A stretch of DNA of 64,000 nt from Rhodothermales bacterium (GCA_965116685.1 OZ220707.1:1446566-1510565); one strand, 5' to 3'. Numbered from the stretch's first letter, positions 1 through 64,000 are shown. Program-made: numbers and translations. Notes: generated by a model from the letters alone, not told the origin.

Positions 1-583
1 TGGAGGCGGATCGATGACGTCGCTTGCCATTTACCAATACAATCACATTATCGGTGGGGAGGCCACGCATCGTAGCTGGACGCACAATGGCAGCTTCATC
101 ACCCGTATAGCTCTGAAGATTATACGATGGGATCTGCGAGCGCAGGATCTGGTCTACGTCTGTCGTCGCCAATGATTGCAGATCCGAAACTCCCAGTACA
201 TCAACCGGAACTGCAGAATCTTTCAATAGCCTAGGCTGGCGTCGCGAGCCCACAATGACAACTTCATCCAAACCGAAGATCGCCGGCATCAGGATGACAT
301 TGAAATCTTCTGTATCTGAATACAGAACCAGTTCCTGCGTTTGATATCCGATGAATCGGAATACAAGCGTCGCATCGGAAATCGGAACCTGAAGCGTATA
401 GCTTCCATCAAGGGCTGTTGTGGTTCCGAGTGTGGTCCCACGAACCGCAATGGTCACTCCGGGCAGAGGGGTAGCGGTCTCCCCATCAGTAACCGTACCT
501 CGAATGGTTACCTGTGCGCTTGCAACAGATGCCGTACAAAGAAATGCGAATGGCAAAATGATAAAATACCTTGCCGTTTTCAT
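1..583 (-). CDS. TonB-dependent receptor, N-terminal part (gene continues beyond window start)
   Basis: Absent from the ORF track because it is open at the window edge. The reverse complement from ATG (complement of 581..583) reads MKTARYFIILPFAFLCTASVASAQVTIRGTVTDGETATPLPGVTIAVRGTTLGTTTALDGSYTLQVPISDATLVFRFIGYQTQELV...DEVVIVGSRRQ...AIVRPATMRGLPTDNVIVLVNGKRRH. This gives a signal peptide, a CarboxypepD_reg-like domain and the start of a plug domain. Confidence 0.8.
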   Translation of the reverse strand, partial: MKTARYFIILPFAFLCTASVASAQVTIRGTVTDGETATPLPGVTIAVRGTTLGTTTALDGSYTLQVPISDATLVFRFIGYQTQELVLYSDTEDFNVILMPAIFGLDEVVIVGSRRQPRLLKDSAVPVDVLGVSDLQSLATTDVDQILRSQIPSYNLQSYTGDEAAIVRPATMRGLPTDNVIVLVNGKRRHRSAS

Positions 584-783
584 GATGTCTTTTCGTCAAG
601 TGCCGATTCAGTATTCCCTTGGCGAGATTAATACTATCTGTTCTGCGGGTTTTGTCCACGCCCAGATATTGGTTGGAAAGGGGCCTGACCTGAGGTTCCA
701 AGATAACGATTTACGGGTTCATGATAGTGCTTGAGCCTGTCAACCAAGGCTCTCAACTGTGAATCGTTGGGGCTAAGCTTGAC

Positions 784-825
784 CCAAGTTCGCCATTTCG
801 TAGTGTTATGAAATGGCGAACTTGG
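784..825. repeat. Perfect 16-bp inverted repeat (stem-loop, 10-nt loop)
   Basis: CCAAGTTCGCCATTTC (784..799) is the exact reverse complement of GAAATGGCGAACTTGG (810..825). It lies in the 319-bp gap between the DUF4249 remnant and the TBDR start. No U-tract follows on either strand. Confidence 0.85.
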
Positions 826-902
826 ACTGAGTAATGCAGACTCAGCAATTAAGCCTTGGAAGTGCTTACTCTGTTGGAGATGGAGGATAGAATGGAATAA
901 GC

Positions 903-1607
903 TTAAGAGCAGACCGTACTCTCGCCCCACGTATTTCCTTCACGATCAATTCGGTATGCATGGTTGGTGTATCCTGCAAAGATACCCAGCCCCCCTGTTA
1001 CGTTAGAAAAAATCTCAACAGGATTTGAGAATATTGGATCGGGCTTGAAGAGATACAGGTCTTGGATGAGCACTGTGCGGTCAAATTGTATCCACTCTTC
1101 ACTCATTCCCGAGACCACCATCATAAAATGCGGCTCGGTCGAGATGCTGTCAGGAGCAGAGGCAAAGATGATCTCTATTTCCCGCTCAGCATTTTCAAAC
1201 AGTCTATCTGAGAATACCGCAGCATAAAAGTCTTGTGAGGCACTGGATGTAGGATCAATTGGTTCATCTAACTCATCCGAGCTGTAAAACAAAGCAGGAT
1301 CCGAACTGTGATAATACAGAAGTTCATATACCGGCTTATTTATCGAACTATCCTTGGCTCCTTGTGCGGGGGTATCGTTGCAGTTGTTATTCAACTGGAA
1401 GAGAGTCACTTGATAGTACGATTTTCCAAGAAGATCCTGTACCTTGAATCGCATGCGAAACCCGGCATTGTCACCTGTTTCAATATTCAAAGACTCAATA
1501 CTCACGAACTCTGAGCTCAGCGGAGGAGCCTGGGAGACAGCTTGAGCAGTACTCAATTCGGGATGCTCTACTTTTATGGAATAATTCTCTCCGACCTTAG
1601 CAGGCAT
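903..1607 (-). CDS. DUF4249 family protein, N-terminally truncated relative to its paralog (possible remnant)
   Basis: The C-terminal motif NVTGGLGIFAGYTNHAY matches NVIGGLGVFAGYTNTN of the paralog at 6741..7679. The first roughly 90 aa, including the lipoprotein signal, are missing. An in-frame TAA lies 4 codons upstream of the ATG. With the IS removed, only 28 nt separate it from the divergent gene at 3046. Confidence 0.6.
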   Translation of the reverse strand: MPAKVGENYSIKVEHPELSTAQAVSQAPPLSSEFVSIESLNIETGDNAGFRMRFKVQDLLGKSYYQVTLFQLNNNCNDTPAQGAKDSSINKPVYELLYYHSSDPALFYSSDELDEPIDPTSSASQDFYAAVFSDRLFENAEREIEIIFASAPDSISTEPHFMMVVSGMSEEWIQFDRTVLIQDLYLFKPDPIFSNPVEIFSNVTGGLGIFAGYTNHAYRIDREGNTWGESTVCS

Positions 1608-1614
1608 TCCCTTT

Positions 1615-1622
1615 AATTAACC
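1615..1622. repeat. 8-bp target-site duplication AATTAACC (flank of ISL3 copy A)
   Basis: Identical 8-mers directly abut both IS ends (1615..1622 and 3025..3032). Confidence 0.9.
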
Positions 1623-3024
1623 GGCTCTTCGCTTTTACGTGTGGGTAGTATGATTTTGGAAGCCTACTGGATACAAATCCAGTCCGCCGAGATAGAAGTA
1701 GATTGCATTGGTAAACCGCTGTTTGTTTCGGAATCCACGAGCACGAATTTTGACGGATTTGATGCGACTGTTGATGCTCTCGGCGGGGCCATTGCTGACC
1801 TTTAAGACCACTGCATTGATAATCCCCCACAAATGATTCTTGATGGTTTTCGCCGCTTTTTTCATCGGTTCCAGTTGGCAACGCATGGCCCAGGACAGCC
1901 ATCGTTTCCATCCTTTGAGTGCCCATGTGGGATGGACATAATGCCATAACTTCTGGGACAATTCCTTGATGGCCCACGCACGAGCTGTTTTCAGCGAACT
2001 GGTCTTTAACTGGTTGAATCGTTTCTTTTGCCGCGTCGACATATTCTTCGGATTGGTCAGCCAATCATACTTGGTTCCAGTGAGATCGTAGATTTCTTCT
2101 TTCCGCAATTCCCGGTTCTCCTGCCGACGGACTTTATCCACGGCATCTCCAATGTATTTGGCCACATGAAAACGATCAAATGCAATCTTTTTATCCGCGC
2201 CGGGAACCCACAATTTCGTGGCACTGATATACGCGGGCCACATATCCATACTGACGCTTTCAATGGCGTCCAACTGCTCCGCAGAACGTCCACCATAATA
2301 CCCGTTCAAACTGGCCATTGTCCGACCCTCCCCGACATACAGCACGGTGGCCGTGTCTGGATTGGACACCACAGTAATGTAATTGTGCCCTTTCTTATAA
2401 GAGGTCTCATCGACACAGATATGGGCAATGGGTTCGTCTTTTCTGCGGTCCAGTCCCCGATTTACCGCACGCTCCATAATGTTGGCAATCATCGTCCAAC
2501 TGACTCCCATCCTGGAGGCCACCGTTGAAATACTGGTGGTATCCAGCAACCAGTGAATGACCTTCGCTTCAAATGCCGTCGTAAAACGCACGCGCTCATC
2601 CGCCCAGGGCACCGAAACCGTCTTGATTCCATGCTCCGAACACTCCACCCGAGGAACTTTCGCAACCACACTCGTCTGATACTCGCAGATATCCGTATGA
2701 CGCCATTTCCGAAGACGATGGTCGTAGCCAGGACAAACTTTGTTACATTCAGGACAGCGAAGTACCGAACCCTCCGAACAAATCACATGGATCTCAGCCA
2801 GCTGCGTTGCATCATCTTGCTTGATCTCCGAGACTTCCCACGGAGACTGAATCCCTAACAATCGATTGATATCTTGAATACGTACACTCATGGTGAATGA
2901 AATATTTGATTTGAACTCCAAAAACAGACCCAAAATAAATAAAGAAATCCATTCCGAATCTATTCAATCGCATCGTGGTTCATCTCAGTTCTGACTCCGA
3001 ACCCACTTAAAAAGGGGAAGCCCC
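1623..3024 (-). mobile_element. ISL3-family insertion sequence, copy A (1402 bp)
   Basis: It has imperfect terminal inverted repeats (GGCTCTTCGCTTTTACGTGTGGG at one end, GGGGCTTCCCCTTTTTAAGTGGG at the other), a single transposase ORF and an 8-bp TSD. It has the same length as copy B, and every ORF translation in every frame matches copy B. Confidence 0.93.
1635..2891 (-). CDS. ISL3 family transposase
   Basis: The zf-ISL3-like CPECNKVCPGYDHRLRKWRH...ECSEHG segment and the DDE region with the C-terminal NGPAESINSRIKSVKIRARGFRN motif are typical of ISL3. The maximal ORF reaches 2933 (TTG); the ATG at 2891 (MSVRIQD) is the more likely start. Confidence 0.93.
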   Translation of the reverse strand: MSVRIQDINRLLGIQSPWEVSEIKQDDATQLAEIHVICSEGSVLRCPECNKVCPGYDHRLRKWRHTDICEYQTSVVAKVPRVECSEHGIKTVSVPWADERVRFTTAFEAKVIHWLLDTTSISTVASRMGVSWTMIANIMERAVNRGLDRRKDEPIAHICVDETSYKKGHNYITVVSNPDTATVLYVGEGRTMASLNGYYGGRSAEQLDAIESVSMDMWPAYISATKLWVPGADKKIAFDRFHVAKYIGDAVDKVRRQENRELRKEEIYDLTGTKYDWLTNPKNMSTRQKKRFNQLKTSSLKTARAWAIKELSQKLWHYVHPTWALKGWKRWLSWAMRCQLEPMKKAAKTIKNHLWGIINAVVLKVSNGPAESINSRIKSVKIRARGFRNKQRFTNAIYFYLGGLDLYPVGFQNHTTHT

Positions 3025-3032
3025 AATTAACC
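3025..3032. repeat. 8-bp target-site duplication AATTAACC (flank of ISL3 copy A)
   Basis: Partner of 1615..1622. Confidence 0.9.
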
Positions 3033-3045
3033 AAACCAGAGACCG

Positions 3046-4110
3046 ATGAAAAACATCAAACTTCCAGTTCTATCAGCAATCCTACTTTGCTCAGTTGTGC
3101 ATTTTGGTTGCGATACCGGTTCCGACTTGTTTCTCGAGAAAGAAGAGAATGAAGAAATGGAATACGAGTATGTGGAAGTGGATTTAGCATTAATGGCCAA
3201 ACTAGGCCAGATGACCGATACGGATGCTGTTGGAGGAGAACCTTAAATAGAGTTTTTCGATGATCAAGAACCGATCAAGCGATTTTGGTCCTACGAGGAT
3301 TATTACATCTCCGCCGATTTGATCTTTGAAAAATCTCGCTTAACCGGTGAGCCTATCCTAATCCATCAGTCTCTCCAGCGATATCTTGAGTACAAACAAC
3401 TCATTCCGCCCGAGGAGTTGGCACTGGTGAATTATGAAGGGCGCCTTATTATTGGAGATACTCTCTACACTCTTGCGGGCACTTCTTATATGAAGCAATA
3501 TGTAGATGACCCGGTTGCTGGAGTAATTGATCTTTCCGTTTTTGATCCTTCCCGGGAAATGAAAGACTATCTCTCGAGACTTTTAGAGGATCAAGGAGTA
3601 TCGCGATTGACCGATGCGTTGATTTCACACAAATCTGCAAATCCCTCTTGTGGCAAGCCCAGTGATTTTGGATTCGCTGGTGGAACTAATCCTGCACGAT
3701 CCGTCAGGTACACTGATATGTGTGCTTGGGATTTTAACTATCCGAGTATAAAAGCAAATCCGGGTGATACTGAGTTCACCTCCAATTCTCCAGGAGCTGT
3801 CGTGATGTGGAACACATCTTACACAACATGGACAAGAGCTCGGCGAGGAATTGCGAATACCCGGTTCTTCAAATACAGAAATTCCAATGGTGGGTACTTC
3901 TTAGACTATGTGAGTAGCGCCGATCTACCCGCGGGACAAACCGTGTCAGTAAGTGTAACAGTAATTACCTCGAGGGGTCGGAGTAGTGGACATGGCACAT
4001 TATCAACATGGGCTAGCAAAAGGAGAATGAGGGGAAGGGGTACTAGAAGTACACATTCTGCCTCTTTGGGCGGAGTTTCTGGATTACCAACTTACCAGAC
4101 GGTAGACTAG
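3046..4110 (+). pseudogene. Lipoprotein gene of unknown function interrupted by one in-frame TAA (3244..3246)
   Basis: ORFs 3046..3246 (lipobox LLCSVVHFGC) and 3319..4110 share a frame. The only stop between them is TAA at 3244..3246, and the codons from 3247 on read IEFFDDQEPIKRFWSYEDYYISADL without a stop. The downstream ORF has no ATG near its 5' end. Confidence 0.6.
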
Positions 4111-4243
4111 TTATTACTAACAGCATCTGCATAGGCCTTTGGGGCAAGACAGTAACTGTTCCTGTAGGGATTTTTAGAGATCCCCTCGTGCCGGGCTATT
4201 ACCGGAAACCCAGTTTGATCTGCCAAGGTGTAGTAATCCGAGT

Positions 4244-6730
4244 ATGTTTATGTTCAGATGTTTCTCAGCCGTAGTCTATTGTATCCTTCTGGTTTGCTGG
4301 TCTCAGGAAACCAATGCCAACCATTTGCTGATCAAAGCAACTGCGAGCGAGATATTGATTGACCAGCAACTTGAACAGAATAACGAACAAGACAGATATG
4401 TAATTAGTGGATTTGTGGTAGATGTCGAGAGTACTGAAAGTTTAGTCGGAGCAACCGTTCATGCGCCAGATATAGGCATTGGGACAACGACCAACCGCTA
4501 TGGGTTTTTTAGTCTCTCAGTTCCTGCGGATTCCGTGCGTCTTGTCGTCTCCCATGTTGGCTACCTCCCCCTTACGCTGAACCAGACACTGACAGAAGAC
4601 CTTCGGTTGAACATTGAATTAAACCCTGAGTCCACCAGGCTTGGTGAGGTGGAAGTCATTGCAGTCGGGGAATCATCAGTGGAAGCCGTTCAGATGAGTC
4701 AAATCAAATTGCACGTCGGAACCATTCGGGCACTCCCTGTTTTGGCAGGAGAGACAGACGTTTTTAAGACGCTTCAGTTACTCCCTGGGGTCCAGTCGGG
4801 CCGAGAAGGGACTTCAGGCTTGTATGTTCGTGGAGGCAGTCCTGACCAGAATTTGGTCTTGCTGGACGGAGTCACGGTGTACAATCCCAGTCACCTGTAT
4901 GGTTTTCTCAGTGTATTCAACAGTGATGCGATTAAGGATGTGACGTTGATCAAGGGGGGAATCCCAGCCCGTTACGGAGGCCGTTTATCTTCGGTGGTTG
5001 ATTTGACCATGGAAGAGGGGAATATGAAAGAGTTTGAAGGAACGGCATCCGTGGGAATTGTCGCTTCAAGTTTCACCTTTCAGGGACCGATCAAAAAGGA
5101 TAGAGCTTCATTTATTGTCGCCGCAAGGCGAACCTATCTGGATTTATTGGTGTACCCTTTCCTTCCTGAAAATCAGAAAGCCGGGTATTACTTTTATGAT
5201 ACTAGTGCAAAGATCAACTACATCACTTCTAGCAAAGATCGAGTCTATCTGAGTTTTTATGCTGGACATGATCGTGGTTATCGGCGAGAGGGTCGCAATC
5301 AAGAGTTCGGCAACGAACAACGTCGTAAGCGTGAAAATTTTGGATGGCGTAACCTGACAGCTACCGCGCGTTGGAATCGAGTATGGGGGGCGCAATTCTT
5401 TTCCAACGCATTGCTGGGATATACACGCTATCGGACCGGAATACGAAATCAAGAAGAGGTCAGGCAACTTGATGATGGCTCTGACATACTGCATTTCTAT
5501 CGTACTAGGTATGTGTCTGGAATTACTGATATTATCGGTCAGATGGATTTTGATTGGATACCGAACCCCGCCCATTACATAAGATTCGGCGCGGGAGGCA
5601 CTGTACATACATACAACACAGGGGTGCTTTCAGAGCGGGAGTTCGGTGTTGATATTACTCCAGTAGATACGGTGTATCATCCAGATCATCGGATCAGAGC
5701 GATTCAGGTACATACTTACGTTGAAGATGAAGTCAAGCTATTCTCAAGTTTATCCGTGAATGCTGGAGTTCGAGCTTCAGGTTTTTTCGTCAAAGACCGG
5801 AAATATTACTCTCTTCAGCCCAGATTCAATGTTCGGTGGAAATTCGCGGCAAATTTGGCCCTCAAGACATCGTTTGCCGTACTGAAACAGAATTCACATT
5901 TGTTGCCCGTTGCGAATGGCCTGTCCCTTCCCTTGGATTTGTGGGTTCCTGCAACGGATCAAGTATACCCCCAGAATGCGACTCAAGTGGCCTCTGGCTT
6001 TGCATGGAATTCTCCCGGAAAAACATACGAAGTTACGGTTGAAAGCTTCTACAAATGGATGAATTCCCAGATTGAGTATACAGAAGGTGCTCGAATTTAC
6101 AATTTATCAGGAGACTCCTGGCAGGATCAGATTGAGAGTGGAAAAGGCTGGTCGTATGGGGGAGAACTGTTTGTTCGAAAGAGTACTGGACGGGTCACGG
6201 GATGGATCGGATATAGTTTGACGAAGGCACGCCGAAAATTCCCCGCCCTCAACGGTGGGCGAACCTTTCCTTCCCGGTTTGACCGCTTGCATGATGTGTC
6301 GACGGTCGCCATCTGGCATTTAAGCCAGTCCATTGAGCTGTCCGCCGTCTGGGTCTATGGAACTGGCCAAGCGGTCTGGCTACCCGTTGGTCATTTCTAT
6401 GGATTTCGGCATGATCCAGTTGGAGCAGTGAAGCCTCTTACGCAAGACCATTCACGTTTATTACGGGTGTATGGTGATCGAAATTCGGTTCGAATGCGAG
6501 CTTATCATCGCCTTGATTTATCCATGAAAATGAACCGAATTCTACGGTGGGCCCATCGCACGTTCTCGTTTGGAGTCTATAATGCATACAGCAGACAGAA
6601 TCCTTTCCTTTTGCAAACGAAGAAAGTACGCGAACGCGATGAAGTGGGAGATGACTTGAATTATCTGGTATTTGAGCAAGTCAGCGCGTTCCCGGTCATC
6701 CCTTTCGTAAACTACAGACTTGAATTTTAA
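4244..6730 (+). CDS. TonB-dependent receptor (CarboxypepD_reg-like N-terminus, plug, beta-barrel)
   Basis: 828 aa. It has a signal peptide and ISGFVVDVESTESLVGATVHAPDIGIGTTTNRYGFFSLSVP (CarboxypepD_reg). Plug-type motifs are present (LPGVQSGREGTSGLYVRGGSPDQNLVLLDGVTVYNP). The C-terminus ends NYRLEF, the aromatic end typical of OM barrels. Confidence 0.92.
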   Translation: MFMFRCFSAVVYCILLVCWSQETNANHLLIKATASEILIDQQLEQNNEQDRYVISGFVVDVESTESLVGATVHAPDIGIGTTTNRYGFFSLSVPADSVRLVVSHVGYLPLTLNQTLTEDLRLNIELNPESTRLGEVEVIAVGESSVEAVQMSQIKLHVGTIRALPVLAGETDVFKTLQLLPGVQSGREGTSGLYVRGGSPDQNLVLLDGVTVYNPSHLYGFLSVFNSDAIKDVTLIKGGIPARYGGRLSSVVDLTMEEGNMKEFEGTASVGIVASSFTFQGPIKKDRASFIVAARRTYLDLLVYPFLPENQKAGYYFYDTSAKINYITSSKDRVYLSFYAGHDRGYRREGRNQEFGNEQRRKRENFGWRNLTATARWNRVWGAQFFSNALLGYTRYRTGIRNQEEVRQLDDGSDILHFYRTRYVSGITDIIGQMDFDWIPNPAHYIRFGAGGTVHTYNTGVLSEREFGVDITPVDTVYHPDHRIRAIQVHTYVEDEVKLFSSLSVNAGVRASGFFVKDRKYYSLQPRFNVRWKFAANLALKTSFAVLKQNSHLLPVANGLSLPLDLWVPATDQVYPQNATQVASGFAWNSPGKTYEVTVESFYKWMNSQIEYTEGARIYNLSGDSWQDQIESGKGWSYGGELFVRKSTGRVTGWIGYSLTKARRKFPALNGGRTFPSRFDRLHDVSTVAIWHLSQSIELSAVWVYGTGQAVWLPVGHFYGFRHDPVGAVKPLTQDHSRLLRVYGDRNSVRMRAYHRLDLSMKMNRILRWAHRTFSFGVYNAYSRQNPFLLQTKKVRERDEVGDDLNYLVFEQVSAFPVIPFVNYRLEF

Positions 6731-6740
6731 GAATTCATTG

Positions 6741-7679
6741 ATGAAATCTCCATTGCCTCTGCTGATTCTGCTTTATTTGGGTTGCGAGACGGTCGTTGAA
6801 GTGTCCCCCCCTGAATACGACTCAGAGCCGGTAGCTACAAGTTTCTTTTCCCCAGACAGTACATGGTCCGTCACAATGCATAGAAGTCTGGGCTCCGCCG
6901 TAAAGCAAGATGCAACACGCGAATACATTTCAGATGCATCAGTGAGGATCATGGATGGTTCCAGTACGGTTGATATCTTGAGTCACCAGGGAAATGGAAG
7001 ATATGTATCTAGTACTGGTGAATTACCTTCGTACGGAATCCAGTATACACTTCAAGTAGATTTTCCAAGCAAAGCCAGTATTCAAGCCACTTCTGCAGCT
7101 CCTTCTCCGGTCGTAATATCCGATTATTCAATTGAATATCTCGCACCTGAATTCGATATAGTTCCCGTAAGCAGATATCAACTCAGAATCGTTTTTTCAG
7201 ACATGCCGGGTATAAATTATTATAGAATAGGGGTTTACCGTCGTGAGCGGAACGGGTACAGATCTGGTGATACAGACCCTGATAGTGCATATAGAAGAAT
7301 ATCGTTTGATGGCTTAACTCCTGGATGGTCCTGCGGCTATTTCACCGATGTTGTTGATCCGATTGAAGGAGGAGGGGGTAGTGGTCTATTATGTGAAGAA
7401 TTTGTTGTGACAGACAGACTATTTGATGGGAAGAATTACTCGTGGAGTGGGACCACCCTTAACGTGCCAGACGAGATCGGAAGAAAAGAATTACAGCTCG
7501 TTATCTCGTCTCTCAGCGAAGATTACTACAAGTATCTTCACTCATTGGAACGCAATGTCTTCCACGATCCATTGACAGAAGAGCCATTTCCAGTGTACTC
7601 CAATGTGATCGGAGGTTTGGGTGTTTTTGCAGGATACACAAACACGAATCTTATTCTACCCATGCCCAGCGAAAATTGA
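6741..7679 (+). CDS. DUF4249 family lipoprotein (TBDR partner)
   Basis: It starts MKSPLPLLILLYLGC (lipobox) at ATG 6741 (the track start 6720 is TTG). The C-terminal motif is GGLGVFAGYTN. It lies immediately downstream of the TBDR and overlaps it. Confidence 0.85.
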   Translation: MKSPLPLLILLYLGCETVVEVSPPEYDSEPVATSFFSPDSTWSVTMHRSLGSAVKQDATREYISDASVRIMDGSSTVDILSHQGNGRYVSSTGELPSYGIQYTLQVDFPSKASIQATSAAPSPVVISDYSIEYLAPEFDIVPVSRYQLRIVFSDMPGINYYRIGVYRRERNGYRSGDTDPDSAYRRISFDGLTPGWSCGYFTDVVDPIEGGGGSGLLCEEFVVTDRLFDGKNYSWSGTTLNVPDEIGRKELQLVISSLSEDYYKYLHSLERNVFHDPLTEEPFPVYSNVIGGLGVFAGYTNTNLILPMPSEN

Positions 7680-7882
7680 AGTCTATCAGGATTTTTGTTG
7701 AATAATCACACCAAACCCTGTGGTGGCGGCTGGTGAATCCAGTGGGGCAGCGGGCTAGTCCTACCTGTTGTACGTATTTGTCTCTTAACATAATTGATTC
7801 TGCTTAGAATTCAGGCACTTCCCCATTTTTAGTGGAAAGATCCATTTCGGATTCCATCTGAAAGCACGAACAACTCAAAAAT

Positions 7883-8639
7883 ATGGTGGTAAGGGATTCA
7901 CAGGTTCCTAAGCGTATGACCCGTGTAATTCCCTTGATCCTTGTCCTTGCAGTTTCTCATACAACTGCTACACATGCACAATTTCTGGGATGCCCCCTGA
8001 TTGATCAGATCACGTTGGAGGACTGTCAGGTTCTGGAAAAACTCTTCTACGATACCGATGGATTTAACTGGCGGAATGTGCGCGGATGGCTTCGAACCAA
8101 TCAGCCATGTGACTGGTACGGGATTACTTGTCAATCTTCTGGCTGGCCCAGAGACATTATACATATTGATCTATCTGGAAACGACCTCACCGGTACACTT
8201 CCAGGGGATTTGGCTTTCCTTTCAGAACTGCGAATAATCCGCATTGATAATACCGGCCCAGGGGTCCGCCAGAAAAAACTGATCAATCAGATCCCGGCTA
8301 CGCTCGGAGATCTGGAACACCTGGAAGTTCTTATGCTCGGCAATAATGCCTTCACCGGTACGATCCCGCCAGAACTGGAAAACTTGACCAACCTTCGTGA
8401 ACTGAGCCTGGGAGACAATAAATTGGAGGGACCCGTACCCGAAAGATTTGGACAACTCACCGAACTGCAGCACCTTGATCTCAGTGGAAACAGCCTTGGC
8501 GGAGCGATCCCCGACTCCTTCCGTCACCTCATCAAACTTGAGCACCTGGATCTGAGTCAGAACCTCTTTAGCGGCACTCTTCCAACCTGGCTGGGAGATC
8601 TGAGCGCGCTCAAGTTTCTTGATGTCAGCAATAACATGT
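7883..8639 (+). pseudogene. Plant-type LRR, T9SS-sorted protein, 5' part (disrupted by ISL3 copy B)
   Basis: It has a signal peptide (MTRVIPLILVLAVSHTTATHAQ, likely start 7916) and a cap-like motif WRNVRGWLRTNQPCDWYGITC. This is followed by 24-residue repeats LxxLxxLxLxxNxLxGxIPxxL. The reading frame runs into the IS end at 8640. Confidence 0.88.
8632..8639. repeat. 8-bp target-site duplication TAACATGT (flank of ISL3 copy B)
   Basis: Identical 8-mers sit at 8632..8639 and 10042..10049, directly abutting the IS ends. Confidence 0.9.
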
Positions 8640-10041
8640 GGGGCTTCCCCTTTTTAAGTGGGTTCGGAGTCAGAACTGAGATGAACCACGATGCGATTGA
8701 ATAGATTCGGAATGGATTTCTTTATTTATTTTGGGTCTGTTTTTGGAGTTCAAATCAAATATTTCATTCACCATGAGTGTACGTATTCAAGATATCAATC
8801 GATTGTTAGGGATTCAGTCTCCGTGGGAAGTCTCGGAGATCAAGCAAGATGATGCAACGCAGCTGGCTGAGATCCATGTGATTTGTTCGGAGGGTTCGGT
8901 ACTTCGCTGTCCTGAATGTAACAAAGTTTGTCCTGGCTACGACCATCGTCTTCGGAAATGGCGTCATACGGATATCTGCGAGTATCAGACGAGTGTGGTT
9001 GCGAAAGTTCCTCGGGTGGAGTGTTCGGAGCATGGAATCAAGACGGTTTCGGTGCCCTGGGCGGATGAGCGCGTGCGTTTTACGACGGCATTTGAAGCGA
9101 AGGTCATTCACTGGTTGCTGGATACCACCAGTATTTCAACGGTGGCCTCCAGGATGGGAGTCAGTTGGACGATGATTGCCAACATTATGGAGCGTGCGGT
9201 AAATCGGGGACTGGACCGCAGAAAAGACGAACCCATTGCCCATATCTGTGTCGATGAGACCTCTTATAAGAAAGGGCACAATTACATTACTGTGGTGTCC
9301 AATCCAGACACGGCCACCGTGCTGTATGTCGGGGAGGGTCGGACAATGGCCAGTTTGAACGGGTATTATGGTGGACGTTCTGCGGAGCAGTTGGACGCCA
9401 TTGAAAGCGTCAGTATGGATATGTGGCCCGCGTATATCAGTGCCACGAAATTGTGGGTTCCCGGCGCGGATAAAAAGATTGCATTTGATCGTTTTCATGT
9501 GGCCAAATACATTGGAGATGCCGTGGATAAAGTCCGTCGGCAGGAGAACCGGGAATTGCGGAAAGAAGAAATCTACGATCTCACTGGAACCAAGTATGAT
9601 TGGCTGACCAATCCGAAGAATATGTCGACGCGGCAAAAGAAACGATTCAACCAGTTAAAGACCAGTTCGCTGAAAACAGCTCGTGCGTGGGCCATCAAGG
9701 AATTGTCCCAGAAGTTATGGCATTATGTCCATCCCACATGGGCACTCAAAGGATGGAAACGATGGCTGTCCTGGGCCATGCGTTGCCAACTGGAACCGAT
9801 GAAAAAAGCGGCGAAAACCATCAAGAATCATTTGTGGGGGATTATCAATGCAGTGGTCTTAAAGGTCAGCAATGGCCCCGCCGAGAGCATCAACAGTCGC
9901 ATCAAATCCGTCAAAATTCGTGCTCGTGGATTCCGAAACAAACAGCGGTTTACCAATGCAATCTACTTCTATCTCGGCGGACTGGATTTGTATCCAGTAG
10001 GCTTCCAAAATCATACTACCCACACGTAAAAGCGAAGAGCC
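8640..10041 (+). mobile_element. ISL3-family insertion sequence, copy B (1402 bp), inverted relative to copy A
   Basis: It has the same terminal sequences and length as copy A. The transposase is 432/432 aa identical, and all shadow ORFs are also identical, which implies near-complete nucleotide identity. Confidence 0.93.
8773..10029 (+). CDS. ISL3 family transposase
   Basis: Identical to the copy A protein. The maximal ORF starts at 8731 (TTG); the ATG is at 8773. Confidence 0.93.
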   Translation: MSVRIQDINRLLGIQSPWEVSEIKQDDATQLAEIHVICSEGSVLRCPECNKVCPGYDHRLRKWRHTDICEYQTSVVAKVPRVECSEHGIKTVSVPWADERVRFTTAFEAKVIHWLLDTTSISTVASRMGVSWTMIANIMERAVNRGLDRRKDEPIAHICVDETSYKKGHNYITVVSNPDTATVLYVGEGRTMASLNGYYGGRSAEQLDAIESVSMDMWPAYISATKLWVPGADKKIAFDRFHVAKYIGDAVDKVRRQENRELRKEEIYDLTGTKYDWLTNPKNMSTRQKKRFNQLKTSSLKTARAWAIKELSQKLWHYVHPTWALKGWKRWLSWAMRCQLEPMKKAAKTIKNHLWGIINAVVLKVSNGPAESINSRIKSVKIRARGFRNKQRFTNAIYFYLGGLDLYPVGFQNHTTHT

Positions 10042-10049
10042 TAACATGT
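10042..10049. repeat. 8-bp target-site duplication TAACATGT (flank of ISL3 copy B)
   Basis: Partner of 8632..8639. Confidence 0.9.
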
Positions 10050-11296
10050 TTTCTGGAACCCTACCCGAAGCGTTGATCCAACTGGATCAACTCGTATGGC
10101 TCTCGCTTGCCGACAATGATCTGGAAGGGACCCTTTCTCTCACAACAGCTACATATGCCGCCGGGATCACCAATTGCCATCTGGAAGGAAATCGCATATG
10201 CATTCCAGATGCACCCCCCTATGCAAGCCTTGATCAGGTTTGCTCACTCTCGCAGCAGAGTACATGCAAAGTATGTCAGGGCGTAGATTGCCAAAGCCTT
10301 GAGTCTGCTTACTTTGAGACCGATGGAGCATCCTGGGTACAAAGTGAGGGGTGGCTTGCCAGCTCAGATCCATGTGACTGGCACGGCATAAGCTGTCACA
10401 ATAAAGAGATCACTAGCATCGTCCTGCCGGATAACCGTCTCACAGGAGATCTGCCCCAATCCTTGTCCTCTCTATCAAACCTCCAGGTACTTGACCTCTC
10501 AAAAAACAACCTGCAGGGAGATGTCCCTCAAGAATATGCCGGGCTGAGTCAACTCATGACCCTTGATCTCAGCAACAATGAGCTCACCGGAATACTGCCC
10601 CTGCAAGTGGCAGCACTTGGCGCAACATTGAATAAATGCAACCTGTCAGAAAATGCTGGAATCTGCCTACCTGACAACGCCGCGTATGCAGCACTGAATG
10701 CAAACCCAATCTGTCAATTGCCACTGCGCAAAGATTGTCTGGGCTATGACTTTGTCGTATTCACTGAGTTGCACGCAATCCCAGAGGAGCGGTCTATTCA
10801 ACTTGCATGGTCCACAACCCAGTCATCGATTGGAATTACGTTTGTGATTGAACGCATTGAGCCACTTGTAATCCTTGCTGAAGTGCCTGGAAGTGTACAA
10901 GTGCCAGCCAGCTTTACCCATACCGTTGACAACCTGGACCCCGGCCAGTATTCATTTCAAATTCGGCAGGTTACCGCGTCCGGTGCCTATAGAGTTTCCG
11001 AACCCGTCACCGTTGAACTCTATGCTGAAGACTTGGTGATCTCCACTCCTTATCCGAATCCCTTCTCTGCCGAGACCGCGCTTGAGTTTACCTCTGGAGC
11101 ACACGGATCGGTCGTAATTGCATTGTACGACCTTGTCGGGCGCCGAATCCAGACACTTTTCAGCGGGACACCTGTACTGCACCAGCCTACACGCATTGTA
11201 CTTGACGCGAAAGGTCTGCCCAGCGGGACCTACTTCATTCACAGCTTCCTTGACGGTCGTCCGATCTCCTCGGAGCGAATCACACGCATCCGGTAA
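10042..11296 (+). pseudogene. Plant-type LRR, T9SS-sorted protein, 3' part
   Basis: It continues the LRR (MFSGTLPEALIQLDQLVWLSLADNDLEGTL). A second cap-like motif SEGWLASSDPCDWHGISC is followed by more LRRs. The C-terminal T9SS sorting domain reads PYPNPFSAETALEF...VIALYDLVGRRIQTL...LPSGTYFIHSFLDGRPISSERITRIR. Removing the IS plus one TSD copy gives an uninterrupted 2004-nt (667-aa) ORF. Confidence 0.88.
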
Positions 11297-12538
11297 CTAC
11301 TTCCCGGACAGCATAGTGTGAATGACCTCCTCTACTCTATCTGGCTGTTCCTGATGGATGTAGGAGCCATAATCTAGGATCATATGCGTGCCCATAGGCA
11401 TCTTCTCTACCCAGGAAGCATGAAACCTGCTCCATGCCCGGCGCCCTTCTGGAGACTCCCCAATCCAACTTGCGGGATCTGACACACGTCCGGCCGTCAA
11501 GATTACGGTGGGTACCGAAGGTGCAGACGAGAGCCCTGGATCGACCTCCTCATCAATCATTTCAGCATAAATCTTAAACTCCTGGCCTGTCCCTCCCGGC
11601 AACATGGACTGAAAGCGTTTGGCACGGCTCCAGTATGACTGCCACGCCTCTGCATCCAGCCCTTTCCATATCTCGGCTTGCTTTTCGTGGTCAGGATCAA
11701 TGAGGAGCAGACCACGCACCTGCTCGGTATATAAATCCACAAACCGACGGGCAATAAATGCCCCCTCCGCATGCGCCACAAGCAAATAGGGTGCAGGGGC
11801 ATTGATGCTCTGGAGCAAATCTCTCAGCTCAGATGCCATCTGATCTAGAGTACGGGGCATGGGGGATGCCTTCGATAAACCCAGACCGGGTCGATCATAC
11901 GCAATTGTACGGAGATTCCGCGCCAGACTCTGCTGAAGCACCTCCCAGGTGGTGAGGTTATCCCCCAACCCTGCAATCAGCACCACCGCCATTGGACCCG
12001 TGCCTGCATCAATATAATTCACGCCCAGGTCGTTCAACATCACGGTACCCCCCTTTGGATAGGCTTCTCCTAACCGCCATTCTTCGGACTCTGAATCCGT
12101 ATCCTCTAGATCCTCTAGCCCGGAAATACGTCTGAACGTCGTCTCATCCAAGGTTAACGCATCTCTGTCCGAGCCGGGAGGTGCCATGATCGCCCCTCCA
12201 TACCCCCCCCACGGATCTGCGCATACACCGTGATATACCCCGTCGGGAAGACGTGCCAGTGTGCATGGCAACTCGAACGAGGGCTCCCATACAAAGAACA
12301 GACTGTCTGCGGTTACCCGTATATCTCGGAACTGAAAGGGACCATATTCCTCTACATCAAGCGTGATCTGTAAACCATCTTCCCCGTTCTGAACCTTGTA
12401 GGTCACATCCATAATTTGACCATTCCGATGAATAATCTGCCCGACCCAATCCCCATCCTGAATGATCTGGGATTGTGCACCAAAACTTGAACTAACCGCT
12501 ATCGCGGCAATCAGCAGTACTTGCTTCCACATATTCAT
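11297..12538 (-). CDS. Secreted alpha/beta-hydrolase-fold protein lacking the canonical nucleophile Ser
   Basis: It has a signal peptide MNMWKQVLLIAAIAVSSSFGAQSQ (the ATG at 12538 is preferred over the 12655 extension). The alpha/beta fold signature is AVVLIAGLGDNLTTW...YDRPGLGLS. The nucleophile elbow reads VAHAEGA instead of GxSxG. Confidence 0.75.
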   Translation of the reverse strand: MNMWKQVLLIAAIAVSSSFGAQSQIIQDGDWVGQIIHRNGQIMDVTYKVQNGEDGLQITLDVEEYGPFQFRDIRVTADSLFFVWEPSFELPCTLARLPDGVYHGVCADPWGGYGGAIMAPPGSDRDALTLDETTFRRISGLEDLEDTDSESEEWRLGEAYPKGGTVMLNDLGVNYIDAGTGPMAVVLIAGLGDNLTTWEVLQQSLARNLRTIAYDRPGLGLSKASPMPRTLDQMASELRDLLQSINAPAPYLLVAHAEGAFIARRFVDLYTEQVRGLLLIDPDHEKQAEIWKGLDAEAWQSYWSRAKRFQSMLPGGTGQEFKIYAEMIDEEVDPGLSSAPSVPTVILTAGRVSDPASWIGESPEGRRAWSRFHASWVEKMPMGTHMILDYGSYIHQEQPDRVEEVIHTMLSGK

Positions 12539-13865
12539 TTTGATCCATTGTATCCAGCTGTTCCAAATAGCTTTGAGCAGCAGTGTTTTGTGGCGCTCTT
12601 TCCAGGAGTTCCCTCCATGTGGCACGCGCCTCGTCAAACCTGCCCCCCTGCGCATATACGATCCCTAAATTCAGTCTCGCTACACCCAAATCCGGGTCTG
12701 CCCGCAAGATTGCTTCAAACCTCCTGGCTGCCTCGCTCAGATCCCCACACTCCATGTAAAGCGTGGCGAGGTTCGTTTGCATGTACAGTGCGAGCCCTGG
12801 AGGGACTTGAATCGTCAATCCATTCTTATACGCCTCAATCGCACGGCCGTATCTTTTGGACTCCCGAAGTCGATTCCCCAGTTCAATCCAGTTGGCCGGC
12901 GAGGTGGGATCATTATTGATCGCATTCTGGGCCTCATTGACACGCTGCTGAAGTTGCTGGGCCTCATCCGCTCTCGCAAAATAAATCTCTGCTTCCGCCT
13001 CTTGCCCAAGCCGCATGTGGACTTGCCCGAGATTGAATTGTGCACCGTGATGCCATGTCCGTTCTTTTGCTACAGGCTCAAGATAGGGGAGTGCTGCTTC
13101 AGCGGAGTCGAGTCGGAAGTACTGCGTTCCCACAATATATTGATAATCCAAATCATCCGGGCGCAGTTTGAGACCATTCAAAGACATCTCCAATGCGCCT
13201 TCCAAATCCCCGGTTTCTTCCAGAAGTTGCCCAAGCCACATATAGGTTGTCGTGTACTCCGGGTCCATTGACAGTGCCTGTTCATATGCAGCCTTCGCAC
13301 TGTCCGGCACACCAATCTTCGCATAGGCCCGTCCCAATTCATGATAGAGAGCAGTGGTTGGGCCAACTTCACGTTCTTCTTCCAAATAAAAATTTATTGC
13401 ATCACGGAGCTTCCCCCGCCGGAAGCTGTTCAGCCCCATATTGAACCGTGCCCCCGCATACTCCGGGTCAATTTCCAGGACGACCTGATAGGCAGCCTGT
13501 GCCACCTGCAATTGATTGAGCTGCGTGTAGATCTTGCCCCGTAAAAAATGAAGATCCGCCAACTCCGGCATATGGGCCTCTGCACTATCCGTATAGGCCA
13601 GCGCCAACTCATACACCCCCCGGTAAAATGCCCCTTCCGCCTCAACCATGTATCTGGCGACCCGCGGAGCGAGGCTGTTCCGCTGCTTCTGAGCAATCCC
13701 GGCCGGTTCACGACAACCGGATACCGCAATGAACAGGCAAAGCAGAAGGATGCCTGCCGCACCCCCATAGATCTGCCGGGTTCCGTGTGCAGGATTCCCT
13801 GGCTTCAGGGATGCTCCAGTGGTTTCCTCTGCTGCTGAGTATGCGCCGCTCTTTTCTAGTTGCAT
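12492..13865 (-). CDS. TPR repeat lipoprotein
   Basis: Lipobox LFIAVSGC, followed by many 34-residue TPR-like repeats (AxxxYxxALxxxPxxxxA patterns). It is co-directional with the CRTAC1-like genes. Confidence 0.85.
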   Translation of the reverse strand: MQLEKSGAYSAAEETTGASLKPGNPAHGTRQIYGGAAGILLLCLFIAVSGCREPAGIAQKQRNSLAPRVARYMVEAEGAFYRGVYELALAYTDSAEAHMPELADLHFLRGKIYTQLNQLQVAQAAYQVVLEIDPEYAGARFNMGLNSFRRGKLRDAINFYLEEEREVGPTTALYHELGRAYAKIGVPDSAKAAYEQALSMDPEYTTTYMWLGQLLEETGDLEGALEMSLNGLKLRPDDLDYQYIVGTQYFRLDSAEAALPYLEPVAKERTWHHGAQFNLGQVHMRLGQEAEAEIYFARADEAQQLQQRVNEAQNAINNDPTSPANWIELGNRLRESKRYGRAIEAYKNGLTIQVPPGLALYMQTNLATLYMECGDLSEAARRFEAILRADPDLGVARLNLGIVYAQGGRFDEARATWRELLERAPQNTAAQSYLEQLDTMDQNEYVEASTADCRDSG

Positions 13866-13890
13866 TGATGGCTTGATAAAATGACCCTGA

Positions 13891-15570
13891 CTATGATTCT
13901 TCCACCAGTGTAATCGTCCCGGCTGGTATGGCGGTGCGGTTCATAAAGCTGCCGTTTGGCCACTGCACCTCCAGTGAATCCACGGATTCTGCCATGCCCA
14001 GACCAAACAGTGGCCACCGTTGGCTCTGAGAAAGATAACTTGTACCAGTCCGCACGTAGCGCTCCTGCCACTTCCCATTCACATGCACGCGAACACGGCT
14101 TCCGACCGCATCCCGATTGCTTTTGGAGCCGATTAATTTTACGGTCAATGAATTCCCGTACGACGTGTCATTACGCCAGAGATGTGCGGGGCCACCGTTC
14201 TCCGTAATAAGCAGGTCCGGGTCCCCATCTTGATCATAGTCTGCCCACGCCGCCCCCCGGGCCACCTTGAATTCTGAAAGAACACCGGTCGGCTCCGCCT
14301 CAGAAAACTGCCCATTTCCCTCATTGACATACAGCTGCGTCCGTTGCCGAAATGTAACTCCTTCCTCTACCTCTCCAATATCTTCGGTGATGTGGCCATT
14401 GGCAGTGACTAGATCCAAATCTGTATCCAGATCAAAATCAGCCAACAAAAGTCCGAAGGTCAGTGTACGCAGGCTGGGCCGTCCAATCTGAGAAACCGCT
14501 GCCCGTTCGGTAAAGATTCCGTTGCCCATATGTCGATAGACACCCACCATTTCACCTGAAAAATGGCCTATAAATACCGTCTCTCCGCCGGTATGGTCCA
14601 CCACCCCAATGTCAATCCCCATTCCGGCGCGTGCACGCCCGTTTTCATCGAACGCAATCCCACTGACCACACCCTTCTCAAGAAAGGTCCCATCCCCTTG
14701 GTTTTCAAAAAGAAGGTCCCGCTGGGTATCATTCGCAACAATCAAATCCGGCCATCCATCCCGGTTGTAGTCCATACTCGCAGCCGCAAGCGTTTTGCCA
14801 GGTAAACCGGCAAAATCATCTGATCTCTCTTCAAATGTGCCGTCCCCTTGGTTCCGGTAAAAGCGTCCCGTAATTCCCTCATACTGCTCTGGGGTACAAT
14901 AGGACTTCTTATCCCCTACCCGTGTACAGTAAATATCCTCTTCGGGAGTCCAGTGAACATAATTCCCGATGTATAAATCCAGAAACCCATCCCGATCTGC
15001 ATCCAGAAACACACTGGCACTGCTCCATTCGCTATATCCTCCCAGTCCTGCTTCCTGACTGACTTCGCGAAAAACTCCTCCTTCATTACGAAGCAGAAGG
15101 TTCTCATACAACGCCGTCACAAACACATCGGAGTCGCCGTCATTATCGTAATCTGCAACACTCACACCAAATGCATAGCTCTGAAGAGATTGTAGACCGG
15201 CCTCTTGGGTCGCTTCTGCGAATTGTCCACTCTCGCTACCGCGATACAGACGGATTGAGGGTTGTGTAATCGCTCCCTGCGATGAAAACACACTACCGGA
15301 GATCAGCAAAATATCCAGGATTCCATCTCCATCATAATCTAGAAAACCTCCTCCTGCCCCCATTGTCTCTGGAAACCATTTTTCTCCAAAAGCTCCAGTT
15401 TCGTGCAGGAAGTCTCCCAGACCGGCAGACGCGGTCATGTCTGTAAATGCAATCTGAGGAGCCTGCTGAATCTCTTCTGATACCTGCGGATCAGGGGTGG
15501 ATTGACTACATGCTCCGAAAACGAAAAGCAGGATCATGCCCTCAATTCGGATAAGTCCCTTACAATTCAT
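13891..15570 (-). CDS. CRTAC1-like FG-GAP/VCBS repeat protein with ASPIC/UnbV-type C-terminus, paralog 3
   Basis: Lipobox LLFVFGAC. It has repeated DYDxDGxxD / VANDTQRD calcium-binding FG-GAP-like motifs. The C-terminal segment is LTVKLIGSKSNRDAVGSRVRVHV...RTGTSYLSQSQ. Confidence 0.85.
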   Translation of the reverse strand: MNCKGLIRIEGMILLFVFGACSQSTPDPQVSEEIQQAPQIAFTDMTASAGLGDFLHETGAFGEKWFPETMGAGGGFLDYDGDGILDILLISGSVFSSQGAITQPSIRLYRGSESGQFAEATQEAGLQSLQSYAFGVSVADYDNDGDSDVFVTALYENLLLRNEGGVFREVSQEAGLGGYSEWSSASVFLDADRDGFLDLYIGNYVHWTPEEDIYCTRVGDKKSYCTPEQYEGITGRFYRNQGDGTFEERSDDFAGLPGKTLAAASMDYNRDGWPDLIVANDTQRDLLFENQGDGTFLEKGVVSGIAFDENGRARAGMGIDIGVVDHTGGETVFIGHFSGEMVGVYRHMGNGIFTERAAVSQIGRPSLRTLTFGLLLADFDLDTDLDLVTANGHITEDIGEVEEGVTFRQRTQLYVNEGNGQFSEAEPTGVLSEFKVARGAAWADYDQDGDPDLLITENGGPAHLWRNDTSYGNSLTVKLIGSKSNRDAVGSRVRVHVNGKWQERYVRTGTSYLSQSQRWPLFGLGMAESVDSLEVQWPNGSFMNRTAIPAGTITLVEES

Positions 15571-17230
15571 CTTCTAAAAGGTGTATCGTGGTATTGATCG
15601 GCAATTCATGAACCCAGGTCTCCAGTCCACTTGGCCAACGGACATAGAGACTGTCTGGCATCTCCTGAAGCCCAAAAAAGGCGGCAGACTCCGAATGGGA
15701 CAAATAGCTGGAACCCGTACGGATACGCCGCACCTGCATGTGTCCACGACTCCACAGATGGAGCTGCGCGCCGTACGCATTGCGATTGCTCTTGGTACCT
15801 GTGAGTTCAACCCGGAGCCAAATCCCCCCTTCCGACTCATTCTGCCATACATGTGCGAGGCCATTGTTTTCGACCAGAAGAACATCCAGGTCACCATCAC
15901 GATCATAGTCCCCCGTGGCCAGACCCCGACCGACAAAAGACGCTGCCAGTGGCCCGCTTGCCGGCATCTCTGTAAACGTGCCTGCTCCGTCATTCAAAAA
16001 TAATTGCGGACGCTGCCGAAAGGTGACTCCGTCCACAATCTGAGCAATGTGTGTCTGTACATGACCATTGGCAATCAGTACGTCCAGATCTGTATCCAGA
16101 TCAACATCAAAGAGTACCAGACCAAAGGTGAGGGTCTTCAGGCTGGGCTGCCCCATCCTGGATGCAGCTGCACGATCATTGAATATGCCATTGCCTCTAT
16201 GCTGATAGACCCCTACCATCTCATCTGAAAAGTTGCCGACAAAGATAGATGGCTCCCCCGAGTCATCCACTACACCAACATCAACGCCCATACCAGCTCG
16301 CGGCTTCCCATGCTGATCATACGCGACCCCACTGCGTCTACCCGTTTCTACAAACGTCCCGTTGCCTTGATTCATAAAGAGCATGTCCCGCTCTGTATCG
16401 TTTGCAACGAACACATCGGTCCACCCATCCTGATTTGCATCCAGTTCCGCAACCCCTAACGTTTTGTCCCGACCCGCATCGACTCCCGACAGAAATCCCG
16501 CCTGCTCGGTAAGATCTGTAAAGGTGCCATCTCCATTATTCTGGTAGTACCGACTGGCAATCCCATCATACAACTCAGGCGTACAGTATACCTTACTGCC
16601 ACCGAAACTGCAGTAAATATCATCTTCGGGCGTCCAGTGAACATACGTTCCAACATAGAGATCCAGGAATCCATCACGGTTTGCATCAAAGAACATTGCA
16701 CTCGTACTCCACTCACTGACCAAGCCTACCTTTGCCGTCTGTCCAATTTCCTCAAAAACGCCATCCGTGTTACGCAGTAGCAGATCTTCTTCCAAGGTGG
16801 TCACATAGATATCCTCATCCCCGTCGTTGTCATAATCCCCGATGGTCATTCCCAGACTGTACGCGCGAAGCAGCGCTAAGCCGGCCGGCTGGGTCACCTC
16901 ATCGAATTGTCCATTACCAAGATTGCGAAACAGTCGCAGAGCCGGGTGTGCTCCAAGTGGAGGCTCCCCCTCAAATTCTCCTCCTGTCGCCACAAGAATA
17001 TCCTGCCAGCCATCCTGGTCGTAGTCAAAGAATGCCCCTCCTGCACCGACAATTTCCGGTGCCCAGGAATTCCCGAACCCGCCGTGATTATGCACAACCC
17101 CTCCGAATCCAATCTCCTCGGTCACGTCCGTAAACAGCGTGCTCACTGCGTCTGGATCCCGGGATGCCTCTCCGGCACATCCTGCAATCAGGGTGATCCC
17201 CACATATGCTGCAATCACACTCCGCATCAA
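15560..17230 (-). CDS. CRTAC1-like FG-GAP/VCBS repeat protein with ASPIC/UnbV-type C-terminus, paralog 2
   Basis: Lipobox ITLIAGC. It has the same architecture and motifs as its neighbours. Its stop overlaps the next start by 11 nt. Confidence 0.85.
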   Translation of the reverse strand: MMRSVIAAYVGITLIAGCAGEASRDPDAVSTLFTDVTEEIGFGGVVHNHGGFGNSWAPEIVGAGGAFFDYDQDGWQDILVATGGEFEGEPPLGAHPALRLFRNLGNGQFDEVTQPAGLALLRAYSLGMTIGDYDNDGDEDIYVTTLEEDLLLRNTDGVFEEIGQTAKVGLVSEWSTSAMFFDANRDGFLDLYVGTYVHWTPEDDIYCSFGGSKVYCTPELYDGIASRYYQNNGDGTFTDLTEQAGFLSGVDAGRDKTLGVAELDANQDGWTDVFVANDTERDMLFMNQGNGTFVETGRRSGVAYDQHGKPRAGMGVDVGVVDDSGEPSIFVGNFSDEMVGVYQHRGNGIFNDRAAASRMGQPSLKTLTFGLVLFDVDLDTDLDVLIANGHVQTHIAQIVDGVTFRQRPQLFLNDGAGTFTEMPASGPLAASFVGRGLATGDYDRDGDLDVLLVENNGLAHVWQNESEGGIWLRVELTGTKSNRNAYGAQLHLWSRGHMQVRRIRTGSSYLSHSESAAFFGLQEMPDSLYVRWPSGLETWVHELPINTTIHLLEDEL

Positions 17231-18981
17231 TTAGTTGGCTTGCCAGGCATTGGGCGAGTGCTCCAGCCCTCCTGTCCCTGAGTAATATGGGCCTCAATAT
17301 TCACAGGAAGATCATACAGGACCTGCATCTGCCCGTCAGGCCAACTGACCAGCATACTGTCTACAACTTCAATGTCCAGCATTCCGAATGCGGCAACGAT
17401 TTCATTCTGAGACAGGTAACTGCCCCCTGATCGAATCCGGCGCTCTTGAACCTGCTCGCCAGCATGTACCCGAATGTGTGCCCCAAAGGCGTCACGGTTT
17501 CCATTGGTACCCGTAACACTCACCCGGAGCCAATTTCGACCCATCACATCGTTGCGCCATAGGTGTGCTGGACCATGGTTCTCCACAATGAGAAAATCCA
17601 GGTCTCCATCCCGGTCATAATCTCCATAGGCTGCGCCACGGGCAACCATCTCCAGCGCAAGTGGGGGAGTCGTTGAAGCGGGAACTTCCTCAAACAAACC
17701 CGCTCCATCATTCGCGAACAGCTGTGCCCGCTGCTCATAGGTGATTTTATCCTGCCCAATCAGCCGGTCGGGGTAAACGTGTCCATTGGCAACAAACAGA
17801 TCCAAATCTGTATCCAGATCTACATCCACGAGCATGAGCCCAAACGTGAGCGTGTTGAGGCTGGGCTGACCAATCTGGGATCTTGCAGCACGATCTGCAA
17901 ATAGACCATTGCCCAGATACCGATAGACACCTATCATTTCTGTGGAAAAGTTGCCCACGAACACCGAGGGGTGACCAGTCCGATCCACCACACCAATATC
18001 AATGCCCATCCCGGCACGGGCTTCCCCATGCTCGCTGAATGCAATGCCGCTCTGGACACCGCGCTCAGAAAACGTACCATCTCTATTATTTAGAAACAGC
18101 AGATCTCCCTCTCCATCATTCGCGACCACGAAATCCGGCCAGCCATCCTGATTAAAATCCCATTCTGCCATTCCAAGTGCTTTTCCGAGTGAATGATACA
18201 CGCCGGCTTCCTGGGTCCGGTCCACGAATGAGCCATCCCCTCGGGCTTCATAATAACGACTGGCCTGCCCCTCATAGTCCGCAGGAATACAATAGAGCTT
18301 TTCAACTCCTCCTTCCGGACAAAATTTATCGGTTTCCGGGGTCCAGTCCGCATAATTCCCCACGTACACATCCAGCCATCCATCCCGATTCCCATCAATC
18401 CACAGGGCAGAACTGCTCCATTCATCCTCTAAACTGAGTCCTGCATCGACTCCCCGGCGCTCGAATACCCCCCCTTTATTTTCCAAGAGCATATTTTCAT
18501 TCAGGTTGGTGATCAGAATATCCTGATCCCCGTCATTGTCATAATCCGCTGTCGCCACTCCAAGGGTAAACGCATCAAGATCTCTCAACCCCACCTGGTC
18601 AGTCACATCTATGAATGTGCCATCCCCCATATTACGGTACATCCATAGGGGCTTGTACCACGGATGTGGAGCCCGATCCCAGTATCCCCCCCCCGTAAGT
18701 AGTATATCCAGCCAACCATCTCCATCATAGTCAATAAAACCTGCTCCCGAGCCCATCTGCTCCGCATAATACTTTTTGCCATCCTCCCCATTATCATGCC
18801 GGAACGTGCCAAGACCCGCCTCATCGGTCACCTCGGTGAATTGGATGAATCCCTGTTCAGGCACCGGATCCTCCGATATCTGACAGCCAAATATCCCAAA
18901 CGAGACTACAACGAGGACTCCTATCCTGCAAACCACAGCCAAATCAACCCAATACCTTAGGCTGATAAAGAGACTCTTCAC
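17227..18981 (-). CDS. CRTAC1-like FG-GAP/VCBS repeat protein with ASPIC/UnbV-type C-terminus, paralog 1
   Basis: It has the same architecture as the other two paralogs. The maximal ORF reaches 19200, but the first 73 codons look non-coding. A GTG at 18981 gives (M)KSLFISLRYWVDLAVVCRIGVLVVVSFGIFGC with a lipobox. There is an ATGA overlap with paralog 2. Confidence 0.8.
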   Translation of the reverse strand: MKSLFISLRYWVDLAVVCRIGVLVVVSFGIFGCQISEDPVPEQGFIQFTEVTDEAGLGTFRHDNGEDGKKYYAEQMGSGAGFIDYDGDGWLDILLTGGGYWDRAPHPWYKPLWMYRNMGDGTFIDVTDQVGLRDLDAFTLGVATADYDNDGDQDILITNLNENMLLENKGGVFERRGVDAGLSLEDEWSSSALWIDGNRDGWLDVYVGNYADWTPETDKFCPEGGVEKLYCIPADYEGQASRYYEARGDGSFVDRTQEAGVYHSLGKALGMAEWDFNQDGWPDFVVANDGEGDLLFLNNRDGTFSERGVQSGIAFSEHGEARAGMGIDIGVVDRTGHPSVFVGNFSTEMIGVYRYLGNGLFADRAARSQIGQPSLNTLTFGLMLVDVDLDTDLDLFVANGHVYPDRLIGQDKITYEQRAQLFANDGAGLFEEVPASTTPPLALEMVARGAAYGDYDRDGDLDFLIVENHGPAHLWRNDVMGRNWLRVSVTGTNGNRDAFGAHIRVHAGEQVQERRIRSGGSYLSQNEIVAAFGMLDIEVVDSMLVSWPDGQMQVLYDLPVNIEAHITQGQEGWSTRPMPGKPTN

Positions 18982-19266
18982 CTTTTTTATTGGAAAGGTC
19001 AATTTCAGCCTCGCAAGGGGGACTTCCCAGGTATCAACTTGGTTCATGATCGCTTTCATTTGATCAAGCACCCCAATCATGAGATTGGTCAGTACACAGA
19101 CGGGAAGTAAGACATCCCACGGAATTGAACACGGTGGATTTATGTTCCTGAAAAACAAAGAAAAACGAACACAAAAGCGAGAGAAAATTTTCAGTGTCAT
19201 TCAAGAGTTGAACTTTCAGGTCAGCTTCGCCTAGCTATCGCGGGAAAAATTCAAGATCATCTTTGG

Positions 19267-19623
19267 ATGCGATTCACCCCCTGGAGCAAAGAAATATTTC
19301 GAGTTCTGGTTCGCAAGTATGAAAGAGGTGGCCATAAAGGAGATCATGAAAGTGATCAAGATATCCAAATGACACGCCCGAGGGTTTGCAATGTACTTTG
19401 CCATGAACAGTCCAACGCCAGAGTGGAACGACTTAACGAGACACTTCAGGTGGTCAAAACGGCCGGGAAAAGATACGGAAAATTTAAAAACTTCCGGTCT
19501 ATAATTCTTCTTTTTCTGCGAAGATCTAAACCTGTATCCACAACATTCACGGTAGGGCCGAGTCCTTTAATCTCTACGTTCATTCCGATTTGAATGAGTG
19601 AAAACAGAAAGCGGAAGATAAGA
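19267..19623 (+). pseudogene. Possible ISL3-like transposase C-terminal relic with degenerate right end
   Basis: SNARVERLNETLQVVKTAGKRYGKFKNFRSIILLF resembles the ISL3 C-terminal motif SNGPAESINSRIKSVKIRARGFRNKQRF. Downstream, AGAAAGCGGAAGATAAG resembles the IS end TAAAAGCGAAGAGCC. The match is weak and was made by eye. Confidence 0.4.
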
Positions 19624-19798
19624 CCTGCAATCAGAATCACGCGGTCACTGATTCATCTGGATAAGTACTTGGAGGAGTCGAAAGTTCCAACTAGAAAGTT
19701 GCTCCTTGGTGAGACAGAGCGACGAACTGTAAAGCCTCACTGAAGATGTAGGTTTCACAATTTGAGTAATTGAGTGAAAGCCTGGGGGAAATGTAACC

Positions 19799-20626
19799 TC
19801 AGTATCGTCTCTCTCGCCGCTCCTCATACGGCACATACTGTCGCTCCTTAAGCGTGCCCGCCAATGCTTGTGATGCAGTTTCCTGCAACCGTTCTAACCA
19901 CTTTCTGTCAAGGATCTCCCGCTTTGCCATTTCCGCATTGTCATTTACCAAGATGTTTGCCATTTGAAGCAATGCGCTTTCCCGAATGGACGCGGATAGA
20001 CGGATAGCATCATCCATTAAGAAGAAATCAGAGCCCACGATATACCTTGTAGACACTTGTTTCATACGTTGCCGCTCTAATGTACTGAATGTGTCTAAAC
20101 CCCAGTAATCCACCATCATACGGAGAGTATAGAGACAGTTGCCGATCTGGTGTCGGGTAATACCTGGCAGTGGCGCTTCGACAAACCTCAAAACGGGCTC
20201 AAATGCCTGTCGTCCAAAATCAACCATTGCATCGCCCGGTCCACACCAAGGTAAAAGTACTGGAATTGTGGCGGGATCTCGCAACTTATATACTTCTTCT
20301 ACCAGGGCCAACGCTCGCTCTGCAGCTCCTTCACTCGTGTACATGGGCACTGAATCATCTTCGCTTAGCTCAATTCTGCGAATTCGCTTGATTTCATTAT
20401 CAAGTGCCTTAATCAGTGCAGAATTTACCTCTGGAGTGCGCTGATCCGGTGAGAGCGACAGATAGCCATCAATTCCGCTGAACGATGTCGCATGATCCTT
20501 GCTGACTAACAGCTCAATGACTTCCTCTGGGGAGGGGATGCCAGGTCTTTGTGCATTTGATTCCCATACAGGAAGAGGGGTAAGCAGAAGCGTAACGATA
20601 AAAGGAAGAGCAATTCTTGTTTTCAT
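19799..20626 (-). CDS. Secreted hypothetical protein, paralog P1 (candidate periplasmic immunity protein)
   Basis: The start MKTRIALPFIVTLLLTPLPVWESNAQ (Sec signal) at 20626 is preferred over 20737. The first roughly 100 aa are nearly identical to P2, and the remainder is about half identical. Confidence 0.8.
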   Translation of the reverse strand: MKTRIALPFIVTLLLTPLPVWESNAQRPGIPSPEEVIELLVSKDHATSFSGIDGYLSLSPDQRTPEVNSALIKALDNEIKRIRRIELSEDDSVPMYTSEGAAERALALVEEVYKLRDPATIPVLLPWCGPGDAMVDFGRQAFEPVLRFVEAPLPGITRHQIGNCLYTLRMMVDYWGLDTFSTLERQRMKQVSTRYIVGSDFFLMDDAIRLSASIRESALLQMANILVNDNAEMAKREILDRKWLERLQETASQALAGTLKERQYVPYEERRERRY

Positions 20627-20767
20627 GATCCGAGGGAGGATAGGATCACTTTTGAATGTGAAGATGACAATCAGGATACATGCCCCATGGGAGTGGGGCC
20701 AAATGTAGGTTTTCTGCAATTTTGTATAGGTCATCATAATAAGTCCTGTTACAACTGGTTCGGATAT
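20310..20767. repeat. 458-bp near-identical direct repeat, copy 1 (offset 1013 bp from copy 2)
   Basis: About 10 mismatches to 21323..21780 by eye. It covers the 5' 317 nt of P1, the 19-nt spacer and an orphan copy of the last 41 codons of the M15 peptidase gene. Confidence 0.85.
20646..20767 (-). pseudogene. Orphan 3' fragment of the M15 peptidase gene (last 41 codons)
   Basis: It translates IRTSCNRTYYDDLYKIAENLHLAPLPWGMYPDCHLHIQK*. The tail of the upstream gene reads IRTSCNRAYYDHLHKIAENLRLNPLPWGTYPDCHLHIQK*. The fragment lacks the SxHxxGxAxD part. Confidence 0.7.
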
Positions 20768-20817
20768 GCATATTCCGATGATGTGGGTAGAGGTACAGGG
20801 GATTGGCCCTTTGACAC

Positions 20818-21639
20818 CTACGGTATACGCTGCCCAGTCGGCTCATACTGACGCTCATTTAGCGTGCCCATGAGTGCCTGCCTAACAGTTTCCTGCAAAC
20901 GCGCTCGAGCTCTAGCTCTATTAACAGAACTATGTTTCGCCATCTCTGTGTCGCTATTCAGCAATGCATTTGCCATGTGTAATACCTCAACTTCCTGAAG
21001 TGACGATGCTAGACTGATCGCTCTATCCATCGTGGAGTTCTCAAAATCCAATATATACTGAACAGCTACTCGCTTCATTCGCTCCCGCTCTGACGTATTG
21101 AACGAACTTACCCCCCAGTAGTCTACCATCATCCGAAGCGTCAATAACCTACTTCCAACAATACGACTCATTGTGCCTGGTGGAGGATTTTCAACAAAAC
21201 TCAAAACAGGTCCGAAGGCTAGTCGCCCAAAATCAATTATTTCATCCTGAAATCCACCCCATGGCAATAGCAGCGGAATTGTGGAAGGATCCCTTAGATA
21301 TATTACATATTCCACTAGGAACAACGCTCGCTCTGCATCTCCTTCACTCGTGTACATGGGCACTGAATCATCTCCGCTTAGCTCAATTCTGCGAATTCGC
21401 TTGATTTCATTATCAAGTGCCTTAATCAGTGCAGAATTTACCTCTGGAGTGCGCTGATCCGGTGAGAGCGACAGATAGCCATCAATTCCGCTGAACGATG
21501 TCGCATGATCCTTGCTGACTAACAGCTCAATGACTTCCTCTGGGGAGGGGATGCCAGGTCTTTGTGCATTTGATTCCCATACAGGAAGAGGGGTAAGCAG
21601 AAGCGTAACGATAAAAGGAAGAGCAATTCTTGTTTTCAT
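20818..21639 (-). CDS. Secreted hypothetical protein, paralog P2 (candidate periplasmic immunity protein)
   Basis: 273 aa, with the same signal peptide as P1. It starts 19 nt after the reconstructed stop of the M15 lipoprotein gene. Confidence 0.85.
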   Translation of the reverse strand: MKTRIALPFIVTLLLTPLPVWESNAQRPGIPSPEEVIELLVSKDHATSFSGIDGYLSLSPDQRTPEVNSALIKALDNEIKRIRRIELSGDDSVPMYTSEGDAERALFLVEYVIYLRDPSTIPLLLPWGGFQDEIIDFGRLAFGPVLSFVENPPPGTMSRIVGSRLLTLRMMVDYWGVSSFNTSERERMKRVAVQYILDFENSTMDRAISLASSLQEVEVLHMANALLNSDTEMAKHSSVNRARARARLQETVRQALMGTLNERQYEPTGQRIP

Positions 21640-21780
21640 GATCCGAGGGAGGATAGGATCACTTTTGAATGTGAAGATGACAATCAGGATACGTGCCCCA
21701 TGGGAGTGGGTTCAAACGTAGGTTTTCTGCAATTTTGTGTAGGTGATCATAATAAGCCCTGTTACAACTGGTTCGGATAT
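21323..21780. repeat. 458-bp near-identical direct repeat, copy 2
   Basis: Partner of 20310..20767. It covers the 5' end of P2, the spacer and the true 3' end of the M15 peptidase gene. Confidence 0.85.
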
Positions 21781-23019
21781 CAACAGCCCTGCCCAACATA
21801 TGATAGCTGTCTTTCACTCCACCGACTGCACGGTTCCCCTTGGGACATCGATAGCGGAGGTCAGCACGATTGGTCGTCCATCCAAATCGCGAAGTTGCTG
21901 AATCCCATTCTTGATATTTGCCTTCATGATACCATAGGGGTTGTGCTTCCCGTATTCGCTTCCATTTCTCCAGTTTCCCATAAATTCCCTCCAGGAAAAA
22001 CTCCTAGTTGCCCCCCCGGTCATAAATTCAACGCAAACAGGCGTGTAGGCTACTTTCAACTCATCGTATTCTGCAATGAGGTCACAGATTTTTTTGTCCG
22101 TGCAGAGACATTCTTCAATTTTGTCGTATGGATCTGGATTTGCGTCTACATCGCTCTCACCACCCTGGCCATCACCGTCATCATTCTCATCTCCATCGCT
22201 TTCACCAGAACCTATTCTGGGGGTGATATCTGTAGAAAAGGAAGCACATGTCAGCTCTAATCTCTCAATAAACGGTAAACACGATTCCCCATAAATATAA
22301 TCATGCCCAACTCTACAGATATAAGCAAAATCAATATGGCTCACCCAGCAATAAGTAATCGTATCATTCTTGCCTGAAGTTGGCTGTTGTGTCAGTGTCA
22401 TAGTCGTCTCTTTTGGATCTTGTCCGGGGGCATATACTGTGGTCTTGATCGATTCGTATCCGATCGTATACTGTGCAACGATCATCCGATTGTTTCCAAA
22501 ATCCCCGGACAACCACTGGACAACATAGTCCCTGAATAGAGAATCGTCCAGGTCCAGGGCAATGAATTCAACCAACCGTCCGGAAATCCTTTGCCCTTGC
22601 CTATCCACATCAGCCACTAGGGTTCGTACCACGGATAAGCCAGAGTGGTTGGGACTAGTGGCAGTTCCCTCAAGAAGGGTTGCTGCAACATACCCACCGG
22701 TTGCATGATCCCATGTTTCGATCTGATCCCAGTCGGGTGAATGCTGTTGTACCATGGCTGCAAGGATCGTAGCAACCGTACTGTCATTACCTATCTTGTT
22801 ATATGAACCATTCGGCAGCGAAGGAATAAATATCTGGCCTTCTTCCAAAGCAGTGGTATACCACTGCTTGACCGTTCGAATTCGTTTGGATTCTTCTTCA
22901 GGTGAGCCTATATCTGGCACGAATGAGCTGTCACAGGACGCAAACAAAAGCAGTCCAAAGAGTAGTAAGATCTTAAGTTCGCGGCGCGGAACAAGTAGAG
23001 ACGCTCTATTGAAAACCAT
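21659..23019 (-). pseudogene. Lipoprotein with C-terminal LAS/M15-type zinc D-Ala-D-Ala peptidase domain, disrupted by a 1-nt frameshift near 21857
   Basis: The likely start is MVFNRASLLVPRRELKILLLFGLLLFASC at 23019. The track ORF ends ...FSWREF...DLDGRPIVLTSAIDVPRGTVQSVE* at 21814. The adjacent frame reads RYRCPKGNRAVGGVKDSYHMLGRAVDI...DCHLHIQK* down to 21659. SYHMLGRAVD matches SxHxxGxAxD exactly (codons 21808..21779). Confidence 0.75.
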
Positions 23020-23387
23020 ATCCTGATTGGGTGAACCTGTGAATGAAAACGGCATGTAAAAAGTCAGTTGGGAACTGGAGTGAGAGGATTGCCTCAATAG
23101 GCCGTGACCTCTGCCTGAATGAGCATTTCGGCTAACACAACGATCCCCTCGGAATTCCGGCCGCTTGAAGCAATGTAGCGGAATATTCGGGGCTTGGGAT
23201 CACCCATTCCTCGTAGGTTGGGCGGGATTCATGGTTTTGAGGGATGGGTTTTTATCGGACATGACTGGACGGCTCGTTTATGAGCGTCCCATGCCCATCC
23301 ATCCCCCCAACCAATTCACCATTACGGCAGACCCTGCACCAAGCTTTCCACAAGAAATCCATACGATATATCTTGTCCATCAGAGCC

Positions 23388-23430
23388 AATAAAGAAAGCG
23401 GAGAACCGGGATCTGATCCCAATTCTCCGC
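23388..23430 (-). terminator. Rho-independent terminator after the PorV-like gene
   Basis: The minus-strand RNA reads GCGGAGAA-UU-GGGAU-CAG-AUCCC-GG-UUCUCCGC, followed by UUUCUUUAUU. It lies 46 nt after the stop at 23476. Confidence 0.7.
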
Positions 23431-23475
23431 CTGCAACCTGAATATTTTTTATCCAGGGTTGGTCACGCCGAAGCT

Positions 23476-24543
23476 CTATAGACCAATCTGAAGTCCAATC
23501 CGATTGACTGCGCCAAACAGGCCGAAGTCGGTGTAGGCATAATCCGCTCCAACGTTGAATCCTTCAAATGCATACCGAAGTCCTGCACCGGCGCTGAACC
23601 CTTGCTCTTCACTGACACCCAACTGCTCGAATCCTCCACGTAACGATACCATATCCATGAAGGTGTACTCCAGGCCAAAGCGAACATGCTCTGCAAAGTC
23701 ACGTGGACGCTGCGCATCCACATGCAATTGAATGCTGTGCATATCCGGATCAATCGCGGTAAGATCCATCAGATTCATGGACATCCCAATCTGGAAGGTC
23801 AAGGGTAACTCAAACCGTTCGCGTACATAGATCTGCTCTTGCCCGAAATTACGGGCACTCATACCGATCACCAGACTCTCAAATCCGGTTGCGTACACAA
23901 TACCAAAGTCGTACGCGATCGTCCGGGTATTGTAATCTTCTGTCGTAGCAATGACTCCCGTATCAAAATCCTGTGAGGTTGCAAACCCGGAGCCGATATC
24001 CTGGAAGACAAGCTTTATATTCGCACCGGCCGAGAAGCGGTCACCGAAGGAGCGGGCATACCCGAGCCCGACTGCCATCGCCGTAGGGCTGTACGTGCCG
24101 TTTTCAATAAATCCATCATCGTTATTTGAGCGAATCGTGTGATGAAAATCACCGTAGTCAACGGACACGAGCGAGACGCCCACGACACCATAATTACCAG
24201 CCGAACCTGGACGGAAAGCAACGCTGGCCTGCGTGTACCCAATGTCTGCAATGAACGACATATTCGTCGCTGCTGCGGACATGCGCCCGGGCATAAAGCC
24301 CATACTCGCAGGATTATAGAACATCGACACCGAAGAACCTGACAGTTCCGCCGTCATGGCAGAACCAATCGCAGAAGCCCGTGCATCCACGGATATGCTG
24401 AGAAACTTCATGCCAGCCTGGGCACGCTTATCTGTTTCCACCTCCGTATCCGACGTTAGGCCTGCCTGGCCATAAGACATTGACACACCAACAAACACAA
24501 GTGCAAGGATGGGCAATGTTGAAAAGAGAGTATACTTTTTCAT
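23476..24543 (-). CDS. PorV/PorQ-like outer-membrane beta-barrel protein
   Basis: It has a signal peptide and the motif AGMKFLSISVDARASAIGSAMTA...MFYNPASMG, characteristic of the PorV/PorQ (FadL-like) family. An amphipathic beta-strand pattern runs throughout. Confidence 0.65.
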   Translation of the reverse strand: MKKYTLFSTLPILALVFVGVSMSYGQAGLTSDTEVETDKRAQAGMKFLSISVDARASAIGSAMTAELSGSSVSMFYNPASMGFMPGRMSAAATNMSFIADIGYTQASVAFRPGSAGNYGVVGVSLVSVDYGDFHHTIRSNNDDGFIENGTYSPTAMAVGLGYARSFGDRFSAGANIKLVFQDIGSGFATSQDFDTGVIATTEDYNTRTIAYDFGIVYATGFESLVIGMSARNFGQEQIYVRERFELPLTFQIGMSMNLMDLTAIDPDMHSIQLHVDAQRPRDFAEHVRFGLEYTFMDMVSLRGGFEQLGVSEEQGFSAGAGLRYAFEGFNVGADYAYTDFGLFGAVNRIGLQIGL

Positions 24544-24571
24544 TTCATTGTGTTTTCTTTGGGTGATGGGC

Positions 24572-24603
24572 TGCGCCGCGCTTTACCATCAAGGCGCGGC
24601 GCA
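24572..24603 (-). other. GC-rich intercistronic hairpin (10-bp stem, 12-nt loop), no U-tract
   Basis: TGCGCCGCGC (24572..24581) is the reverse complement of GCGCGGCGCA (24594..24603). It lies between the stop of the 781-aa gene and the start of the PorV-like gene. Confidence 0.7.
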
Positions 24604-24611
24604 AACCACAT

Positions 24612-26957
24612 CTACCGGATTACCGTGAATTTCTGAATTGCCTCATCTCCTGTATCGTTGTCTGTAATGACCGCGATATAAATGCCACTGACCAGTAGCT
24701 GTCGAGACGTAGTCGTAAGATTCCAAAGTTCATCACCACTTCCATCGCTGTGATCAATCGTATGGACCAGTTCACCGATTTCGGTATAGACCTTGATCGT
24801 GCAATTCCCAGGAATGTTGAAGAACGCCACCCGATCTTCCTGATCAAACCGTATGGTTGGATCTGCGCCAAGGTTCACCGGATTCGGCACAATACGTGCA
24901 TCTGCCACCGTCCCTGTTGCTACTCCGTAGGGAGGACGCTTGAGGTTCACCGGCAAGTACGTCTGTGTGAGATAGCGGGAGCTGCGAAGCGGAGTTCCGT
25001 TCGGAGTTCCGTTAATCCCATCGGGGTCAACGGGCTGCGGCTCACCAACCGCCTGCAGGTAGTAGTAATAATCTGTCCCCCGGTTCAGGTCGGTGTCTTC
25101 GTACGACGTTGCTCCTGCACCAAGATCCGCAATGAGATCATAGCCGCAATGCGCCTGCTGTGCTGCAGAAGGATCTGCCGGATCTGCCGCATTTGAGCCA
25201 TCGGTAAACTGCCTGGTATCAAGATTCATGCAGTTCTGGTAAATGTAGTCCTCAAACCGAGAAGTTCGGTACAGTTTCCATGCCGTACGATTGGGACCAC
25301 CGGCCGGGTTAGTCCAAGCGATTTCAACCTTGTCTGGCTGACCTACAACCGTGAAACTCGTAGGAGAATGAGGCGCCTCTGGAACCGGATAGGTCGTCAT
25401 ATTATTACTGGCCGCATAGAGGTTGATCGCCCGCTGCTGAACAGTCAGTAATGAGTCTCTCGCAGTGACAACCCATTGATTCTTGGTCATTTCCTCCAAG
25501 CCATGGCCAAACGTGTCAAACATGCCGTCACCATCTACATCCATTTGATTGATGCTAAAGTCGAAGGTGCCTGTTTGAATCATTCCATCCCCATCCGCAT
25601 CGTACCGGATCAGCTGTGTGTTCCGGTCCTGTCCACCGAGTTTGAAGGCTCTCCCAATCCGCACCGCCGCATCAATGGACAACCCGCCAACCCCTTCGAC
25701 TACAACAATTCGGACACTCTCTCCCGGCGCAAAATCATAAGGACCGTAGGCCGTGGTGATTGCATGTCCACCCTGTTTCCCGGTAGAAGAGTCATTCTCG
25801 GGCTCCCAGAAAATTCCATCCGGCTCAATCCGATCCGCATAATGAGGGAACATATGGGCAGAGCCGCCTTCAATCCGGTCAGGATTTTCCCGTGTCCGGA
25901 TGCCCCACTCATAATAATCTTCGTGCGGGCTACCGTCCGATGTCAGTGCCTCATCCTGATCCATGAATCCCATGGTGGATGGCTGACAGGTATTAATCGT
26001 AGCGGTCGTACAGCGGATGTACGTGGGGTCCGTCGGAGAATTATCAGCATGAATCGTAGCACGACCTATGTAGGTGGCTCCTGCCAAACGCCCGATCGTG
26101 TCTCCCTGAGGCCAATCATTTCGTTGGTTAAACAGTGATGCACCAAAACGATCATAGACGCCTTGGGTTTCAGGGTCAATTCCAATCCAGAGATACTGGG
26201 ATGTAAACGAGAGGGGATAATCTGCATGCCCGTCTCCCACAACATCAATCATGCTGAACTTGCCCCAGACCTGGCCGCCACTGACCGCCCAAGCCCCCTG
26301 CAAATTCCCTCTGAGCCGATGGATCCGGAAGAAATAGGTCTCACTGAGGTTCTGATCCGGCAACTCAATATCCTCATCTTCATCGGTATTGCCAGTATTG
26401 GTGTAGGTGTACTCTATCACATTCGAATCATCGTGCACCTGATTCACATAGGCGTACGCTTTTCGATCCACCGTAACACCGATGTAGGTATTGTGGATGT
26501 TGTGAATCATCCGGTCAGCTGGAAGGGATGGGTCAATCTCGTCGATGACCGCTACATTGTCAAAAGACAGTGTTCCATTGACTTCTACAACCGTATCCTC
26601 CGTCCTGCTGATCAAACGGTTCTGTATTGGATACGTCACATCTGCACCGGAGGTACGCGGGCCAATTCGGGCCACGAAGTACGGATAATCTTGTCCGTCT
26701 GCAGCGGTCCAGTTCTTTGTTCCAAGCCAGAGTGCTCTAGCACGGTAGTGACTGCTGTTTCGCAGGATGGCAGGCCACTCCATGCCATCCGGGGCAGAAG
26801 AGTTAACCTCGTCCTGTGCCCCCGACTCGACGTACGTACTGTGAAATGTGCCGATGTCCAACCATTGAGCGGTGAACTGCGACATGGCAACGGTCGGTGT
26901 GAGCATCAGCAAAAACGTGCCAATGGTTAACGCCTTGAAATGGTATCTGATTTTCAT
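24612..26957 (-). CDS. Large secreted hypothetical protein with T9SS-type C-terminal sorting domain
   Basis: 781 aa, with signal peptide LLMLTPTVAMSQ. It contains DxDGDG calcium-type motifs (YDADGDGM, VDGDGMFD). The C-terminal roughly 85 aa are IVPNPVNLGADPTIRFDQ...CTIKVYTEIGELVHTI...SGIYIAVITDNDTGDEAIQKFTVIR. Confidence 0.8.
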   Translation of the reverse strand: MKIRYHFKALTIGTFLLMLTPTVAMSQFTAQWLDIGTFHSTYVESGAQDEVNSSAPDGMEWPAILRNSSHYRARALWLGTKNWTAADGQDYPYFVARIGPRTSGADVTYPIQNRLISRTEDTVVEVNGTLSFDNVAVIDEIDPSLPADRMIHNIHNTYIGVTVDRKAYAYVNQVHDDSNVIEYTYTNTGNTDEDEDIELPDQNLSETYFFRIHRLRGNLQGAWAVSGGQVWGKFSMIDVVGDGHADYPLSFTSQYLWIGIDPETQGVYDRFGASLFNQRNDWPQGDTIGRLAGATYIGRATIHADNSPTDPTYIRCTTATINTCQPSTMGFMDQDEALTSDGSPHEDYYEWGIRTRENPDRIEGGSAHMFPHYADRIEPDGIFWEPENDSSTGKQGGHAITTAYGPYDFAPGESVRIVVVEGVGGLSIDAAVRIGRAFKLGGQDRNTQLIRYDADGDGMIQTGTFDFSINQMDVDGDGMFDTFGHGLEEMTKNQWVVTARDSLLTVQQRAINLYAASNNMTTYPVPEAPHSPTSFTVVGQPDKVEIAWTNPAGGPNRTAWKLYRTSRFEDYIYQNCMNLDTRQFTDGSNAADPADPSAAQQAHCGYDLIADLGAGATSYEDTDLNRGTDYYYYLQAVGEPQPVDPDGINGTPNGTPLRSSRYLTQTYLPVNLKRPPYGVATGTVADARIVPNPVNLGADPTIRFDQEDRVAFFNIPGNCTIKVYTEIGELVHTIDHSDGSGDELWNLTTTSRQLLVSGIYIAVITDNDTGDEAIQKFTVIR

Positions 26958-26993
26958 GAGCTTGCTAAGTCAAGTTTTTATATCAGTCAGCAG

Positions 26994-27018
26994 GCTACCA
27001 CCCCAAAGAGGTGGCAGC
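26994..27018 (-). other. Intercistronic hairpin (9-bp stem with one G-U on the minus strand), no U-tract
   Basis: GCTACCACC (26994..27002) pairs with GGTGGCAGC (27010..27018). It lies between the stop of the 1127-aa TBDR and the start of the 781-aa gene. Confidence 0.55.
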
Positions 27019-27029
27019 CTTACTGCAAG

Positions 27030-30000
27030 CTATAAGGTTACGCGAATCCCCAACGTGATCCGCCGATTATTTAGAAACGTATTGAACCGGAGGTTCGGCA
27101 TATCAATATACGCTTTATCCTCAAGCACCTGATTGACCTCATTACCAGGTACTTCTTCAAAACTGGACCCATTCCAGCGGGAGTAGGTCCCTGTATCTGC
27201 TGCCCAATACCACGCGGTAGTATTCGGGTCGGTGACACTATCCAGCGATTTGGATGCCTCAATCGGCTGATACGCTACATCTGGATGACGAAATACTCCA
27301 GGACGATCATCACCCGGAACCCAGATATACGGGAGTCCCTGTTTTTCCGCATACGACAACGTCTCATCCACCGCATTCAACTGATCAAAGATATCTTCCG
27401 GCAGGTGCAGTGACCACATATACCGGTCAAAGTCCCGACCATCTGGATGGAAGCCGGTCGCATTATAGAGATGGCGACGATTGAATAAGTTCGAAACATC
27501 CAAGAAGACCTGTGCACCGCCATAACGCGTATTGATATGCTTCGTGAAACGAAGGTCAAAATTCAAGTAGCTGCGCCAGCGCACATTCTGCTGGAGTTCC
27601 GGCGGTGTTCCACCACCACCAGCCCAAGTCCACTGGCTGCCTGCGCGCCACTCACCCAGAAGGCTGACTCTCCAATCCCCCAGCAACGCACCATTGAATA
27701 CCGATGGGACGAAGCTGCTTGGCGTCAAAAAGAGTAGATTTGCACGAGCAAACGGCTCAGCAAGTGGTGCCGAAAGACGATAATCGGTAGATGTTCGCAG
27801 ATAGTTCTGCTGCTGGAACAGGTTCTCGTTGAAGCGACTGTAGCCAAAATTACCACTCTTCGTCTGGAGGAAGGTGTAGTTCACAAATCCACGAACCCAA
27901 TCCCCACGCAACTTGGTGAGCGTGACCTCCGCGCCGCGTACATCCTCGTAATTCCATGGCTGCTTGATCGTGTAATTCACAATACCACCGAGACCGTTGT
28001 AGCTGACATTCCGGGGCTGATTTCGGATGTCTCTGTAAAACCCACTGATCCGCAGCAGGTACTGGTCAAACAGGTTTTGGTCAAACCCCAACTCGTACGC
28101 CACGGTCTGAGGCATTGGGTGATCCGGGTTCCCCAGGACATCAATCCCCCCGTTGCGCGATTGCTGAACCCCAAATACATCAAACGGGTTCAGCATCTGG
28201 CGGAAATGACCATAATTAAAGTAGAGCTTGCTTTCCGTGGTGATCGGGAAAGAAATCCCAAGCCGGGGACTGATGAAGATCTGGGCATCCGGATCCTCCT
28301 TCGGCAGAAGTTCGTCCAACTCTTCCGCCCGTTGCCGGAACGCCTGATCATAGGGGTTCTCTGCGACCCACCAAGCCGTATTCGCATCAAAGAAGTCAAC
28401 GCGAACTCCCAGATTGGCGATCATTCCCTGGAATTCAAGCTTACCCTGTGCATAGGCTGCGCCCTGGATCGGCTGGCGTTTGAATGGGAAATCCTGTTCG
28501 GGTTCGGGTCCGATCAGGGCTAGGTTGACCCTTTGATAGTTCAGGTCGTAGTCGCTGATAATGAGTTCTGCACCTGTTTTGAGTTGAAGCACGCGTGTCA
28601 CCTGACTGGTCAGATCAAACCGTCCCGTAAAGACACTCACATCGGAGGTGTCCCGGGTTTTGACCCAGTGACCACCGGTGGTCTCCGCTCCACCCAAAAG
28701 GTTTCCGCCTTGACCCAAAAAACCAAACGGCTCATCACCCACACAGTAGGGAAGGACAGTCCCATCCCCATTAAGGTCGCTACCCCCACCAAAGCAGGTG
28801 ACTTGATCCCTGTTCTGTTCCCCTGCCGGAGTCAATCGGCCAAAGTTGTTCGTATACGGAACTGGGAAAAACTGGCTATTCTCGATATACGAGCCGTCAC
28901 GAAGATTCGGAAAATGACTGCGATACTTTGAAGAAATATTCTGAAGATTCACTTCATAAAAGGTGCTCGCGCTCAGGGTATGCGTGAAGGTTGCTCCGAT
29001 CATCGTGTGGTCTACATTGGCAAGCGGGAACGCACCGTCGGATAGAATGACACGTCCTCGACGGTTGATGCCATCCACGATCTCTGCTCCTGCCCCCCAC
29101 CATGGGTACGCCGGCATTTCGCCACCATACATTTGGAGGTCTGCACTCCCCTGCCAGCGGTTCATCCCCCGCTCAATACCTTTCATCCCCTGCACACTCA
29201 ACTTCATCCCAGGTCTAACATTCGAGATAATCTTACCCTGGAATGTCTGGTTTGTAAATGCATCCCGGGTCTGCGGGTAGATATAGGCGGTCTGAGTTCC
29301 CCGATATGAGGCAGAGAAACGCAAATCACCCAGTCTACTGCTAAAACCTGGAACCAGTGGCCCCGCAACCGTCACATCCACCTCATAGTCAGGCTTGGTG
29401 ATCTCGTTATCTTTGCGGTGCGTATGCTTGAAATAGTCCTGCATATCCTGGGCCGTGACATCAAACCCTTCATCATTCACGAGCCGATCAGCCAGTGCAT
29501 TCCAACCCTCAAAAGCATTGTACTGGTTCCGGGTATAGGAGTCCCAGGCACCGTTACCTGTCCCCTCCATGGCAACCGCTGGATCCAGGAACGGACGAAT
29601 AAACCAACTGTCACAATCCCCCGTTACCGGGCCGGAGTAGTTGCAGTTATCCAGTGAGACTCCCCCCAATCCCTCGAGCGACTTGGGTTGAGCTGGTTGA
29701 TAACGGTAGAGTGCATCAACGGTGTAGCGAGTCCGGGAAGGCTCTTTGGTTGTGACATTCACGATGCCACTGCGAACATTCCCGTATTCCGCATTGAATC
29801 CACCGGTCTGCACCTGTACCTCCTCCAATGAGGTATAGCTGATGTTTGTAAATGGCTGATGGGCGCGTCCCGTCCGTAGATTCATTCCATCTACCACAAA
29901 GGCAACTTCATTCAATCCCCCGCCCCGTACACGAAGGCCCGGCTCAATCCCTGCCTGCAGGTCAAGCACTTCACTGACGCCGGCAACGGGGAGATCTTCA

Positions 30001-30413
30001 AAAGCCTCCGCGTTGAGACTGGCCACATTCGCCGAAACATCCAACTGAACAATTGGACGCTCACTCATGACCACGATTTCATCCAGACCAACGGCTTCCT
30101 CGCTCAGTTGAATATCTCTGGTTGAAGTCAACCCGGTCGAAACCCGGACTCCTTCAATCCGCTGGGTTACGAACCCGACAAAAGAAATCACCAACGTGTA
30201 GGTCCCAGGCCGAACGTTGTTGATGAAGTAGTAACCGTCCACCTGTGTGGCTGCACCTTGAGCGGTGCCCTCAATGATAACGCTTGCCCCAGGGATCGTC
30301 TCCCCTGTCGCAGCATCGGTAACTACCCCGTCAATCTTGCCCTGTTGAGCAAATGCCACGGGCACGGTGAGCAATAAAAGTGCTGTTAAGCCTAATAGCT
30401 GTTTAAACCTCAT
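27030..30413 (-). CDS. Large TonB-dependent receptor-like outer-membrane protein (CarboxypepD_reg N-terminus)
   Basis: 1127 aa. It has a signal peptide and KIDGVVTDAATGETIPGASVIIEGTAQGAATQVDGYYFINNVRPGTYTLVISFVGF (CarboxypepD_reg). Plug-like motifs are present (LQAGIEPGLRVRGGGLNEVAFVVDGMNL), followed by a long barrel. Confidence 0.88.
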   Translation of the reverse strand: MRFKQLLGLTALLLLTVPVAFAQQGKIDGVVTDAATGETIPGASVIIEGTAQGAATQVDGYYFINNVRPGTYTLVISFVGFVTQRIEGVRVSTGLTSTRDIQLSEEAVGLDEIVVMSERPIVQLDVSANVASLNAEAFEDLPVAGVSEVLDLQAGIEPGLRVRGGGLNEVAFVVDGMNLRTGRAHQPFTNISYTSLEEVQVQTGGFNAEYGNVRSGIVNVTTKEPSRTRYTVDALYRYQPAQPKSLEGLGGVSLDNCNYSGPVTGDCDSWFIRPFLDPAVAMEGTGNGAWDSYTRNQYNAFEGWNALADRLVNDEGFDVTAQDMQDYFKHTHRKDNEITKPDYEVDVTVAGPLVPGFSSRLGDLRFSASYRGTQTAYIYPQTRDAFTNQTFQGKIISNVRPGMKLSVQGMKGIERGMNRWQGSADLQMYGGEMPAYPWWGAGAEIVDGINRRGRVILSDGAFPLANVDHTMIGATFTHTLSASTFYEVNLQNISSKYRSHFPNLRDGSYIENSQFFPVPYTNNFGRLTPAGEQNRDQVTCFGGGSDLNGDGTVLPYCVGDEPFGFLGQGGNLLGGAETTGGHWVKTRDTSDVSVFTGRFDLTSQVTRVLQLKTGAELIISDYDLNYQRVNLALIGPEPEQDFPFKRQPIQGAAYAQGKLEFQGMIANLGVRVDFFDANTAWWVAENPYDQAFRQRAEELDELLPKEDPDAQIFISPRLGISFPITTESKLYFNYGHFRQMLNPFDVFGVQQSRNGGIDVLGNPDHPMPQTVAYELGFDQNLFDQYLLRISGFYRDIRNQPRNVSYNGLGGIVNYTIKQPWNYEDVRGAEVTLTKLRGDWVRGFVNYTFLQTKSGNFGYSRFNENLFQQQNYLRTSTDYRLSAPLAEPFARANLLFLTPSSFVPSVFNGALLGDWRVSLLGEWRAGSQWTWAGGGGTPPELQQNVRWRSYLNFDLRFTKHINTRYGGAQVFLDVSNLFNRRHLYNATGFHPDGRDFDRYMWSLHLPEDIFDQLNAVDETLSYAEKQGLPYIWVPGDDRPGVFRHPDVAYQPIEASKSLDSVTDPNTTAWYWAADTGTYSRWNGSSFEEVPGNEVNQVLEDKAYIDMPNLRFNTFLNNRRITLGIRVTL

Positions 30414-30872
30414 AGTAAATCCTCCATTTACTTACTGTTACTTGCTTCTTAACTTAGCCCCTGTCCGCCCTTGAAAGCAGATCAGAGACACATGCCGCCC
30501 GATCATCGCATAATGTAAGCGTTTCCAAGCTCTCACATGAAGCAACTTACAGAAACCTCCGATCGAACGAACTGTGGATTATCGCCAATTTAATTAAAAA
30601 TCTTCAAATTATCCATATAATCTTCACTATTCTGTTTTTTTTTGTCTGATCCCCATAAAAGTGACTGCACTCGTGCAGAGTACGCATCTGTAATATGCCG
30701 CATATCATCGTGCTAAAGATCACCCGTACTGAATACTTAGCGACCAGGTGATCCTGAAAGCTTATCCCAAACGAAGCATGCCTCCAAACTCCTGAAAATC
30801 ATGGTCATGTGATGGTATCGCCCAAGTGCCATATAACTCAATTTTCGCATGTCCATACGGCGACAACCCGGA

Positions 30873-32474
30873 TTACCAGAAAATCACATACAAAGCGGCC
30901 GTGATTGCCAGAATCGCAAAGGACAGGATGGCAAATACCGGATCCGTCTCAATGATATTGCGCCCCAAACGGATGGCTTTGCTGCTGTCTTTTCCCTTGC
31001 CCTCAATAAGAGAGACGCCAACAATCAGTGCCACGGAAATCACAAACACCCATCCCATCCGGTCTATGAATGGCATGCCGGGCAGAATCCATTTCACGAG
31101 GACGGACAAAGGAATACTGAGCACAGCAGAGATCAGCGCCGCATTCGGCGTTGCTTTCTTCCAGAACAGCCCAAGAACAAAAATTGCCAAAACACCCGGG
31201 CTCACAAAACCGGTATATTCCTGGATATACTGGAATACCTGATCCAGAGAGGATAGCTGTGGTGCCAAGACCGCGGCGATAGCCATGCTGACGAGTGCGA
31301 CTATCCGCCCCGTACGAACCAGATCCTGTTGACTAGCATTGGGTCGGATGTAGTTGCGGTACAGGTCCATCGTAAAGATGGTACTCGTGCTGTTCATCAT
31401 CGAAGCCAGAGAGGATACAATCGCTGCAATCAATGCGGCAAACGTCAGTCCCTTCAGTCCCGGACCCACATATTCGTTCAAGAGCCATGGGTAGGCCTTA
31501 TCTGCGGTTTCGATTGGGGCTGCAAGTGCATACGCAATGATTCCGGGGATGACCACGATCAAGGGCAGAAGCAGCTTGAGGAAACCAGCAAATGCAACCC
31601 CTCGCTGCGCTTCCCGCAGTGTTGGCGCAGCCAATGTACGCTGAATAATGTACTGGTTGCATCCCCAGTAGAACAGATTTGCCACCCACATCCCACCAAC
31701 GAGAACCCCAATCCCGGGAAGCAATTCCCATGCATCCTGCCGGACCCCGTCGTCATCAGTGTAGAGCAGTTCCCCCTGCTGAAGGATCATATTAAAGCGG
31801 TCCGGTACTTCGTCAAGCAGCTTTGCAAAGCCAGCAAACATACCTTCCCCACCGCTGTATGCATTCAGCGCAAGGACCGTGGTCAAAAGCCCCCCGCCAA
31901 TCAGAAAACAGACCTGAACCACATCGGTCCACGCAACCGCTTTGAGTCCTCCGTAAACGCTGTAAGCCGTGGCAAAAACCGCAAGCGCGAGAACACCCTG
32001 CCACAGGGTAACGCCCATGATTCCTTCCAGAGCAAGGGCACCGAGGTACACGACCGACGTCAGATTCACAAATACATACACCAGAAGCCAGAAAACAGCC
32101 AGAAGCGTCCGTACACGCGCATCGTAGCGTGATTCCAGAAATTGCGGCATCGTATAGATGCCCTTCTTCAGATAGATCGGGATAAACAGCCACGCGACCA
32201 GAAGCAGTGTGATCGCAGCCATCCATTCATAGGTGGCAATCGCCAACCCCAGTCGGAAGCCGGATCCTGACATTCCAATAAACTGCTCCGCAGAAATATT
32301 GGACGCAATGAGCGAAGCACCGATGGCCCACCACGGAAGAGACTTGCTCGCTAGAAAATAGTCTTCCGCATCCCGAACCTGCCCTTTCTTTCCCCGGGAA
32401 ACCCAGAGCCCTAACGAAACAATGAGGAGACAGTATGCCCCAAACACCACATAATCGACCGGGGCAAACTGCAT
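30873..32474 (-). CDS. Sodium:solute symporter, SGLT-like (SSS family)
   Basis: 533 aa and polytopic. N-terminal SSS motifs are present (DYFLASKSLPWWAIGASLIASNISAEQFIGMSGSGF, YTMPQFLESRY, GGLKAVAWTDVVQ). Confidence 0.9.
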   Translation of the reverse strand: MQFAPVDYVVFGAYCLLIVSLGLWVSRGKKGQVRDAEDYFLASKSLPWWAIGASLIASNISAEQFIGMSGSGFRLGLAIATYEWMAAITLLLVAWLFIPIYLKKGIYTMPQFLESRYDARVRTLLAVFWLLVYVFVNLTSVVYLGALALEGIMGVTLWQGVLALAVFATAYSVYGGLKAVAWTDVVQVCFLIGGGLLTTVLALNAYSGGEGMFAGFAKLLDEVPDRFNMILQQGELLYTDDDGVRQDAWELLPGIGVLVGGMWVANLFYWGCNQYIIQRTLAAPTLREAQRGVAFAGFLKLLLPLIVVIPGIIAYALAAPIETADKAYPWLLNEYVGPGLKGLTFAALIAAIVSSLASMMNSTSTIFTMDLYRNYIRPNASQQDLVRTGRIVALVSMAIAAVLAPQLSSLDQVFQYIQEYTGFVSPGVLAIFVLGLFWKKATPNAALISAVLSIPLSVLVKWILPGMPFIDRMGWVFVISVALIVGVSLIEGKGKDSSKAIRLGRNIIETDPVFAILSFAILAITAALYVIFW

Positions 32475-32512
32475 TCAATATTCAATCAATGACTGAGAGT
32501 AAATAGTCTGAT

Positions 32513-32992
32513 CTACTGGACGCGGCGCCAGACCTCATCATAACGGGTATCCCCCTGGCCACCCTGATGATGCCAGAGAGAGTCCCCTTCCATCATGCAG
32601 TCAAAGGAGAACGACTGGCCAACATTTTGGGGAATCGCGCTGTATTCTACGTATTCCGTATAGCCCAGAGAGTCAAGCGTATAGCGGCCTCCCTGTGCAT
32701 GGACAAACGATTCGGCCGTCTGTCGGATAAACATCCAGTGCGTTTCGTTGAGTACCTTCAGCGTGGGGGCTTGCCGATATTCGGGATCACTCTCGAACTC
32801 TCCGCTCAAAGCCGCTGAAGTCTCTCTAATCTCAACGAGTGCCCATGAGCCTACAAGGCTCGGACATGAATCCCCTCCCGCCTGCTGTACCTCTTCGATC
32901 ATGGAAGTTTCAGAAACACCTTCGGGATCGGTCTCCACACACCCGAAGAGAAAAAAAGCTGCGATAACCAGATATCTTGTAGTCATGGCCAT
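32513..32992 (-). CDS. Small lipoprotein of unknown function
   Basis: 159 aa with lipobox AAFFLFGC. It is compact with no recognisable motif and sits between two SSS transporter genes. Confidence 0.7.
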   Translation of the reverse strand: MAMTTRYLVIAAFFLFGCVETDPEGVSETSMIEEVQQAGGDSCPSLVGSWALVEIRETSAALSGEFESDPEYRQAPTLKVLNETHWMFIRQTAESFVHAQGGRYTLDSLGYTEYVEYSAIPQNVGQSFSFDCMMEGDSLWHHQGGQGDTRYDEVWRRVQ

Positions 32993-33050
32993 AAAGTCGT
33001 TGGATTGCCTATTAATCTAACACCTGCAGCGTTATGTCGCAAATTAGGTC

Positions 33051-34730
33051 CTAATCACCCGGAGTCCGAATGCGATCCACCAGCGTGCGGATTGAGGCAG
33101 GTGGCGGCGGCGTGAACCTGGAAACGGTAATCGCCACCATAAAATTCAGCACCATACCTATGGTCCCGATTCCTTCGGGAGAAATACCCAGCAGCCAATA
33201 GTCTGCGCTGTTGAGTTCCGGGCGCACGAACTTGAAGAAGACGATGTAGCATGCAGTAAATACGATCCCTGTGATCATCCCGCTCACCGCCCCATACTTA
33301 TTCATCCACCGCGTAAATATTCCCAGGATAATTGCCGGAAAGAACGATGCAGCAGCCAAGCCAAATGCGAATGCAACCACCTGTGCGACAAAGCCCGGAG
33401 GATCAATGCCGAAGTATCCTGCGATCAGGACGGCCACTCCTGCAGTGATCCGTGCCGTCAAAAGCTCCCGCTTCTCCGAAATTTCCGGCATGAATCCCTT
33501 TTTCAAAAGATCCCGGGCAACCGCCGTGGAAATAACCAGAAGGAGTCCGGCGGCAGTGGAGAGCGCCGCCGCAAGCCCGCCGGCAGCAACCAGTCCAATC
33601 ACCCAACCAGGCAGGTTGGCAATCTCTGGATTCGCCAGCACCATGATATCCCGGTCAATCGTTAACTCATTCTCCTGCTCTGATGCCGGTCCAACGTACT
33701 GGATCCTGCCATCTCCATTCTTGTCTTCAAACTCAATCAGGCCGGTTCGCTCCCAGTTTTTGAACCACCCTGGAACTTCAGAATACGGACGGTCCACGAT
33801 CGTGGTTAATAGATTGGTCCGGGCAAACGCTGCAACCGCTGGAGCACTCGTATACAAAAGTGCAATGAATACCAGTGCCCAGCCCGCGCTCGTACGGGCA
33901 TCCCGCATTCGCGGCACCGTATAAAATCGCACAATCACATGCGGAAGCCCCGCGGTCCCAACCATTAGGGCGGCCGTGATGGCAAAGACATCCATCATGC
34001 TCTTCTGCCCGCTCGTGTAAGCGGCGAAACCGAGATCGGTACTCAAACCATCAAGCTTATCCAGTAGGTAAGTCCCCGAACCATCGACCAGTGTACTGCC
34101 AAAGCCCACTTGCGGAATCACATTCCCCGTCATCAGCAGCGAGATAAAGATCGCCGGAACCAGGTACGCAAAAATCAGCACGCAGTACTGGACAACCTGG
34201 GTGTAGGTGATCCCGCGCATTCCTCCGAGAACCGCATAAAAAAACACAATCCCCATCCCGATCAGCACGCCCGGAATAATATCAATCTCCAGGAAACGGG
34301 AGAACACGATCCCGACCCCCCGCATCTGCCCCGCCACATACGTAAAAGATACAAAAATGGCACAGAGCACAGCCACAAAACGGGCGGTCTGAGAATAGTA
34401 ACGGTCCCCGACAAAGTCGGGGACGGTGAATTTGCCAAACTTGCGCAGGTACGGTGCCAGAAGGAGAGCCAAGAGTACATAACCTCCCGTCCATCCAAGA
34501 AGATAAACGCTTCCGTCCCGGCCCATAAAGGCAATCAGCCCCGCCATGGAAATAAACGAGGCAGCACTCATCCAGTCTGCCGCGGTGGCCATCCCGTTCA
34601 ATACCGGATGGACCCGCCCACCGGCAACATAAAATTCTTTGGTGGATCCTGCCCGCGACCAGATCGCAACCCCAATGTAGAGTGCGAAGGAAATCCCGAC
34701 TAGGGTGAATGTCCATGCCTGTACGTTCAT
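33051..34730 (-). CDS. Sodium:solute symporter, ActP/VC_2705-like (SSS family)
   Basis: 559 aa and polytopic, with SSS motifs (EFYVAGGRVHPVLNGMATAADWMSAASFISMAGL). It is preceded by, and overlaps (ATGA-type, 4 nt), a DUF4212 small-subunit gene, the usual pairing for this subfamily. Confidence 0.88.
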   Translation of the reverse strand: MNVQAWTFTLVGISFALYIGVAIWSRAGSTKEFYVAGGRVHPVLNGMATAADWMSAASFISMAGLIAFMGRDGSVYLLGWTGGYVLLALLLAPYLRKFGKFTVPDFVGDRYYSQTARFVAVLCAIFVSFTYVAGQMRGVGIVFSRFLEIDIIPGVLIGMGIVFFYAVLGGMRGITYTQVVQYCVLIFAYLVPAIFISLLMTGNVIPQVGFGSTLVDGSGTYLLDKLDGLSTDLGFAAYTSGQKSMMDVFAITAALMVGTAGLPHVIVRFYTVPRMRDARTSAGWALVFIALLYTSAPAVAAFARTNLLTTIVDRPYSEVPGWFKNWERTGLIEFEDKNGDGRIQYVGPASEQENELTIDRDIMVLANPEIANLPGWVIGLVAAGGLAAALSTAAGLLLVISTAVARDLLKKGFMPEISEKRELLTARITAGVAVLIAGYFGIDPPGFVAQVVAFAFGLAAASFFPAIILGIFTRWMNKYGAVSGMITGIVFTACYIVFFKFVRPELNSADYWLLGISPEGIGTIGMVLNFMVAITVSRFTPPPPASIRTLVDRIRTPGD

Positions 34731-34981
34731 GAGGCCTCTGTGGGGGATTTCCGATCAAGCCGGTTCATGAGAACCACATAAACAAAAATGATCACCACAA
34801 ATACATAGATTGCACCTTGCTGCGCAAACCAGAACCCCAGCTTAAAGCCGTAGATACGCACCGCATCCAGCGCGTCTACGAAAACGACACTGGCTCCAAA
34901 CGAAACTAGAAACCAGATCCCAAGAAGGATCCCCAGATAGCACAGATTGGTCTTCCAATACCGTTCAGGATTCATGTACAT
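34727..34981 (-). CDS. DUF4212 protein (putative solute:sodium symporter small subunit)
   Basis: 84 aa with two TM helices. YWKTNL...GFKLGFWFAQQGAIYVFVVIIFVY is typical of DUF4212. It is coupled to the downstream symporter. Confidence 0.8.
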   Translation of the reverse strand: MYMNPERYWKTNLCYLGILLGIWFLVSFGASVVFVDALDAVRIYGFKLGFWFAQQGAIYVFVVIIFVYVVLMNRLDRKSPTEAS

Positions 34982-35044
34982 TGTGCCCGTGACCTAGACA
35001 ATATAATAACCCCAAGGCGTCTGCCTGCAATGGATGGCAAAAAT

Positions 35045-36139
35045 TCAGGACGACCGGAGTTCTCCGGTCTCACCAGAGAGACGAATCTCTTTCGTCGGCA
35101 TGATGGGCAGCGCCTGCTCTTCGGCCAGTTTCCGCACACATAGCAGGATCTCTTCCTGCGTCACCATAAACGCTGCAAAGTCCGTGGAGATGGTGAAGGC
35201 CTGGACCAGTACACTGAGTCCGCTGGTGTCCAGTTTCACGAGTTGAACCATGGTCCGATCGGCTTGAAGATCGGTTCGCTCTTCAAGCGAATGGCGAATT
35301 GAAGCGAGAAAATTCTCCAGCTGCGATGCAGTTGCCTCGTGGGAGAGGGTGACCTCAAAACGAACCCGGCGGCAGCCCCGCTTTGAAAGATTGCGGACTT
35401 CCGCAGTGGTGAAGATCTGGTTTGGGAGGATGGAGAGCGTATCATCGAACTGCCGAATCCGTGTGCTGCGAATCCCTACCTCCTCCACCGAACCTTCGAG
35501 CCCGTTGATCTCAACGACATCCCCAATCTGAAATGGCCGTTCACTGAAAATGACAACCGACCCGAATATATTCGCCAGCGTATCCTTTGCGGCAAAAGCG
35601 ATCGCGAGCCCTCCAATACTGAGGCTTGCAATCAGACCGGTGGCCGAATAGCCAAACTGCCCCAGGATCGCCGCAACCATAATCAGTGCCACTAAAAGCT
35701 TCACGGTATTGGTCACCGGAGCCACTAGTTGATCATCCAACTTTGTTTCTGTTTTTTCTGCCGCCCGCGCTACAATCGCTGCAAACACATCCACCACATG
35801 AAAAGCGCAGTAGGCAATCACCACAATCAGAGCCACCATCACTGCGGTGGTTGCCCATAGATGGATGTTCAGCGGCTGTTCTGGAAGGTTGAGAAGGCCA
35901 ACGACCCCATTCCAGAGTGCCACATTGATCAGGAAGCTGAGCGGTTTGGTGAGAAGTCGATTGACATCATTGACGATATTCGCATCCCCCTTCTTACTCA
36001 GGCGGCTCGTCACCCGGCGAAGCAATCGCCGCACCACATTTTGTGCCAGTAATCCCAACAGAGGAAGCACGGCGGCAACAATCAGTTGACCGATTGAAAT
36101 CCCCCACAGTACCTGTTCCGATAAAAAAGAAAGATTCAT
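35045..36139 (-). CDS. Mechanosensitive ion channel (MscS family)
   Basis: The MscS core is AFAAKDTLANIFGSVVIFSERPFQIGDVVEINGLEGSVEEVGIRSTRIRQFDDTLSILPN. The ATG at 36139 (MNLSFLSEQ) is preferred because 36214 would overlap the upstream gene. Confidence 0.88.
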   Translation of the reverse strand: MNLSFLSEQVLWGISIGQLIVAAVLPLLGLLAQNVVRRLLRRVTSRLSKKGDANIVNDVNRLLTKPLSFLINVALWNGVVGLLNLPEQPLNIHLWATTAVMVALIVVIAYCAFHVVDVFAAIVARAAEKTETKLDDQLVAPVTNTVKLLVALIMVAAILGQFGYSATGLIASLSIGGLAIAFAAKDTLANIFGSVVIFSERPFQIGDVVEINGLEGSVEEVGIRSTRIRQFDDTLSILPNQIFTTAEVRNLSKRGCRRVRFEVTLSHEATASQLENFLASIRHSLEERTDLQADRTMVQLVKLDTSGLSVLVQAFTISTDFAAFMVTQEEILLCVRKLAEEQALPIMPTKEIRLSGETGELRSS

Positions 36140-36143
36140 TTTA

Positions 36144-36830
36144 TTATTCCGTTTGATGGTTCGCAGGCAGGATACGTGTCCCTGCGCGAAGCAAGCCCGC
36201 ACTTTCGGGGCCATAATTAAGTATCAGATCCAGCACGGTCATGCCGGAGACAAACCCGGCAAACGCCTGACGGTAATCCGGCGCCGAAAAAACCAACCGC
36301 CGGACCGGGCAGGGTTCCGGGATCCCGGCAGGTGCCAGAAGCTCGGCCTCAGGCCAATAGGCCATGATGGCCTCCACCGTATCGGGAGATCCGTCTAATT
36401 CGGTCGCGGTGAGCATGGTTCCAGCCCCATTCATCCATTGGTAAACCAACCGGGTCGTTGCAACATTCAACCCTCCCAAATGTGTCCAATCCTGCAGATA
36501 CAGGGATTTGATGGAATCCTGATAATGATCAAAATAGGGAGCCTGGCTGTAATTGAACCGGATTGCTTTCCAATGGCGCTTCCGCCATCCTGGGACCGGG
36601 CGGATACGGATTAAATGCTGCGACCGACCATGCTGTCCGCCCTTCAAGGGCACCGAAACCCATTGCCATCCATCCGGGTTGCGCACGCGCATGCGGTTCT
36701 GCAATGACTGTCGACTATACTGAAACGTGTCTGCCAGGACAATAATATCTGCCGCCTGCATCAAGGCCGCAGATGCCAGAGTCGGCCAATACTCTGGAGG
36801 ACGTATACTTATGATTTGCCGGTTTACCAT
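36144..36830 (-). CDS. WbqC family protein
   Basis: ISIRPPEYWPTLASAALMQAADIIVLADTFQYSRQSLQNRMRVRNPDGWQWVSVPLKGG matches the WbqC-like family pattern. Confidence 0.8.
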   Translation of the reverse strand: MVNRQIISIRPPEYWPTLASAALMQAADIIVLADTFQYSRQSLQNRMRVRNPDGWQWVSVPLKGGQHGRSQHLIRIRPVPGWRKRHWKAIRFNYSQAPYFDHYQDSIKSLYLQDWTHLGGLNVATTRLVYQWMNGAGTMLTATELDGSPDTVEAIMAYWPEAELLAPAGIPEPCPVRRLVFSAPDYRQAFAGFVSGMTVLDLILNYGPESAGLLRAGTRILPANHQTE

Positions 36831-36895
36831 CTCAGTTCAACCATCTACCCAATGGCTCGTTTACGGTAGCGTTCTGTAGTCCGTTCACATAAATT

Positions 36896-37810
36896 ATGGC
36901 CTATCCCCCATTATGGCACCCCAGCCAAGCACTGGGTATTGTCGCGCCCGGAAGCGCGCCCCGCACTCCTGAAAAGCTGGAGTGCGGATTGAATGCACTG
37001 GCCGAAGATGGCTATCGGGTGCACTGGGATCCGGGTCAACTTGTACAACGCGGATACCTAAGCGGCTCCGATGCTGAGCGTGCTGCACAATTTCACCGGA
37101 CACTCACCCATACAAGACATTTGATCGCCGTTCGCGGGGGATATGGTTGCCTGCGAATCCTAGATCGGATTGATTACGCTACCGCGAAGCGCAGGCCAAG
37201 TGTGCTGATTGGATACAGCGACATCACCGCCTTGCAACTCTCGCTCTTCACCTGTGCAGGATGGCGATCCATCTCAGGACCCGTGGTTGTCGAGTGGGAT
37301 TCCATCTCTGCAACCATGAAAGAAGAGGTCCGGCATCTGCTTGAAGGACAGCTGCCTTTGCCAATCGAAGGATTAACGACCGTACGCAAAGGGCAGGGCA
37401 CCGGAACCCTACTGGGAGGAAATCTGTCCACGATTGCCAGAATGGTTGGCTCCAGATACCTGCCAGACCTGGAAGGAAAACTTCTGTTCATTGAAGATGT
37501 CAATGAAGCTCCCTACCGAATTGATGCACTCCTGACACAGCTGAAGAATGCTGGAATCTTAGAGGGACTTGGTGGTTTAATGATCGGTAACTTTACAGGG
37601 GATCAACCTCAGATGGACCAGGAAGCCGGAAGCATCGTGATTCAAACCATTCTTGACTGTGTTGATGAATATTCCTGGCCGGTTGTATCCGGGCTGGAGT
37701 ACGGGCATCTCCCCTCGCGTCGAATACTCCCTATCGGGGTATCTGCCAGATTGAGTGCAGATCCGAGTGGCGGGTGCCTTGAAATGTTGACCCCCATCGC
37801 TAAACCTTAA
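36896..37810 (+). CDS. ldcA: LD-carboxypeptidase (muramoyltetrapeptide carboxypeptidase, peptidase S66)
   Basis: The S66 motifs are AVRGGYGCLRILD and IGYSDITALQ (nucleophile Ser), plus the C-terminal GLEYGHLPSRRILPIG. Confidence 0.85.
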   Translation: MAYPPLWHPSQALGIVAPGSAPRTPEKLECGLNALAEDGYRVHWDPGQLVQRGYLSGSDAERAAQFHRTLTHTRHLIAVRGGYGCLRILDRIDYATAKRRPSVLIGYSDITALQLSLFTCAGWRSISGPVVVEWDSISATMKEEVRHLLEGQLPLPIEGLTTVRKGQGTGTLLGGNLSTIARMVGSRYLPDLEGKLLFIEDVNEAPYRIDALLTQLKNAGILEGLGGLMIGNFTGDQPQMDQEAGSIVIQTILDCVDEYSWPVVSGLEYGHLPSRRILPIGVSARLSADPSGGCLEMLTPIAKP

Positions 37811-37849
37811 CTTTTGCTCTATCCCTTGTATCCTTAAACGTTACTGTGT

Positions 37850-38476
37850 ATGGGTTTGCGTGTTGCCGTCTTTGCTTCCGGTGGTGGATCGAATTTTCAA
37901 GCACTGGTAGAGCATGCCCGTCAGTACCGCGTAGTCCTCCTGGTGTGTAATCGCCCCCAAGCCGGCGTATTGAGCCGGGCAAAAAATCTGGACATACCTT
38001 CACATATCCTATCTCCTCGTATCTTTGGGGATGAGAAGTCGTATGCCGATGCCGTTCTTGATCTGTTGCACAAAGAAAACATTGATTTGATTGCCCTGGC
38101 CGGTTACCTGTCCAAAGTCCCCACCCGAATTATCGAGGCGTTCCGGGGGCGAATCCTGAATATCCATCCTTCTCTTCTGCCACGCTTCGGCGGCAAAGGC
38201 TTTTACGGAAGCCGCGTCCACAAAGCAGTCCTTGAAGCGAAGGAAGCGTTCAGTGGTGCAACCGTTCATTTTGTGGACGAAGAATATGATACTGGACCGA
38301 TTCTGCTCCAGAAAAAGGTCCCTGTACATGCTGATGATACATCGGACTCTCTGGCTGCACGCGTCTTGAGCGTGGAGCATCAGCTTTTTCCCGAAGCAAT
38401 TCACCTGATTGCACAAGGGCGTGTCCTAATTCAGGGCCGGCACGTTGCGATCATTCCCCACATTGATGACCATTAA
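37850..38476 (+). CDS. purN: Phosphoribosylglycinamide formyltransferase
   Basis: VAVFASGGGSNFQAL..., LIALAGYLSKVP, ILNIHPSLLPRFGGKG and SGATVHFVDEEYDTGPI are classic PurN motifs. Confidence 0.93.
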   Translation: MGLRVAVFASGGGSNFQALVEHARQYRVVLLVCNRPQAGVLSRAKNLDIPSHILSPRIFGDEKSYADAVLDLLHKENIDLIALAGYLSKVPTRIIEAFRGRILNIHPSLLPRFGGKGFYGSRVHKAVLEAKEAFSGATVHFVDEEYDTGPILLQKKVPVHADDTSDSLAARVLSVEHQLFPEAIHLIAQGRVLIQGRHVAIIPHIDDH

Positions 38477-40034
38477 ACCTCTGAAGCTACCCATACCTGA
38501 TCAGGTGCGCCCCCACCGTGCCCTGTTATCAGTATTCGACAAAAAGGGACTCGTCCCGTTTGCCAGAGGGCTCCAGAATCATGGAATCCTGCTCGTATCT
38601 TCCGGGGGCACCGCTACTCACCTGCGTAAAGCCGGTCTGGATGTTACGGACGTTGCAGACATTACAAGAGCTCCGTCGATGCTTGGGGGACGTGTAAAGA
38701 CCCTCCATCCGGCAATCCACGGAGGAATCCTCGCCAGACGGAATGCAGAAACCGACATGGAGGATCTCGCGAAGCACCGGATTGAACCCTTTGATCTTGT
38801 CGTTGTCAATCTGTACCCCTTTACGGAAGCCGTCCAACGCCCCTATGTGGACGATGCCATTGCCGCAGAAAACATTGACATCGGGGGACCTGCCATGATC
38901 CGGGCCGCAGCAAAGAATTTTGTCCATGTTACGGTCATCACATCTCCAGACGAGTACCCGACCATCCTGGACTCCCTGGATGACGCAGATGGGCACCTTC
39001 ACCTTTCACTTCGGCGCCAGCTCGCACACTCCGCATTCGCCAAAACGGCGGCGTATGATCGTGCGATTGCCGCCTACTTTGCGGGGGAGCCTGATGAAAC
39101 TTTGCCAAGTCAACTGAGCCTGCGGCTTCCCCGCACCAGCGTGCTTCGCTATGGGGAAAATCCGCACCAGGAAGCGGCCTTCTACGGTAATCCGAAAGAG
39201 TTTTTTACCAAGCTTCATGGAAAAAGTCTTTCGTATAATAACCTGATTGATCTTGATGCAGCGCTCGCACTCATCCAGGAGTTTATGAATGAAGATCCAA
39301 CGGTCGCAATCCTCAAGCATACTAATCCCTGTGGCGTATCCAGTGCAGACACACTCGTGCAGGCCTGGGATCGGGCATTGGCAACGGACCGGCAATCTCC
39401 GTTTGGTGGCATCGTCGTTATGAATCAGACCTGTACGCTTGCGTTCGCGAAAGCTATTGATCCTATCTTCCTGGAATTGGTCATCGCTCCATCCTTTGAT
39501 AAGGATGCGCTGGCATGGCTTCGGAAGAAAAAAAATCGTAGACTGATTCAGTTCAACCCCACATCCACCAGTACGTATCAACTCCGCCGCGCACTGGGCG
39601 GTATCCTCTGCCAGACCACAGACCTATTGGCTGGAAATGACCCGCTAACAACGGTTACGGATCGCGCACCGACCGAATCTGAACTTCGGGATCTGATCTT
39701 TGCCTGGCGAGTGGCCAAGCATGTAAAGAGTAATGCCATTGTATATGCAAAAGAACGACAAACACTGGGGATTGGGGCCGGGCAGATGAGCCGGATTGAC
39801 GCCTCCGAGATTGCCGTGTCCAAAGGAGCAAAGTCCAGATTGAACTTTGAAGGATGCGTGGTCGCTTCGGATGCATTCTTCCCCTTCCCGGACGGATTGC
39901 TTGCAGCAGCGGACAGTGGTGCAGTCGCCGCCGTGCAACCAGGTGGCTCCATACGGGATGACGAAGTGATCGCAGCCGCAAATGAACGCAAAATGGCGAT
40001 GGTGTTTACCGGGAAGAGACACTTCAGACACTAA
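38466..40034 (+). CDS. purH: Bifunctional AICAR transformylase / IMP cyclohydrolase
   Basis: RALLSVFDKKGL, SSGGTATHL, GGRVKTLHPAIHGGILARR, NIDIGGPAMIRAAAKN and the C-terminal GKRHFRH are present. The ATG at 38466 overlaps the purN stop. Confidence 0.95.
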   Translation: MTIKPLKLPIPDQVRPHRALLSVFDKKGLVPFARGLQNHGILLVSSGGTATHLRKAGLDVTDVADITRAPSMLGGRVKTLHPAIHGGILARRNAETDMEDLAKHRIEPFDLVVVNLYPFTEAVQRPYVDDAIAAENIDIGGPAMIRAAAKNFVHVTVITSPDEYPTILDSLDDADGHLHLSLRRQLAHSAFAKTAAYDRAIAAYFAGEPDETLPSQLSLRLPRTSVLRYGENPHQEAAFYGNPKEFFTKLHGKSLSYNNLIDLDAALALIQEFMNEDPTVAILKHTNPCGVSSADTLVQAWDRALATDRQSPFGGIVVMNQTCTLAFAKAIDPIFLELVIAPSFDKDALAWLRKKKNRRLIQFNPTSTSTYQLRRALGGILCQTTDLLAGNDPLTTVTDRAPTESELRDLIFAWRVAKHVKSNAIVYAKERQTLGIGAGQMSRIDASEIAVSKGAKSRLNFEGCVVASDAFFPFPDGLLAAADSGAVAAVQPGGSIRDDEVIAAANERKMAMVFTGKRHFRH

Positions 40035-40083
40035 CGATAATAGACGTATCTTTCAAGGTACACAATCCAACTAGGAACGGCCG

Positions 40084-41094
40084 ATGGGCTTCTATAATTT
40101 TTATACCGATGTGGCGGTCGACTTGGGCACAGCCAATACCCTAGTCTATGTGAAAGGACAGGGAATCGTCCTCAGTGAAGCCAGTATTGTTGCATATGAC
40201 CGTAGCACCGAGAAAGTGCTTGCCATTGGGAACGGTGCATTAACCATGCATGAAAAAACGCACAAGGATATTGAAACCGTGCGTCCCCTGAAGGATGGGG
40301 TCATTGCAGATTTTGAGATGGCTGAACAATTGATCCGCGGCCTGACCCGAAAAGTACAGACCGGATGGATCAAAACCATTCGTCAGATGGTGATCTGCAT
40401 CCCCAGCGGAATTACGGAGGTCGAAAAGCGTGCCGTCCGGGATAGCGCTCAGCATGTCGGCGCACGGAAAGTCTACCTGATCTCGGAACCAATGGCCGCC
40501 GCCATCGGCATCGGACTGACAGTGCATGAACCGATTGGAAATATGATCGTGGATATTGGAGGAGGCACGACCGAAATTGCAGTCATCGCACTCGGTGGGA
40601 TCGTGGTTGATCAATCCGTGCGCGTGGGGGGCAATGCCATTGATGCGGCGATCCTGTCCCACTTCAAACGCTACCATAACCTGATAATCGGGCAACGAAC
40701 TTCGGAGCGGATCAAGAAAGAAATCGGAAGCACCATCGTCATGGAGCCGGAAATGGAATTGTCTATCAAAGGACAGGATTCAAGCACTGGCATGCCGAAA
40801 GTACATTCCACGACCTCTCAGGAAGTACGCAACTCGATCTCACAGGTGATCGACAATATCAATTCGGCGGTGGTCCAGTGCCTGGAAAAAACACCCCCCG
40901 AACTGGGATCCGATATTCTTGAACGAGGAATTATGCTCACTGGAGGGGGAGCGCTCCTGCATGGAATGGACCATTATATCAGCAACCGTGTAGACATTCC
41001 TGTCTATGTTGCAGAAGATCCTCTTACCGCTGTGGTACGCGGAACCGGTAAAATTCTGGAAGATGTATCCCAGTACGCTGATGTTCTACTGTGA
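40084..41094 (+). CDS. mreB: Rod shape-determining protein MreB
   Basis: VAVDLGTANTLVYVKGQGIVLSEAS, PLKDGVIADFEMAE and MIVDIGGGTTEIAVIALGGIV are actin-fold MreB motifs. Confidence 0.95.
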   Translation: MGFYNFYTDVAVDLGTANTLVYVKGQGIVLSEASIVAYDRSTEKVLAIGNGALTMHEKTHKDIETVRPLKDGVIADFEMAEQLIRGLTRKVQTGWIKTIRQMVICIPSGITEVEKRAVRDSAQHVGARKVYLISEPMAAAIGIGLTVHEPIGNMIVDIGGGTTEIAVIALGGIVVDQSVRVGGNAIDAAILSHFKRYHNLIIGQRTSERIKKEIGSTIVMEPEMELSIKGQDSSTGMPKVHSTTSQEVRNSISQVIDNINSAVVQCLEKTPPELGSDILERGIMLTGGGALLHGMDHYISNRVDIPVYVAEDPLTAVVRGTGKILEDVSQYADVLL

Positions 41095-41180
41095 CCTTAC
41101 TCCACAGCTGATCCAGACTTCGCGTTGCGGTCTGACCACGCCATATGATTTCTGGCTATTCTGCCAATTTTATAAAAAGT

Positions 41181-41362
41181 GACTCTCCCGTTTTACGTGT
41201 GAGTTGAACGTTTTTGAAAACCTACTGGATTGGATGCAAACCCAGTCCTCCGAGGTCGAAGTAAGTTGCATTTTCACACCGCTTTTGGTTACGGAAGCCA
41301 TGTGCGCACACTTTGACCGATTTGATCCGGCTGTTTATACTTTCGGCGAGGCAATGGCTGAC
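41181..41362 (-). pseudogene. Relic of a second, diverged ISL3-family element (terminal repeat plus last ~46 transposase codons)
   Basis: GACTCTCCCGTTTTACGTGTGAG resembles the IS end GGCTCTTCGCTTTTACGTGTGGG. The minus-strand translation of 41362..41222 is VSHCLAESINSRIKSVKVCAHGFRNQKRCENATYFDLGGLGLHPIQ*. The intact IS reads VSNGPAESINSRIKSVKIRARGFRNKQRFTNAIYFYLGGLDLYP. Upstream codons are decayed. Confidence 0.8.
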
Positions 41363-41468
41363 CTTCCTTTAGTGGGCATCCATAACATCACTTGGATTGA
41401 TACCATGCCCGTTGAGGGAGTAAACGAAAGAGAATACTGGTTTCCAGCACAGAGGGATTACTTGCCGA

Positions 41469-41966
41469 TTGCTCCCCGGTAAGCAGTTGATCACAAGGAA
41501 ACTGGCTGGATTCGCTGGAGCCTGTAGGTTCGTATGGAATACGATGCTGAAAAAACAGGATGAGGCGTATATCAAGGCAACGGAAAATGGACAGAAACCA
41601 CCATCCACGGACTTCTTTTCTTTGGGAAAGCAGTCCACTACATTTACAAGCTTGTACTACACCAGTCAAATATGTAATTTCTGCGGGTATATCTTGAGGA
41701 AGAATCGAAAAACACAAAGCAAGTTCAAGTGTATGTCCGGTGGACATGGGGATCATGCAGATCCTGAACGTGGCTGCAAATATATTGGCCTCCAGGATTG
41801 GGGCTGCTGCACAGCGAAAGGCGTTCGGGTTACCGACCTCTATGATCTGGGAAATGGATACAATGGATGCCTCGTAATGCTGGGTATTCTCGTATCTAAT
41901 TCCCAAAGAAAACATGTGTGCAACCCGTACGTTTTTTTTTTATCAGGTTTTCTTAGGATTCAGTAA
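41469..41966 (+). pseudogene. TnpB (IS200/IS605-family OrfB) remnant with large internal deletion
   Basis: The N-terminal TnpB-like segment KQLITRKLAGFAGACRFVWNTML joins directly to the C-terminal zinc-finger region YYTSQICNFCGY...RKTQSKFKCMSGGHGDHAD. Only 165 aa remain, against roughly 400 aa for an intact TnpB. The RuvC core is missing and one Zn Cys is replaced. Confidence 0.65.
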
Positions 41967-42124
41967 ATTCAACCGTACCGTAGCTTTCAAATCATATCCG
42001 AATCCACAATACTGCTTCCCGTGTCTCGACTTCCTCTATTTCGCCTGACTCACATGGGAGGTTCCGAGTTAACCCTTTACGCAAATGGCAGTAAAACCTG
42101 ACTTCTTCTTAACCATGAGATGGG

Positions 42125-42940
42125 ATGATTGACCTGCTGCTTCGCCTACGTGCATTCATCCTTCTGTTCATTCTGCTTGCCGTCTCCTCCTTCGCCATGG
42201 CAAACGCGAATCGCTCCCTCATGAGAGGCATTCGTGCACAGACCCTGAAAATTGTTGGAGCCGTTGAGTATCAGATCAGTTGGGCTGCGGAGATCCCACG
42301 CTCCCTGCGTGAAAATCAGCAACTGCGGGATTCCAATCTACGTTTGACGCACGAAATCAATCGATTATGGATTGCCGAACGCGAGAATAAAGACCTGCGG
42401 GAGGCACTGGGTTGGAAACGTAGCAACGAATTCGAGACGGTTGCTGGTCGCATCATTGCACGTGAACCCTTCGGAGTCACCAATTTTTTTACCCTGGATG
42501 TGGGGCGTGCACAGGGAGTTGATATGGATATGGCCGTGATCAGCCAGAAGGGAATACTGGGGCGGATTGTTCAGGTCAGCCAGAATTACAGTGAGGTCAT
42601 GCCCTATCTGCATTCACAGTTTCATGTCCCCGTCATGATTGCCCCCCTCGGTGCAGTTGGCATCGTTTTGGGGCAGACCAGTACCCCGGACTCGTTGACC
42701 CTCAGTAATATTGTGAAGACAGAGAATGTCCAGATCGGCCAGCGCGTGATCACGCATGACGCCAGCGAAGTCTTCCCACCAAATATTCCCGTCGGCACAA
42801 TCACCGCCTATCGGATACAGCAGGGAAGTAATTTCTGGGAGATTCGCATTCAGCCTGCCGCCCCCCTGCACACCTCCCACTTCGCATTTGTTGTCCTTCG
42901 CCACTCAGGCCAACTGCAAACCACAGACTCGGCCGAATAA
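42125..42940 (+). CDS. mreC: Rod shape-determining protein MreC
   Basis: It has an N-terminal TM helix and a coiled-coil with ENQQLRDSNLRLTHEINRL. Beta-rich domains follow with GILGRIVQVSQNYSEVMPYL and IPVGTITAY. Confidence 0.88.
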   Translation: MIDLLLRLRAFILLFILLAVSSFAMANANRSLMRGIRAQTLKIVGAVEYQISWAAEIPRSLRENQQLRDSNLRLTHEINRLWIAERENKDLREALGWKRSNEFETVAGRIIAREPFGVTNFFTLDVGRAQGVDMDMAVISQKGILGRIVQVSQNYSEVMPYLHSQFHVPVMIAPLGAVGIVLGQTSTPDSLTLSNIVKTENVQIGQRVITHDASEVFPPNIPVGTITAYRIQQGSNFWEIRIQPAAPLHTSHFAFVVLRHSGQLQTTDSAE

Positions 42941-42943
42941 TCC

Positions 42944-44416
42944 ATGAAGCGTATGCGCCCCTTAATCTATCTGATTGCGTTGCTGCTCCCCAGTAATTTC
43001 TGCAAAGCACAAAGTGCACTGGATTCGGTTCTCGACACTCGCCCACATGCATGGTGGGGAAGCATGGTGGTGGAAGTGGCTTCAGGAGACATTCTTTTCG
43101 CTCGCAATGCGGCACGCAGCTTTATTCCTGCTTCGGTTACCAAGTTGTTCACAACTGCAGCGGTACTGGATCAGCTGGGCCCCGACTACCGCTATGTAAC
43201 CAGACTCTATACAGAGGGGACGCAAACTGGAGGAATTCTGGAGGGAAACCTGATCGTGCGAGGAGCAGGAGATCCCTCCACGGGGGCTGCTGGAGATGAC
43301 TGGATGAATCTTTTTCATGCATTCGCTGACTCCCTGCTGGTTCTCGGGATCCAGGAAGTGCGTGGAGACCTCATCGGGGACGACAATGTGTTTGATGATG
43401 TGCCGCTTGGCGCAGACTGGAGTTGGGAGGATCTGGTTTATGGATATGCTGCACAAATCAGTGGATTGACGTTTTACGACGCCGTTGTAGATCTGCATGC
43501 CTATCCAACCAGACCAGGGGCCAGAGGAGAACTGTCCCTTACCCCTGATTCGGGAATCTTTCTGATGGTTGACAACCAGACGCTTACCCTCCCACCGGGA
43601 CAAGAACTCGTTGAAGGGCATACCCGTATCCCTGGATCAAACCAGATTATTGTATCCAGCCAGGTGCCGGTTGGACACTCAGACCCTGAGGCAGTCACAG
43701 TCCATAACCCGACTCTTTATTTTTTGCATGGGCTCTACACGGTCCTCGCGTCCCGAAATATTCATGTCCATGGGCAACTCCTTGATGTGGATGATCTGCC
43801 CTTGGATCCCGACTACTCGGCGGCCCGCGTGATTGCGAGCCATACCTCGGCTCCGTTATCTGAGTTGGTGGCGACCGTGAATAAGGAGAGTCACAACCTG
43901 TATGCCGAGCACTTACTGAAGACACTCGGGCGCGAACGTCTGGAACCCGGCAATTTTGAACCAGGTTCGGCAGCGATGGGCATTGAAGCCAGTATGCGAA
44001 CCTATGAAAATGCGCAGATCGAAACGGATCGGTTGCAGCTGGTGGACGGCTCCGGGCTCTCCCGCAAGAATCTGATCACTCCGGCAATGACCATCGCACT
44101 GCTTCGCTACATGGCCTTACACCCTAACCCGGAGGTTCGCGACGTTTTTCTCTCTTCGCTGGCCGTTGGTGGGCAGGACGGCACCCTCGAACACCGGTTT
44201 ATCCGAAATTCCCCTGGCTATGGGCGTGTACGCGCGAAGACCGGAACGCTCGGCAATGTGAACTCCCTTGCAGGATACCTCACGCAGAACGATGGATCCC
44301 TGTTGGCATTTGTAATTTTTGCAAATCATTTTCAAGGACGTCATGCGGCGATTCGCGAAATTCAGGAATCATTCATCAATGAATTGATTGATCTCCCCTC
44401 CGAAAGGAACAACTAA
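42944..44416 (+). CDS. dacB: D-alanyl-D-alanine carboxypeptidase/endopeptidase (PBP4, peptidase S13)
   Basis: It has a signal peptide. The SxxK motif is PASVTKLFTTAAVLD, SxN is ESHNLYAE and KTG is RAKTGTLGNVNSLAGY. Confidence 0.88.
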   Translation: MKRMRPLIYLIALLLPSNFCKAQSALDSVLDTRPHAWWGSMVVEVASGDILFARNAARSFIPASVTKLFTTAAVLDQLGPDYRYVTRLYTEGTQTGGILEGNLIVRGAGDPSTGAAGDDWMNLFHAFADSLLVLGIQEVRGDLIGDDNVFDDVPLGADWSWEDLVYGYAAQISGLTFYDAVVDLHAYPTRPGARGELSLTPDSGIFLMVDNQTLTLPPGQELVEGHTRIPGSNQIIVSSQVPVGHSDPEAVTVHNPTLYFLHGLYTVLASRNIHVHGQLLDVDDLPLDPDYSAARVIASHTSAPLSELVATVNKESHNLYAEHLLKTLGRERLEPGNFEPGSAAMGIEASMRTYENAQIETDRLQLVDGSGLSRKNLITPAMTIALLRYMALHPNPEVRDVFLSSLAVGGQDGTLEHRFIRNSPGYGRVRAKTGTLGNVNSLAGYLTQNDGSLLAFVIFANHFQGRHAAIREIQESFINELIDLPSERNN

Positions 44417-44591
44417 GCATGTTGCCCATACTACGCAGGCACCGGGGACCGAATACTGAAACCTCTCTATTGCCCCCGACTATATTAATTAGAGTCATGA
44501 AAACCTGACGCATAGGATTTAGGTGTCAGTGAAGTTGTAGCGTGCATCTGGCACGTCCTTCAGTTACATATTTATTATCTAGAATTCTCGA

Positions 44592-45161
44592 ATGCAGGAG
44601 CATCCATTGCACAGCACAACCGTGATCGGTGTTCGGCGCCATAAAAAAGTTGCAATCGGATCCGATGGACAGGCAACCCTGGGAAGTACGGTGATGAAAC
44701 ACAAGGCCCAGAAAGTTCGCCGACTCTTTGATGGGGAGGTTCTTGCCGGATTTGCTGGATCCACAGCCGACGCATTTACCCTGTTTGAACGCTTTGAGGA
44801 TAAACTCAAGCAATATGGGGGAAACCTTACGCGCGCTTCTGTGGAACTCGCCAAAGACTGGCGTACCGACCGATATCTACGCCGCCTGGAAGCCTTGCTG
44901 GTGGTTGGAACGCTTGATCGACTGCTCCTGATCAGTGGCAGCGGAGATGTCATTGAGCCCGATGATGATATTGCAGCAATTGGTAGCGGGGGAGCTTTCG
45001 CACTTGCCGCCGCGCGTGCCATGATCCAGCATGCCCCACAGCTGACTGCAAAAGAGATTGTGACCGATTCCCTTCGCGTTGCTGCAGATATTTGTGTGTA
45101 TACCAATCACTCTTTGACCGTACTTGAGATAGATGAAGATTCCGGCAATAAAATAGAATAA
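44592..45161 (+). CDS. hslV: ATP-dependent protease subunit HslV
   Basis: [55 protein letters not shown] and [13 protein letters not shown] are present. Eight residues (MQEHPLHS) precede the catalytic Thr, so a propeptide is implied. Confidence 0.93.
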
Positions 45162-45163
45162 AC

Positions 45164-46141
45164 ATGACCATGCCAGACCGAATTTCGCCCGACACGGCTT
45201 CAACTCAACGCGCCTGCATGTTTGTGGATTACGATAACCTTTTTGATTACATCGATCGAAATGCAACCGAACGTACAAGGCCCAAGTATGTGGTCAATGC
45301 GCTGTTGAATTCCGCCTTACACTATGTGAAGCAGGAACTGAAGTTCAATTTGGATGTCCCGGTTGCCTATGCCGACTTTGCCTTAATCGGATCTGCAGAT
45401 CCAGAGATTCAGCAAAGCCTCTATCTGGCCGGATTGGAACCCAGGTTTGTGCCCGCCTCTCTGCAATCCAATGCTTCTGAAATCCAGATTTGTGTTGACG
45501 TGCTCGAAATGCTGCAAAACCAGAAAGACGTACGGGCCATCTTCCTGATTACCGGTAACCGCCTATATCTCCCTCTACTCAAATTTTGCCAGCGAAAAAA
45601 TGTGCGCGGCTTTGCCATCACATTCCAGCCTCCTGGCATCAACTATTCAGGGGAGTATTCGGATCTCTTCATCCATGCCGACAAATTCCTGAATGAAACC
45701 CTTCACGCACACCCGAATGAGGAAGACCGTGTGGAGGCTTCAACTCCTGTTCGCCCATCTGGATTGACGACTACCCCCGAAAAGGTTGCCGAGATCACGG
45801 ACGAAACGGCGCTCATTGCGCTGGAAATTATTGAACACTTCTTCGGGCAATACGAGGAGATCTATCTCACGCCCCTGCTGCGAAAACTCTCCGACATGTT
45901 TGGAGATCATGACGACCCGAAGGTGATTGTCGGCAACCTGAATGACTCGGGTGCGATCTGGCTGGAAAAGCGTAAGGGATTCCCCTTTAACTATACGGTA
46001 CTACTGATCAATTACCATCACCCCAACGTTATCGCGATCCATGAGGAGATGAAGCGCGAGGACGAGGATGGATATAAACAAGTTGAAAGTAATGGGGATT
46101 ATAATTCCCAAAGTAATCCTAGTGACGCATACAACGATTAA
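45164..46141 (+). CDS. NYN-domain (LabA/PIN-like) protein with C-terminal helical domain, inserted between hslV and hslU
   Basis: ACMFVDYDNLFDYI... and ...NASEIQICVDVLEMLQNQKDVRAIFLITGNRLYLPLLKFCQRKNVRGFAITFQ follow the NYN pattern (N-terminal acidic D, central D, xxGD/N...G..v.v). The ATG lies 2 nt after the hslV stop. Confidence 0.7.
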   Translation: MTMPDRISPDTASTQRACMFVDYDNLFDYIDRNATERTRPKYVVNALLNSALHYVKQELKFNLDVPVAYADFALIGSADPEIQQSLYLAGLEPRFVPASLQSNASEIQICVDVLEMLQNQKDVRAIFLITGNRLYLPLLKFCQRKNVRGFAITFQPPGINYSGEYSDLFIHADKFLNETLHAHPNEEDRVEASTPVRPSGLTTTPEKVAEITDETALIALEIIEHFFGQYEEIYLTPLLRKLSDMFGDHDDPKVIVGNLNDSGAIWLEKRKGFPFNYTVLLINYHHPNVIAIHEEMKREDEDGYKQVESNGDYNSQSNPSDAYND

Positions 46142-46185
46142 GCTGCAGACCGCGGCAAAAGCGTCCATGATCCAAGATTAATCTG

Positions 46186-47556
46186 ATGGCAATGAATGAG
46201 CAGCTGACCCCACATGCTATCGTGGCAGAGCTGGATAACTACATTATTGGGCAAAACGAGGCGAAACGCACGGTCGCAATTGCGCTGCGCAACCGATGGC
46301 GCCGTCAACAGGTTCCCTGTGATCTACAGGATGAAATCTTACCCAGCAACATCATCCTGATGGGCCCCACCGGCGTGGGGAAGACGGAGATTGCCCGGAG
46401 ACTGGCGAAGCTGGTCGAAGCCCCTTTCATCAAAGTTGAAGCCACAAAATTCACAGAGGTCGGATATGTGGGCCGCGATGTGGAGAGCATGATCCGTGAC
46501 CTTGCCGACCGTGCGATTCGCCTGGTACGACAGGAGCATGAAGCCCATGTACAGGAACGTGCACGCGAACTCGCACGCGAGCGTATCCTTGATGTGATCA
46601 TCCCTCCTCCACCCGTGACCGGACTTGATCTAGAAAACGGCCAGTCAGAAAACGATGCCCCGGAAGAATCTCGAACACGGACGAAATTCCGGGAACGACT
46701 CAGAGATGGGCGCTTTGCAAGCCGCGAGATTGAGATTGAAGTCCAAAAGGAGCAGTCACCTTCAATGCTGCAGGTATTCGGCCCAATGGGAATGGAAGAA
46801 ATGGGCATGAACCTTCAAGATATGTTGGGAAATGTTGGAGGCAAACGACGCAAGAAACGCCGGGTCACGGTGTCGGAAGCCGAAGAACTCCTGTCCAAAG
46901 AAGAGGCATCAAAGCTCATTGATATGGATATCGTGACGCAGGATGCACTCAAGCGCGTTGAAGATTCAGGCATTGTCTTCATCGATGAGATTGACAAAGT
47001 TGCAAGCCGGGCCAGTAAGGCAGGAGGAGGACCCGATGTATCCCGCGAGGGAGTGCAGCGGGATCTGCTGCCTCTGGTTGAAGGGGCAACGGTTACAACC
47101 AAGCATGGAATGGTCCGAACCGATCACATCCTGTTTATTGCCAGCGGAGCCTTCCACGTCGCCAAGCCCAGTGATCTCATCCCCGAAATGCAGGGGCGCT
47201 TTCCCATCCGGGTGGAGATGCACCGGCTGAGTGAGGAAGATTTCTATCTGATTCTTACACAGCCCCGCAATGCCCTGCTCAAACAGTATCGCGCACTTCT
47301 GGAAGCAGAAAAGGTTGTCCTTGACTTTACAGACGATGCAGTTCGGCGCATCGCCCGCACTGCCGCCAAGGTCAATGATGAAGTAGAAAATATTGGTGCC
47401 CGAAGACTCCATACGATCATGACCACGCTGCTGGAAGATTTACTCTTTGAGTCTGACGGCAGTTCTGCACAGCAAATCTTGATGGATGCCGATCAGGTGG
47501 AGGAACGTCTTGGAGCGATCGTGAGGAACCGCGATCTCAGCCAGTACATCCTATAG
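46186..47556 (+). CDS. hslU: ATP-dependent protease ATPase subunit HslU
   Basis: [34 protein letters not shown], Walker [27 protein letters not shown] and the sensor region are present. Confidence 0.95.
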
Positions 47557-47566
47557 CCGTACTTCG

Positions 47567-48472
47567 GTGGCCATCTCCGTCTACAACCTGAATGACCCCG
47601 GTGCATGTGCACGCTACCAGGCACTGTGGGAGCGTACACGCGGGGTCTTTGCATCCCTGCGCTATATGGAAGCAGCCGGCAACGTATTCGGGCTGAAGCC
47701 ACAGATTTGTTTTTACGAAGACGACGCGGCATTGCTGGTACATGTGAAAGGGGCCGGGGCTCTTCGCCGCATTGTCGTTCCTCCGTGTACACAATATTCT
47801 GCGCTGCTTTTGCCCACCCCACCACATGCACACCTGATTCACCGGCAGCAGAGCCCCCTGGATCAGCTTCTTAAATATGCTGAACAAACCAGCCGCAGAG
47901 CCGATTTGCTGGTTCCCCTGGCGGATCCCCGCACGGCACAGTGGCGCGGCTGGCAGGTACGACCGCTCTTCACCTATCTCATCAACCTGCCCACAAGTAC
48001 AGAAAACTGGTCCAGCGGGGCACGCAGGACCTGGAAATCCAAAGTATCCGAGTACGACATTCAGGAAGACTCCTCAGGCGCACAGCAGGTCATTGATCTT
48101 TGTACAAAAAGCTATAAGAGACATGGCCGATCTCTGCCTGCCCAGCCGGCAGTATTGGAAGCCTTGACAAAAGCGATGGGAGAACGGGCGCGGGTCTTTG
48201 TGGCGCTACGGGGAAATACGCCCGAGGCCGGCCTCATCCTGCTGCATGATGGCCATACGGCACATTACTGGATCGCCGGGAGCATCCCCGGACCCGCAAT
48301 GACGGTATTGATTGGCGAGGTGCTTCCGATTCTGTCTCAATCCGGGATCACCCAATTTGACTTTGTCGGAGCAAACACGCCCTCTATCGCCGAGTTCAAG
48401 CGCTCCTTCAATCCAATACTGACACAATATTATCATCTGCGGCGACGGCCGCGGATTCATTTTGGACGTTGA
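47567..48472 (+). CDS. FemAB-like / GNAT-fold acyltransferase family protein
   Basis: 301 aa. The overall pattern is that of the BioF2-like/FemAB-related family (C-terminal HYWIAGS...FDFVGANTPSIAEFKRSFNP). It has a GTG start 10 nt after hslU. Confidence 0.6.
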   Translation: MAISVYNLNDPGACARYQALWERTRGVFASLRYMEAAGNVFGLKPQICFYEDDAALLVHVKGAGALRRIVVPPCTQYSALLLPTPPHAHLIHRQQSPLDQLLKYAEQTSRRADLLVPLADPRTAQWRGWQVRPLFTYLINLPTSTENWSSGARRTWKSKVSEYDIQEDSSGAQQVIDLCTKSYKRHGRSLPAQPAVLEALTKAMGERARVFVALRGNTPEAGLILLHDGHTAHYWIAGSIPGPAMTVLIGEVLPILSQSGITQFDFVGANTPSIAEFKRSFNPILTQYYHLRRRPRIHFGR

Positions 48473-48474
48473 TC

Positions 48475-50052
48475 ATGCAGCTTCGTACTGGCCGGTGGCC
48501 ACGGCTGCTCACAGGGATGGGAATGCGCCCGCCCCTGTACCTGCCGCTGCTCACACTCACGATTTACTTCTTCTGGCGGGGCTATGATTATGCGATTAGC
48601 GACCAGGATGAGATTTTGCCCTACCTCATGCACCTTCTGGATGCCAGACTGTACTCGTCGGACTGGTTTGTGAATGTCCAGTTGGACACCTTCGGCCCCC
48701 GAGCCCTCTTCGTTCTTATCGCCTGGCTCCCCGCGAAGATGTTTGGCCCGTACGCAACCATCCTGGGCATGTATGTGGCAAGCTGGTTCGCGATCAGCAT
48801 GGCATTGTATACACTGGGTTTGCAATTGACTCGTGAGCGCTTGGCGGCAACGATCTGTGTCATCTTGGCCCTCTTGCTCACGCCCAAGTTTACACTGGGA
48901 GGAAACGACTTGGTCACATGGATCCTCACCCCAAGTATCCCGGCCTGGGCATTCAGCTTATGGGGGCTGGCGTTTTTCGTGCGCGGGCGACTCGCCAAGG
49001 CGGCACTTCTAATGGGCATTGGAGCTTGGATGCAGGCACTGGTTGGTCTGCAGATCGCCATGATCTGCACTCTTCTGCTTCTTTGGAGACACGGATGGGC
49101 GGGGCGGCAGCCCTACCTGTTTACAGGTTATTTTACGCTGTCTGCGTTGCCGGCTTTGGGGCCATTGATCTGGTTCCAACTCACACGCCCGCACCCGGAT
49201 GGACTCTGGTCCTACTTCTACATCCTGTTCGAATTCCGGGCCCCGCATCACTATATGCCGCTTTCATTCCCCCCTGAGTTGGCCATACGGTTTGCAATCC
49301 TGCTCGGACTTGGGCTTGCTGTATTCACTCTATTGCCAGAAACTCACCGTGTACTGGTTCGACGATCCCTGACCATTATCGCTGCGCTTTGTGTCGTCTC
49401 CTTCTTGTGCACGGAGATTTTGCATATTGACATGGTCACCCGATTACAACTCTTTAAGCTTACCGTACTGATCAAGGTATTCTGTGTGATTCTGATTTCC
49501 AACGCGGCAGCACAACTGATTCTCAAATTTTATCGACGTACTCTAACTGTTTTTTTCGATCATGGACATTATGCTCTTGGTGCAACAGCTCTCATCACAG
49601 CCACGCTCCTTATTATTTCCCCTGATGCGCTGGGCATTCGGCCGGCATCTGAGAAATCCCCTGCAGAGCAGGTTGCGGTATGGGCGCGTGATTCTACGGA
49701 GACCGACGCGACTTTTGCTGTCCCTCCTGGGTGGGACCACTTCAGATCTCAGGCGCAACGTGCCATCGTTGTAAACTTCAAAGCGGTTCCTTTTCATCAA
49801 CCCTACATGACAGAGTGGTTCACCAGACTTTTGGATATTGCACCCATCACGACACCGCGACGTGGAGGAGCACAGTTCATCCCTGCGCTGGATAGCGCCT
49901 ATCTGTCTCTTCCGCAGCCAGAAATCCAACAACTGGCGGCCACGTATGGGTTTGACTACATCGTGCGCCAGGAAGGAGCGGCCCTTGACGGGTTTGAGCT
50001 TGTTTACCAGGCAGCCCCTTGGACCGTATGGCAGATCCAGCCGGAGCCATGA
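48475..50052 (+). CDS. Polytopic membrane protein with C-terminal soluble domain (function unknown; possibly a GT-C-like glycosyl/polymerase enzyme)
   Basis: It has about 11 predicted hydrophobic helices, then a roughly 140-aa hydrophilic tail. The ATG at 48475 directly follows the upstream stop. The function call is a guess. Confidence 0.75.
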   Translation: MQLRTGRWPRLLTGMGMRPPLYLPLLTLTIYFFWRGYDYAISDQDEILPYLMHLLDARLYSSDWFVNVQLDTFGPRALFVLIAWLPAKMFGPYATILGMYVASWFAISMALYTLGLQLTRERLAATICVILALLLTPKFTLGGNDLVTWILTPSIPAWAFSLWGLAFFVRGRLAKAALLMGIGAWMQALVGLQIAMICTLLLLWRHGWAGRQPYLFTGYFTLSALPALGPLIWFQLTRPHPDGLWSYFYILFEFRAPHHYMPLSFPPELAIRFAILLGLGLAVFTLLPETHRVLVRRSLTIIAALCVVSFLCTEILHIDMVTRLQLFKLTVLIKVFCVILISNAAAQLILKFYRRTLTVFFDHGHYALGATALITATLLIISPDALGIRPASEKSPAEQVAVWARDSTETDATFAVPPGWDHFRSQAQRAIVVNFKAVPFHQPYMTEWFTRLLDIAPITTPRRGGAQFIPALDSAYLSLPQPEIQQLAATYGFDYIVRQEGAALDGFELVYQAAPWTVWQIQPEP

Positions 50053-51509
50053 AAACACTGAGCCGCCTGTTTTCTACGGAGGGGCTCAGCGGCCCTATAC
50101 TGACGCTACTCTCGGCTAGCGGCGTTGTGATGGTGATCGGATACCTCGCCCTCGGGGTCATCACACGTCTCTATCTGCCCTCAGAGATCGGCATCGGCAA
50201 GTACTTTGTCACCGTCATGGCACTTGTCGGCACGATTGCCTCGCTGCGCTATGAGGATGCGTTGATGCTCCCAAAAGAGGACCGGGATGCTGCAGTACTG
50301 ATCTGGCTCTCTGGCGCGGTAATGCTTCTGAGTGCGGCCATCCTGACCGTTCTCTCTTTCTGGAGCACCGGAATTGCCGACCGCCTGAATTTTCCCGCCA
50401 TCGCTCCCTATCTGCCCTTGGTCCCGCTTACACTAATCTGTACGCGATTGGGGAAGATTGCAGAATTCTGGTTGGTTCGCAAACGGGCATTCCGGCATAT
50501 TAGCGCGGGTCATGTGGGCCTGACTTTGGCGATGGTGACGGGACGAATTGGCGTAGGATCTCCACCGATCCATGCCAATGAGGCAGGACATATCGGCGGT
50601 TTTATTTTCGGACACATTGTTTCCAGCACCTTCTTGATATGGATTGCCCTGCATCGCAGCGCCGCTGCCATCGGTTCGGCATTGAGTTGGAAGCGCATGA
50701 TCCAGGCTGCAGTCCGCTACCGGCGCTTCGCCCTGTTTTCGACCCCTTCGGCCATGATTGGAGCGCTCATGGGACATCTAACCGTGCTTGTGATCCCGTT
50801 CTTCTTCGATATTGAGGCCGCCGAAGATGCACTTGGATTCTACGGGATTGCCTTTACTGCGATTGCGATTCCGATTTCTTATGTAGGCCGATCCGTCGCG
50901 CATCCCTTTTTTGTCAGTGCAGCGGAGGCGCAATTATCTGGAACGCTGGCCGCAATCACCTCCCTGGTGCATCGCCGCCTGATCATGGTTGGGATCTTCC
51001 CGGTACTTGCTGTGATGCTTGCGGGACCGGATTTTTTTGAATTATGGCTTGGAGGCCCCCACCGGCAAACCGGGATCTATGCCACCTACATTGCGGCCTG
51101 GCTGGTCTTGGGTTCGATTGTATCTCCGCTGACACGAGTTTATGACGTGACGGAAAGTCAGCGGCTGGATTTTCTGATGGCCCTGCTTTTACTCGTGTGC
51201 CTACCGTCGGCGTTGATCCTGGGAGGACTCTCGGGAAGTGTGGACACCATGCTGGTTGCCGCTGGCATAACCGGCGCGATCGTGCGCAGCATCCAGTTAT
51301 TTGTGATCCTCCGGCTGGCAGGGGTTTCATGGCGGGAATGCATTGCACCTTATTGGGATTTTCTTCTCTTATCCCTGCCGGGTCTGGCATTGATTATCGC
51401 CGCCCTGCCGTTTGACAATAACTGGGGCACGACCGGTGCCCTTATTCTGGGCGCCGCCTGCTATTTTGGTCTCGCGATCTGGAAGGAGCGACTGTTCCGA
51501 AATCCGTGA
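50049..51509 (+). CDS. Polysaccharide/oligosaccharide flippase (MOP/Wzx-like)
   Basis: It has about 12-14 TM helices, and the N-terminus LSGPILTLLSASGVVMVIGYLALGVITRLYLPSEIGIGKYF is typical of Wzx-like proteins. There is an ATGA overlap with the upstream gene (start 50049 rather than 50019). Confidence 0.75.
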   Translation: MKTLSRLFSTEGLSGPILTLLSASGVVMVIGYLALGVITRLYLPSEIGIGKYFVTVMALVGTIASLRYEDALMLPKEDRDAAVLIWLSGAVMLLSAAILTVLSFWSTGIADRLNFPAIAPYLPLVPLTLICTRLGKIAEFWLVRKRAFRHISAGHVGLTLAMVTGRIGVGSPPIHANEAGHIGGFIFGHIVSSTFLIWIALHRSAAAIGSALSWKRMIQAAVRYRRFALFSTPSAMIGALMGHLTVLVIPFFFDIEAAEDALGFYGIAFTAIAIPISYVGRSVAHPFFVSAAEAQLSGTLAAITSLVHRRLIMVGIFPVLAVMLAGPDFFELWLGGPHRQTGIYATYIAAWLVLGSIVSPLTRVYDVTESQRLDFLMALLLLVCLPSALILGGLSGSVDTMLVAAGITGAIVRSIQLFVILRLAGVSWRECIAPYWDFLLLSLPGLALIIAALPFDNNWGTTGALILGAACYFGLAIWKERLFRNP

Positions 51510-51605
51510 GTCCTACCTGGATGCGTCCGAAAAATGTCATTTTGTCGCAAGAGCGACACGCGGGACGTTTCTAACTTGGGAGTCCTTCTGGAAACAGAAA
51601 ATCCC

Positions 51606-54600
51606 TCAATATCTGAGTGATCCCTGTACATTCACGCCGATCTGCGTCTGCGAGTTTGCATGGGACTGTGCCAGTCCAGAGAGGGAGATGCTTGCCTGAT
51701 CCCACGGCCGCAGCTCTGCGCCCACGCGGTACATCCGACCGGTGGCAAGTTGCGTCATGCCCATCACCGGTCGCATCACACCCGCGTTGAACGGGATGCC
51801 GTACGCCAGCTCCAACTCGGTCCGATGCAGGTTTGCCCGCGTGCGGGTCGTCTCCAAGTGCTGCTGATGCAGCACACCACCATGACGCGGTCCCCAGGAG
51901 GGACGGACCGCCACCATCAACCCTTCGGGACCCCCGCCCACCTGCACCATCCCCGACATCCCCCATTCCGTAAACCCCTCCGCCGTATGCATCACCAGCC
52001 CCTGCGTCCGCACCTCCCCCTTCAAGCGCCAGCCCGGGTACGAGACACGAACCCCGCCCCCAAGCTCCAGCCCGGTACCCGTCTCTGCACTCCCCCCATC
52101 CCGACGCACATTCACCTCCACATACGGGCGAACCCCATCACTCATCCGCGCATTCGCCTCCACACCGGCCCGAACCTGATACACCTCCGCCGTCATATCA
52201 TACTCCTCCACCTCTGCGCCTGTCACCAGCACATCTCCATGGTAATTCAGCCCAAGCACACCGCGGGATCCCAACGCCCCTTGAACTCCCATCGCGCCAA
52301 ACCCGGACACCAGATCCCCCTCCAACTCCGGCACCTCTGCCCGACCCCAGCCATATCCCGCCGCCAGCCATGCGCCCCAGTCTTCCCCCTGAATGGACAC
52401 ATATGGAACCAGCCCCGTGAGCCCCGATGCCACATCTCCTGCATCCGTATTCGCGGTAAATGACCCGTCTCCCTGACTGTGCGACACCAAAACCCCGACC
52501 CGCCAGCCTCCATTCCAACGGTAGTCCGTCCCCACCATCGCCGTCGTCACCTCGCCCCGCACATGCAGCGCCGCCTCGGCACGACCATTGAATCGCGTGA
52601 ACGCGCCGCTGCCCCATACGCCCAACCTTCCCCCACCCGTATGCATCTGCTGCGATACCCGGCACCCCGCCAACAGCTCCCCCAGGGACGGATCCCAGTC
52701 CGTCGCCGTTCCCCAGACCTGCGCCAACGCAGCGCGCTGCCCCGCCGAACACGAAGAACCCGCCGTTGACGAACGCAAGCGCTCCTGTAACGCATCCACA
52801 ATCTGAATCGTTGAAGTCCGGACAAACCGCGCCATGTACGCCTTCAGCACCGCTCTATTCACGGACATCGTTTTCTGGATCGTTGCCACTGCAACCCCCT
52901 TCTCAATGTGCGTCTTCCCAAAACTCTCCAGATGCACCGAGAACATCTCTTCCTCTGCATCCAGACCATCATCCAGCAATCGCACCTCAATCTCCTCTTC
53001 CACCACCCCCGGTGCAAACGTCAATGTTCCTTTCGCCGCATGATAATCCTCCCCCGCCACCGCTGTACCATTCTCCGTTTGATAGTGGACCGTGATCGAC
53101 TCCGTATCCGGCTGCGATAAATGCACCCTGAAACGGACCATCCCCGCGTCTTCAAATCCCACCGCATCGTCCACCCAGATCCGCGCACTCGAATCATTGT
53201 CCAGAATTGTCACCCGGCCCGTGCCCCGCGCAATCGTTGCACCGCGCGGCTTCGACAACGTCACCGATAACGTCTCCGTTGACTCCGGCAGCTCATCATC
53301 GGTAATCTCAATCTCAATCACCCCCCGGGTCGCACCCGCATCAAAAATCACAATCCCCCGAGATGCCGTATAGTCTGATCCCGACTCCGCCGTCTCATCC
53401 ACCGCCTGATATTGCACCGTCACCACCTCATCCGACGCTCGGTTGAGCTCCACACGAAGACTCACCACCTCCGCCGGCTCGCTCACCCGTGCATCGTAAA
53501 TCGAAATCGTCAATGCATTCTCCCCTTTGTCCTCGACCCGTACCGGCAGGCTTGCACGTTGATCGTCATAACCACCCCCAACCGCCGTGTGAAGGAGCGT
53601 GAATGCCGCATCATCAAGATCTGCATCGTCCTCCGCCTGAACCGTGATCGTCTGAGGAACATTCCAGTTCGAGGCCGTGATGGTCAGCGATTCCGGCGTC
53701 AATGTAACCTTATCCTCTGGATGTCCGGTGATTGTGATCCGCGCCGCGGAGGTGGGAGCAGACCGGAGTTGTACGGTATACGTACCGGCCGGCCCTCCTT
53801 CCGCCAAGGTCAGGGAAGAGGGGCGCAGCTCAATCCCTTTCTGATCCTTCTCTACGACCGTAACCAAGACCGTTCCCGTGATCCCGGTGTACTCTCCACC
53901 GGTCGCGGTCAGTTGCAGAGACTCCGGGACCTCCGCCTCCGCATCGGCATCCTCTGCCGACCGCACCGTGACGGTTTGCGCTTCATGCCAGTTCAACGAG
54001 GTAAACCTGAGCGTCTCTTGAGACCGGGTCAGGTCTGGGTTCTCGAAGAGCGGGACCTGCACAGTCACCGGGGTGGATGGCTCCGTCACAAGCAGCACGG
54101 TGAACTCTGCTGAGCCTCCTTCCCGGATGAAGAGTGTACTTGGACTCACCACCAGGTTCGGCGTACCACTGTCGGCCACACTCACCGGCAGGTTGGTCAT
54201 CCGCCCGCTGTAGCCTGGATCCACGCTCGTCGACAGATGCGTCAATGTGGTGGTTTCCGATGCCGTATTCTCGTCCTCTTCCGCCTCCACGGTCACCGAC
54301 TGCGGGGTATTCCAGTCCGACGACGTGAACACCAATTCCGGAGGCGTCCACGTGAGTCTCCCGCCCAATTCCGTGATCTGCACCATCACCGATGCGACCG
54401 GTTCTGACGAAAGGCGCACCGTGTAGTCCGCAGGCACTCCCTCCACCATATTCAGAGAGGTGGGAACCAATTCGATCCCCACAGCATCATTATCCAGGAT
54501 CGTCACCCTCTGTACAGAGGGGGTGCCCGCAACCGTGCCCGGCGGCATACCTGTGCCGAGAGCGACCGTGAACACCTCATTGGACTCTGCAATATCATCC

Positions 54601-55481
54601 TCCTCCACCGAAATGGATGCCGACCCCGAACGCTGTCCAGATGACACCTCCACATGCGATGGACAGCGATACTCGTGGGGGTCTGCGTCCATCGGGATGC
54701 AAACAATGGGAATCCTCACCTTCTCGGATTGCGCCGCAGAAAGTGCCACTGTTAACGGTGCACTGCGACCCTCCTCAACCTCCGCCGGAGAAACCGAAAG
54801 CGTGACCATGGCCGGCGTTGTGTCCAAAATCGTCACCACCACCGAAAGCGGCGACCCCGGTTTCACCTCTGGAGGAACGGCATCAAAAGCCACGCTGAAC
54901 TGTTCATTGTCCGTGTCCTCGTCCACGAGCGTCTCCAGTTTAACCTCCCCAGAAGGCGCTCCCGCTGAAATACGCACTTGGGAAGGACACTCGTAATCCC
55001 CGGGATCCGCCGTCAGCGGCGTGCAGGAAAGCCCAATCGTTACCGCTTTTGCCAAGACCCCGCCGCGCAGCACGGCCCGCACCTGAGTGGAACTCCCTTC
55101 ATTCACAGGGTTGGGACGCACCTCCAGAGTGACCTCAACAGACGACAGACCATCATTGTCGATGATCCTCAGTCTATGGGGGTTCGGGGTTCCGACCCTG
55201 TAGCCGGTACGGGATTGAAGCGTCAGGACTACCGTTTCGTCCGACTCATCCTCCTTGTCGTCGATGATGGTCACCGGAATCTTGACCGAGGCGGTATTGG
55301 CAGCAACCTGGAGCGTCGTCCCAGGAACGGTGTAGTCCGCATCCGCCCCCCGAGTTGCATCCCCTCCAAGCGAATAGGTTACGGAAATGGCGGATGCAGG
55401 CGCAGGCGAAAGATTGACCACCACCTCGTGCGTACCTTTATCTTCTGGTGCGCTACTCTCTTGCAAGGCAAAGGAGACCAC
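51606..55481 (-). CDS. Calx-beta repeat adhesin, 3' portion with C-terminal autotransporter (type Va) beta-barrel
   Basis: It has multiple Calx-beta-like modules (GxDYxxxxGTLxFxxGxxxxxIxVxIxDDxxxExxE). The last ~330 aa show the autotransporter barrel pattern (GVWGSGAFTRFNG...TAMVGTDYRW...GLVPYVSIQ...) and end SLRY. The frame continues upstream to about 55570, where it is shifted relative to ORF 55514..58591. Confidence 0.85.
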   Translation of the reverse strand: MVSFALQESSAPEDKGTHEVVVNLSPAPASAISVTYSLGGDATRGADADYTVPGTTLQVAANTASVKIPVTIIDDKEDESDETVVLTLQSRTGYRVGTPNPHRLRIIDNDGLSSVEVTLEVRPNPVNEGSSTQVRAVLRGGVLAKAVTIGLSCTPLTADPGDYECPSQVRISAGAPSGEVKLETLVDEDTDNEQFSVAFDAVPPEVKPGSPLSVVVTILDTTPAMVTLSVSPAEVEEGRSAPLTVALSAAQSEKVRIPIVCIPMDADPHEYRCPSHVEVSSGQRSGSASISVEEDDIAESNEVFTVALGTGMPPGTVAGTPSVQRVTILDNDAVGIELVPTSLNMVEGVPADYTVRLSSEPVASVMVQITELGGRLTWTPPELVFTSSDWNTPQSVTVEAEEDENTASETTTLTHLSTSVDPGYSGRMTNLPVSVADSGTPNLVVSPSTLFIREGGSAEFTVLLVTEPSTPVTVQVPLFENPDLTRSQETLRFTSLNWHEAQTVTVRSAEDADAEAEVPESLQLTATGGEYTGITGTVLVTVVEKDQKGIELRPSSLTLAEGGPAGTYTVQLRSAPTSAARITITGHPEDKVTLTPESLTITASNWNVPQTITVQAEDDADLDDAAFTLLHTAVGGGYDDQRASLPVRVEDKGENALTISIYDARVSEPAEVVSLRVELNRASDEVVTVQYQAVDETAESGSDYTASRGIVIFDAGATRGVIEIEITDDELPESTETLSVTLSKPRGATIARGTGRVTILDNDSSARIWVDDAVGFEDAGMVRFRVHLSQPDTESITVHYQTENGTAVAGEDYHAAKGTLTFAPGVVEEEIEVRLLDDGLDAEEEMFSVHLESFGKTHIEKGVAVATIQKTMSVNRAVLKAYMARFVRTSTIQIVDALQERLRSSTAGSSCSAGQRAALAQVWGTATDWDPSLGELLAGCRVSQQMHTGGGRLGVWGSGAFTRFNGRAEAALHVRGEVTTAMVGTDYRWNGGWRVGVLVSHSQGDGSFTANTDAGDVASGLTGLVPYVSIQGEDWGAWLAAGYGWGRAEVPELEGDLVSGFGAMGVQGALGSRGVLGLNYHGDVLVTGAEVEEYDMTAEVYQVRAGVEANARMSDGVRPYVEVNVRRDGGSAETGTGLELGGGVRVSYPGWRLKGEVRTQGLVMHTAEGFTEWGMSGMVQVGGGPEGLMVAVRPSWGPRHGGVLHQQHLETTRTRANLHRTELELAYGIPFNAGVMRPVMGMTQLATGRMYRVGAELRPWDQASISLSGLAQSHANSQTQIGVNVQGSLRY

Positions 55482-56512
55482 GGGAACCAGTGGAGCATCG
55501 TTGTCAATGATCGTCAGTGTGTGGGACTTCGGGGCGGCGGACGTGTAGCCAACATTAGGATCGGATGGGGGGTGGGGATCGCGATCGTCAACTCTTCATC
55601 CGGCTCGTCCTCCTTGTCGTCCAGAATCGTCACCGGGAGATTTACCCAGGAGGACTTGGCCGGGACACGGAGCACGGGAGGAAAATTGTAGTCATCTCGT
55701 TGGGTCGCAGGTACTCCAGGCCCTGGGACATAAGCAAGGACAACACGAAGTTCGGATACAGGCGCCGGCGAAATATTGACCCTCACATTATGCGTAACTG
55801 CATTTTCGTGCACACGACTTTCTCTCTTGTCAAAGGACACGACCGGAACATCATTGTCATTGATCGTCAGGGTGTGGGGGTTCGGAGATCCGACCGTGTA
55901 GCCGGTTCCCGAGTCAATCGTGAAAACCACCGTTTCGTCCAACTCGTCCTCCTTGTCGTCGATGATCGTCACCGGGATCTGGACCGAGGCGATATTGGCA
56001 TCAACCTGGATCGTCGTTCCAGAAACGGTGTAGTCCGCATCCGCCCCCTGGGTTGCATCCCCTCCAAGAGAATAGGTTACGGAAATATCGGATGCAGGCG
56101 CAGGCGAAAGATTGACCACCACCTCGTGCGTACCTTTATCTTCTGATGCGCTACTTTTTTGCAAGGCAAAGGACACTGCCGGAACATCATTGTCAACGAT
56201 CGTCAGGGTATGGGGGTTCGGAGTTCCGACCGTGTAGCCGGTTCCCGGGGCAATCGTGAAAACCACCGTTTCGTCCAACTCGTCCTCCTTGTCGTCGATG
56301 ATCGTCACCGGAATTTTGACCGAGGCGGTATTGGCAGCAACCTGGATCGTCGTCCCAGAAACGGTGTAGTCCGCATCCGCCCCCTGGGTTGCATCCCCTC
56401 CAAGAGAATAGGTTACGGAAATATCGGATGCAGGCGCAGGCGAAAGATTGACCACCACCTCGTGCGTACCTTTATCTTCTGGTGCGCTACTTTCTTGCAA
56501 GGCAAAGGAGAC
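55142..56512 (-). repeat. Four tandem Calx-beta coding repeats (336-nt period), three nearly identical at nucleotide level
   Basis: VSFALQ(E/K)SSA(P/S)EDKGTHEVVVNLSPAPAS(D/A)ISVTYSLGGDAT(Q/R)GADADYTV... recurs starting at 56512, 56176 and 55478 (minus strand). A diverged copy starts at about 55840. Identical shadow-ORF peptides (RRRRKIDHHLVRTFIF) confirm the DNA-level repeats. Confidence 0.85.
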
Positions 56513-58591
56513 CTCTGGAGCCGGTGGAGCATCGTTGTCAATGATCGTCAGGGTATGGGTGTCCGTGACATCATAACCGTCTTGTGGATCAATTGATAGA
56601 ATCACCGTTTCATCCGGCTCTTCCAGCGAATCATCTATAATTTGAAGTTGAATATCAATCTCCATGCTATTTCCTACTTCCCGTTGAGTGGCGTCACTGA
56701 TTCTGTAGTCATCACCCCTAACCGCAGTTCCCGCAGTATTTAAGGAAGTATCTGATGAGGGTACAGGCGAAATCGTCATAACAACATATATATAACCTAT
56801 GTCTTCAGGCGCATTTTTATCCTCTTCAAAGGACACTATAATGTCATCATCGTCAATGATCTCCACCAATACCCGGGCTCGCTCTAAATCATAGCCACCC
56901 CCACTTGCCGCCAGCCATAGCTCTTCAAAATCATCCTCAACGTCATCATCATGACCTGCCGTGAGTCTCACGGTCTGTTCGGTGTCCCAGGTTTCACTCG
57001 TAAAGGTCAGACTGGATGGCTTCGCCGTTAGATCCCCAGGACTGGGAACACTTACGGTTACACCGTTGCTGCCAAAATCCCCCAGAGGCGGCTCGGAAAG
57101 CCTAACCCTAAAAGTTTCTGCCCCCCCCTCTGGAATCGTGAGGCGCGACTCACTGACGACAAGTCCCGGGTCATCGTCATCTAAAACCCTGATTCGAGTT
57201 CGTGCTGAGAGATTAATTACAGGGGAGGTAGCGGTCATGATCAGGTCTTCCAAGTCATCTTCATCATCCGGGTCATGTGCTGCCGTTACCTTTATTTTCG
57301 GAGTAACGTTGCAATAGCCTCGTCCATCTTCACACTGAATCCATGACTCATGCCTGAAAATCCAACTCACCGGGTCCACCGTCAAGTCCGTGCCTTCATG
57401 TCCACTCAAGGTCGCTATCATGTCAAATGCAGTATATAATCCAAGCTGACCTCCTTCAGCGACTAAACGGTACGACATAATGGTGCTCTCTCCCTCTGGT
57501 ATCGGCTCCTCCTCAAAAGGGGGCCGATCTTGAATTCTAACATCCATCGAATACTTTAACCCGTCATACCCCCCTCCCGTCGCGGTGAAGATTAAGGTCA
57601 CCTGCTCATCCTCCTCGTCCTCATCCAGCTTTGTAGTCATAGACATTGCCTTAATTCTTTGTGGCCAGTCGCTTGCCAGAAACTTGAGCGTTGTTGGATC
57701 CGGGATCGCATCTGTATTCTCATGTCCGGTGACCTTAATGGTCACATCCCCAGAAGGTCGTCCCAAAGCCTCTAGAAGCCCGACACGAAAATTTTTCCAT
57801 TGCCCTTCTTCAATGGACATAGGGGTGAGTTCCCAGATGATTTCGTCATCCACAATGGTTACGGTTACCTGTTTTGAACTGGTATCGCCTCCTGAATTTG
57901 CAAGCGTTAGTTCTACGATATCAATGCTACTATCATCATCCTCCACTGCCGTCAAAGTAATTGGCTCTGGAGTATCCCAGTCCCCAACGGAGAATGTTAA
58001 GGTGGTGGGATTCACAGTCAGTTTTGCGCCCGCACCAACGGTAATCGTCACAGTCACATCGCTTGAGGGTTGCGTGTCAAGAGAGACATTGTATATTTTT
58101 TGGTTCCCCTCCAAAATCGTAACTGCATCCTGCGCACGATGGGTCGCCCCCGGCAGATTTGAAAACTGCCCCCCTGTATTTTCCTGGTCTGCTGCCTCAT
58201 TCGACAAACGACTCATCCCCAGATTCCAGACAGGACCGATCAATGCATGATGAGGAAAAGGGACTGGATCATGGATCCACGGCTCGGGAAGCCGAAACAG
58301 ATTAACTCCCCCCATGTCTGCATTCCACAATGACGGACTCAGTAGACGGGATCCATCCACAAACTTAATGGAGTATTCCGAAATCCCCCCCACACCTTCT
58401 TCAGAAATCTCGGTCCCCGAACTGGGCAAGGACGCAGTATCCACTCTGGGGTTGATTTGGATTTGTCGAACCTGTGCCTGGGAAGTGGCGACAATGAAGA
58501 GAGAAAACAACAAAAAGGCATAAACCTGCAAGACCTTGGTGAAGAAGGCCTCCAAACAATCCTCCTTATGTCGAAATGTAAAATTTTCCAT
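55514..58591 (-). CDS. Calx-beta repeat adhesin, 5' portion with signal peptide
   Basis: The signal peptide is VLQVYAFLLFSLFIVATSQAQ, followed by many Calx-beta-like modules. It ends in an out-of-frame tail (PHPILMLATRPPPRSPTH*) just after a homopolymer tract. Confidence 0.85.
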   Translation of the reverse strand: MENFTFRHKEDCLEAFFTKVLQVYAFLLFSLFIVATSQAQVRQIQINPRVDTASLPSSGTEISEEGVGGISEYSIKFVDGSRLLSPSLWNADMGGVNLFRLPEPWIHDPVPFPHHALIGPVWNLGMSRLSNEAADQENTGGQFSNLPGATHRAQDAVTILEGNQKIYNVSLDTQPSSDVTVTITVGAGAKLTVNPTTLTFSVGDWDTPEPITLTAVEDDDSSIDIVELTLANSGGDTSSKQVTVTIVDDEIIWELTPMSIEEGQWKNFRVGLLEALGRPSGDVTIKVTGHENTDAIPDPTTLKFLASDWPQRIKAMSMTTKLDEDEEDEQVTLIFTATGGGYDGLKYSMDVRIQDRPPFEEEPIPEGESTIMSYRLVAEGGQLGLYTAFDMIATLSGHEGTDLTVDPVSWIFRHESWIQCEDGRGYCNVTPKIKVTAAHDPDDEDDLEDLIMTATSPVINLSARTRIRVLDDDDPGLVVSESRLTIPEGGAETFRVRLSEPPLGDFGSNGVTVSVPSPGDLTAKPSSLTFTSETWDTEQTVRLTAGHDDDVEDDFEELWLAASGGGYDLERARVLVEIIDDDDIIVSFEEDKNAPEDIGYIYVVMTISPVPSSDTSLNTAGTAVRGDDYRISDATQREVGNSMEIDIQLQIIDDSLEEPDETVILSIDPQDGYDVTDTHTLTIIDNDAPPAPEVSFALQESSAPEDKGTHEVVVNLSPAPASDISVTYSLGGDATQGADADYTVSGTTIQVAANTASVKIPVTIIDDKEDELDETVVFTIAPGTGYTVGTPNPHTLTIVDNDVPAVSFALQKSSASEDKGTHEVVVNLSPAPASDISVTYSLGGDATQGADADYTVSGTTIQVDANIASVQIPVTIIDDKEDELDETVVFTIDSGTGYTVGSPNPHTLTINDNDVPVVSFDKRESRVHENAVTHNVRVNISPAPVSELRVVLAYVPGPGVPATQRDDYNFPPVLRVPAKSSWVNLPVTILDDKEDEPDEELTIAIPTPHPILMLATRPPPRSPTH

Positions 58592-59030
58592 CTCACAAAT
58601 TCCGAATCCACAGCGAAGCAGTCAGCTTGCTTTCTCAACAGAACTATAAAACGACACCATACCCCAAAATTGTCAATGAACTTAAATGCTGAGACATCAA
58701 TCCCTACCATCACAAACCTTTGCGGTTGGAAATCTCAAGTACAAAAAAGGTTCGTGCAAAACTTTTCTACAATCCGCATAATATGCCCATAGACACTCCC
58801 AGAGCAATATTCGCCCCCAAATGAGAGAGTTTTGTAAGAGACTCAACATGCAAATGAATTCTCTCTCTCGAATCCGCCAGATAGATCCATTTGACCCCAT
58901 TAACCCGAGCTTGCTCATACCATGATATGGAAAGCCCGAAATCATCAAACGCCGGGAATGAATTGGAAGAGATACTTAAGAAATGGGGAACATTGAACCG
59001 AGTAAATCATCTTTCCGTCACGGATAGAGG

Positions 59031-60959
59031 CTATTTGATGAGAGTCATATGACCTGTGGCAATCTGAACGCCTGCTCCCATTCGAGCGGTAACTTTATAG
59101 ACATACATGCCAGAGGGAAGACCTGCAACCTCCAATATGGGCGATCTGAAAGGACCCGCCTCCACCATCATAAGATCAGCCTGATAAACCCGCTGCCCCA
59201 ATAGATTGAAAAGTTCAACGGATATCGCTGCCGGTTCGGGTAAATCCACCAAAATCCTGGTAGACCGGTTGAATGGATTCGGATAATTCCCACGCAAGGC
59301 AAAATCCACCACCCCCGGCGTATCTGCTACCCCTGTGGACCTGTCTACATACACGGTCACCCAATCCGGGGCAGAATTTGCATGGCCCCAGAGTTCCGTG
59401 GGATTTCCTGCACCTGCCGGAATCCCCACCGCTTTGAAATGATAGGCGCCCGCAGCCATGGGGGCAGTAAAATTGGGGAAATCCCCACCCGTCAAACGTA
59501 TGGCCTGCGAGGCATCTACAGGGATATCGGAATTGGCACCGTCCACCTGCATCCACCCCCACCGGACATGATCTCCCCATGGACCCGTCACCTGTCCCTG
59601 CAGAGAAACCATGGCACCCGGAGCCACGGATTGATCCGACCCCGCATCAATGACCGGCTGGAAAGGCGTCCCCGGGTTGCCGCCCAGAAACAGACCCGGA
59701 TAATCGTAAAAATCGCCCTCCGAATTCAGCGTACTTACCGGCAGCATCGTCATGTTCTCAAAAATGTCATCCGGGAACGCACCGAGCGAGTTATCTGCCA
59801 GACTCAATCCATTGAGGCGAACCAGTTGGTCAAAAACCCCTGCCGGGAGCACATGCAGGGAATTCTCCCACAAACCGAGCATCTCAAGCGAAGTCAGTTC
59901 ATCGAATACATCACCGGACAGCAACCGGATCATATTCTCCGAGAGATAAAGAGTCTCCAGTGAGACTAGACCATCAAACACCTCACCGGAAAGTGCATCC
60001 AACTTGTTCCCGCGCAAATCCAGTGACTCCAGTACACCCAACTGATCAAACACGCCATCCGAAAGTGTGCTCAGAGAATTTCCCCCCAAGTCAAGCCGCT
60101 CCAGCGAAGTCAACTCATCAAAGATCCCATCTGGAAACGTTCCAAGAAAATTGTCCTCCAGCCTGAGGACTTCTATAGAAGTCAACCCGTCAAAGACCCC
60201 ACCGCCGAGTACCGTCAACTCGTTCCGGCTCAAATCAAGGGATTCCAGAGAGGTTAACCCATCAAATACTCCATCAGGAAGTGTGCCGAGTTGATTCCCA
60301 TTCAAATCAAGCACCGTGAGCGAGGTCAATCCGCTGAATATTCCATCTGGAAGAGTCTGCAGCTTGTTCTGGTCCAGATAAAGCCAAGTCAGCGAGGTCA
60401 ACTGACGAAGAGCCCCATCCGGGAGGGTCTCCAGTGAATTCCCCCACAGATAAAGAATTTTCAGCGAGGCAAGGTCATCAAATATTCCGACAGGAAGCGT
60501 GCTGAGCGAGTTGTCTCCCAGGCTTAACGCCTCCAGCCCGATGAGACCGTCAAAATCTCCCGGCTGCAAACTCGTAATCCCTTGATAGCCTAGATCCAAA
60601 ATCCCGGTAATGCCCGCTAACTGAGCACTGCTCACCTGCCTGCAATCATTCTGATTGGGAATCAAGCGCAGAATTGCATCTCTCACCTTGCCCGTTCGAT
60701 CACAAATATTGATGACGATATGAGCAGTGACAGACCTGGGCGGTGAGGTACGCCTTGCCCGGGGCTCTTCAATGGCTTTTAAAAAAGGTGCTGCACCTTC
60801 TAGCCCGGCCAGTGGGAGAGGCAGGGCTAGGTCCTGCCTCTGAAAAAACGACTGGCCTACAATGCCCGGCGGCTCCGAGTTGAAGCGGAACGTAGAAGAC
60901 GCAGCTTCCGAGAACTGCGGAAAAACCAGGCCGGCCAGGATCATCCATTGAAGCCCCAT
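59031..60959 (-). CDS. Typical-type LRR protein with T9SS C-terminal sorting domain
   Basis: It has about 13 repeats of LTSLxxLxLxxNxLxTLPDGVFDG. The C-terminal T9SS domain is NYPNPFNRSTRILVDLPEPAAISVELFNLLGQRVY...LPSGMYVYKVTA. The start MGLQWMILAGLVFPQFSEA at 60959 is preferred; the 108 codons upstream (to 61283) look non-coding. Confidence 0.82.
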   Translation of the reverse strand: MGLQWMILAGLVFPQFSEAASSTFRFNSEPPGIVGQSFFQRQDLALPLPLAGLEGAAPFLKAIEEPRARRTSPPRSVTAHIVINICDRTGKVRDAILRLIPNQNDCRQVSSAQLAGITGILDLGYQGITSLQPGDFDGLIGLEALSLGDNSLSTLPVGIFDDLASLKILYLWGNSLETLPDGALRQLTSLTWLYLDQNKLQTLPDGIFSGLTSLTVLDLNGNQLGTLPDGVFDGLTSLESLDLSRNELTVLGGGVFDGLTSIEVLRLEDNFLGTFPDGIFDELTSLERLDLGGNSLSTLSDGVFDQLGVLESLDLRGNKLDALSGEVFDGLVSLETLYLSENMIRLLSGDVFDELTSLEMLGLWENSLHVLPAGVFDQLVRLNGLSLADNSLGAFPDDIFENMTMLPVSTLNSEGDFYDYPGLFLGGNPGTPFQPVIDAGSDQSVAPGAMVSLQGQVTGPWGDHVRWGWMQVDGANSDIPVDASQAIRLTGGDFPNFTAPMAAGAYHFKAVGIPAGAGNPTELWGHANSAPDWVTVYVDRSTGVADTPGVVDFALRGNYPNPFNRSTRILVDLPEPAAISVELFNLLGQRVYQADLMMVEAGPFRSPILEVAGLPSGMYVYKVTARMGAGVQIATGHMTLIK

Positions 60960-61319
60960 GAACCACCAGGTACTGGAATGGCAATGTGGGCGTGCCACAC
61001 CCCGGATTCTACCTAGGCAACGAAGAGTCCAAACATACATGGATCTGCAACAGGAAAGGCTTTGCCGACCCCGTATACGACAAGAACAGAAAAATGAACC
61101 ATTCCATCTGAGTGCCACGAATCCCTTTGACAAAAAGCGGGATATGACTGCATTGAGTTCTCCCTGTATACACCTGAGAGGGAATACCATCCCGCCGATC
61201 CCGGCACCAAACCCCATCTCCGAAGCAACTGGAGTCGGAACGAGGATCCCCGCCCCCAGTAAAGCCGTGTTCTGCTTCGTCATCGTTGATCCAGGACATA
61301 TTTTGCTTCAGTTGACCAC

Positions 61320-62354
61320 ATGCCCCATCCTATTCATCGCCTAATTGCCCTGCTTCTTTGCCTTTTCGCCGCCAAAGTAGCCGCTGCCCAGACCTACTCC
61401 ATGTACGTCGCCAATGAGTCTGACGACACCGTCATGCTTGTTGAGTTTGATGGCCAGACGCTCACCATCGCTGATACCATTACAGTCGGCATCATCCATA
61501 CTGAAATTGAAGGCCCGCATGGGCTGGCGATTGACCCGGAAGGGCACTCTTTGTTCGTCTCCATCGCACATGGTCAGCCGAACGGCCGAGTGGTACGCTA
61601 TTCCACTGCCGACCATCGTCCCATGGGAGTTGCGACATTGGGCCTCTTCCCAGCATCCATGGCGATCTCTGCGCACACGGGTCTGTTGTATGTGGCAAAT
61701 TTTAATCTGCATGGCGACCCCAAACCAAGCTCCATCTCTGTAGTTGATCCAGAGGCGATGCTGGAAGTCGGCCGGATTCCGACTGGCATTATGCCCCACG
61801 GCTCCACCTTTGGAACGGACGGAACCCGGCACTACTCCGTTGCGATGATGGACCATGCATTGATTGAACTTGATGCCCTAAACCTACGTGTTCTCCGCAG
61901 AATCCCACTCGGCTTCGGAACTAAACCAACATGGGTTGCCCTGCATCCTCATGAACCCCAAGCCTATGTTGCTGCCAATGGCTCAGATCAGATCGTAATC
62001 GTGAACACAGAGGATGGATCTGTATCAAAGCGGATACCGGCGCCTGGATCCCCATATAATCTGGCGGTTTCCCCGGATGGATCCATCCTTTCCGTTACTC
62101 TTAAAAGCGCCCAGACGGTAAGTATCCTTGATCTATCCACCGCATCCGAGCGAGCCCGCATCCCAACCTCAAGCCCTATCCCCCATGGAGTTGTGATCGC
62201 TCCAGATAATGAATATGCTTTTGTAACCTCGGAAGGAATCGGAGCGGAACCTGGTACCGTAGATGCGATTCATCTGGCATCCGCCACACATGTGGCCTCT
62301 ATTGAAGCAGGACAGCAGACCGGAGGTATTGCCTTCTGGAAAATTGAGGATTAG
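61320..62354 (+). CDS. YncE/YVTN-type beta-propeller repeat protein
   Basis: It has a signal peptide LLCLFAAKVAAAQ and repeated motifs of the type YVANxxxDTV.., PHGLAIDPEG, LYVANF, YVAANGSDQIVIV, PYNLAVSPDG, PHGVVIAPDNEYAFV. Confidence 0.8.
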   Translation: MPHPIHRLIALLLCLFAAKVAAAQTYSMYVANESDDTVMLVEFDGQTLTIADTITVGIIHTEIEGPHGLAIDPEGHSLFVSIAHGQPNGRVVRYSTADHRPMGVATLGLFPASMAISAHTGLLYVANFNLHGDPKPSSISVVDPEAMLEVGRIPTGIMPHGSTFGTDGTRHYSVAMMDHALIELDALNLRVLRRIPLGFGTKPTWVALHPHEPQAYVAANGSDQIVIVNTEDGSVSKRIPAPGSPYNLAVSPDGSILSVTLKSAQTVSILDLSTASERARIPTSSPIPHGVVIAPDNEYAFVTSEGIGAEPGTVDAIHLASATHVASIEAGQQTGGIAFWKIED

Positions 62355-62357
62355 GCC

Positions 62358-63257
62358 ATGGCCCAAGCAGCAACTCGCTTTATTGAGCCCGATATTCTGG
62401 CCCGAATCTCGTCCCTGGAGCTTCTGGCCCGTTCCGTCGTGGAAGGGTTTCTTTCGGGACTGCACCGTAGTCCTTTCAAGGGGTTCAGTGTTGACTTTAT
62501 GGAATACCGCCCGTACGTGTTCGGGGATGATGTGCGTCAGGTTGACTGGAAGGTGTTTGCACGGACAGGCCGCTACTTCGTCCGGGAGTTTGAAGGGGAA
62601 ACGAATACCCGCCTGCATCTGCTATTGGACATGAGCCGATCCATGGACTACAGATCCGGAGGACAGACAAAGCTGACTTACGGCCGGTTTCTGGCAGCAG
62701 CGATTGCATGGCTGGCCAACCGCCAACGGGACGCCTGCGGGCTGGCGCTGTTTGACACCGAGATCCGCAAACATTTACCTCCACGCGCCACTCGTGCGCA
62801 CCTGCACTTGCTCTTGAATGCGCTCGAAGAAGCGAACCCGGATACCGCAACCAATCTGGAACGCTCCCTGCAAGCCGTTGCTGAACGTCATCGCAGACGC
62901 GGATTCGTTGTTCTGATCAGTGATCTGTTTACCGATATCAACACGATTGAGCGTGCATTACAACATTTTCGGTTTACCGGCCACAACGTGCTGGTATTCC
63001 AGGTCCTGGATCCGCAGGAGATTCAATTTGATTTTAAGGATGTTGTCGAGCTTTTGGATATGGAGTCGGATGCCAAAATGCTGATTGATGCCAAGGCGGC
63101 CCGAACGCAGTACCGAAAAAATTTCCAGGCACATCAAGATCAACTACGCCGTATCTGTGGACTGCTGCAGATTGATTATGCCGTACTTCGGACGGATGCT
63201 CCTCTGGATGCTGCACTCTTTCACTACCTCTCTGCCCGCTCACGGCGCAGAGGCTAA
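62358..63257 (+). CDS. DUF58 domain protein (MoxR/Bat-cluster associated, vWA-like)
   Basis: ARSVVEGFLSGLHRSPFKGFSVDFMEYRPYVFGDDVRQVDWKVFARTGRYFVREFEGE is the DUF58 signature. Confidence 0.9.
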   Translation: MAQAATRFIEPDILARISSLELLARSVVEGFLSGLHRSPFKGFSVDFMEYRPYVFGDDVRQVDWKVFARTGRYFVREFEGETNTRLHLLLDMSRSMDYRSGGQTKLTYGRFLAAAIAWLANRQRDACGLALFDTEIRKHLPPRATRAHLHLLLNALEEANPDTATNLERSLQAVAERHRRRGFVVLISDLFTDINTIERALQHFRFTGHNVLVFQVLDPQEIQFDFKDVVELLDMESDAKMLIDAKAARTQYRKNFQAHQDQLRRICGLLQIDYAVLRTDAPLDAALFHYLSARSRRRG

Positions 63258-63269
63258 CCCAGCGTCGCC

Positions 63270-64000
63270 GTGTCCTTCATCACTCCCCTTTTTCTGGCTG
63301 CAGGGCTTACCGCACTGATCCCGGTACTGCTGCACCTGGTGAGACGACTCAAGGCCCGTGAAGTGCCGTTCAGCACGCACATGTTTCTGGAGGCAACCCC
63401 GATTCAGAGGGTTCGCCGACGACAGCTGCAGGATATCCTTCTGATGCTGCTTCGGGCTGGGATACTGATGCTTCTGGCACTGCTCTTCGCACGTCCATTC
63501 ATTCCACCCGAAGACTTGCCCTTCCTCCCGGAAGCTGGTCAGGAGTCCGTAGTCATCCTTCTGGATGGATCCTACAGCATGCAATACAATACGCGGTTCG
63601 AAGAGGGCATCGAACAGGCCCGTATACACTTGGAAACAGGCAATGAGTGGGCCCTGGTTCGCTTCAGTGATGCTGCGGAGCAGCTGACCCCACTTGACAA
63701 TGATCTCTCTGTACACGAAGCCGCGCTTGCTGCACAATCCCCCGACTACCGGACCACTGACCTCTACCCTGCCATGCAGCTCGGCGCAGAAATTCTTCAG
63801 GATGCTCGATTTGAACAGCGCCGGATCGTGCTCATCTCCGATTTTCAACAGTCGGCCTTCCGCCCGATCCTGGAAAACCTGCAGTTGCCGGATGATATCA
63901 CCGTCGAACCTGTCAAGGTGGGGGACAGCTCCTCGGAAAATCAATTTTTCGAAGATGTTGAACTCACCCAGGAGCGCCGCGGAACCCTGGTTTCGGTGCA
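63270..64000 (+). CDS. BatA-like protein with N-terminal double-transmembrane domain and vWA-like region (partial, runs off window end)
   Basis: Absent from the ORF track because it is open-ended. The GTG at 63270 gives (M)SFITPLFLAAGLTALIPVLLHLVRRLKAREVPFSTHMFL...RRRQLQDILLMLLRAGILMLLALLFARP, the Bat/aerotolerance N-terminal pattern. This is followed by VVILLDGSYSM (MIDAS-like). It starts 12 nt after DUF58. Confidence 0.8.
   Translation, partial: MSFITPLFLAAGLTALIPVLLHLVRRLKAREVPFSTHMFLEATPIQRVRRRQLQDILLMLLRAGILMLLALLFARPFIPPEDLPFLPEAGQESVVILLDGSYSMQYNTRFEEGIEQARIHLETGNEWALVRFSDAAEQLTPLDNDLSVHEAALAAQSPDYRTTDLYPAMQLGAEILQDARFEQRRIVLISDFQQSAFRPILENLQLPDDITVEPVKVGDSSSENQFFEDVELTQERRGTLVSV

Follow-up and report, generated by a model that had tools for sequence, protein, structure and literature searches.

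A compact module was located on the minus strand of the window, that is, the whole 64,000-nt stretch of DNA analyzed here from a Rhodothermales bacterium (GCA_965116685.1 OZ220707.1:1446566-1510565). It comprises a frameshifted lipoprotein gene (the effector), two genes for secreted paralogs (P2 and P1), and an orphan copy of the 3' end of the effector gene between them, all lying where an earlier model-made note on the same DNA (the sequence-only reading) had placed them. The features of this locus are not a chance pattern, and their coordinates are given in table 1.

Table 1. Features of the module, with positions counted from the first nucleotide of the window
Feature	Position	Strand	Basis or remark
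Low-G+C island enclosing the whole module	19200..23100		G+C 0.44-0.49 versus 0.51-0.55 in the flanks
Effector gene, 5' part, original frame	21814..23019	-	ORF and translation, homologs; signal peptide, N-domain, acidic linker, first M15 half
N-terminal "carrier" domain (mature SCDSS...LTCAS, ~233 aa)	22240..22938	-	Profile search, AF2
Gly/Asp/Glu-rich low-complexity linker, carrier domain to putative toxin domain	22120..22239	-	Same position in every family member
Peptidase_M15_3 (LAS zinc peptidase) domain, split by the lesion	21722..21996	-	PF08291, phrog_894, and PDB 1lbu matches
Lesion: single G missing from TCC-GGC-TAT (Ser-Gly-Tyr of LTSGYRCP)	21854..21855	-	Homolog comparison
Effector gene, 3' part, shifted frame (RYRCPKGN...HLHIQK, then stop)	21659..21856	-	Translation; open, without further lesions
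P2, 273 aa, candidate cognate periplasmic immunity protein	20818..21639	-	17-member family, AF2, position after M15 genes
Orphan copy of the last 40 peptidase codons plus stop (HIRTSC...HLHIQK, then stop)	20646..20768	-	Comparison with the main tail
P1, 275 aa, chimeric P paralog	19799..20626	-	Clade comparison
Tandem unit A: peptidase tail, 19-nt spacer, P2, 3' flank	20767..21779	-	Self-comparison
Tandem unit B: orphan tail and P1	19790-20766	-	Offset 1013 nt from unit A

The lipoprotein open reading frame (ORF) starts with an ATG at 23019, has a signal peptide ending in LLLFASC and an acidic linker that reads GSGESDGDENDDGDGQGGESD, and is terminated prematurely by a TGA at 21816-21814. A second frame, open from 21856 to 21659, reads RYRCPKGNRAVGGVKDSYHMLGRAVDI...PDCHLHIQK before its stop. 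At the junction of the two frames, where all of the homologs read (L/I/V)(T/S/N)SGYRCP, the lesion shifts the effector frame into the stop at 21814. When one G was added between 21855 and 21854 (TCCG^CTAT to TCCGGCTAT), the translation became VLTSGYRCPKGNRAVGG, in a register identical to that of every homolog, and the repaired effector was 453 aa in length; the 454 aa of the sequence-only reading had included the stop. Its description of a frameshifted effector beside two intact immunity candidates also held, with a single missing G in the former and open P1 and P2 genes.

In the repaired effector, the Pfam scan identified Peptidase_M15_3 (PF08291; 55.4 bits vs. a cut-off of 23.2, E 7.4e-15) at residues 342-433, and thus across the lesion, which bears out the M15/LAS assignment previously made for the shifted frame. 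The zinc motifs H-x6-D (SYHMLGRAVD) and H-x-H (HLH) and all active-site motifs were in register with those of all homologs, and PDB 1lbu aligned to the GG(F/Y)R...S.H..G.A.D motif of the domain (E 0.0075). As sequenced, the 1-nt deletion splits this domain over two frames, leaving no uninterrupted coding sequence. The catalytic core, with H-x6-D, H-x-H, and GG(F/Y)R...GG..S.H..G.A.D, resembles that of known LAS/M15 peptidases (the Streptomyces albus DD-carboxypeptidase PDB 1lbu, MepK/YcbK, and phage M15 endolysins); in contrast to these enzymes, the core here forms one chain with a lipoprotein carrier domain and has a secreted partner dedicated to it. In the NCBIfam scan, the MepK equivalog NF053624 scored 26.2 bits against the required 185, with part of the model covered, and MepK identity was rejected for the effector. 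The domain also matched a PHROG endolysin family (phrog_894, E 1.5e-16), as would be expected if the locus were the remnant of a prophage lysis cassette, with an endolysin and accessory genes. However, phage genes were not found flanking the module here or at any related locus, P1 and P2 gave no match in the PHROG search, and the lipoprotein N-domain also heads nonlytic C-terminal domains; a prophage origin is hardly conceivable.

The P2 gene starts 19 nt past the peptidase stop. Its product has a Sec signal peptide with predicted cleavage after SNA, followed by a predicted all-alpha ARM/HEAT-like solenoid (AF2 pLDDT 76.8), and belongs to a family, P, of 17 members, all unnamed. No Pfam, NCBIfam, PADLOC, or PDB-fold match was obtained for this family; the top Foldseek matches of the AF2 model were ARM/HEAT proteins at weak scores (E of at least 0.017, TM of at most 0.35), and Pfam HEAT matches appeared solely in a distant homolog from locus L011, below threshold. 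Approximately 49 nt past the P2 stop begins the orphan tail, which has no upstream coding continuation. The sequence-only reading had reported here an orphan toxin tail of 41 codons after a 47-nt spacing; the orphan copy does exist, but it consists of 40 codons plus a stop, and with 33 of 40 residues identical to the main peptidase tail it is of the same clade and not a foreign toxin tip. A diverged segment of a foreign clade was observed in the C-terminal two thirds of P1 instead. In particular, P1 and P2 have the signal peptide MKTRIALPFIVTLLLTPLPVWESNA/Q in common and are 96% identical across residues 27-110, so that the start of P1, including its first ~85 mature residues, is of the P2 type; past that point the identity falls to 53%, compared with 72% between the C-terminal two thirds of P1 and P0010, a member of the other clade from locus L002. 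By this comparison, P1 is a chimera of two P clades. The two tandem units are 94% identical in their tails and have an exact tract of 318 nt in common (21375-21692 = 20362-20679), after which the identity is ~65-70%.

The carrier domain is predicted to be an alpha/beta domain (AF2 pLDDT 79.9, pTM 0.80). Its Cys residues include conserved ones, and the putative lipidation site is always Cys-Asp. It had no match in Pfam, NCBIfam, or PADLOC and no PDB fold match at E<=0.001; the two fold searches proposed earlier, on this domain and on P, returned only the weak ARM/HEAT matches for the latter. The family of lipoprotein N-domains is therefore undescribed, in keeping with the earlier note, whose author did not recognize the type. 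A profile search detected the domain in 95 representative protein clusters, all of them from Rhodothermales metagenome-assembled genomes (MAGs), with up to four loci per genome. All-against-all BLAST and Pfam showed that it is joined to at least eight unrelated C-terminal families, namely Ig-like+HExxH (26 representatives), M15 (20), DUF6973, a Reprolysin-like HEIEH zincin, and four singletons, and in all of these proteins the Gly/Asp/Glu linker precedes the C-terminal domain. A NonGDSL-lipase-like Pfam match was found in one scanned member without cluster assignment. The lipobox of the window effector is canonical (L-F-A-S-C); however, position -1 is H, R, or Q in about half of the family, which is noncanonical for signal peptidase II and leaves family-wide lipidation uncertain. 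From the lipobox Cys onward, the family invariably reads C-D-(S/N/G), and one more acidic residue follows near +8. The published surface-export signals of Bacteroidota directly after the lipidated Cys are CS(D/E)2, K-(D/E)2, and Q-A-(D/E)2 (PMC6222051); the C-D-S-S-F of the window effector does not fit these motifs, which were defined in another phylum.

The family of the downstream gene tracked the C-terminal domain and not the N-domain. M15 was followed by P in 7 of 7 cases, among them a divergent M15 (P0032) with a divergent P (hhalign E 1.5e-5). HExxH was followed by a second secreted, signal-peptide-bearing family, Q, which comparison showed to be unrelated to P (6/6), and DUF6973 by a 128-aa family without a signal peptide (2/2); one other C-terminal domain was accompanied by a downstream protein of 118 aa. 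The signal peptides on the candidate immunity proteins of the M15 and HExxH types are to be expected, because the toxins would act in the periplasm. Across 16 independent loci, P lay directly 3' of an M15_3 gene or remnant, except at two loci with P alone, so that the P homologs are nearly always linked to hydrolase genes, as the sequence-only reading supposed; the gap was 14-22 nt where measured, and the genes overlapped in L006. The contexts of the two-gene module were unrelated (in a men operon, beside macAB, beside sulfatases, and in defence islands with IS elements). A PorV/PorQ-family gene neighbors the module in the window and is not conserved at other loci. Full-protein scans of the effector with Pfam, NCBIfam, and PADLOC gave M15 as the sole domain match, with the peptidase itself forming the C-terminus, and detected no PAAR, VgrG, MIX, Rhs, XVIPCD, FHA/TPS, or T9SS C-terminal domain; nor did it show any marker of a secretion system, any domain for receptor binding, or any known export signal.

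The comparison across loci revealed a marked asymmetry between effector and P genes. The P-linked M15 effector was broken at 12 of the 15 assessable loci and intact at 3, compared with an intact P gene at 14 of 16; the loci were found partly via intact P proteins, an ascertainment bias, but a DNA-level scan showed the same asymmetry. The effector lesions were independent, comprising a 1-nt deletion, a nonsense codon (L001), frameshifts, a 2-kb insertion (L004), and truncations (L005, L015, and L016). Orphan toxin-fragment/immunity cassettes occur in the window (20768-19799) and in L016, L005, and L015: L016 contains two M15 remnants and two P genes, and L005 contains an M15 remnant, P, and an orphan Q. 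In L008 and L017, P was observed without an effector. Pseudogenes may be common in general in these symbiont MAGs. The frameshift in the window could in principle be an assembly or sequencing error, in which case an intact effector would form an active toxin-immunity pair with an extra orphan cassette. Just one base of a GG dinucleotide is affected, 66 codons follow it in an open frame with every catalytic motif kept, and this sequence is known from one contig only, and so without an independent check. Nevertheless, a run of two bases is an atypical site for such errors, the independent lesions of other kinds at L001, L004, L005, L015, and L016 cannot all be errors, and some of the assemblies with these lesions were built from short reads, making an error in the window unlikely.

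A conditional or housekeeping MepK-like lipoprotein autolysin, with P as its periplasmic regulator or inhibitor, could remodel the wall of its own cell instead of acting in antagonism. Wall hydrolases with helical-repeat partners in the periplasm exist, as in NlpI with MepS, and the M15_2/M15_3 enzymes include MepK, for which the effector gave a weak NCBIfam match. This role is very unlikely, however, given that the MepK score was far below the cut-off (26 vs. 185 bits), that the module is patchily distributed and occurs in several copies whose genomic surroundings vary, that the same N-domain bears unrelated warheads, each with its own downstream gene, that most of the enzyme genes are pseudogenes beside a P that has been retained, and that the modules are flanked by the low-GC island and IS elements. 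Alternatively, P might be a dedicated chaperone, export factor, or activator for M15 folding or delivery; a domain-specific chaperone could equally be encoded by a gene that is strictly adjacent to the effector gene and co-varies with the C-terminal domain, and a helical-repeat fold is generic for protein binding. Yet a chaperone without a client should decay, whereas P is intact where the effector is dead or absent (L005, L008, L016, and L017); P also occurs in arrays with other orphan genes of the downstream families, and its mosaic diversification is typical of immunity specificity, so that a chaperone role is highly improbable. P1 and P2 most likely act as antidotes of the effector, that is, as candidate immunity proteins.

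Taken together, a toxin/immunity reading, as put forward in the earlier note, is strongly supported by comparative genomics. As in polymorphic toxins, a conserved N-terminal region (95 clusters) is joined to alternative, unrelated C-terminal domains, and the downstream candidate immunity gene changes with the toxin domain (7/7, 6/6, and 2/2). We propose that the locus is probably a decayed member of an undescribed Rhodothermales family of polymorphic lipoprotein toxins and their immunity proteins. In this model, the effector would be exported by Sec, lipidated at the conserved Cys, and anchored in the outer membrane, carried by its N-domain of ~230 aa, and it may be placed on or passed to neighboring cells at the cell surface, in outer-membrane vesicles, or by membrane transfer. 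The flexible Gly/Asp/Glu linker would present the C-terminal M15 (LAS) zinc peptidase, which may cut peptide stems or cross-links of peptidoglycan in the target periplasm and thereby lyse unprotected cells, and Sec-exported, ARM/HEAT-like P would protect the producer and its kin by binding and blocking the peptidase in their periplasm.

The architecture can be read as closest to that of SitA/SitI, the Myxococcus system of polymorphic lipoprotein toxins that are transferred through TraAB-dependent outer membrane exchange (PMC5562445, PMC8546572), and as a new form of polymorphic toxin system. Like SitA, the effector of the window combines a lipobox signal peptide with an N-terminal domain that defines the family (the "escort" domain of SitA), a disordered linker, and an exchangeable C-terminal (candidate) toxin domain, and its candidate immunity gene follows directly downstream, as SitI does. 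Multiple loci in one genome, links to mobile DNA, and copies that are orphaned or decayed are also common to both. However, SitA/SitI belongs to Myxococcota and the present family to Rhodothermota, and TraA/TraB is known only in myxobacteria. The SitA escort domains, of which there are six families, are ~375 aa compared with ~230 aa for the N-domain, which has no relative in Pfam, NCBIfam, or PDB that would link the two. SitA toxins are cytoplasmic nucleases with cytoplasmic immunity, whereas here the effector is a predicted peptidoglycan peptidase and P1/P2 carry Sec signal peptides; the dominant warheads (M15 and HExxH) have immunity candidates with signal peptides, which are hence periplasmic, so that membrane transfer would bring a lipid-anchored toxin straight to the compartment in which it acts. 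The peptidoglycan-targeting T6SS/T4SS pairs Tae/Tai, Tlde1/Tldi1, and X-Tfe/X-Tfi (10.1101/2020.02.18.954545, PMC10933484) similarly combine a cell-wall hydrolase acting in the periplasm with a periplasmic immunity protein encoded directly downstream. They differ in catalytic family (M15_3 here) and immunity fold (ARM/HEAT-like here), and their cargo lacks the Sec/lipoprotein signal that the present effector has; PAAR, VgrG, MIX, Rhs, and XVIPCD were not found in or near the latter. ColM- and pesticin-type bacteriocins (PMC5821083), which are modular and polymorphic as well, break through the cell wall from its periplasmic side and are countered by periplasmic immunity proteins, but they are soluble, not lipoproteins, have receptor-binding and translocation domains with TonB/Tol import, and show no homology to the present system.

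If this reading is true, lipoprotein-borne polymorphic toxins extend past myxobacteria to a phylum without a described interbacterial weapon of this kind; three new protein families would be defined (the carrier domain, P immunity, and Q immunity), DUF6973 would gain a likely role, and M15 with P would add a new pair of cell-wall peptidase and inhibitor. The system would also be a simple test case for a toxin reaching the periplasm of a rival without a dedicated injection machine, and the marked excess of dead toxins beside live immunity genes would be a natural data set on antagonism decaying into defence in host-associated (sponge) communities. More tentatively, Rhodothermales may possess a self-contained delivery platform without a secretion system, in which a lipid-anchored carrier of a new fold hands warheads to neighbors via the outer membrane or vesicles, and an arms race within sponge populations may have ended for the most part in loci with immunity alone, where the P genes recombine and serve as a stored defence repertoire. 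The periplasm-acting warheads of such a platform would be the M15 peptidase, the HExxH protease, a lipase-like domain, and others. This possibility, which we consider somewhat doubtful, would make the platform the functional counterpart, in the FCB superphylum, of the myxobacterial toxins transferred by outer membrane exchange.

In the window itself, the toxin gene is dead through the 1-nt deletion in the SGYR motif of its catalytic domain. Because two immunity genes remain open beside it, the locus is now most likely an immunity-only cassette against the M15 toxins of neighbors. P2 is of the cognate type, and the C-terminal two thirds of P1 match P proteins of the clade that is found with another M15 clade; the P1 chimera may lack function. 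The tandem arrangement probably arose by duplication of a unit of toxin tail and P, followed by recombination or gene conversion between alleles. Repetition of a toxin C-terminal fragment and an immunity gene downstream of the main gene, retention of immunity genes without toxins, and mosaics built by recombination are likewise features of the orphan toxin-tip/immunity cassettes of CDI/Rhs loci and of the orphan immunity arrays (AID clusters) of Bacteroidales (10.1101/471110, 10.1101/2025.05.03.651265). In contrast to those, the orphan piece here is just 40 codons long and belongs to the clade of the main copy, divergence is seen inside the candidate immunity gene P1 and not in a toxin tip, and an association with recombinases or integrases is absent. 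A mosaic that is the mirror image of P1 was observed in L016.

Both reading frames of the effector gene, the frameshift between them, P2, the orphan peptidase tail and P1 were located on the minus strand, which confirmed in full the gene layout of the sequence-only reading (see table). We inserted one G between positions 21855 and 21854, changing TCC-GCT-ATC to TCC-GGC-TAT; the resulting 453-aa product reads ...RPIVLTSGYRCPKGNRAVGG... and aligned without gaps with every homolog at the lesion motif. The claim that the shifted frame carries an M15 profile was borne out, as Pfam Peptidase_M15_3 matched residues 342-433 of the repaired protein, across the lesion (55.4 bits, cut-off 23.2, E 7.4e-15). 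In addition, the repaired effector matched the phage endolysin family phrog_894 (E 1.5e-16), could be aligned with the zinc DD-carboxypeptidase of Streptomyces albus (PDB 1lbu) across the motif segment, and preserved both LAS zinc motifs, H-x6-D and H-x-H. The MepK equivalog model of NCBIfam scored 26 bits on the effector versus the 185 required; by its profile matches, the effector is a Peptidase_M15_3 member and not a MepK equivalog. Programmed frameshifting was rejected: C-CGC-TAT does not form a slippery heptamer, and in homologs a single frame carries the motif. Because the shifted frame downstream of the deletion contained zero additional lesions, either the inactivation is recent or the frameshift is an assembly error. 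An exact-match DNA search of genome contigs for the frameshift site, with 0 or 1 extra base, gave no match, so the lesion has no independent copy for comparison. We regard the toxin gene of the window as dead, a pseudogenised effector, with an assembly error as the alternative for its frameshift.

Table. Features of the effector-immunity module and its flanks in the window
Feature	Position	Strand	Details
781-aa gene, next upstream	24612-26957	minus	no Pfam match; weak T9SS C-terminal-domain-like end
PorV/PorQ-family outer-membrane protein gene	23476-24543	minus	directly upstream of effector; NCBIfam 181 bits, cut-off 90
Effector ORF, original frame	ATG 23019, stop TGA 21816-21814	minus	start encodes MVFNRASLLVPRRELKILLLFGLLLFAS-C
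Effector, shifted open frame	21856 to 21659	minus	translation RYRCPKGNRAVGGVKDSYHMLGRAVDI...DCHLHIQK*
P2	21639-20818	minus	273 aa; start 19 nt past peptidase stop
Orphan peptidase tail	20768-20646	minus	duplicate of final 40 peptidase codons
P1	20626-19799	minus	275 aa; after orphan tail
Three tandem FG-GAP/ASPIC (UnbV) paralogs	13891-19200		559, 556, 657 aa; directly downstream of module

Homologs of P1 and P2 (the P family) were few: a search of 5.8 billion proteins gave 17 clusters, none of them named and every one from Rhodothermaceae/Rhodothermales MAGs. Exact-protein look-ups and a DNA-level scan of GTDB species genomes yielded 16 independent P loci, which were analysed by tblastn. The proposed linkage of P homologs to hydrolase genes was recovered, since P lay directly downstream of a Peptidase_M15_3 gene or a recognisable remnant in 14 of the 16 loci; the two P loci with no M15 neighbour were L008 and L017. 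The gap from M15 to P was 14-22 nt where measured, and the two genes overlapped in L006. The neighbours varied by locus (a menaquinone operon in L001, macAB in L002, sulfatases in L006 and others elsewhere), and the module of the window occupied a stretch of ~4 kb with lower G+C (0.44-0.49 vs 0.51-0.55), bounded by the PorV/PorQ-family gene and the three FG-GAP/ASPIC paralogs. Given these differing flanks and the low-G+C stretch, the effector-P pair behaves as a mobile two-gene module. AlphaFold, with a 17-sequence alignment, modelled P as an all-alpha solenoid (pLDDT 76.8) in which residues 1-27 were disordered, as a signal peptide would be. The top matches of a PDB fold search with P2 were ARM/HEAT repeat proteins, none of them significant (E at least 0.017, TM at most 0.35), and P1 and P2 had no match in Pfam, NCBIfam, PHROG or PADLOC. 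The model points to a general scaffold for protein binding that lacks any known relative.

The effector itself proved to be one version of a polymorphic family. The N-terminal ORF, used as a query, retrieved M15 proteins and also ~610-aa proteins that were similar over the first ~260 residues only (42-52% identity) and continued with a Gly/Asp/Glu-rich linker, an Ig-like segment and an HExxH domain. The profile of this N-terminal carrier domain (N-domain) matched 95 clusters among 1.84 billion representative proteins, and an all-against-all comparison of the post-N-domain regions distinguished at least eight unrelated C-terminal families: Ig+HExxH (26 representatives), M15 (20 representatives), DUF6973, a Reprolysin-like HEIEH zincin and four singletons. 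One scanned N-domain member, counted in no cluster, had a NonGDSL-lipase-like Pfam match. The locus scan of GTDB was performed with N-domain alignment A3, the broader alignment A5 being too diverse, and detected 34 N-domain loci, with a maximum of four per genome, in Rhodothermales MAGs only (some labelled only Bacteroidota). The N-domain had no match in Pfam or NCBIfam, and its confident AlphaFold model (pLDDT 79.9, pTM 0.80), in which two long helices precede a mixed sheet, resembled nothing among PDB folds (best E 0.26). Likewise, a sequence search of the HExxH C-terminal domain against PDB gave no match, and a literature search returned no description of the N-domain lipoprotein family or of DUF6973. 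In all full-length members the signal peptide ended in an invariant Cys-Asp (C-D-S/N/G; 22935-22940 in the window), the predicted lipidation site. Position -1 was H, R or Q in roughly half of the members (for example LVLTHC and LLFARC), a departure from the canonical signal peptidase II lipobox; these residues reflect either a lineage-specific sorting/processing signal or the presence of family members that are not lipoproteins.

The gene downstream of the effector tracked the C-terminal toxin domain, or warhead. HExxH effectors (L010, L012, L029, L032, L037, L040 and L044) were followed by Q, a signal-peptide family of ~210-270 aa that was unrelated to P by profile comparison, and downstream of the divergent M15 effector P0032 (PF08291, 23.6 bits) lay a likewise divergent homolog of P (hhalign E 1.5e-5, 203 columns). 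In L022, each of two DUF6973 effectors preceded a 128/129-aa protein without a signal peptide; on this one contig (204-5781) the effectors were 87% identical and their small partners 60% identical, with a Fic-domain gene between them. The effector P0079 of L023, with another C-terminal type, preceded an unrelated 118-aa protein. Where the effector C-terminus was intact, the C-terminal cluster agreed with the downstream cluster in 7/7 (M15 with P), 6/6 (HExxH with Q) and 2/2 (DUF6973 with its small partner) pairs. Co-variation with the toxin domain is the accepted genomic signature of cognate toxin-immunity pairs, and that the downstream gene co-varies with the warhead argues against P as a partner of the carrier domain. 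From the L022 pairs, a toxin role for DUF6973 is likely. The signal peptides of P and Q would put protection in the periplasm, the compartment in which a peptidase of peptidoglycan would be active. As a separate observation, the HExxH effector and Q of L010 (6255-13575) lay between two direct-orientation 576-aa DDE_Tnp_1 transposase genes in a composite-transposon-like arrangement, and this bracketed unit was situated within a defence island with AbiEi/AbiEii, SLFN/AlbA_2 and an ISL3 transposase.

Effector genes decayed, and the candidate immunity genes persisted. A full-length effector with a signal peptide was present in 3 of the 15 assessable P-linked loci (L006/L007, L018 and L011/L030). 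The remaining loci had independent lesions. Besides the 1-nt deletion in the window, L001 had an in-frame stop near codon 46 (...ESN*IQTV...) and L014 a frameshift within the N-domain; the 5' ends of L002 and L019 were degenerate, and the strain variant L003 contained a stop. The L004 effector (2562-5986) was split by a ~2-kb insertion with a 586-aa gene on the opposite strand, L005, L015 and L021 showed truncation plus frameshifts, and L016 had two degenerate effector copies. P was open in 14 of the 16 loci and broken in L020 and L021 only; the sample is biased in that part of the P loci were found via intact P proteins, and the DNA-level scan gave the same asymmetry. As the sequence-only reading had stated, the effector of the window is frameshifted while both immunity candidates are intact, and the locus now most likely serves as an immunity-only cassette. 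An immunity-only array in L005 (599-2933) consisted of a frameshifted M15 remnant, an intact P (P0012) and an orphan Q gene. The inserted 586-aa gene of L004 was considered as a transposase and dropped, having no Pfam match and resembling none of the transposases met in other loci, that of L010 included; it is counted only as an insertion and may represent a mobile-element gene of an undescribed kind.

The window contains two tandem units of peptidase tail and P, offset by 1013 nt. The tails were 94% identical between units, and an exactly identical tract of 318 nt (21375-21692 = 20362-20679) took in the tail end, the spacer and, within P, the signal peptide plus the initial ~85 mature codons; the remainder of P showed about 65-70% identity. 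Residues 27-110 of P1 were 96% identical to P2 and 48% identical to P0010, the partner of the L002-clade M15, and residues 111-273 were 53% identical to P2 and 72% identical to P0010. Because its two parts match different P clades, P1 is a recombinant. P2 was of a single clade throughout, with about 70% identity to P0003 in both parts, and the orphan tail grouped with the main tail (33/40 identical, vs 17/40 to L002). The simplest history is a duplication of the tail-P unit plus allele exchange or gene conversion, which would leave the 318-nt identical tract and the foreign C-terminal two thirds in P1. Should specificity reside in the variable part of P, as we infer, the genome retains protection against two M15 clades. 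A tandem array in L016 (1-2600), followed by a large SNF2-like helicase gene, combined two degenerate copies of M15 with two intact P genes that were identical in their C-terminal halves and diverged in their N-terminal halves, a mirror image of the P1/P2 mosaic.

Sequence analysis established domain identities, polymorphic architecture, co-variation, mobility, asymmetric decay and mosaicism, and to this limit the toxin/immunity interpretation proposed earlier for the module holds. The effector would be Sec-exported and lipidated, the window copy having a canonical lipobox, and would be held in the outer membrane, from which it might reach neighbouring cells via the surface, vesicles or membrane transfer; the M15 domain would then cut peptidoglycan peptides in the recipient periplasm, and P would block M15 in gene-carrying cells. 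Membrane transfer would be an attractive route, because a toxin that is lipid-anchored and acts in the periplasm would require no additional translocation step. The residues following the Cys were unlike published Bacteroidota surface-export signals (PMC6222051). The architecturally closest known system is SitA/SitI of Myxococcus, in which lipobox toxins combine family-defining N-terminal escort domains with polymorphic C-terminal toxins and are followed by downstream immunity genes (PMC5562445, PMC8546572). However, the phylum differs, the carrier domain has no link to SitA through Pfam, NCBIfam or PDB matches, and the Rhodothermales family has no known TraAB-like exchange machinery; most of its warheads are predicted to act in the periplasm and are paired with secreted immunity candidates, whereas SitA toxins are nucleases of the cytoplasm. 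Wall-degrading T6SS/T4SS effectors follow the same toxin/immunity logic, but Pfam, NCBIfam and PADLOC scans found their delivery markers absent from the Rhodothermales effector. The orphan cassettes and immunity arrays resemble CDI/Rhs loci and Bacteroidales AID clusters (10.1101/471110). What appears to be new here is the carrier domain, the immunity families and the lineage, with a lipoprotein carrier bearing putative periplasmic warheads.

A type IX secretion link was suggested by the PorV/PorQ-family neighbour and rejected as a conserved feature, as the flanking genes differ in other loci and the effector lacks a T9SS C-terminal domain; we treated this neighbourhood as coincidental, since related loci do not share it. 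The ORF at 19267-19593 on the plus strand, just downstream of P1, was dropped as an ISL3 transposase remnant despite a C-terminal motif resemblance, since a tblastn comparison using two ISL3 transposases did not reach significance and Pfam gave no match. Elsewhere in the window, two ISL3 insertion sequences (1623-3025 and 8639-10041; 1403 nt, 432-aa transposase) were 100% identical, inverted and 5.6 kb apart. The first adjoined a truncated DUF4249 gene (903-1607), and the second appeared to split an LRR gene into 7883-8704 (LRR) and 10046-11296 (LRR, fn3 and a T9SS C-terminal sorting domain). ISL3 has therefore been active recently in this genome, with a possible inversion between the two copies. 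Finally, three direct repeats of ~300 nt, 88-90% identical (55148-56481), lay within the large minus-strand ORFs 51606-55481 and 55514-58591 and probably correspond to recurring domains in giant surface proteins.
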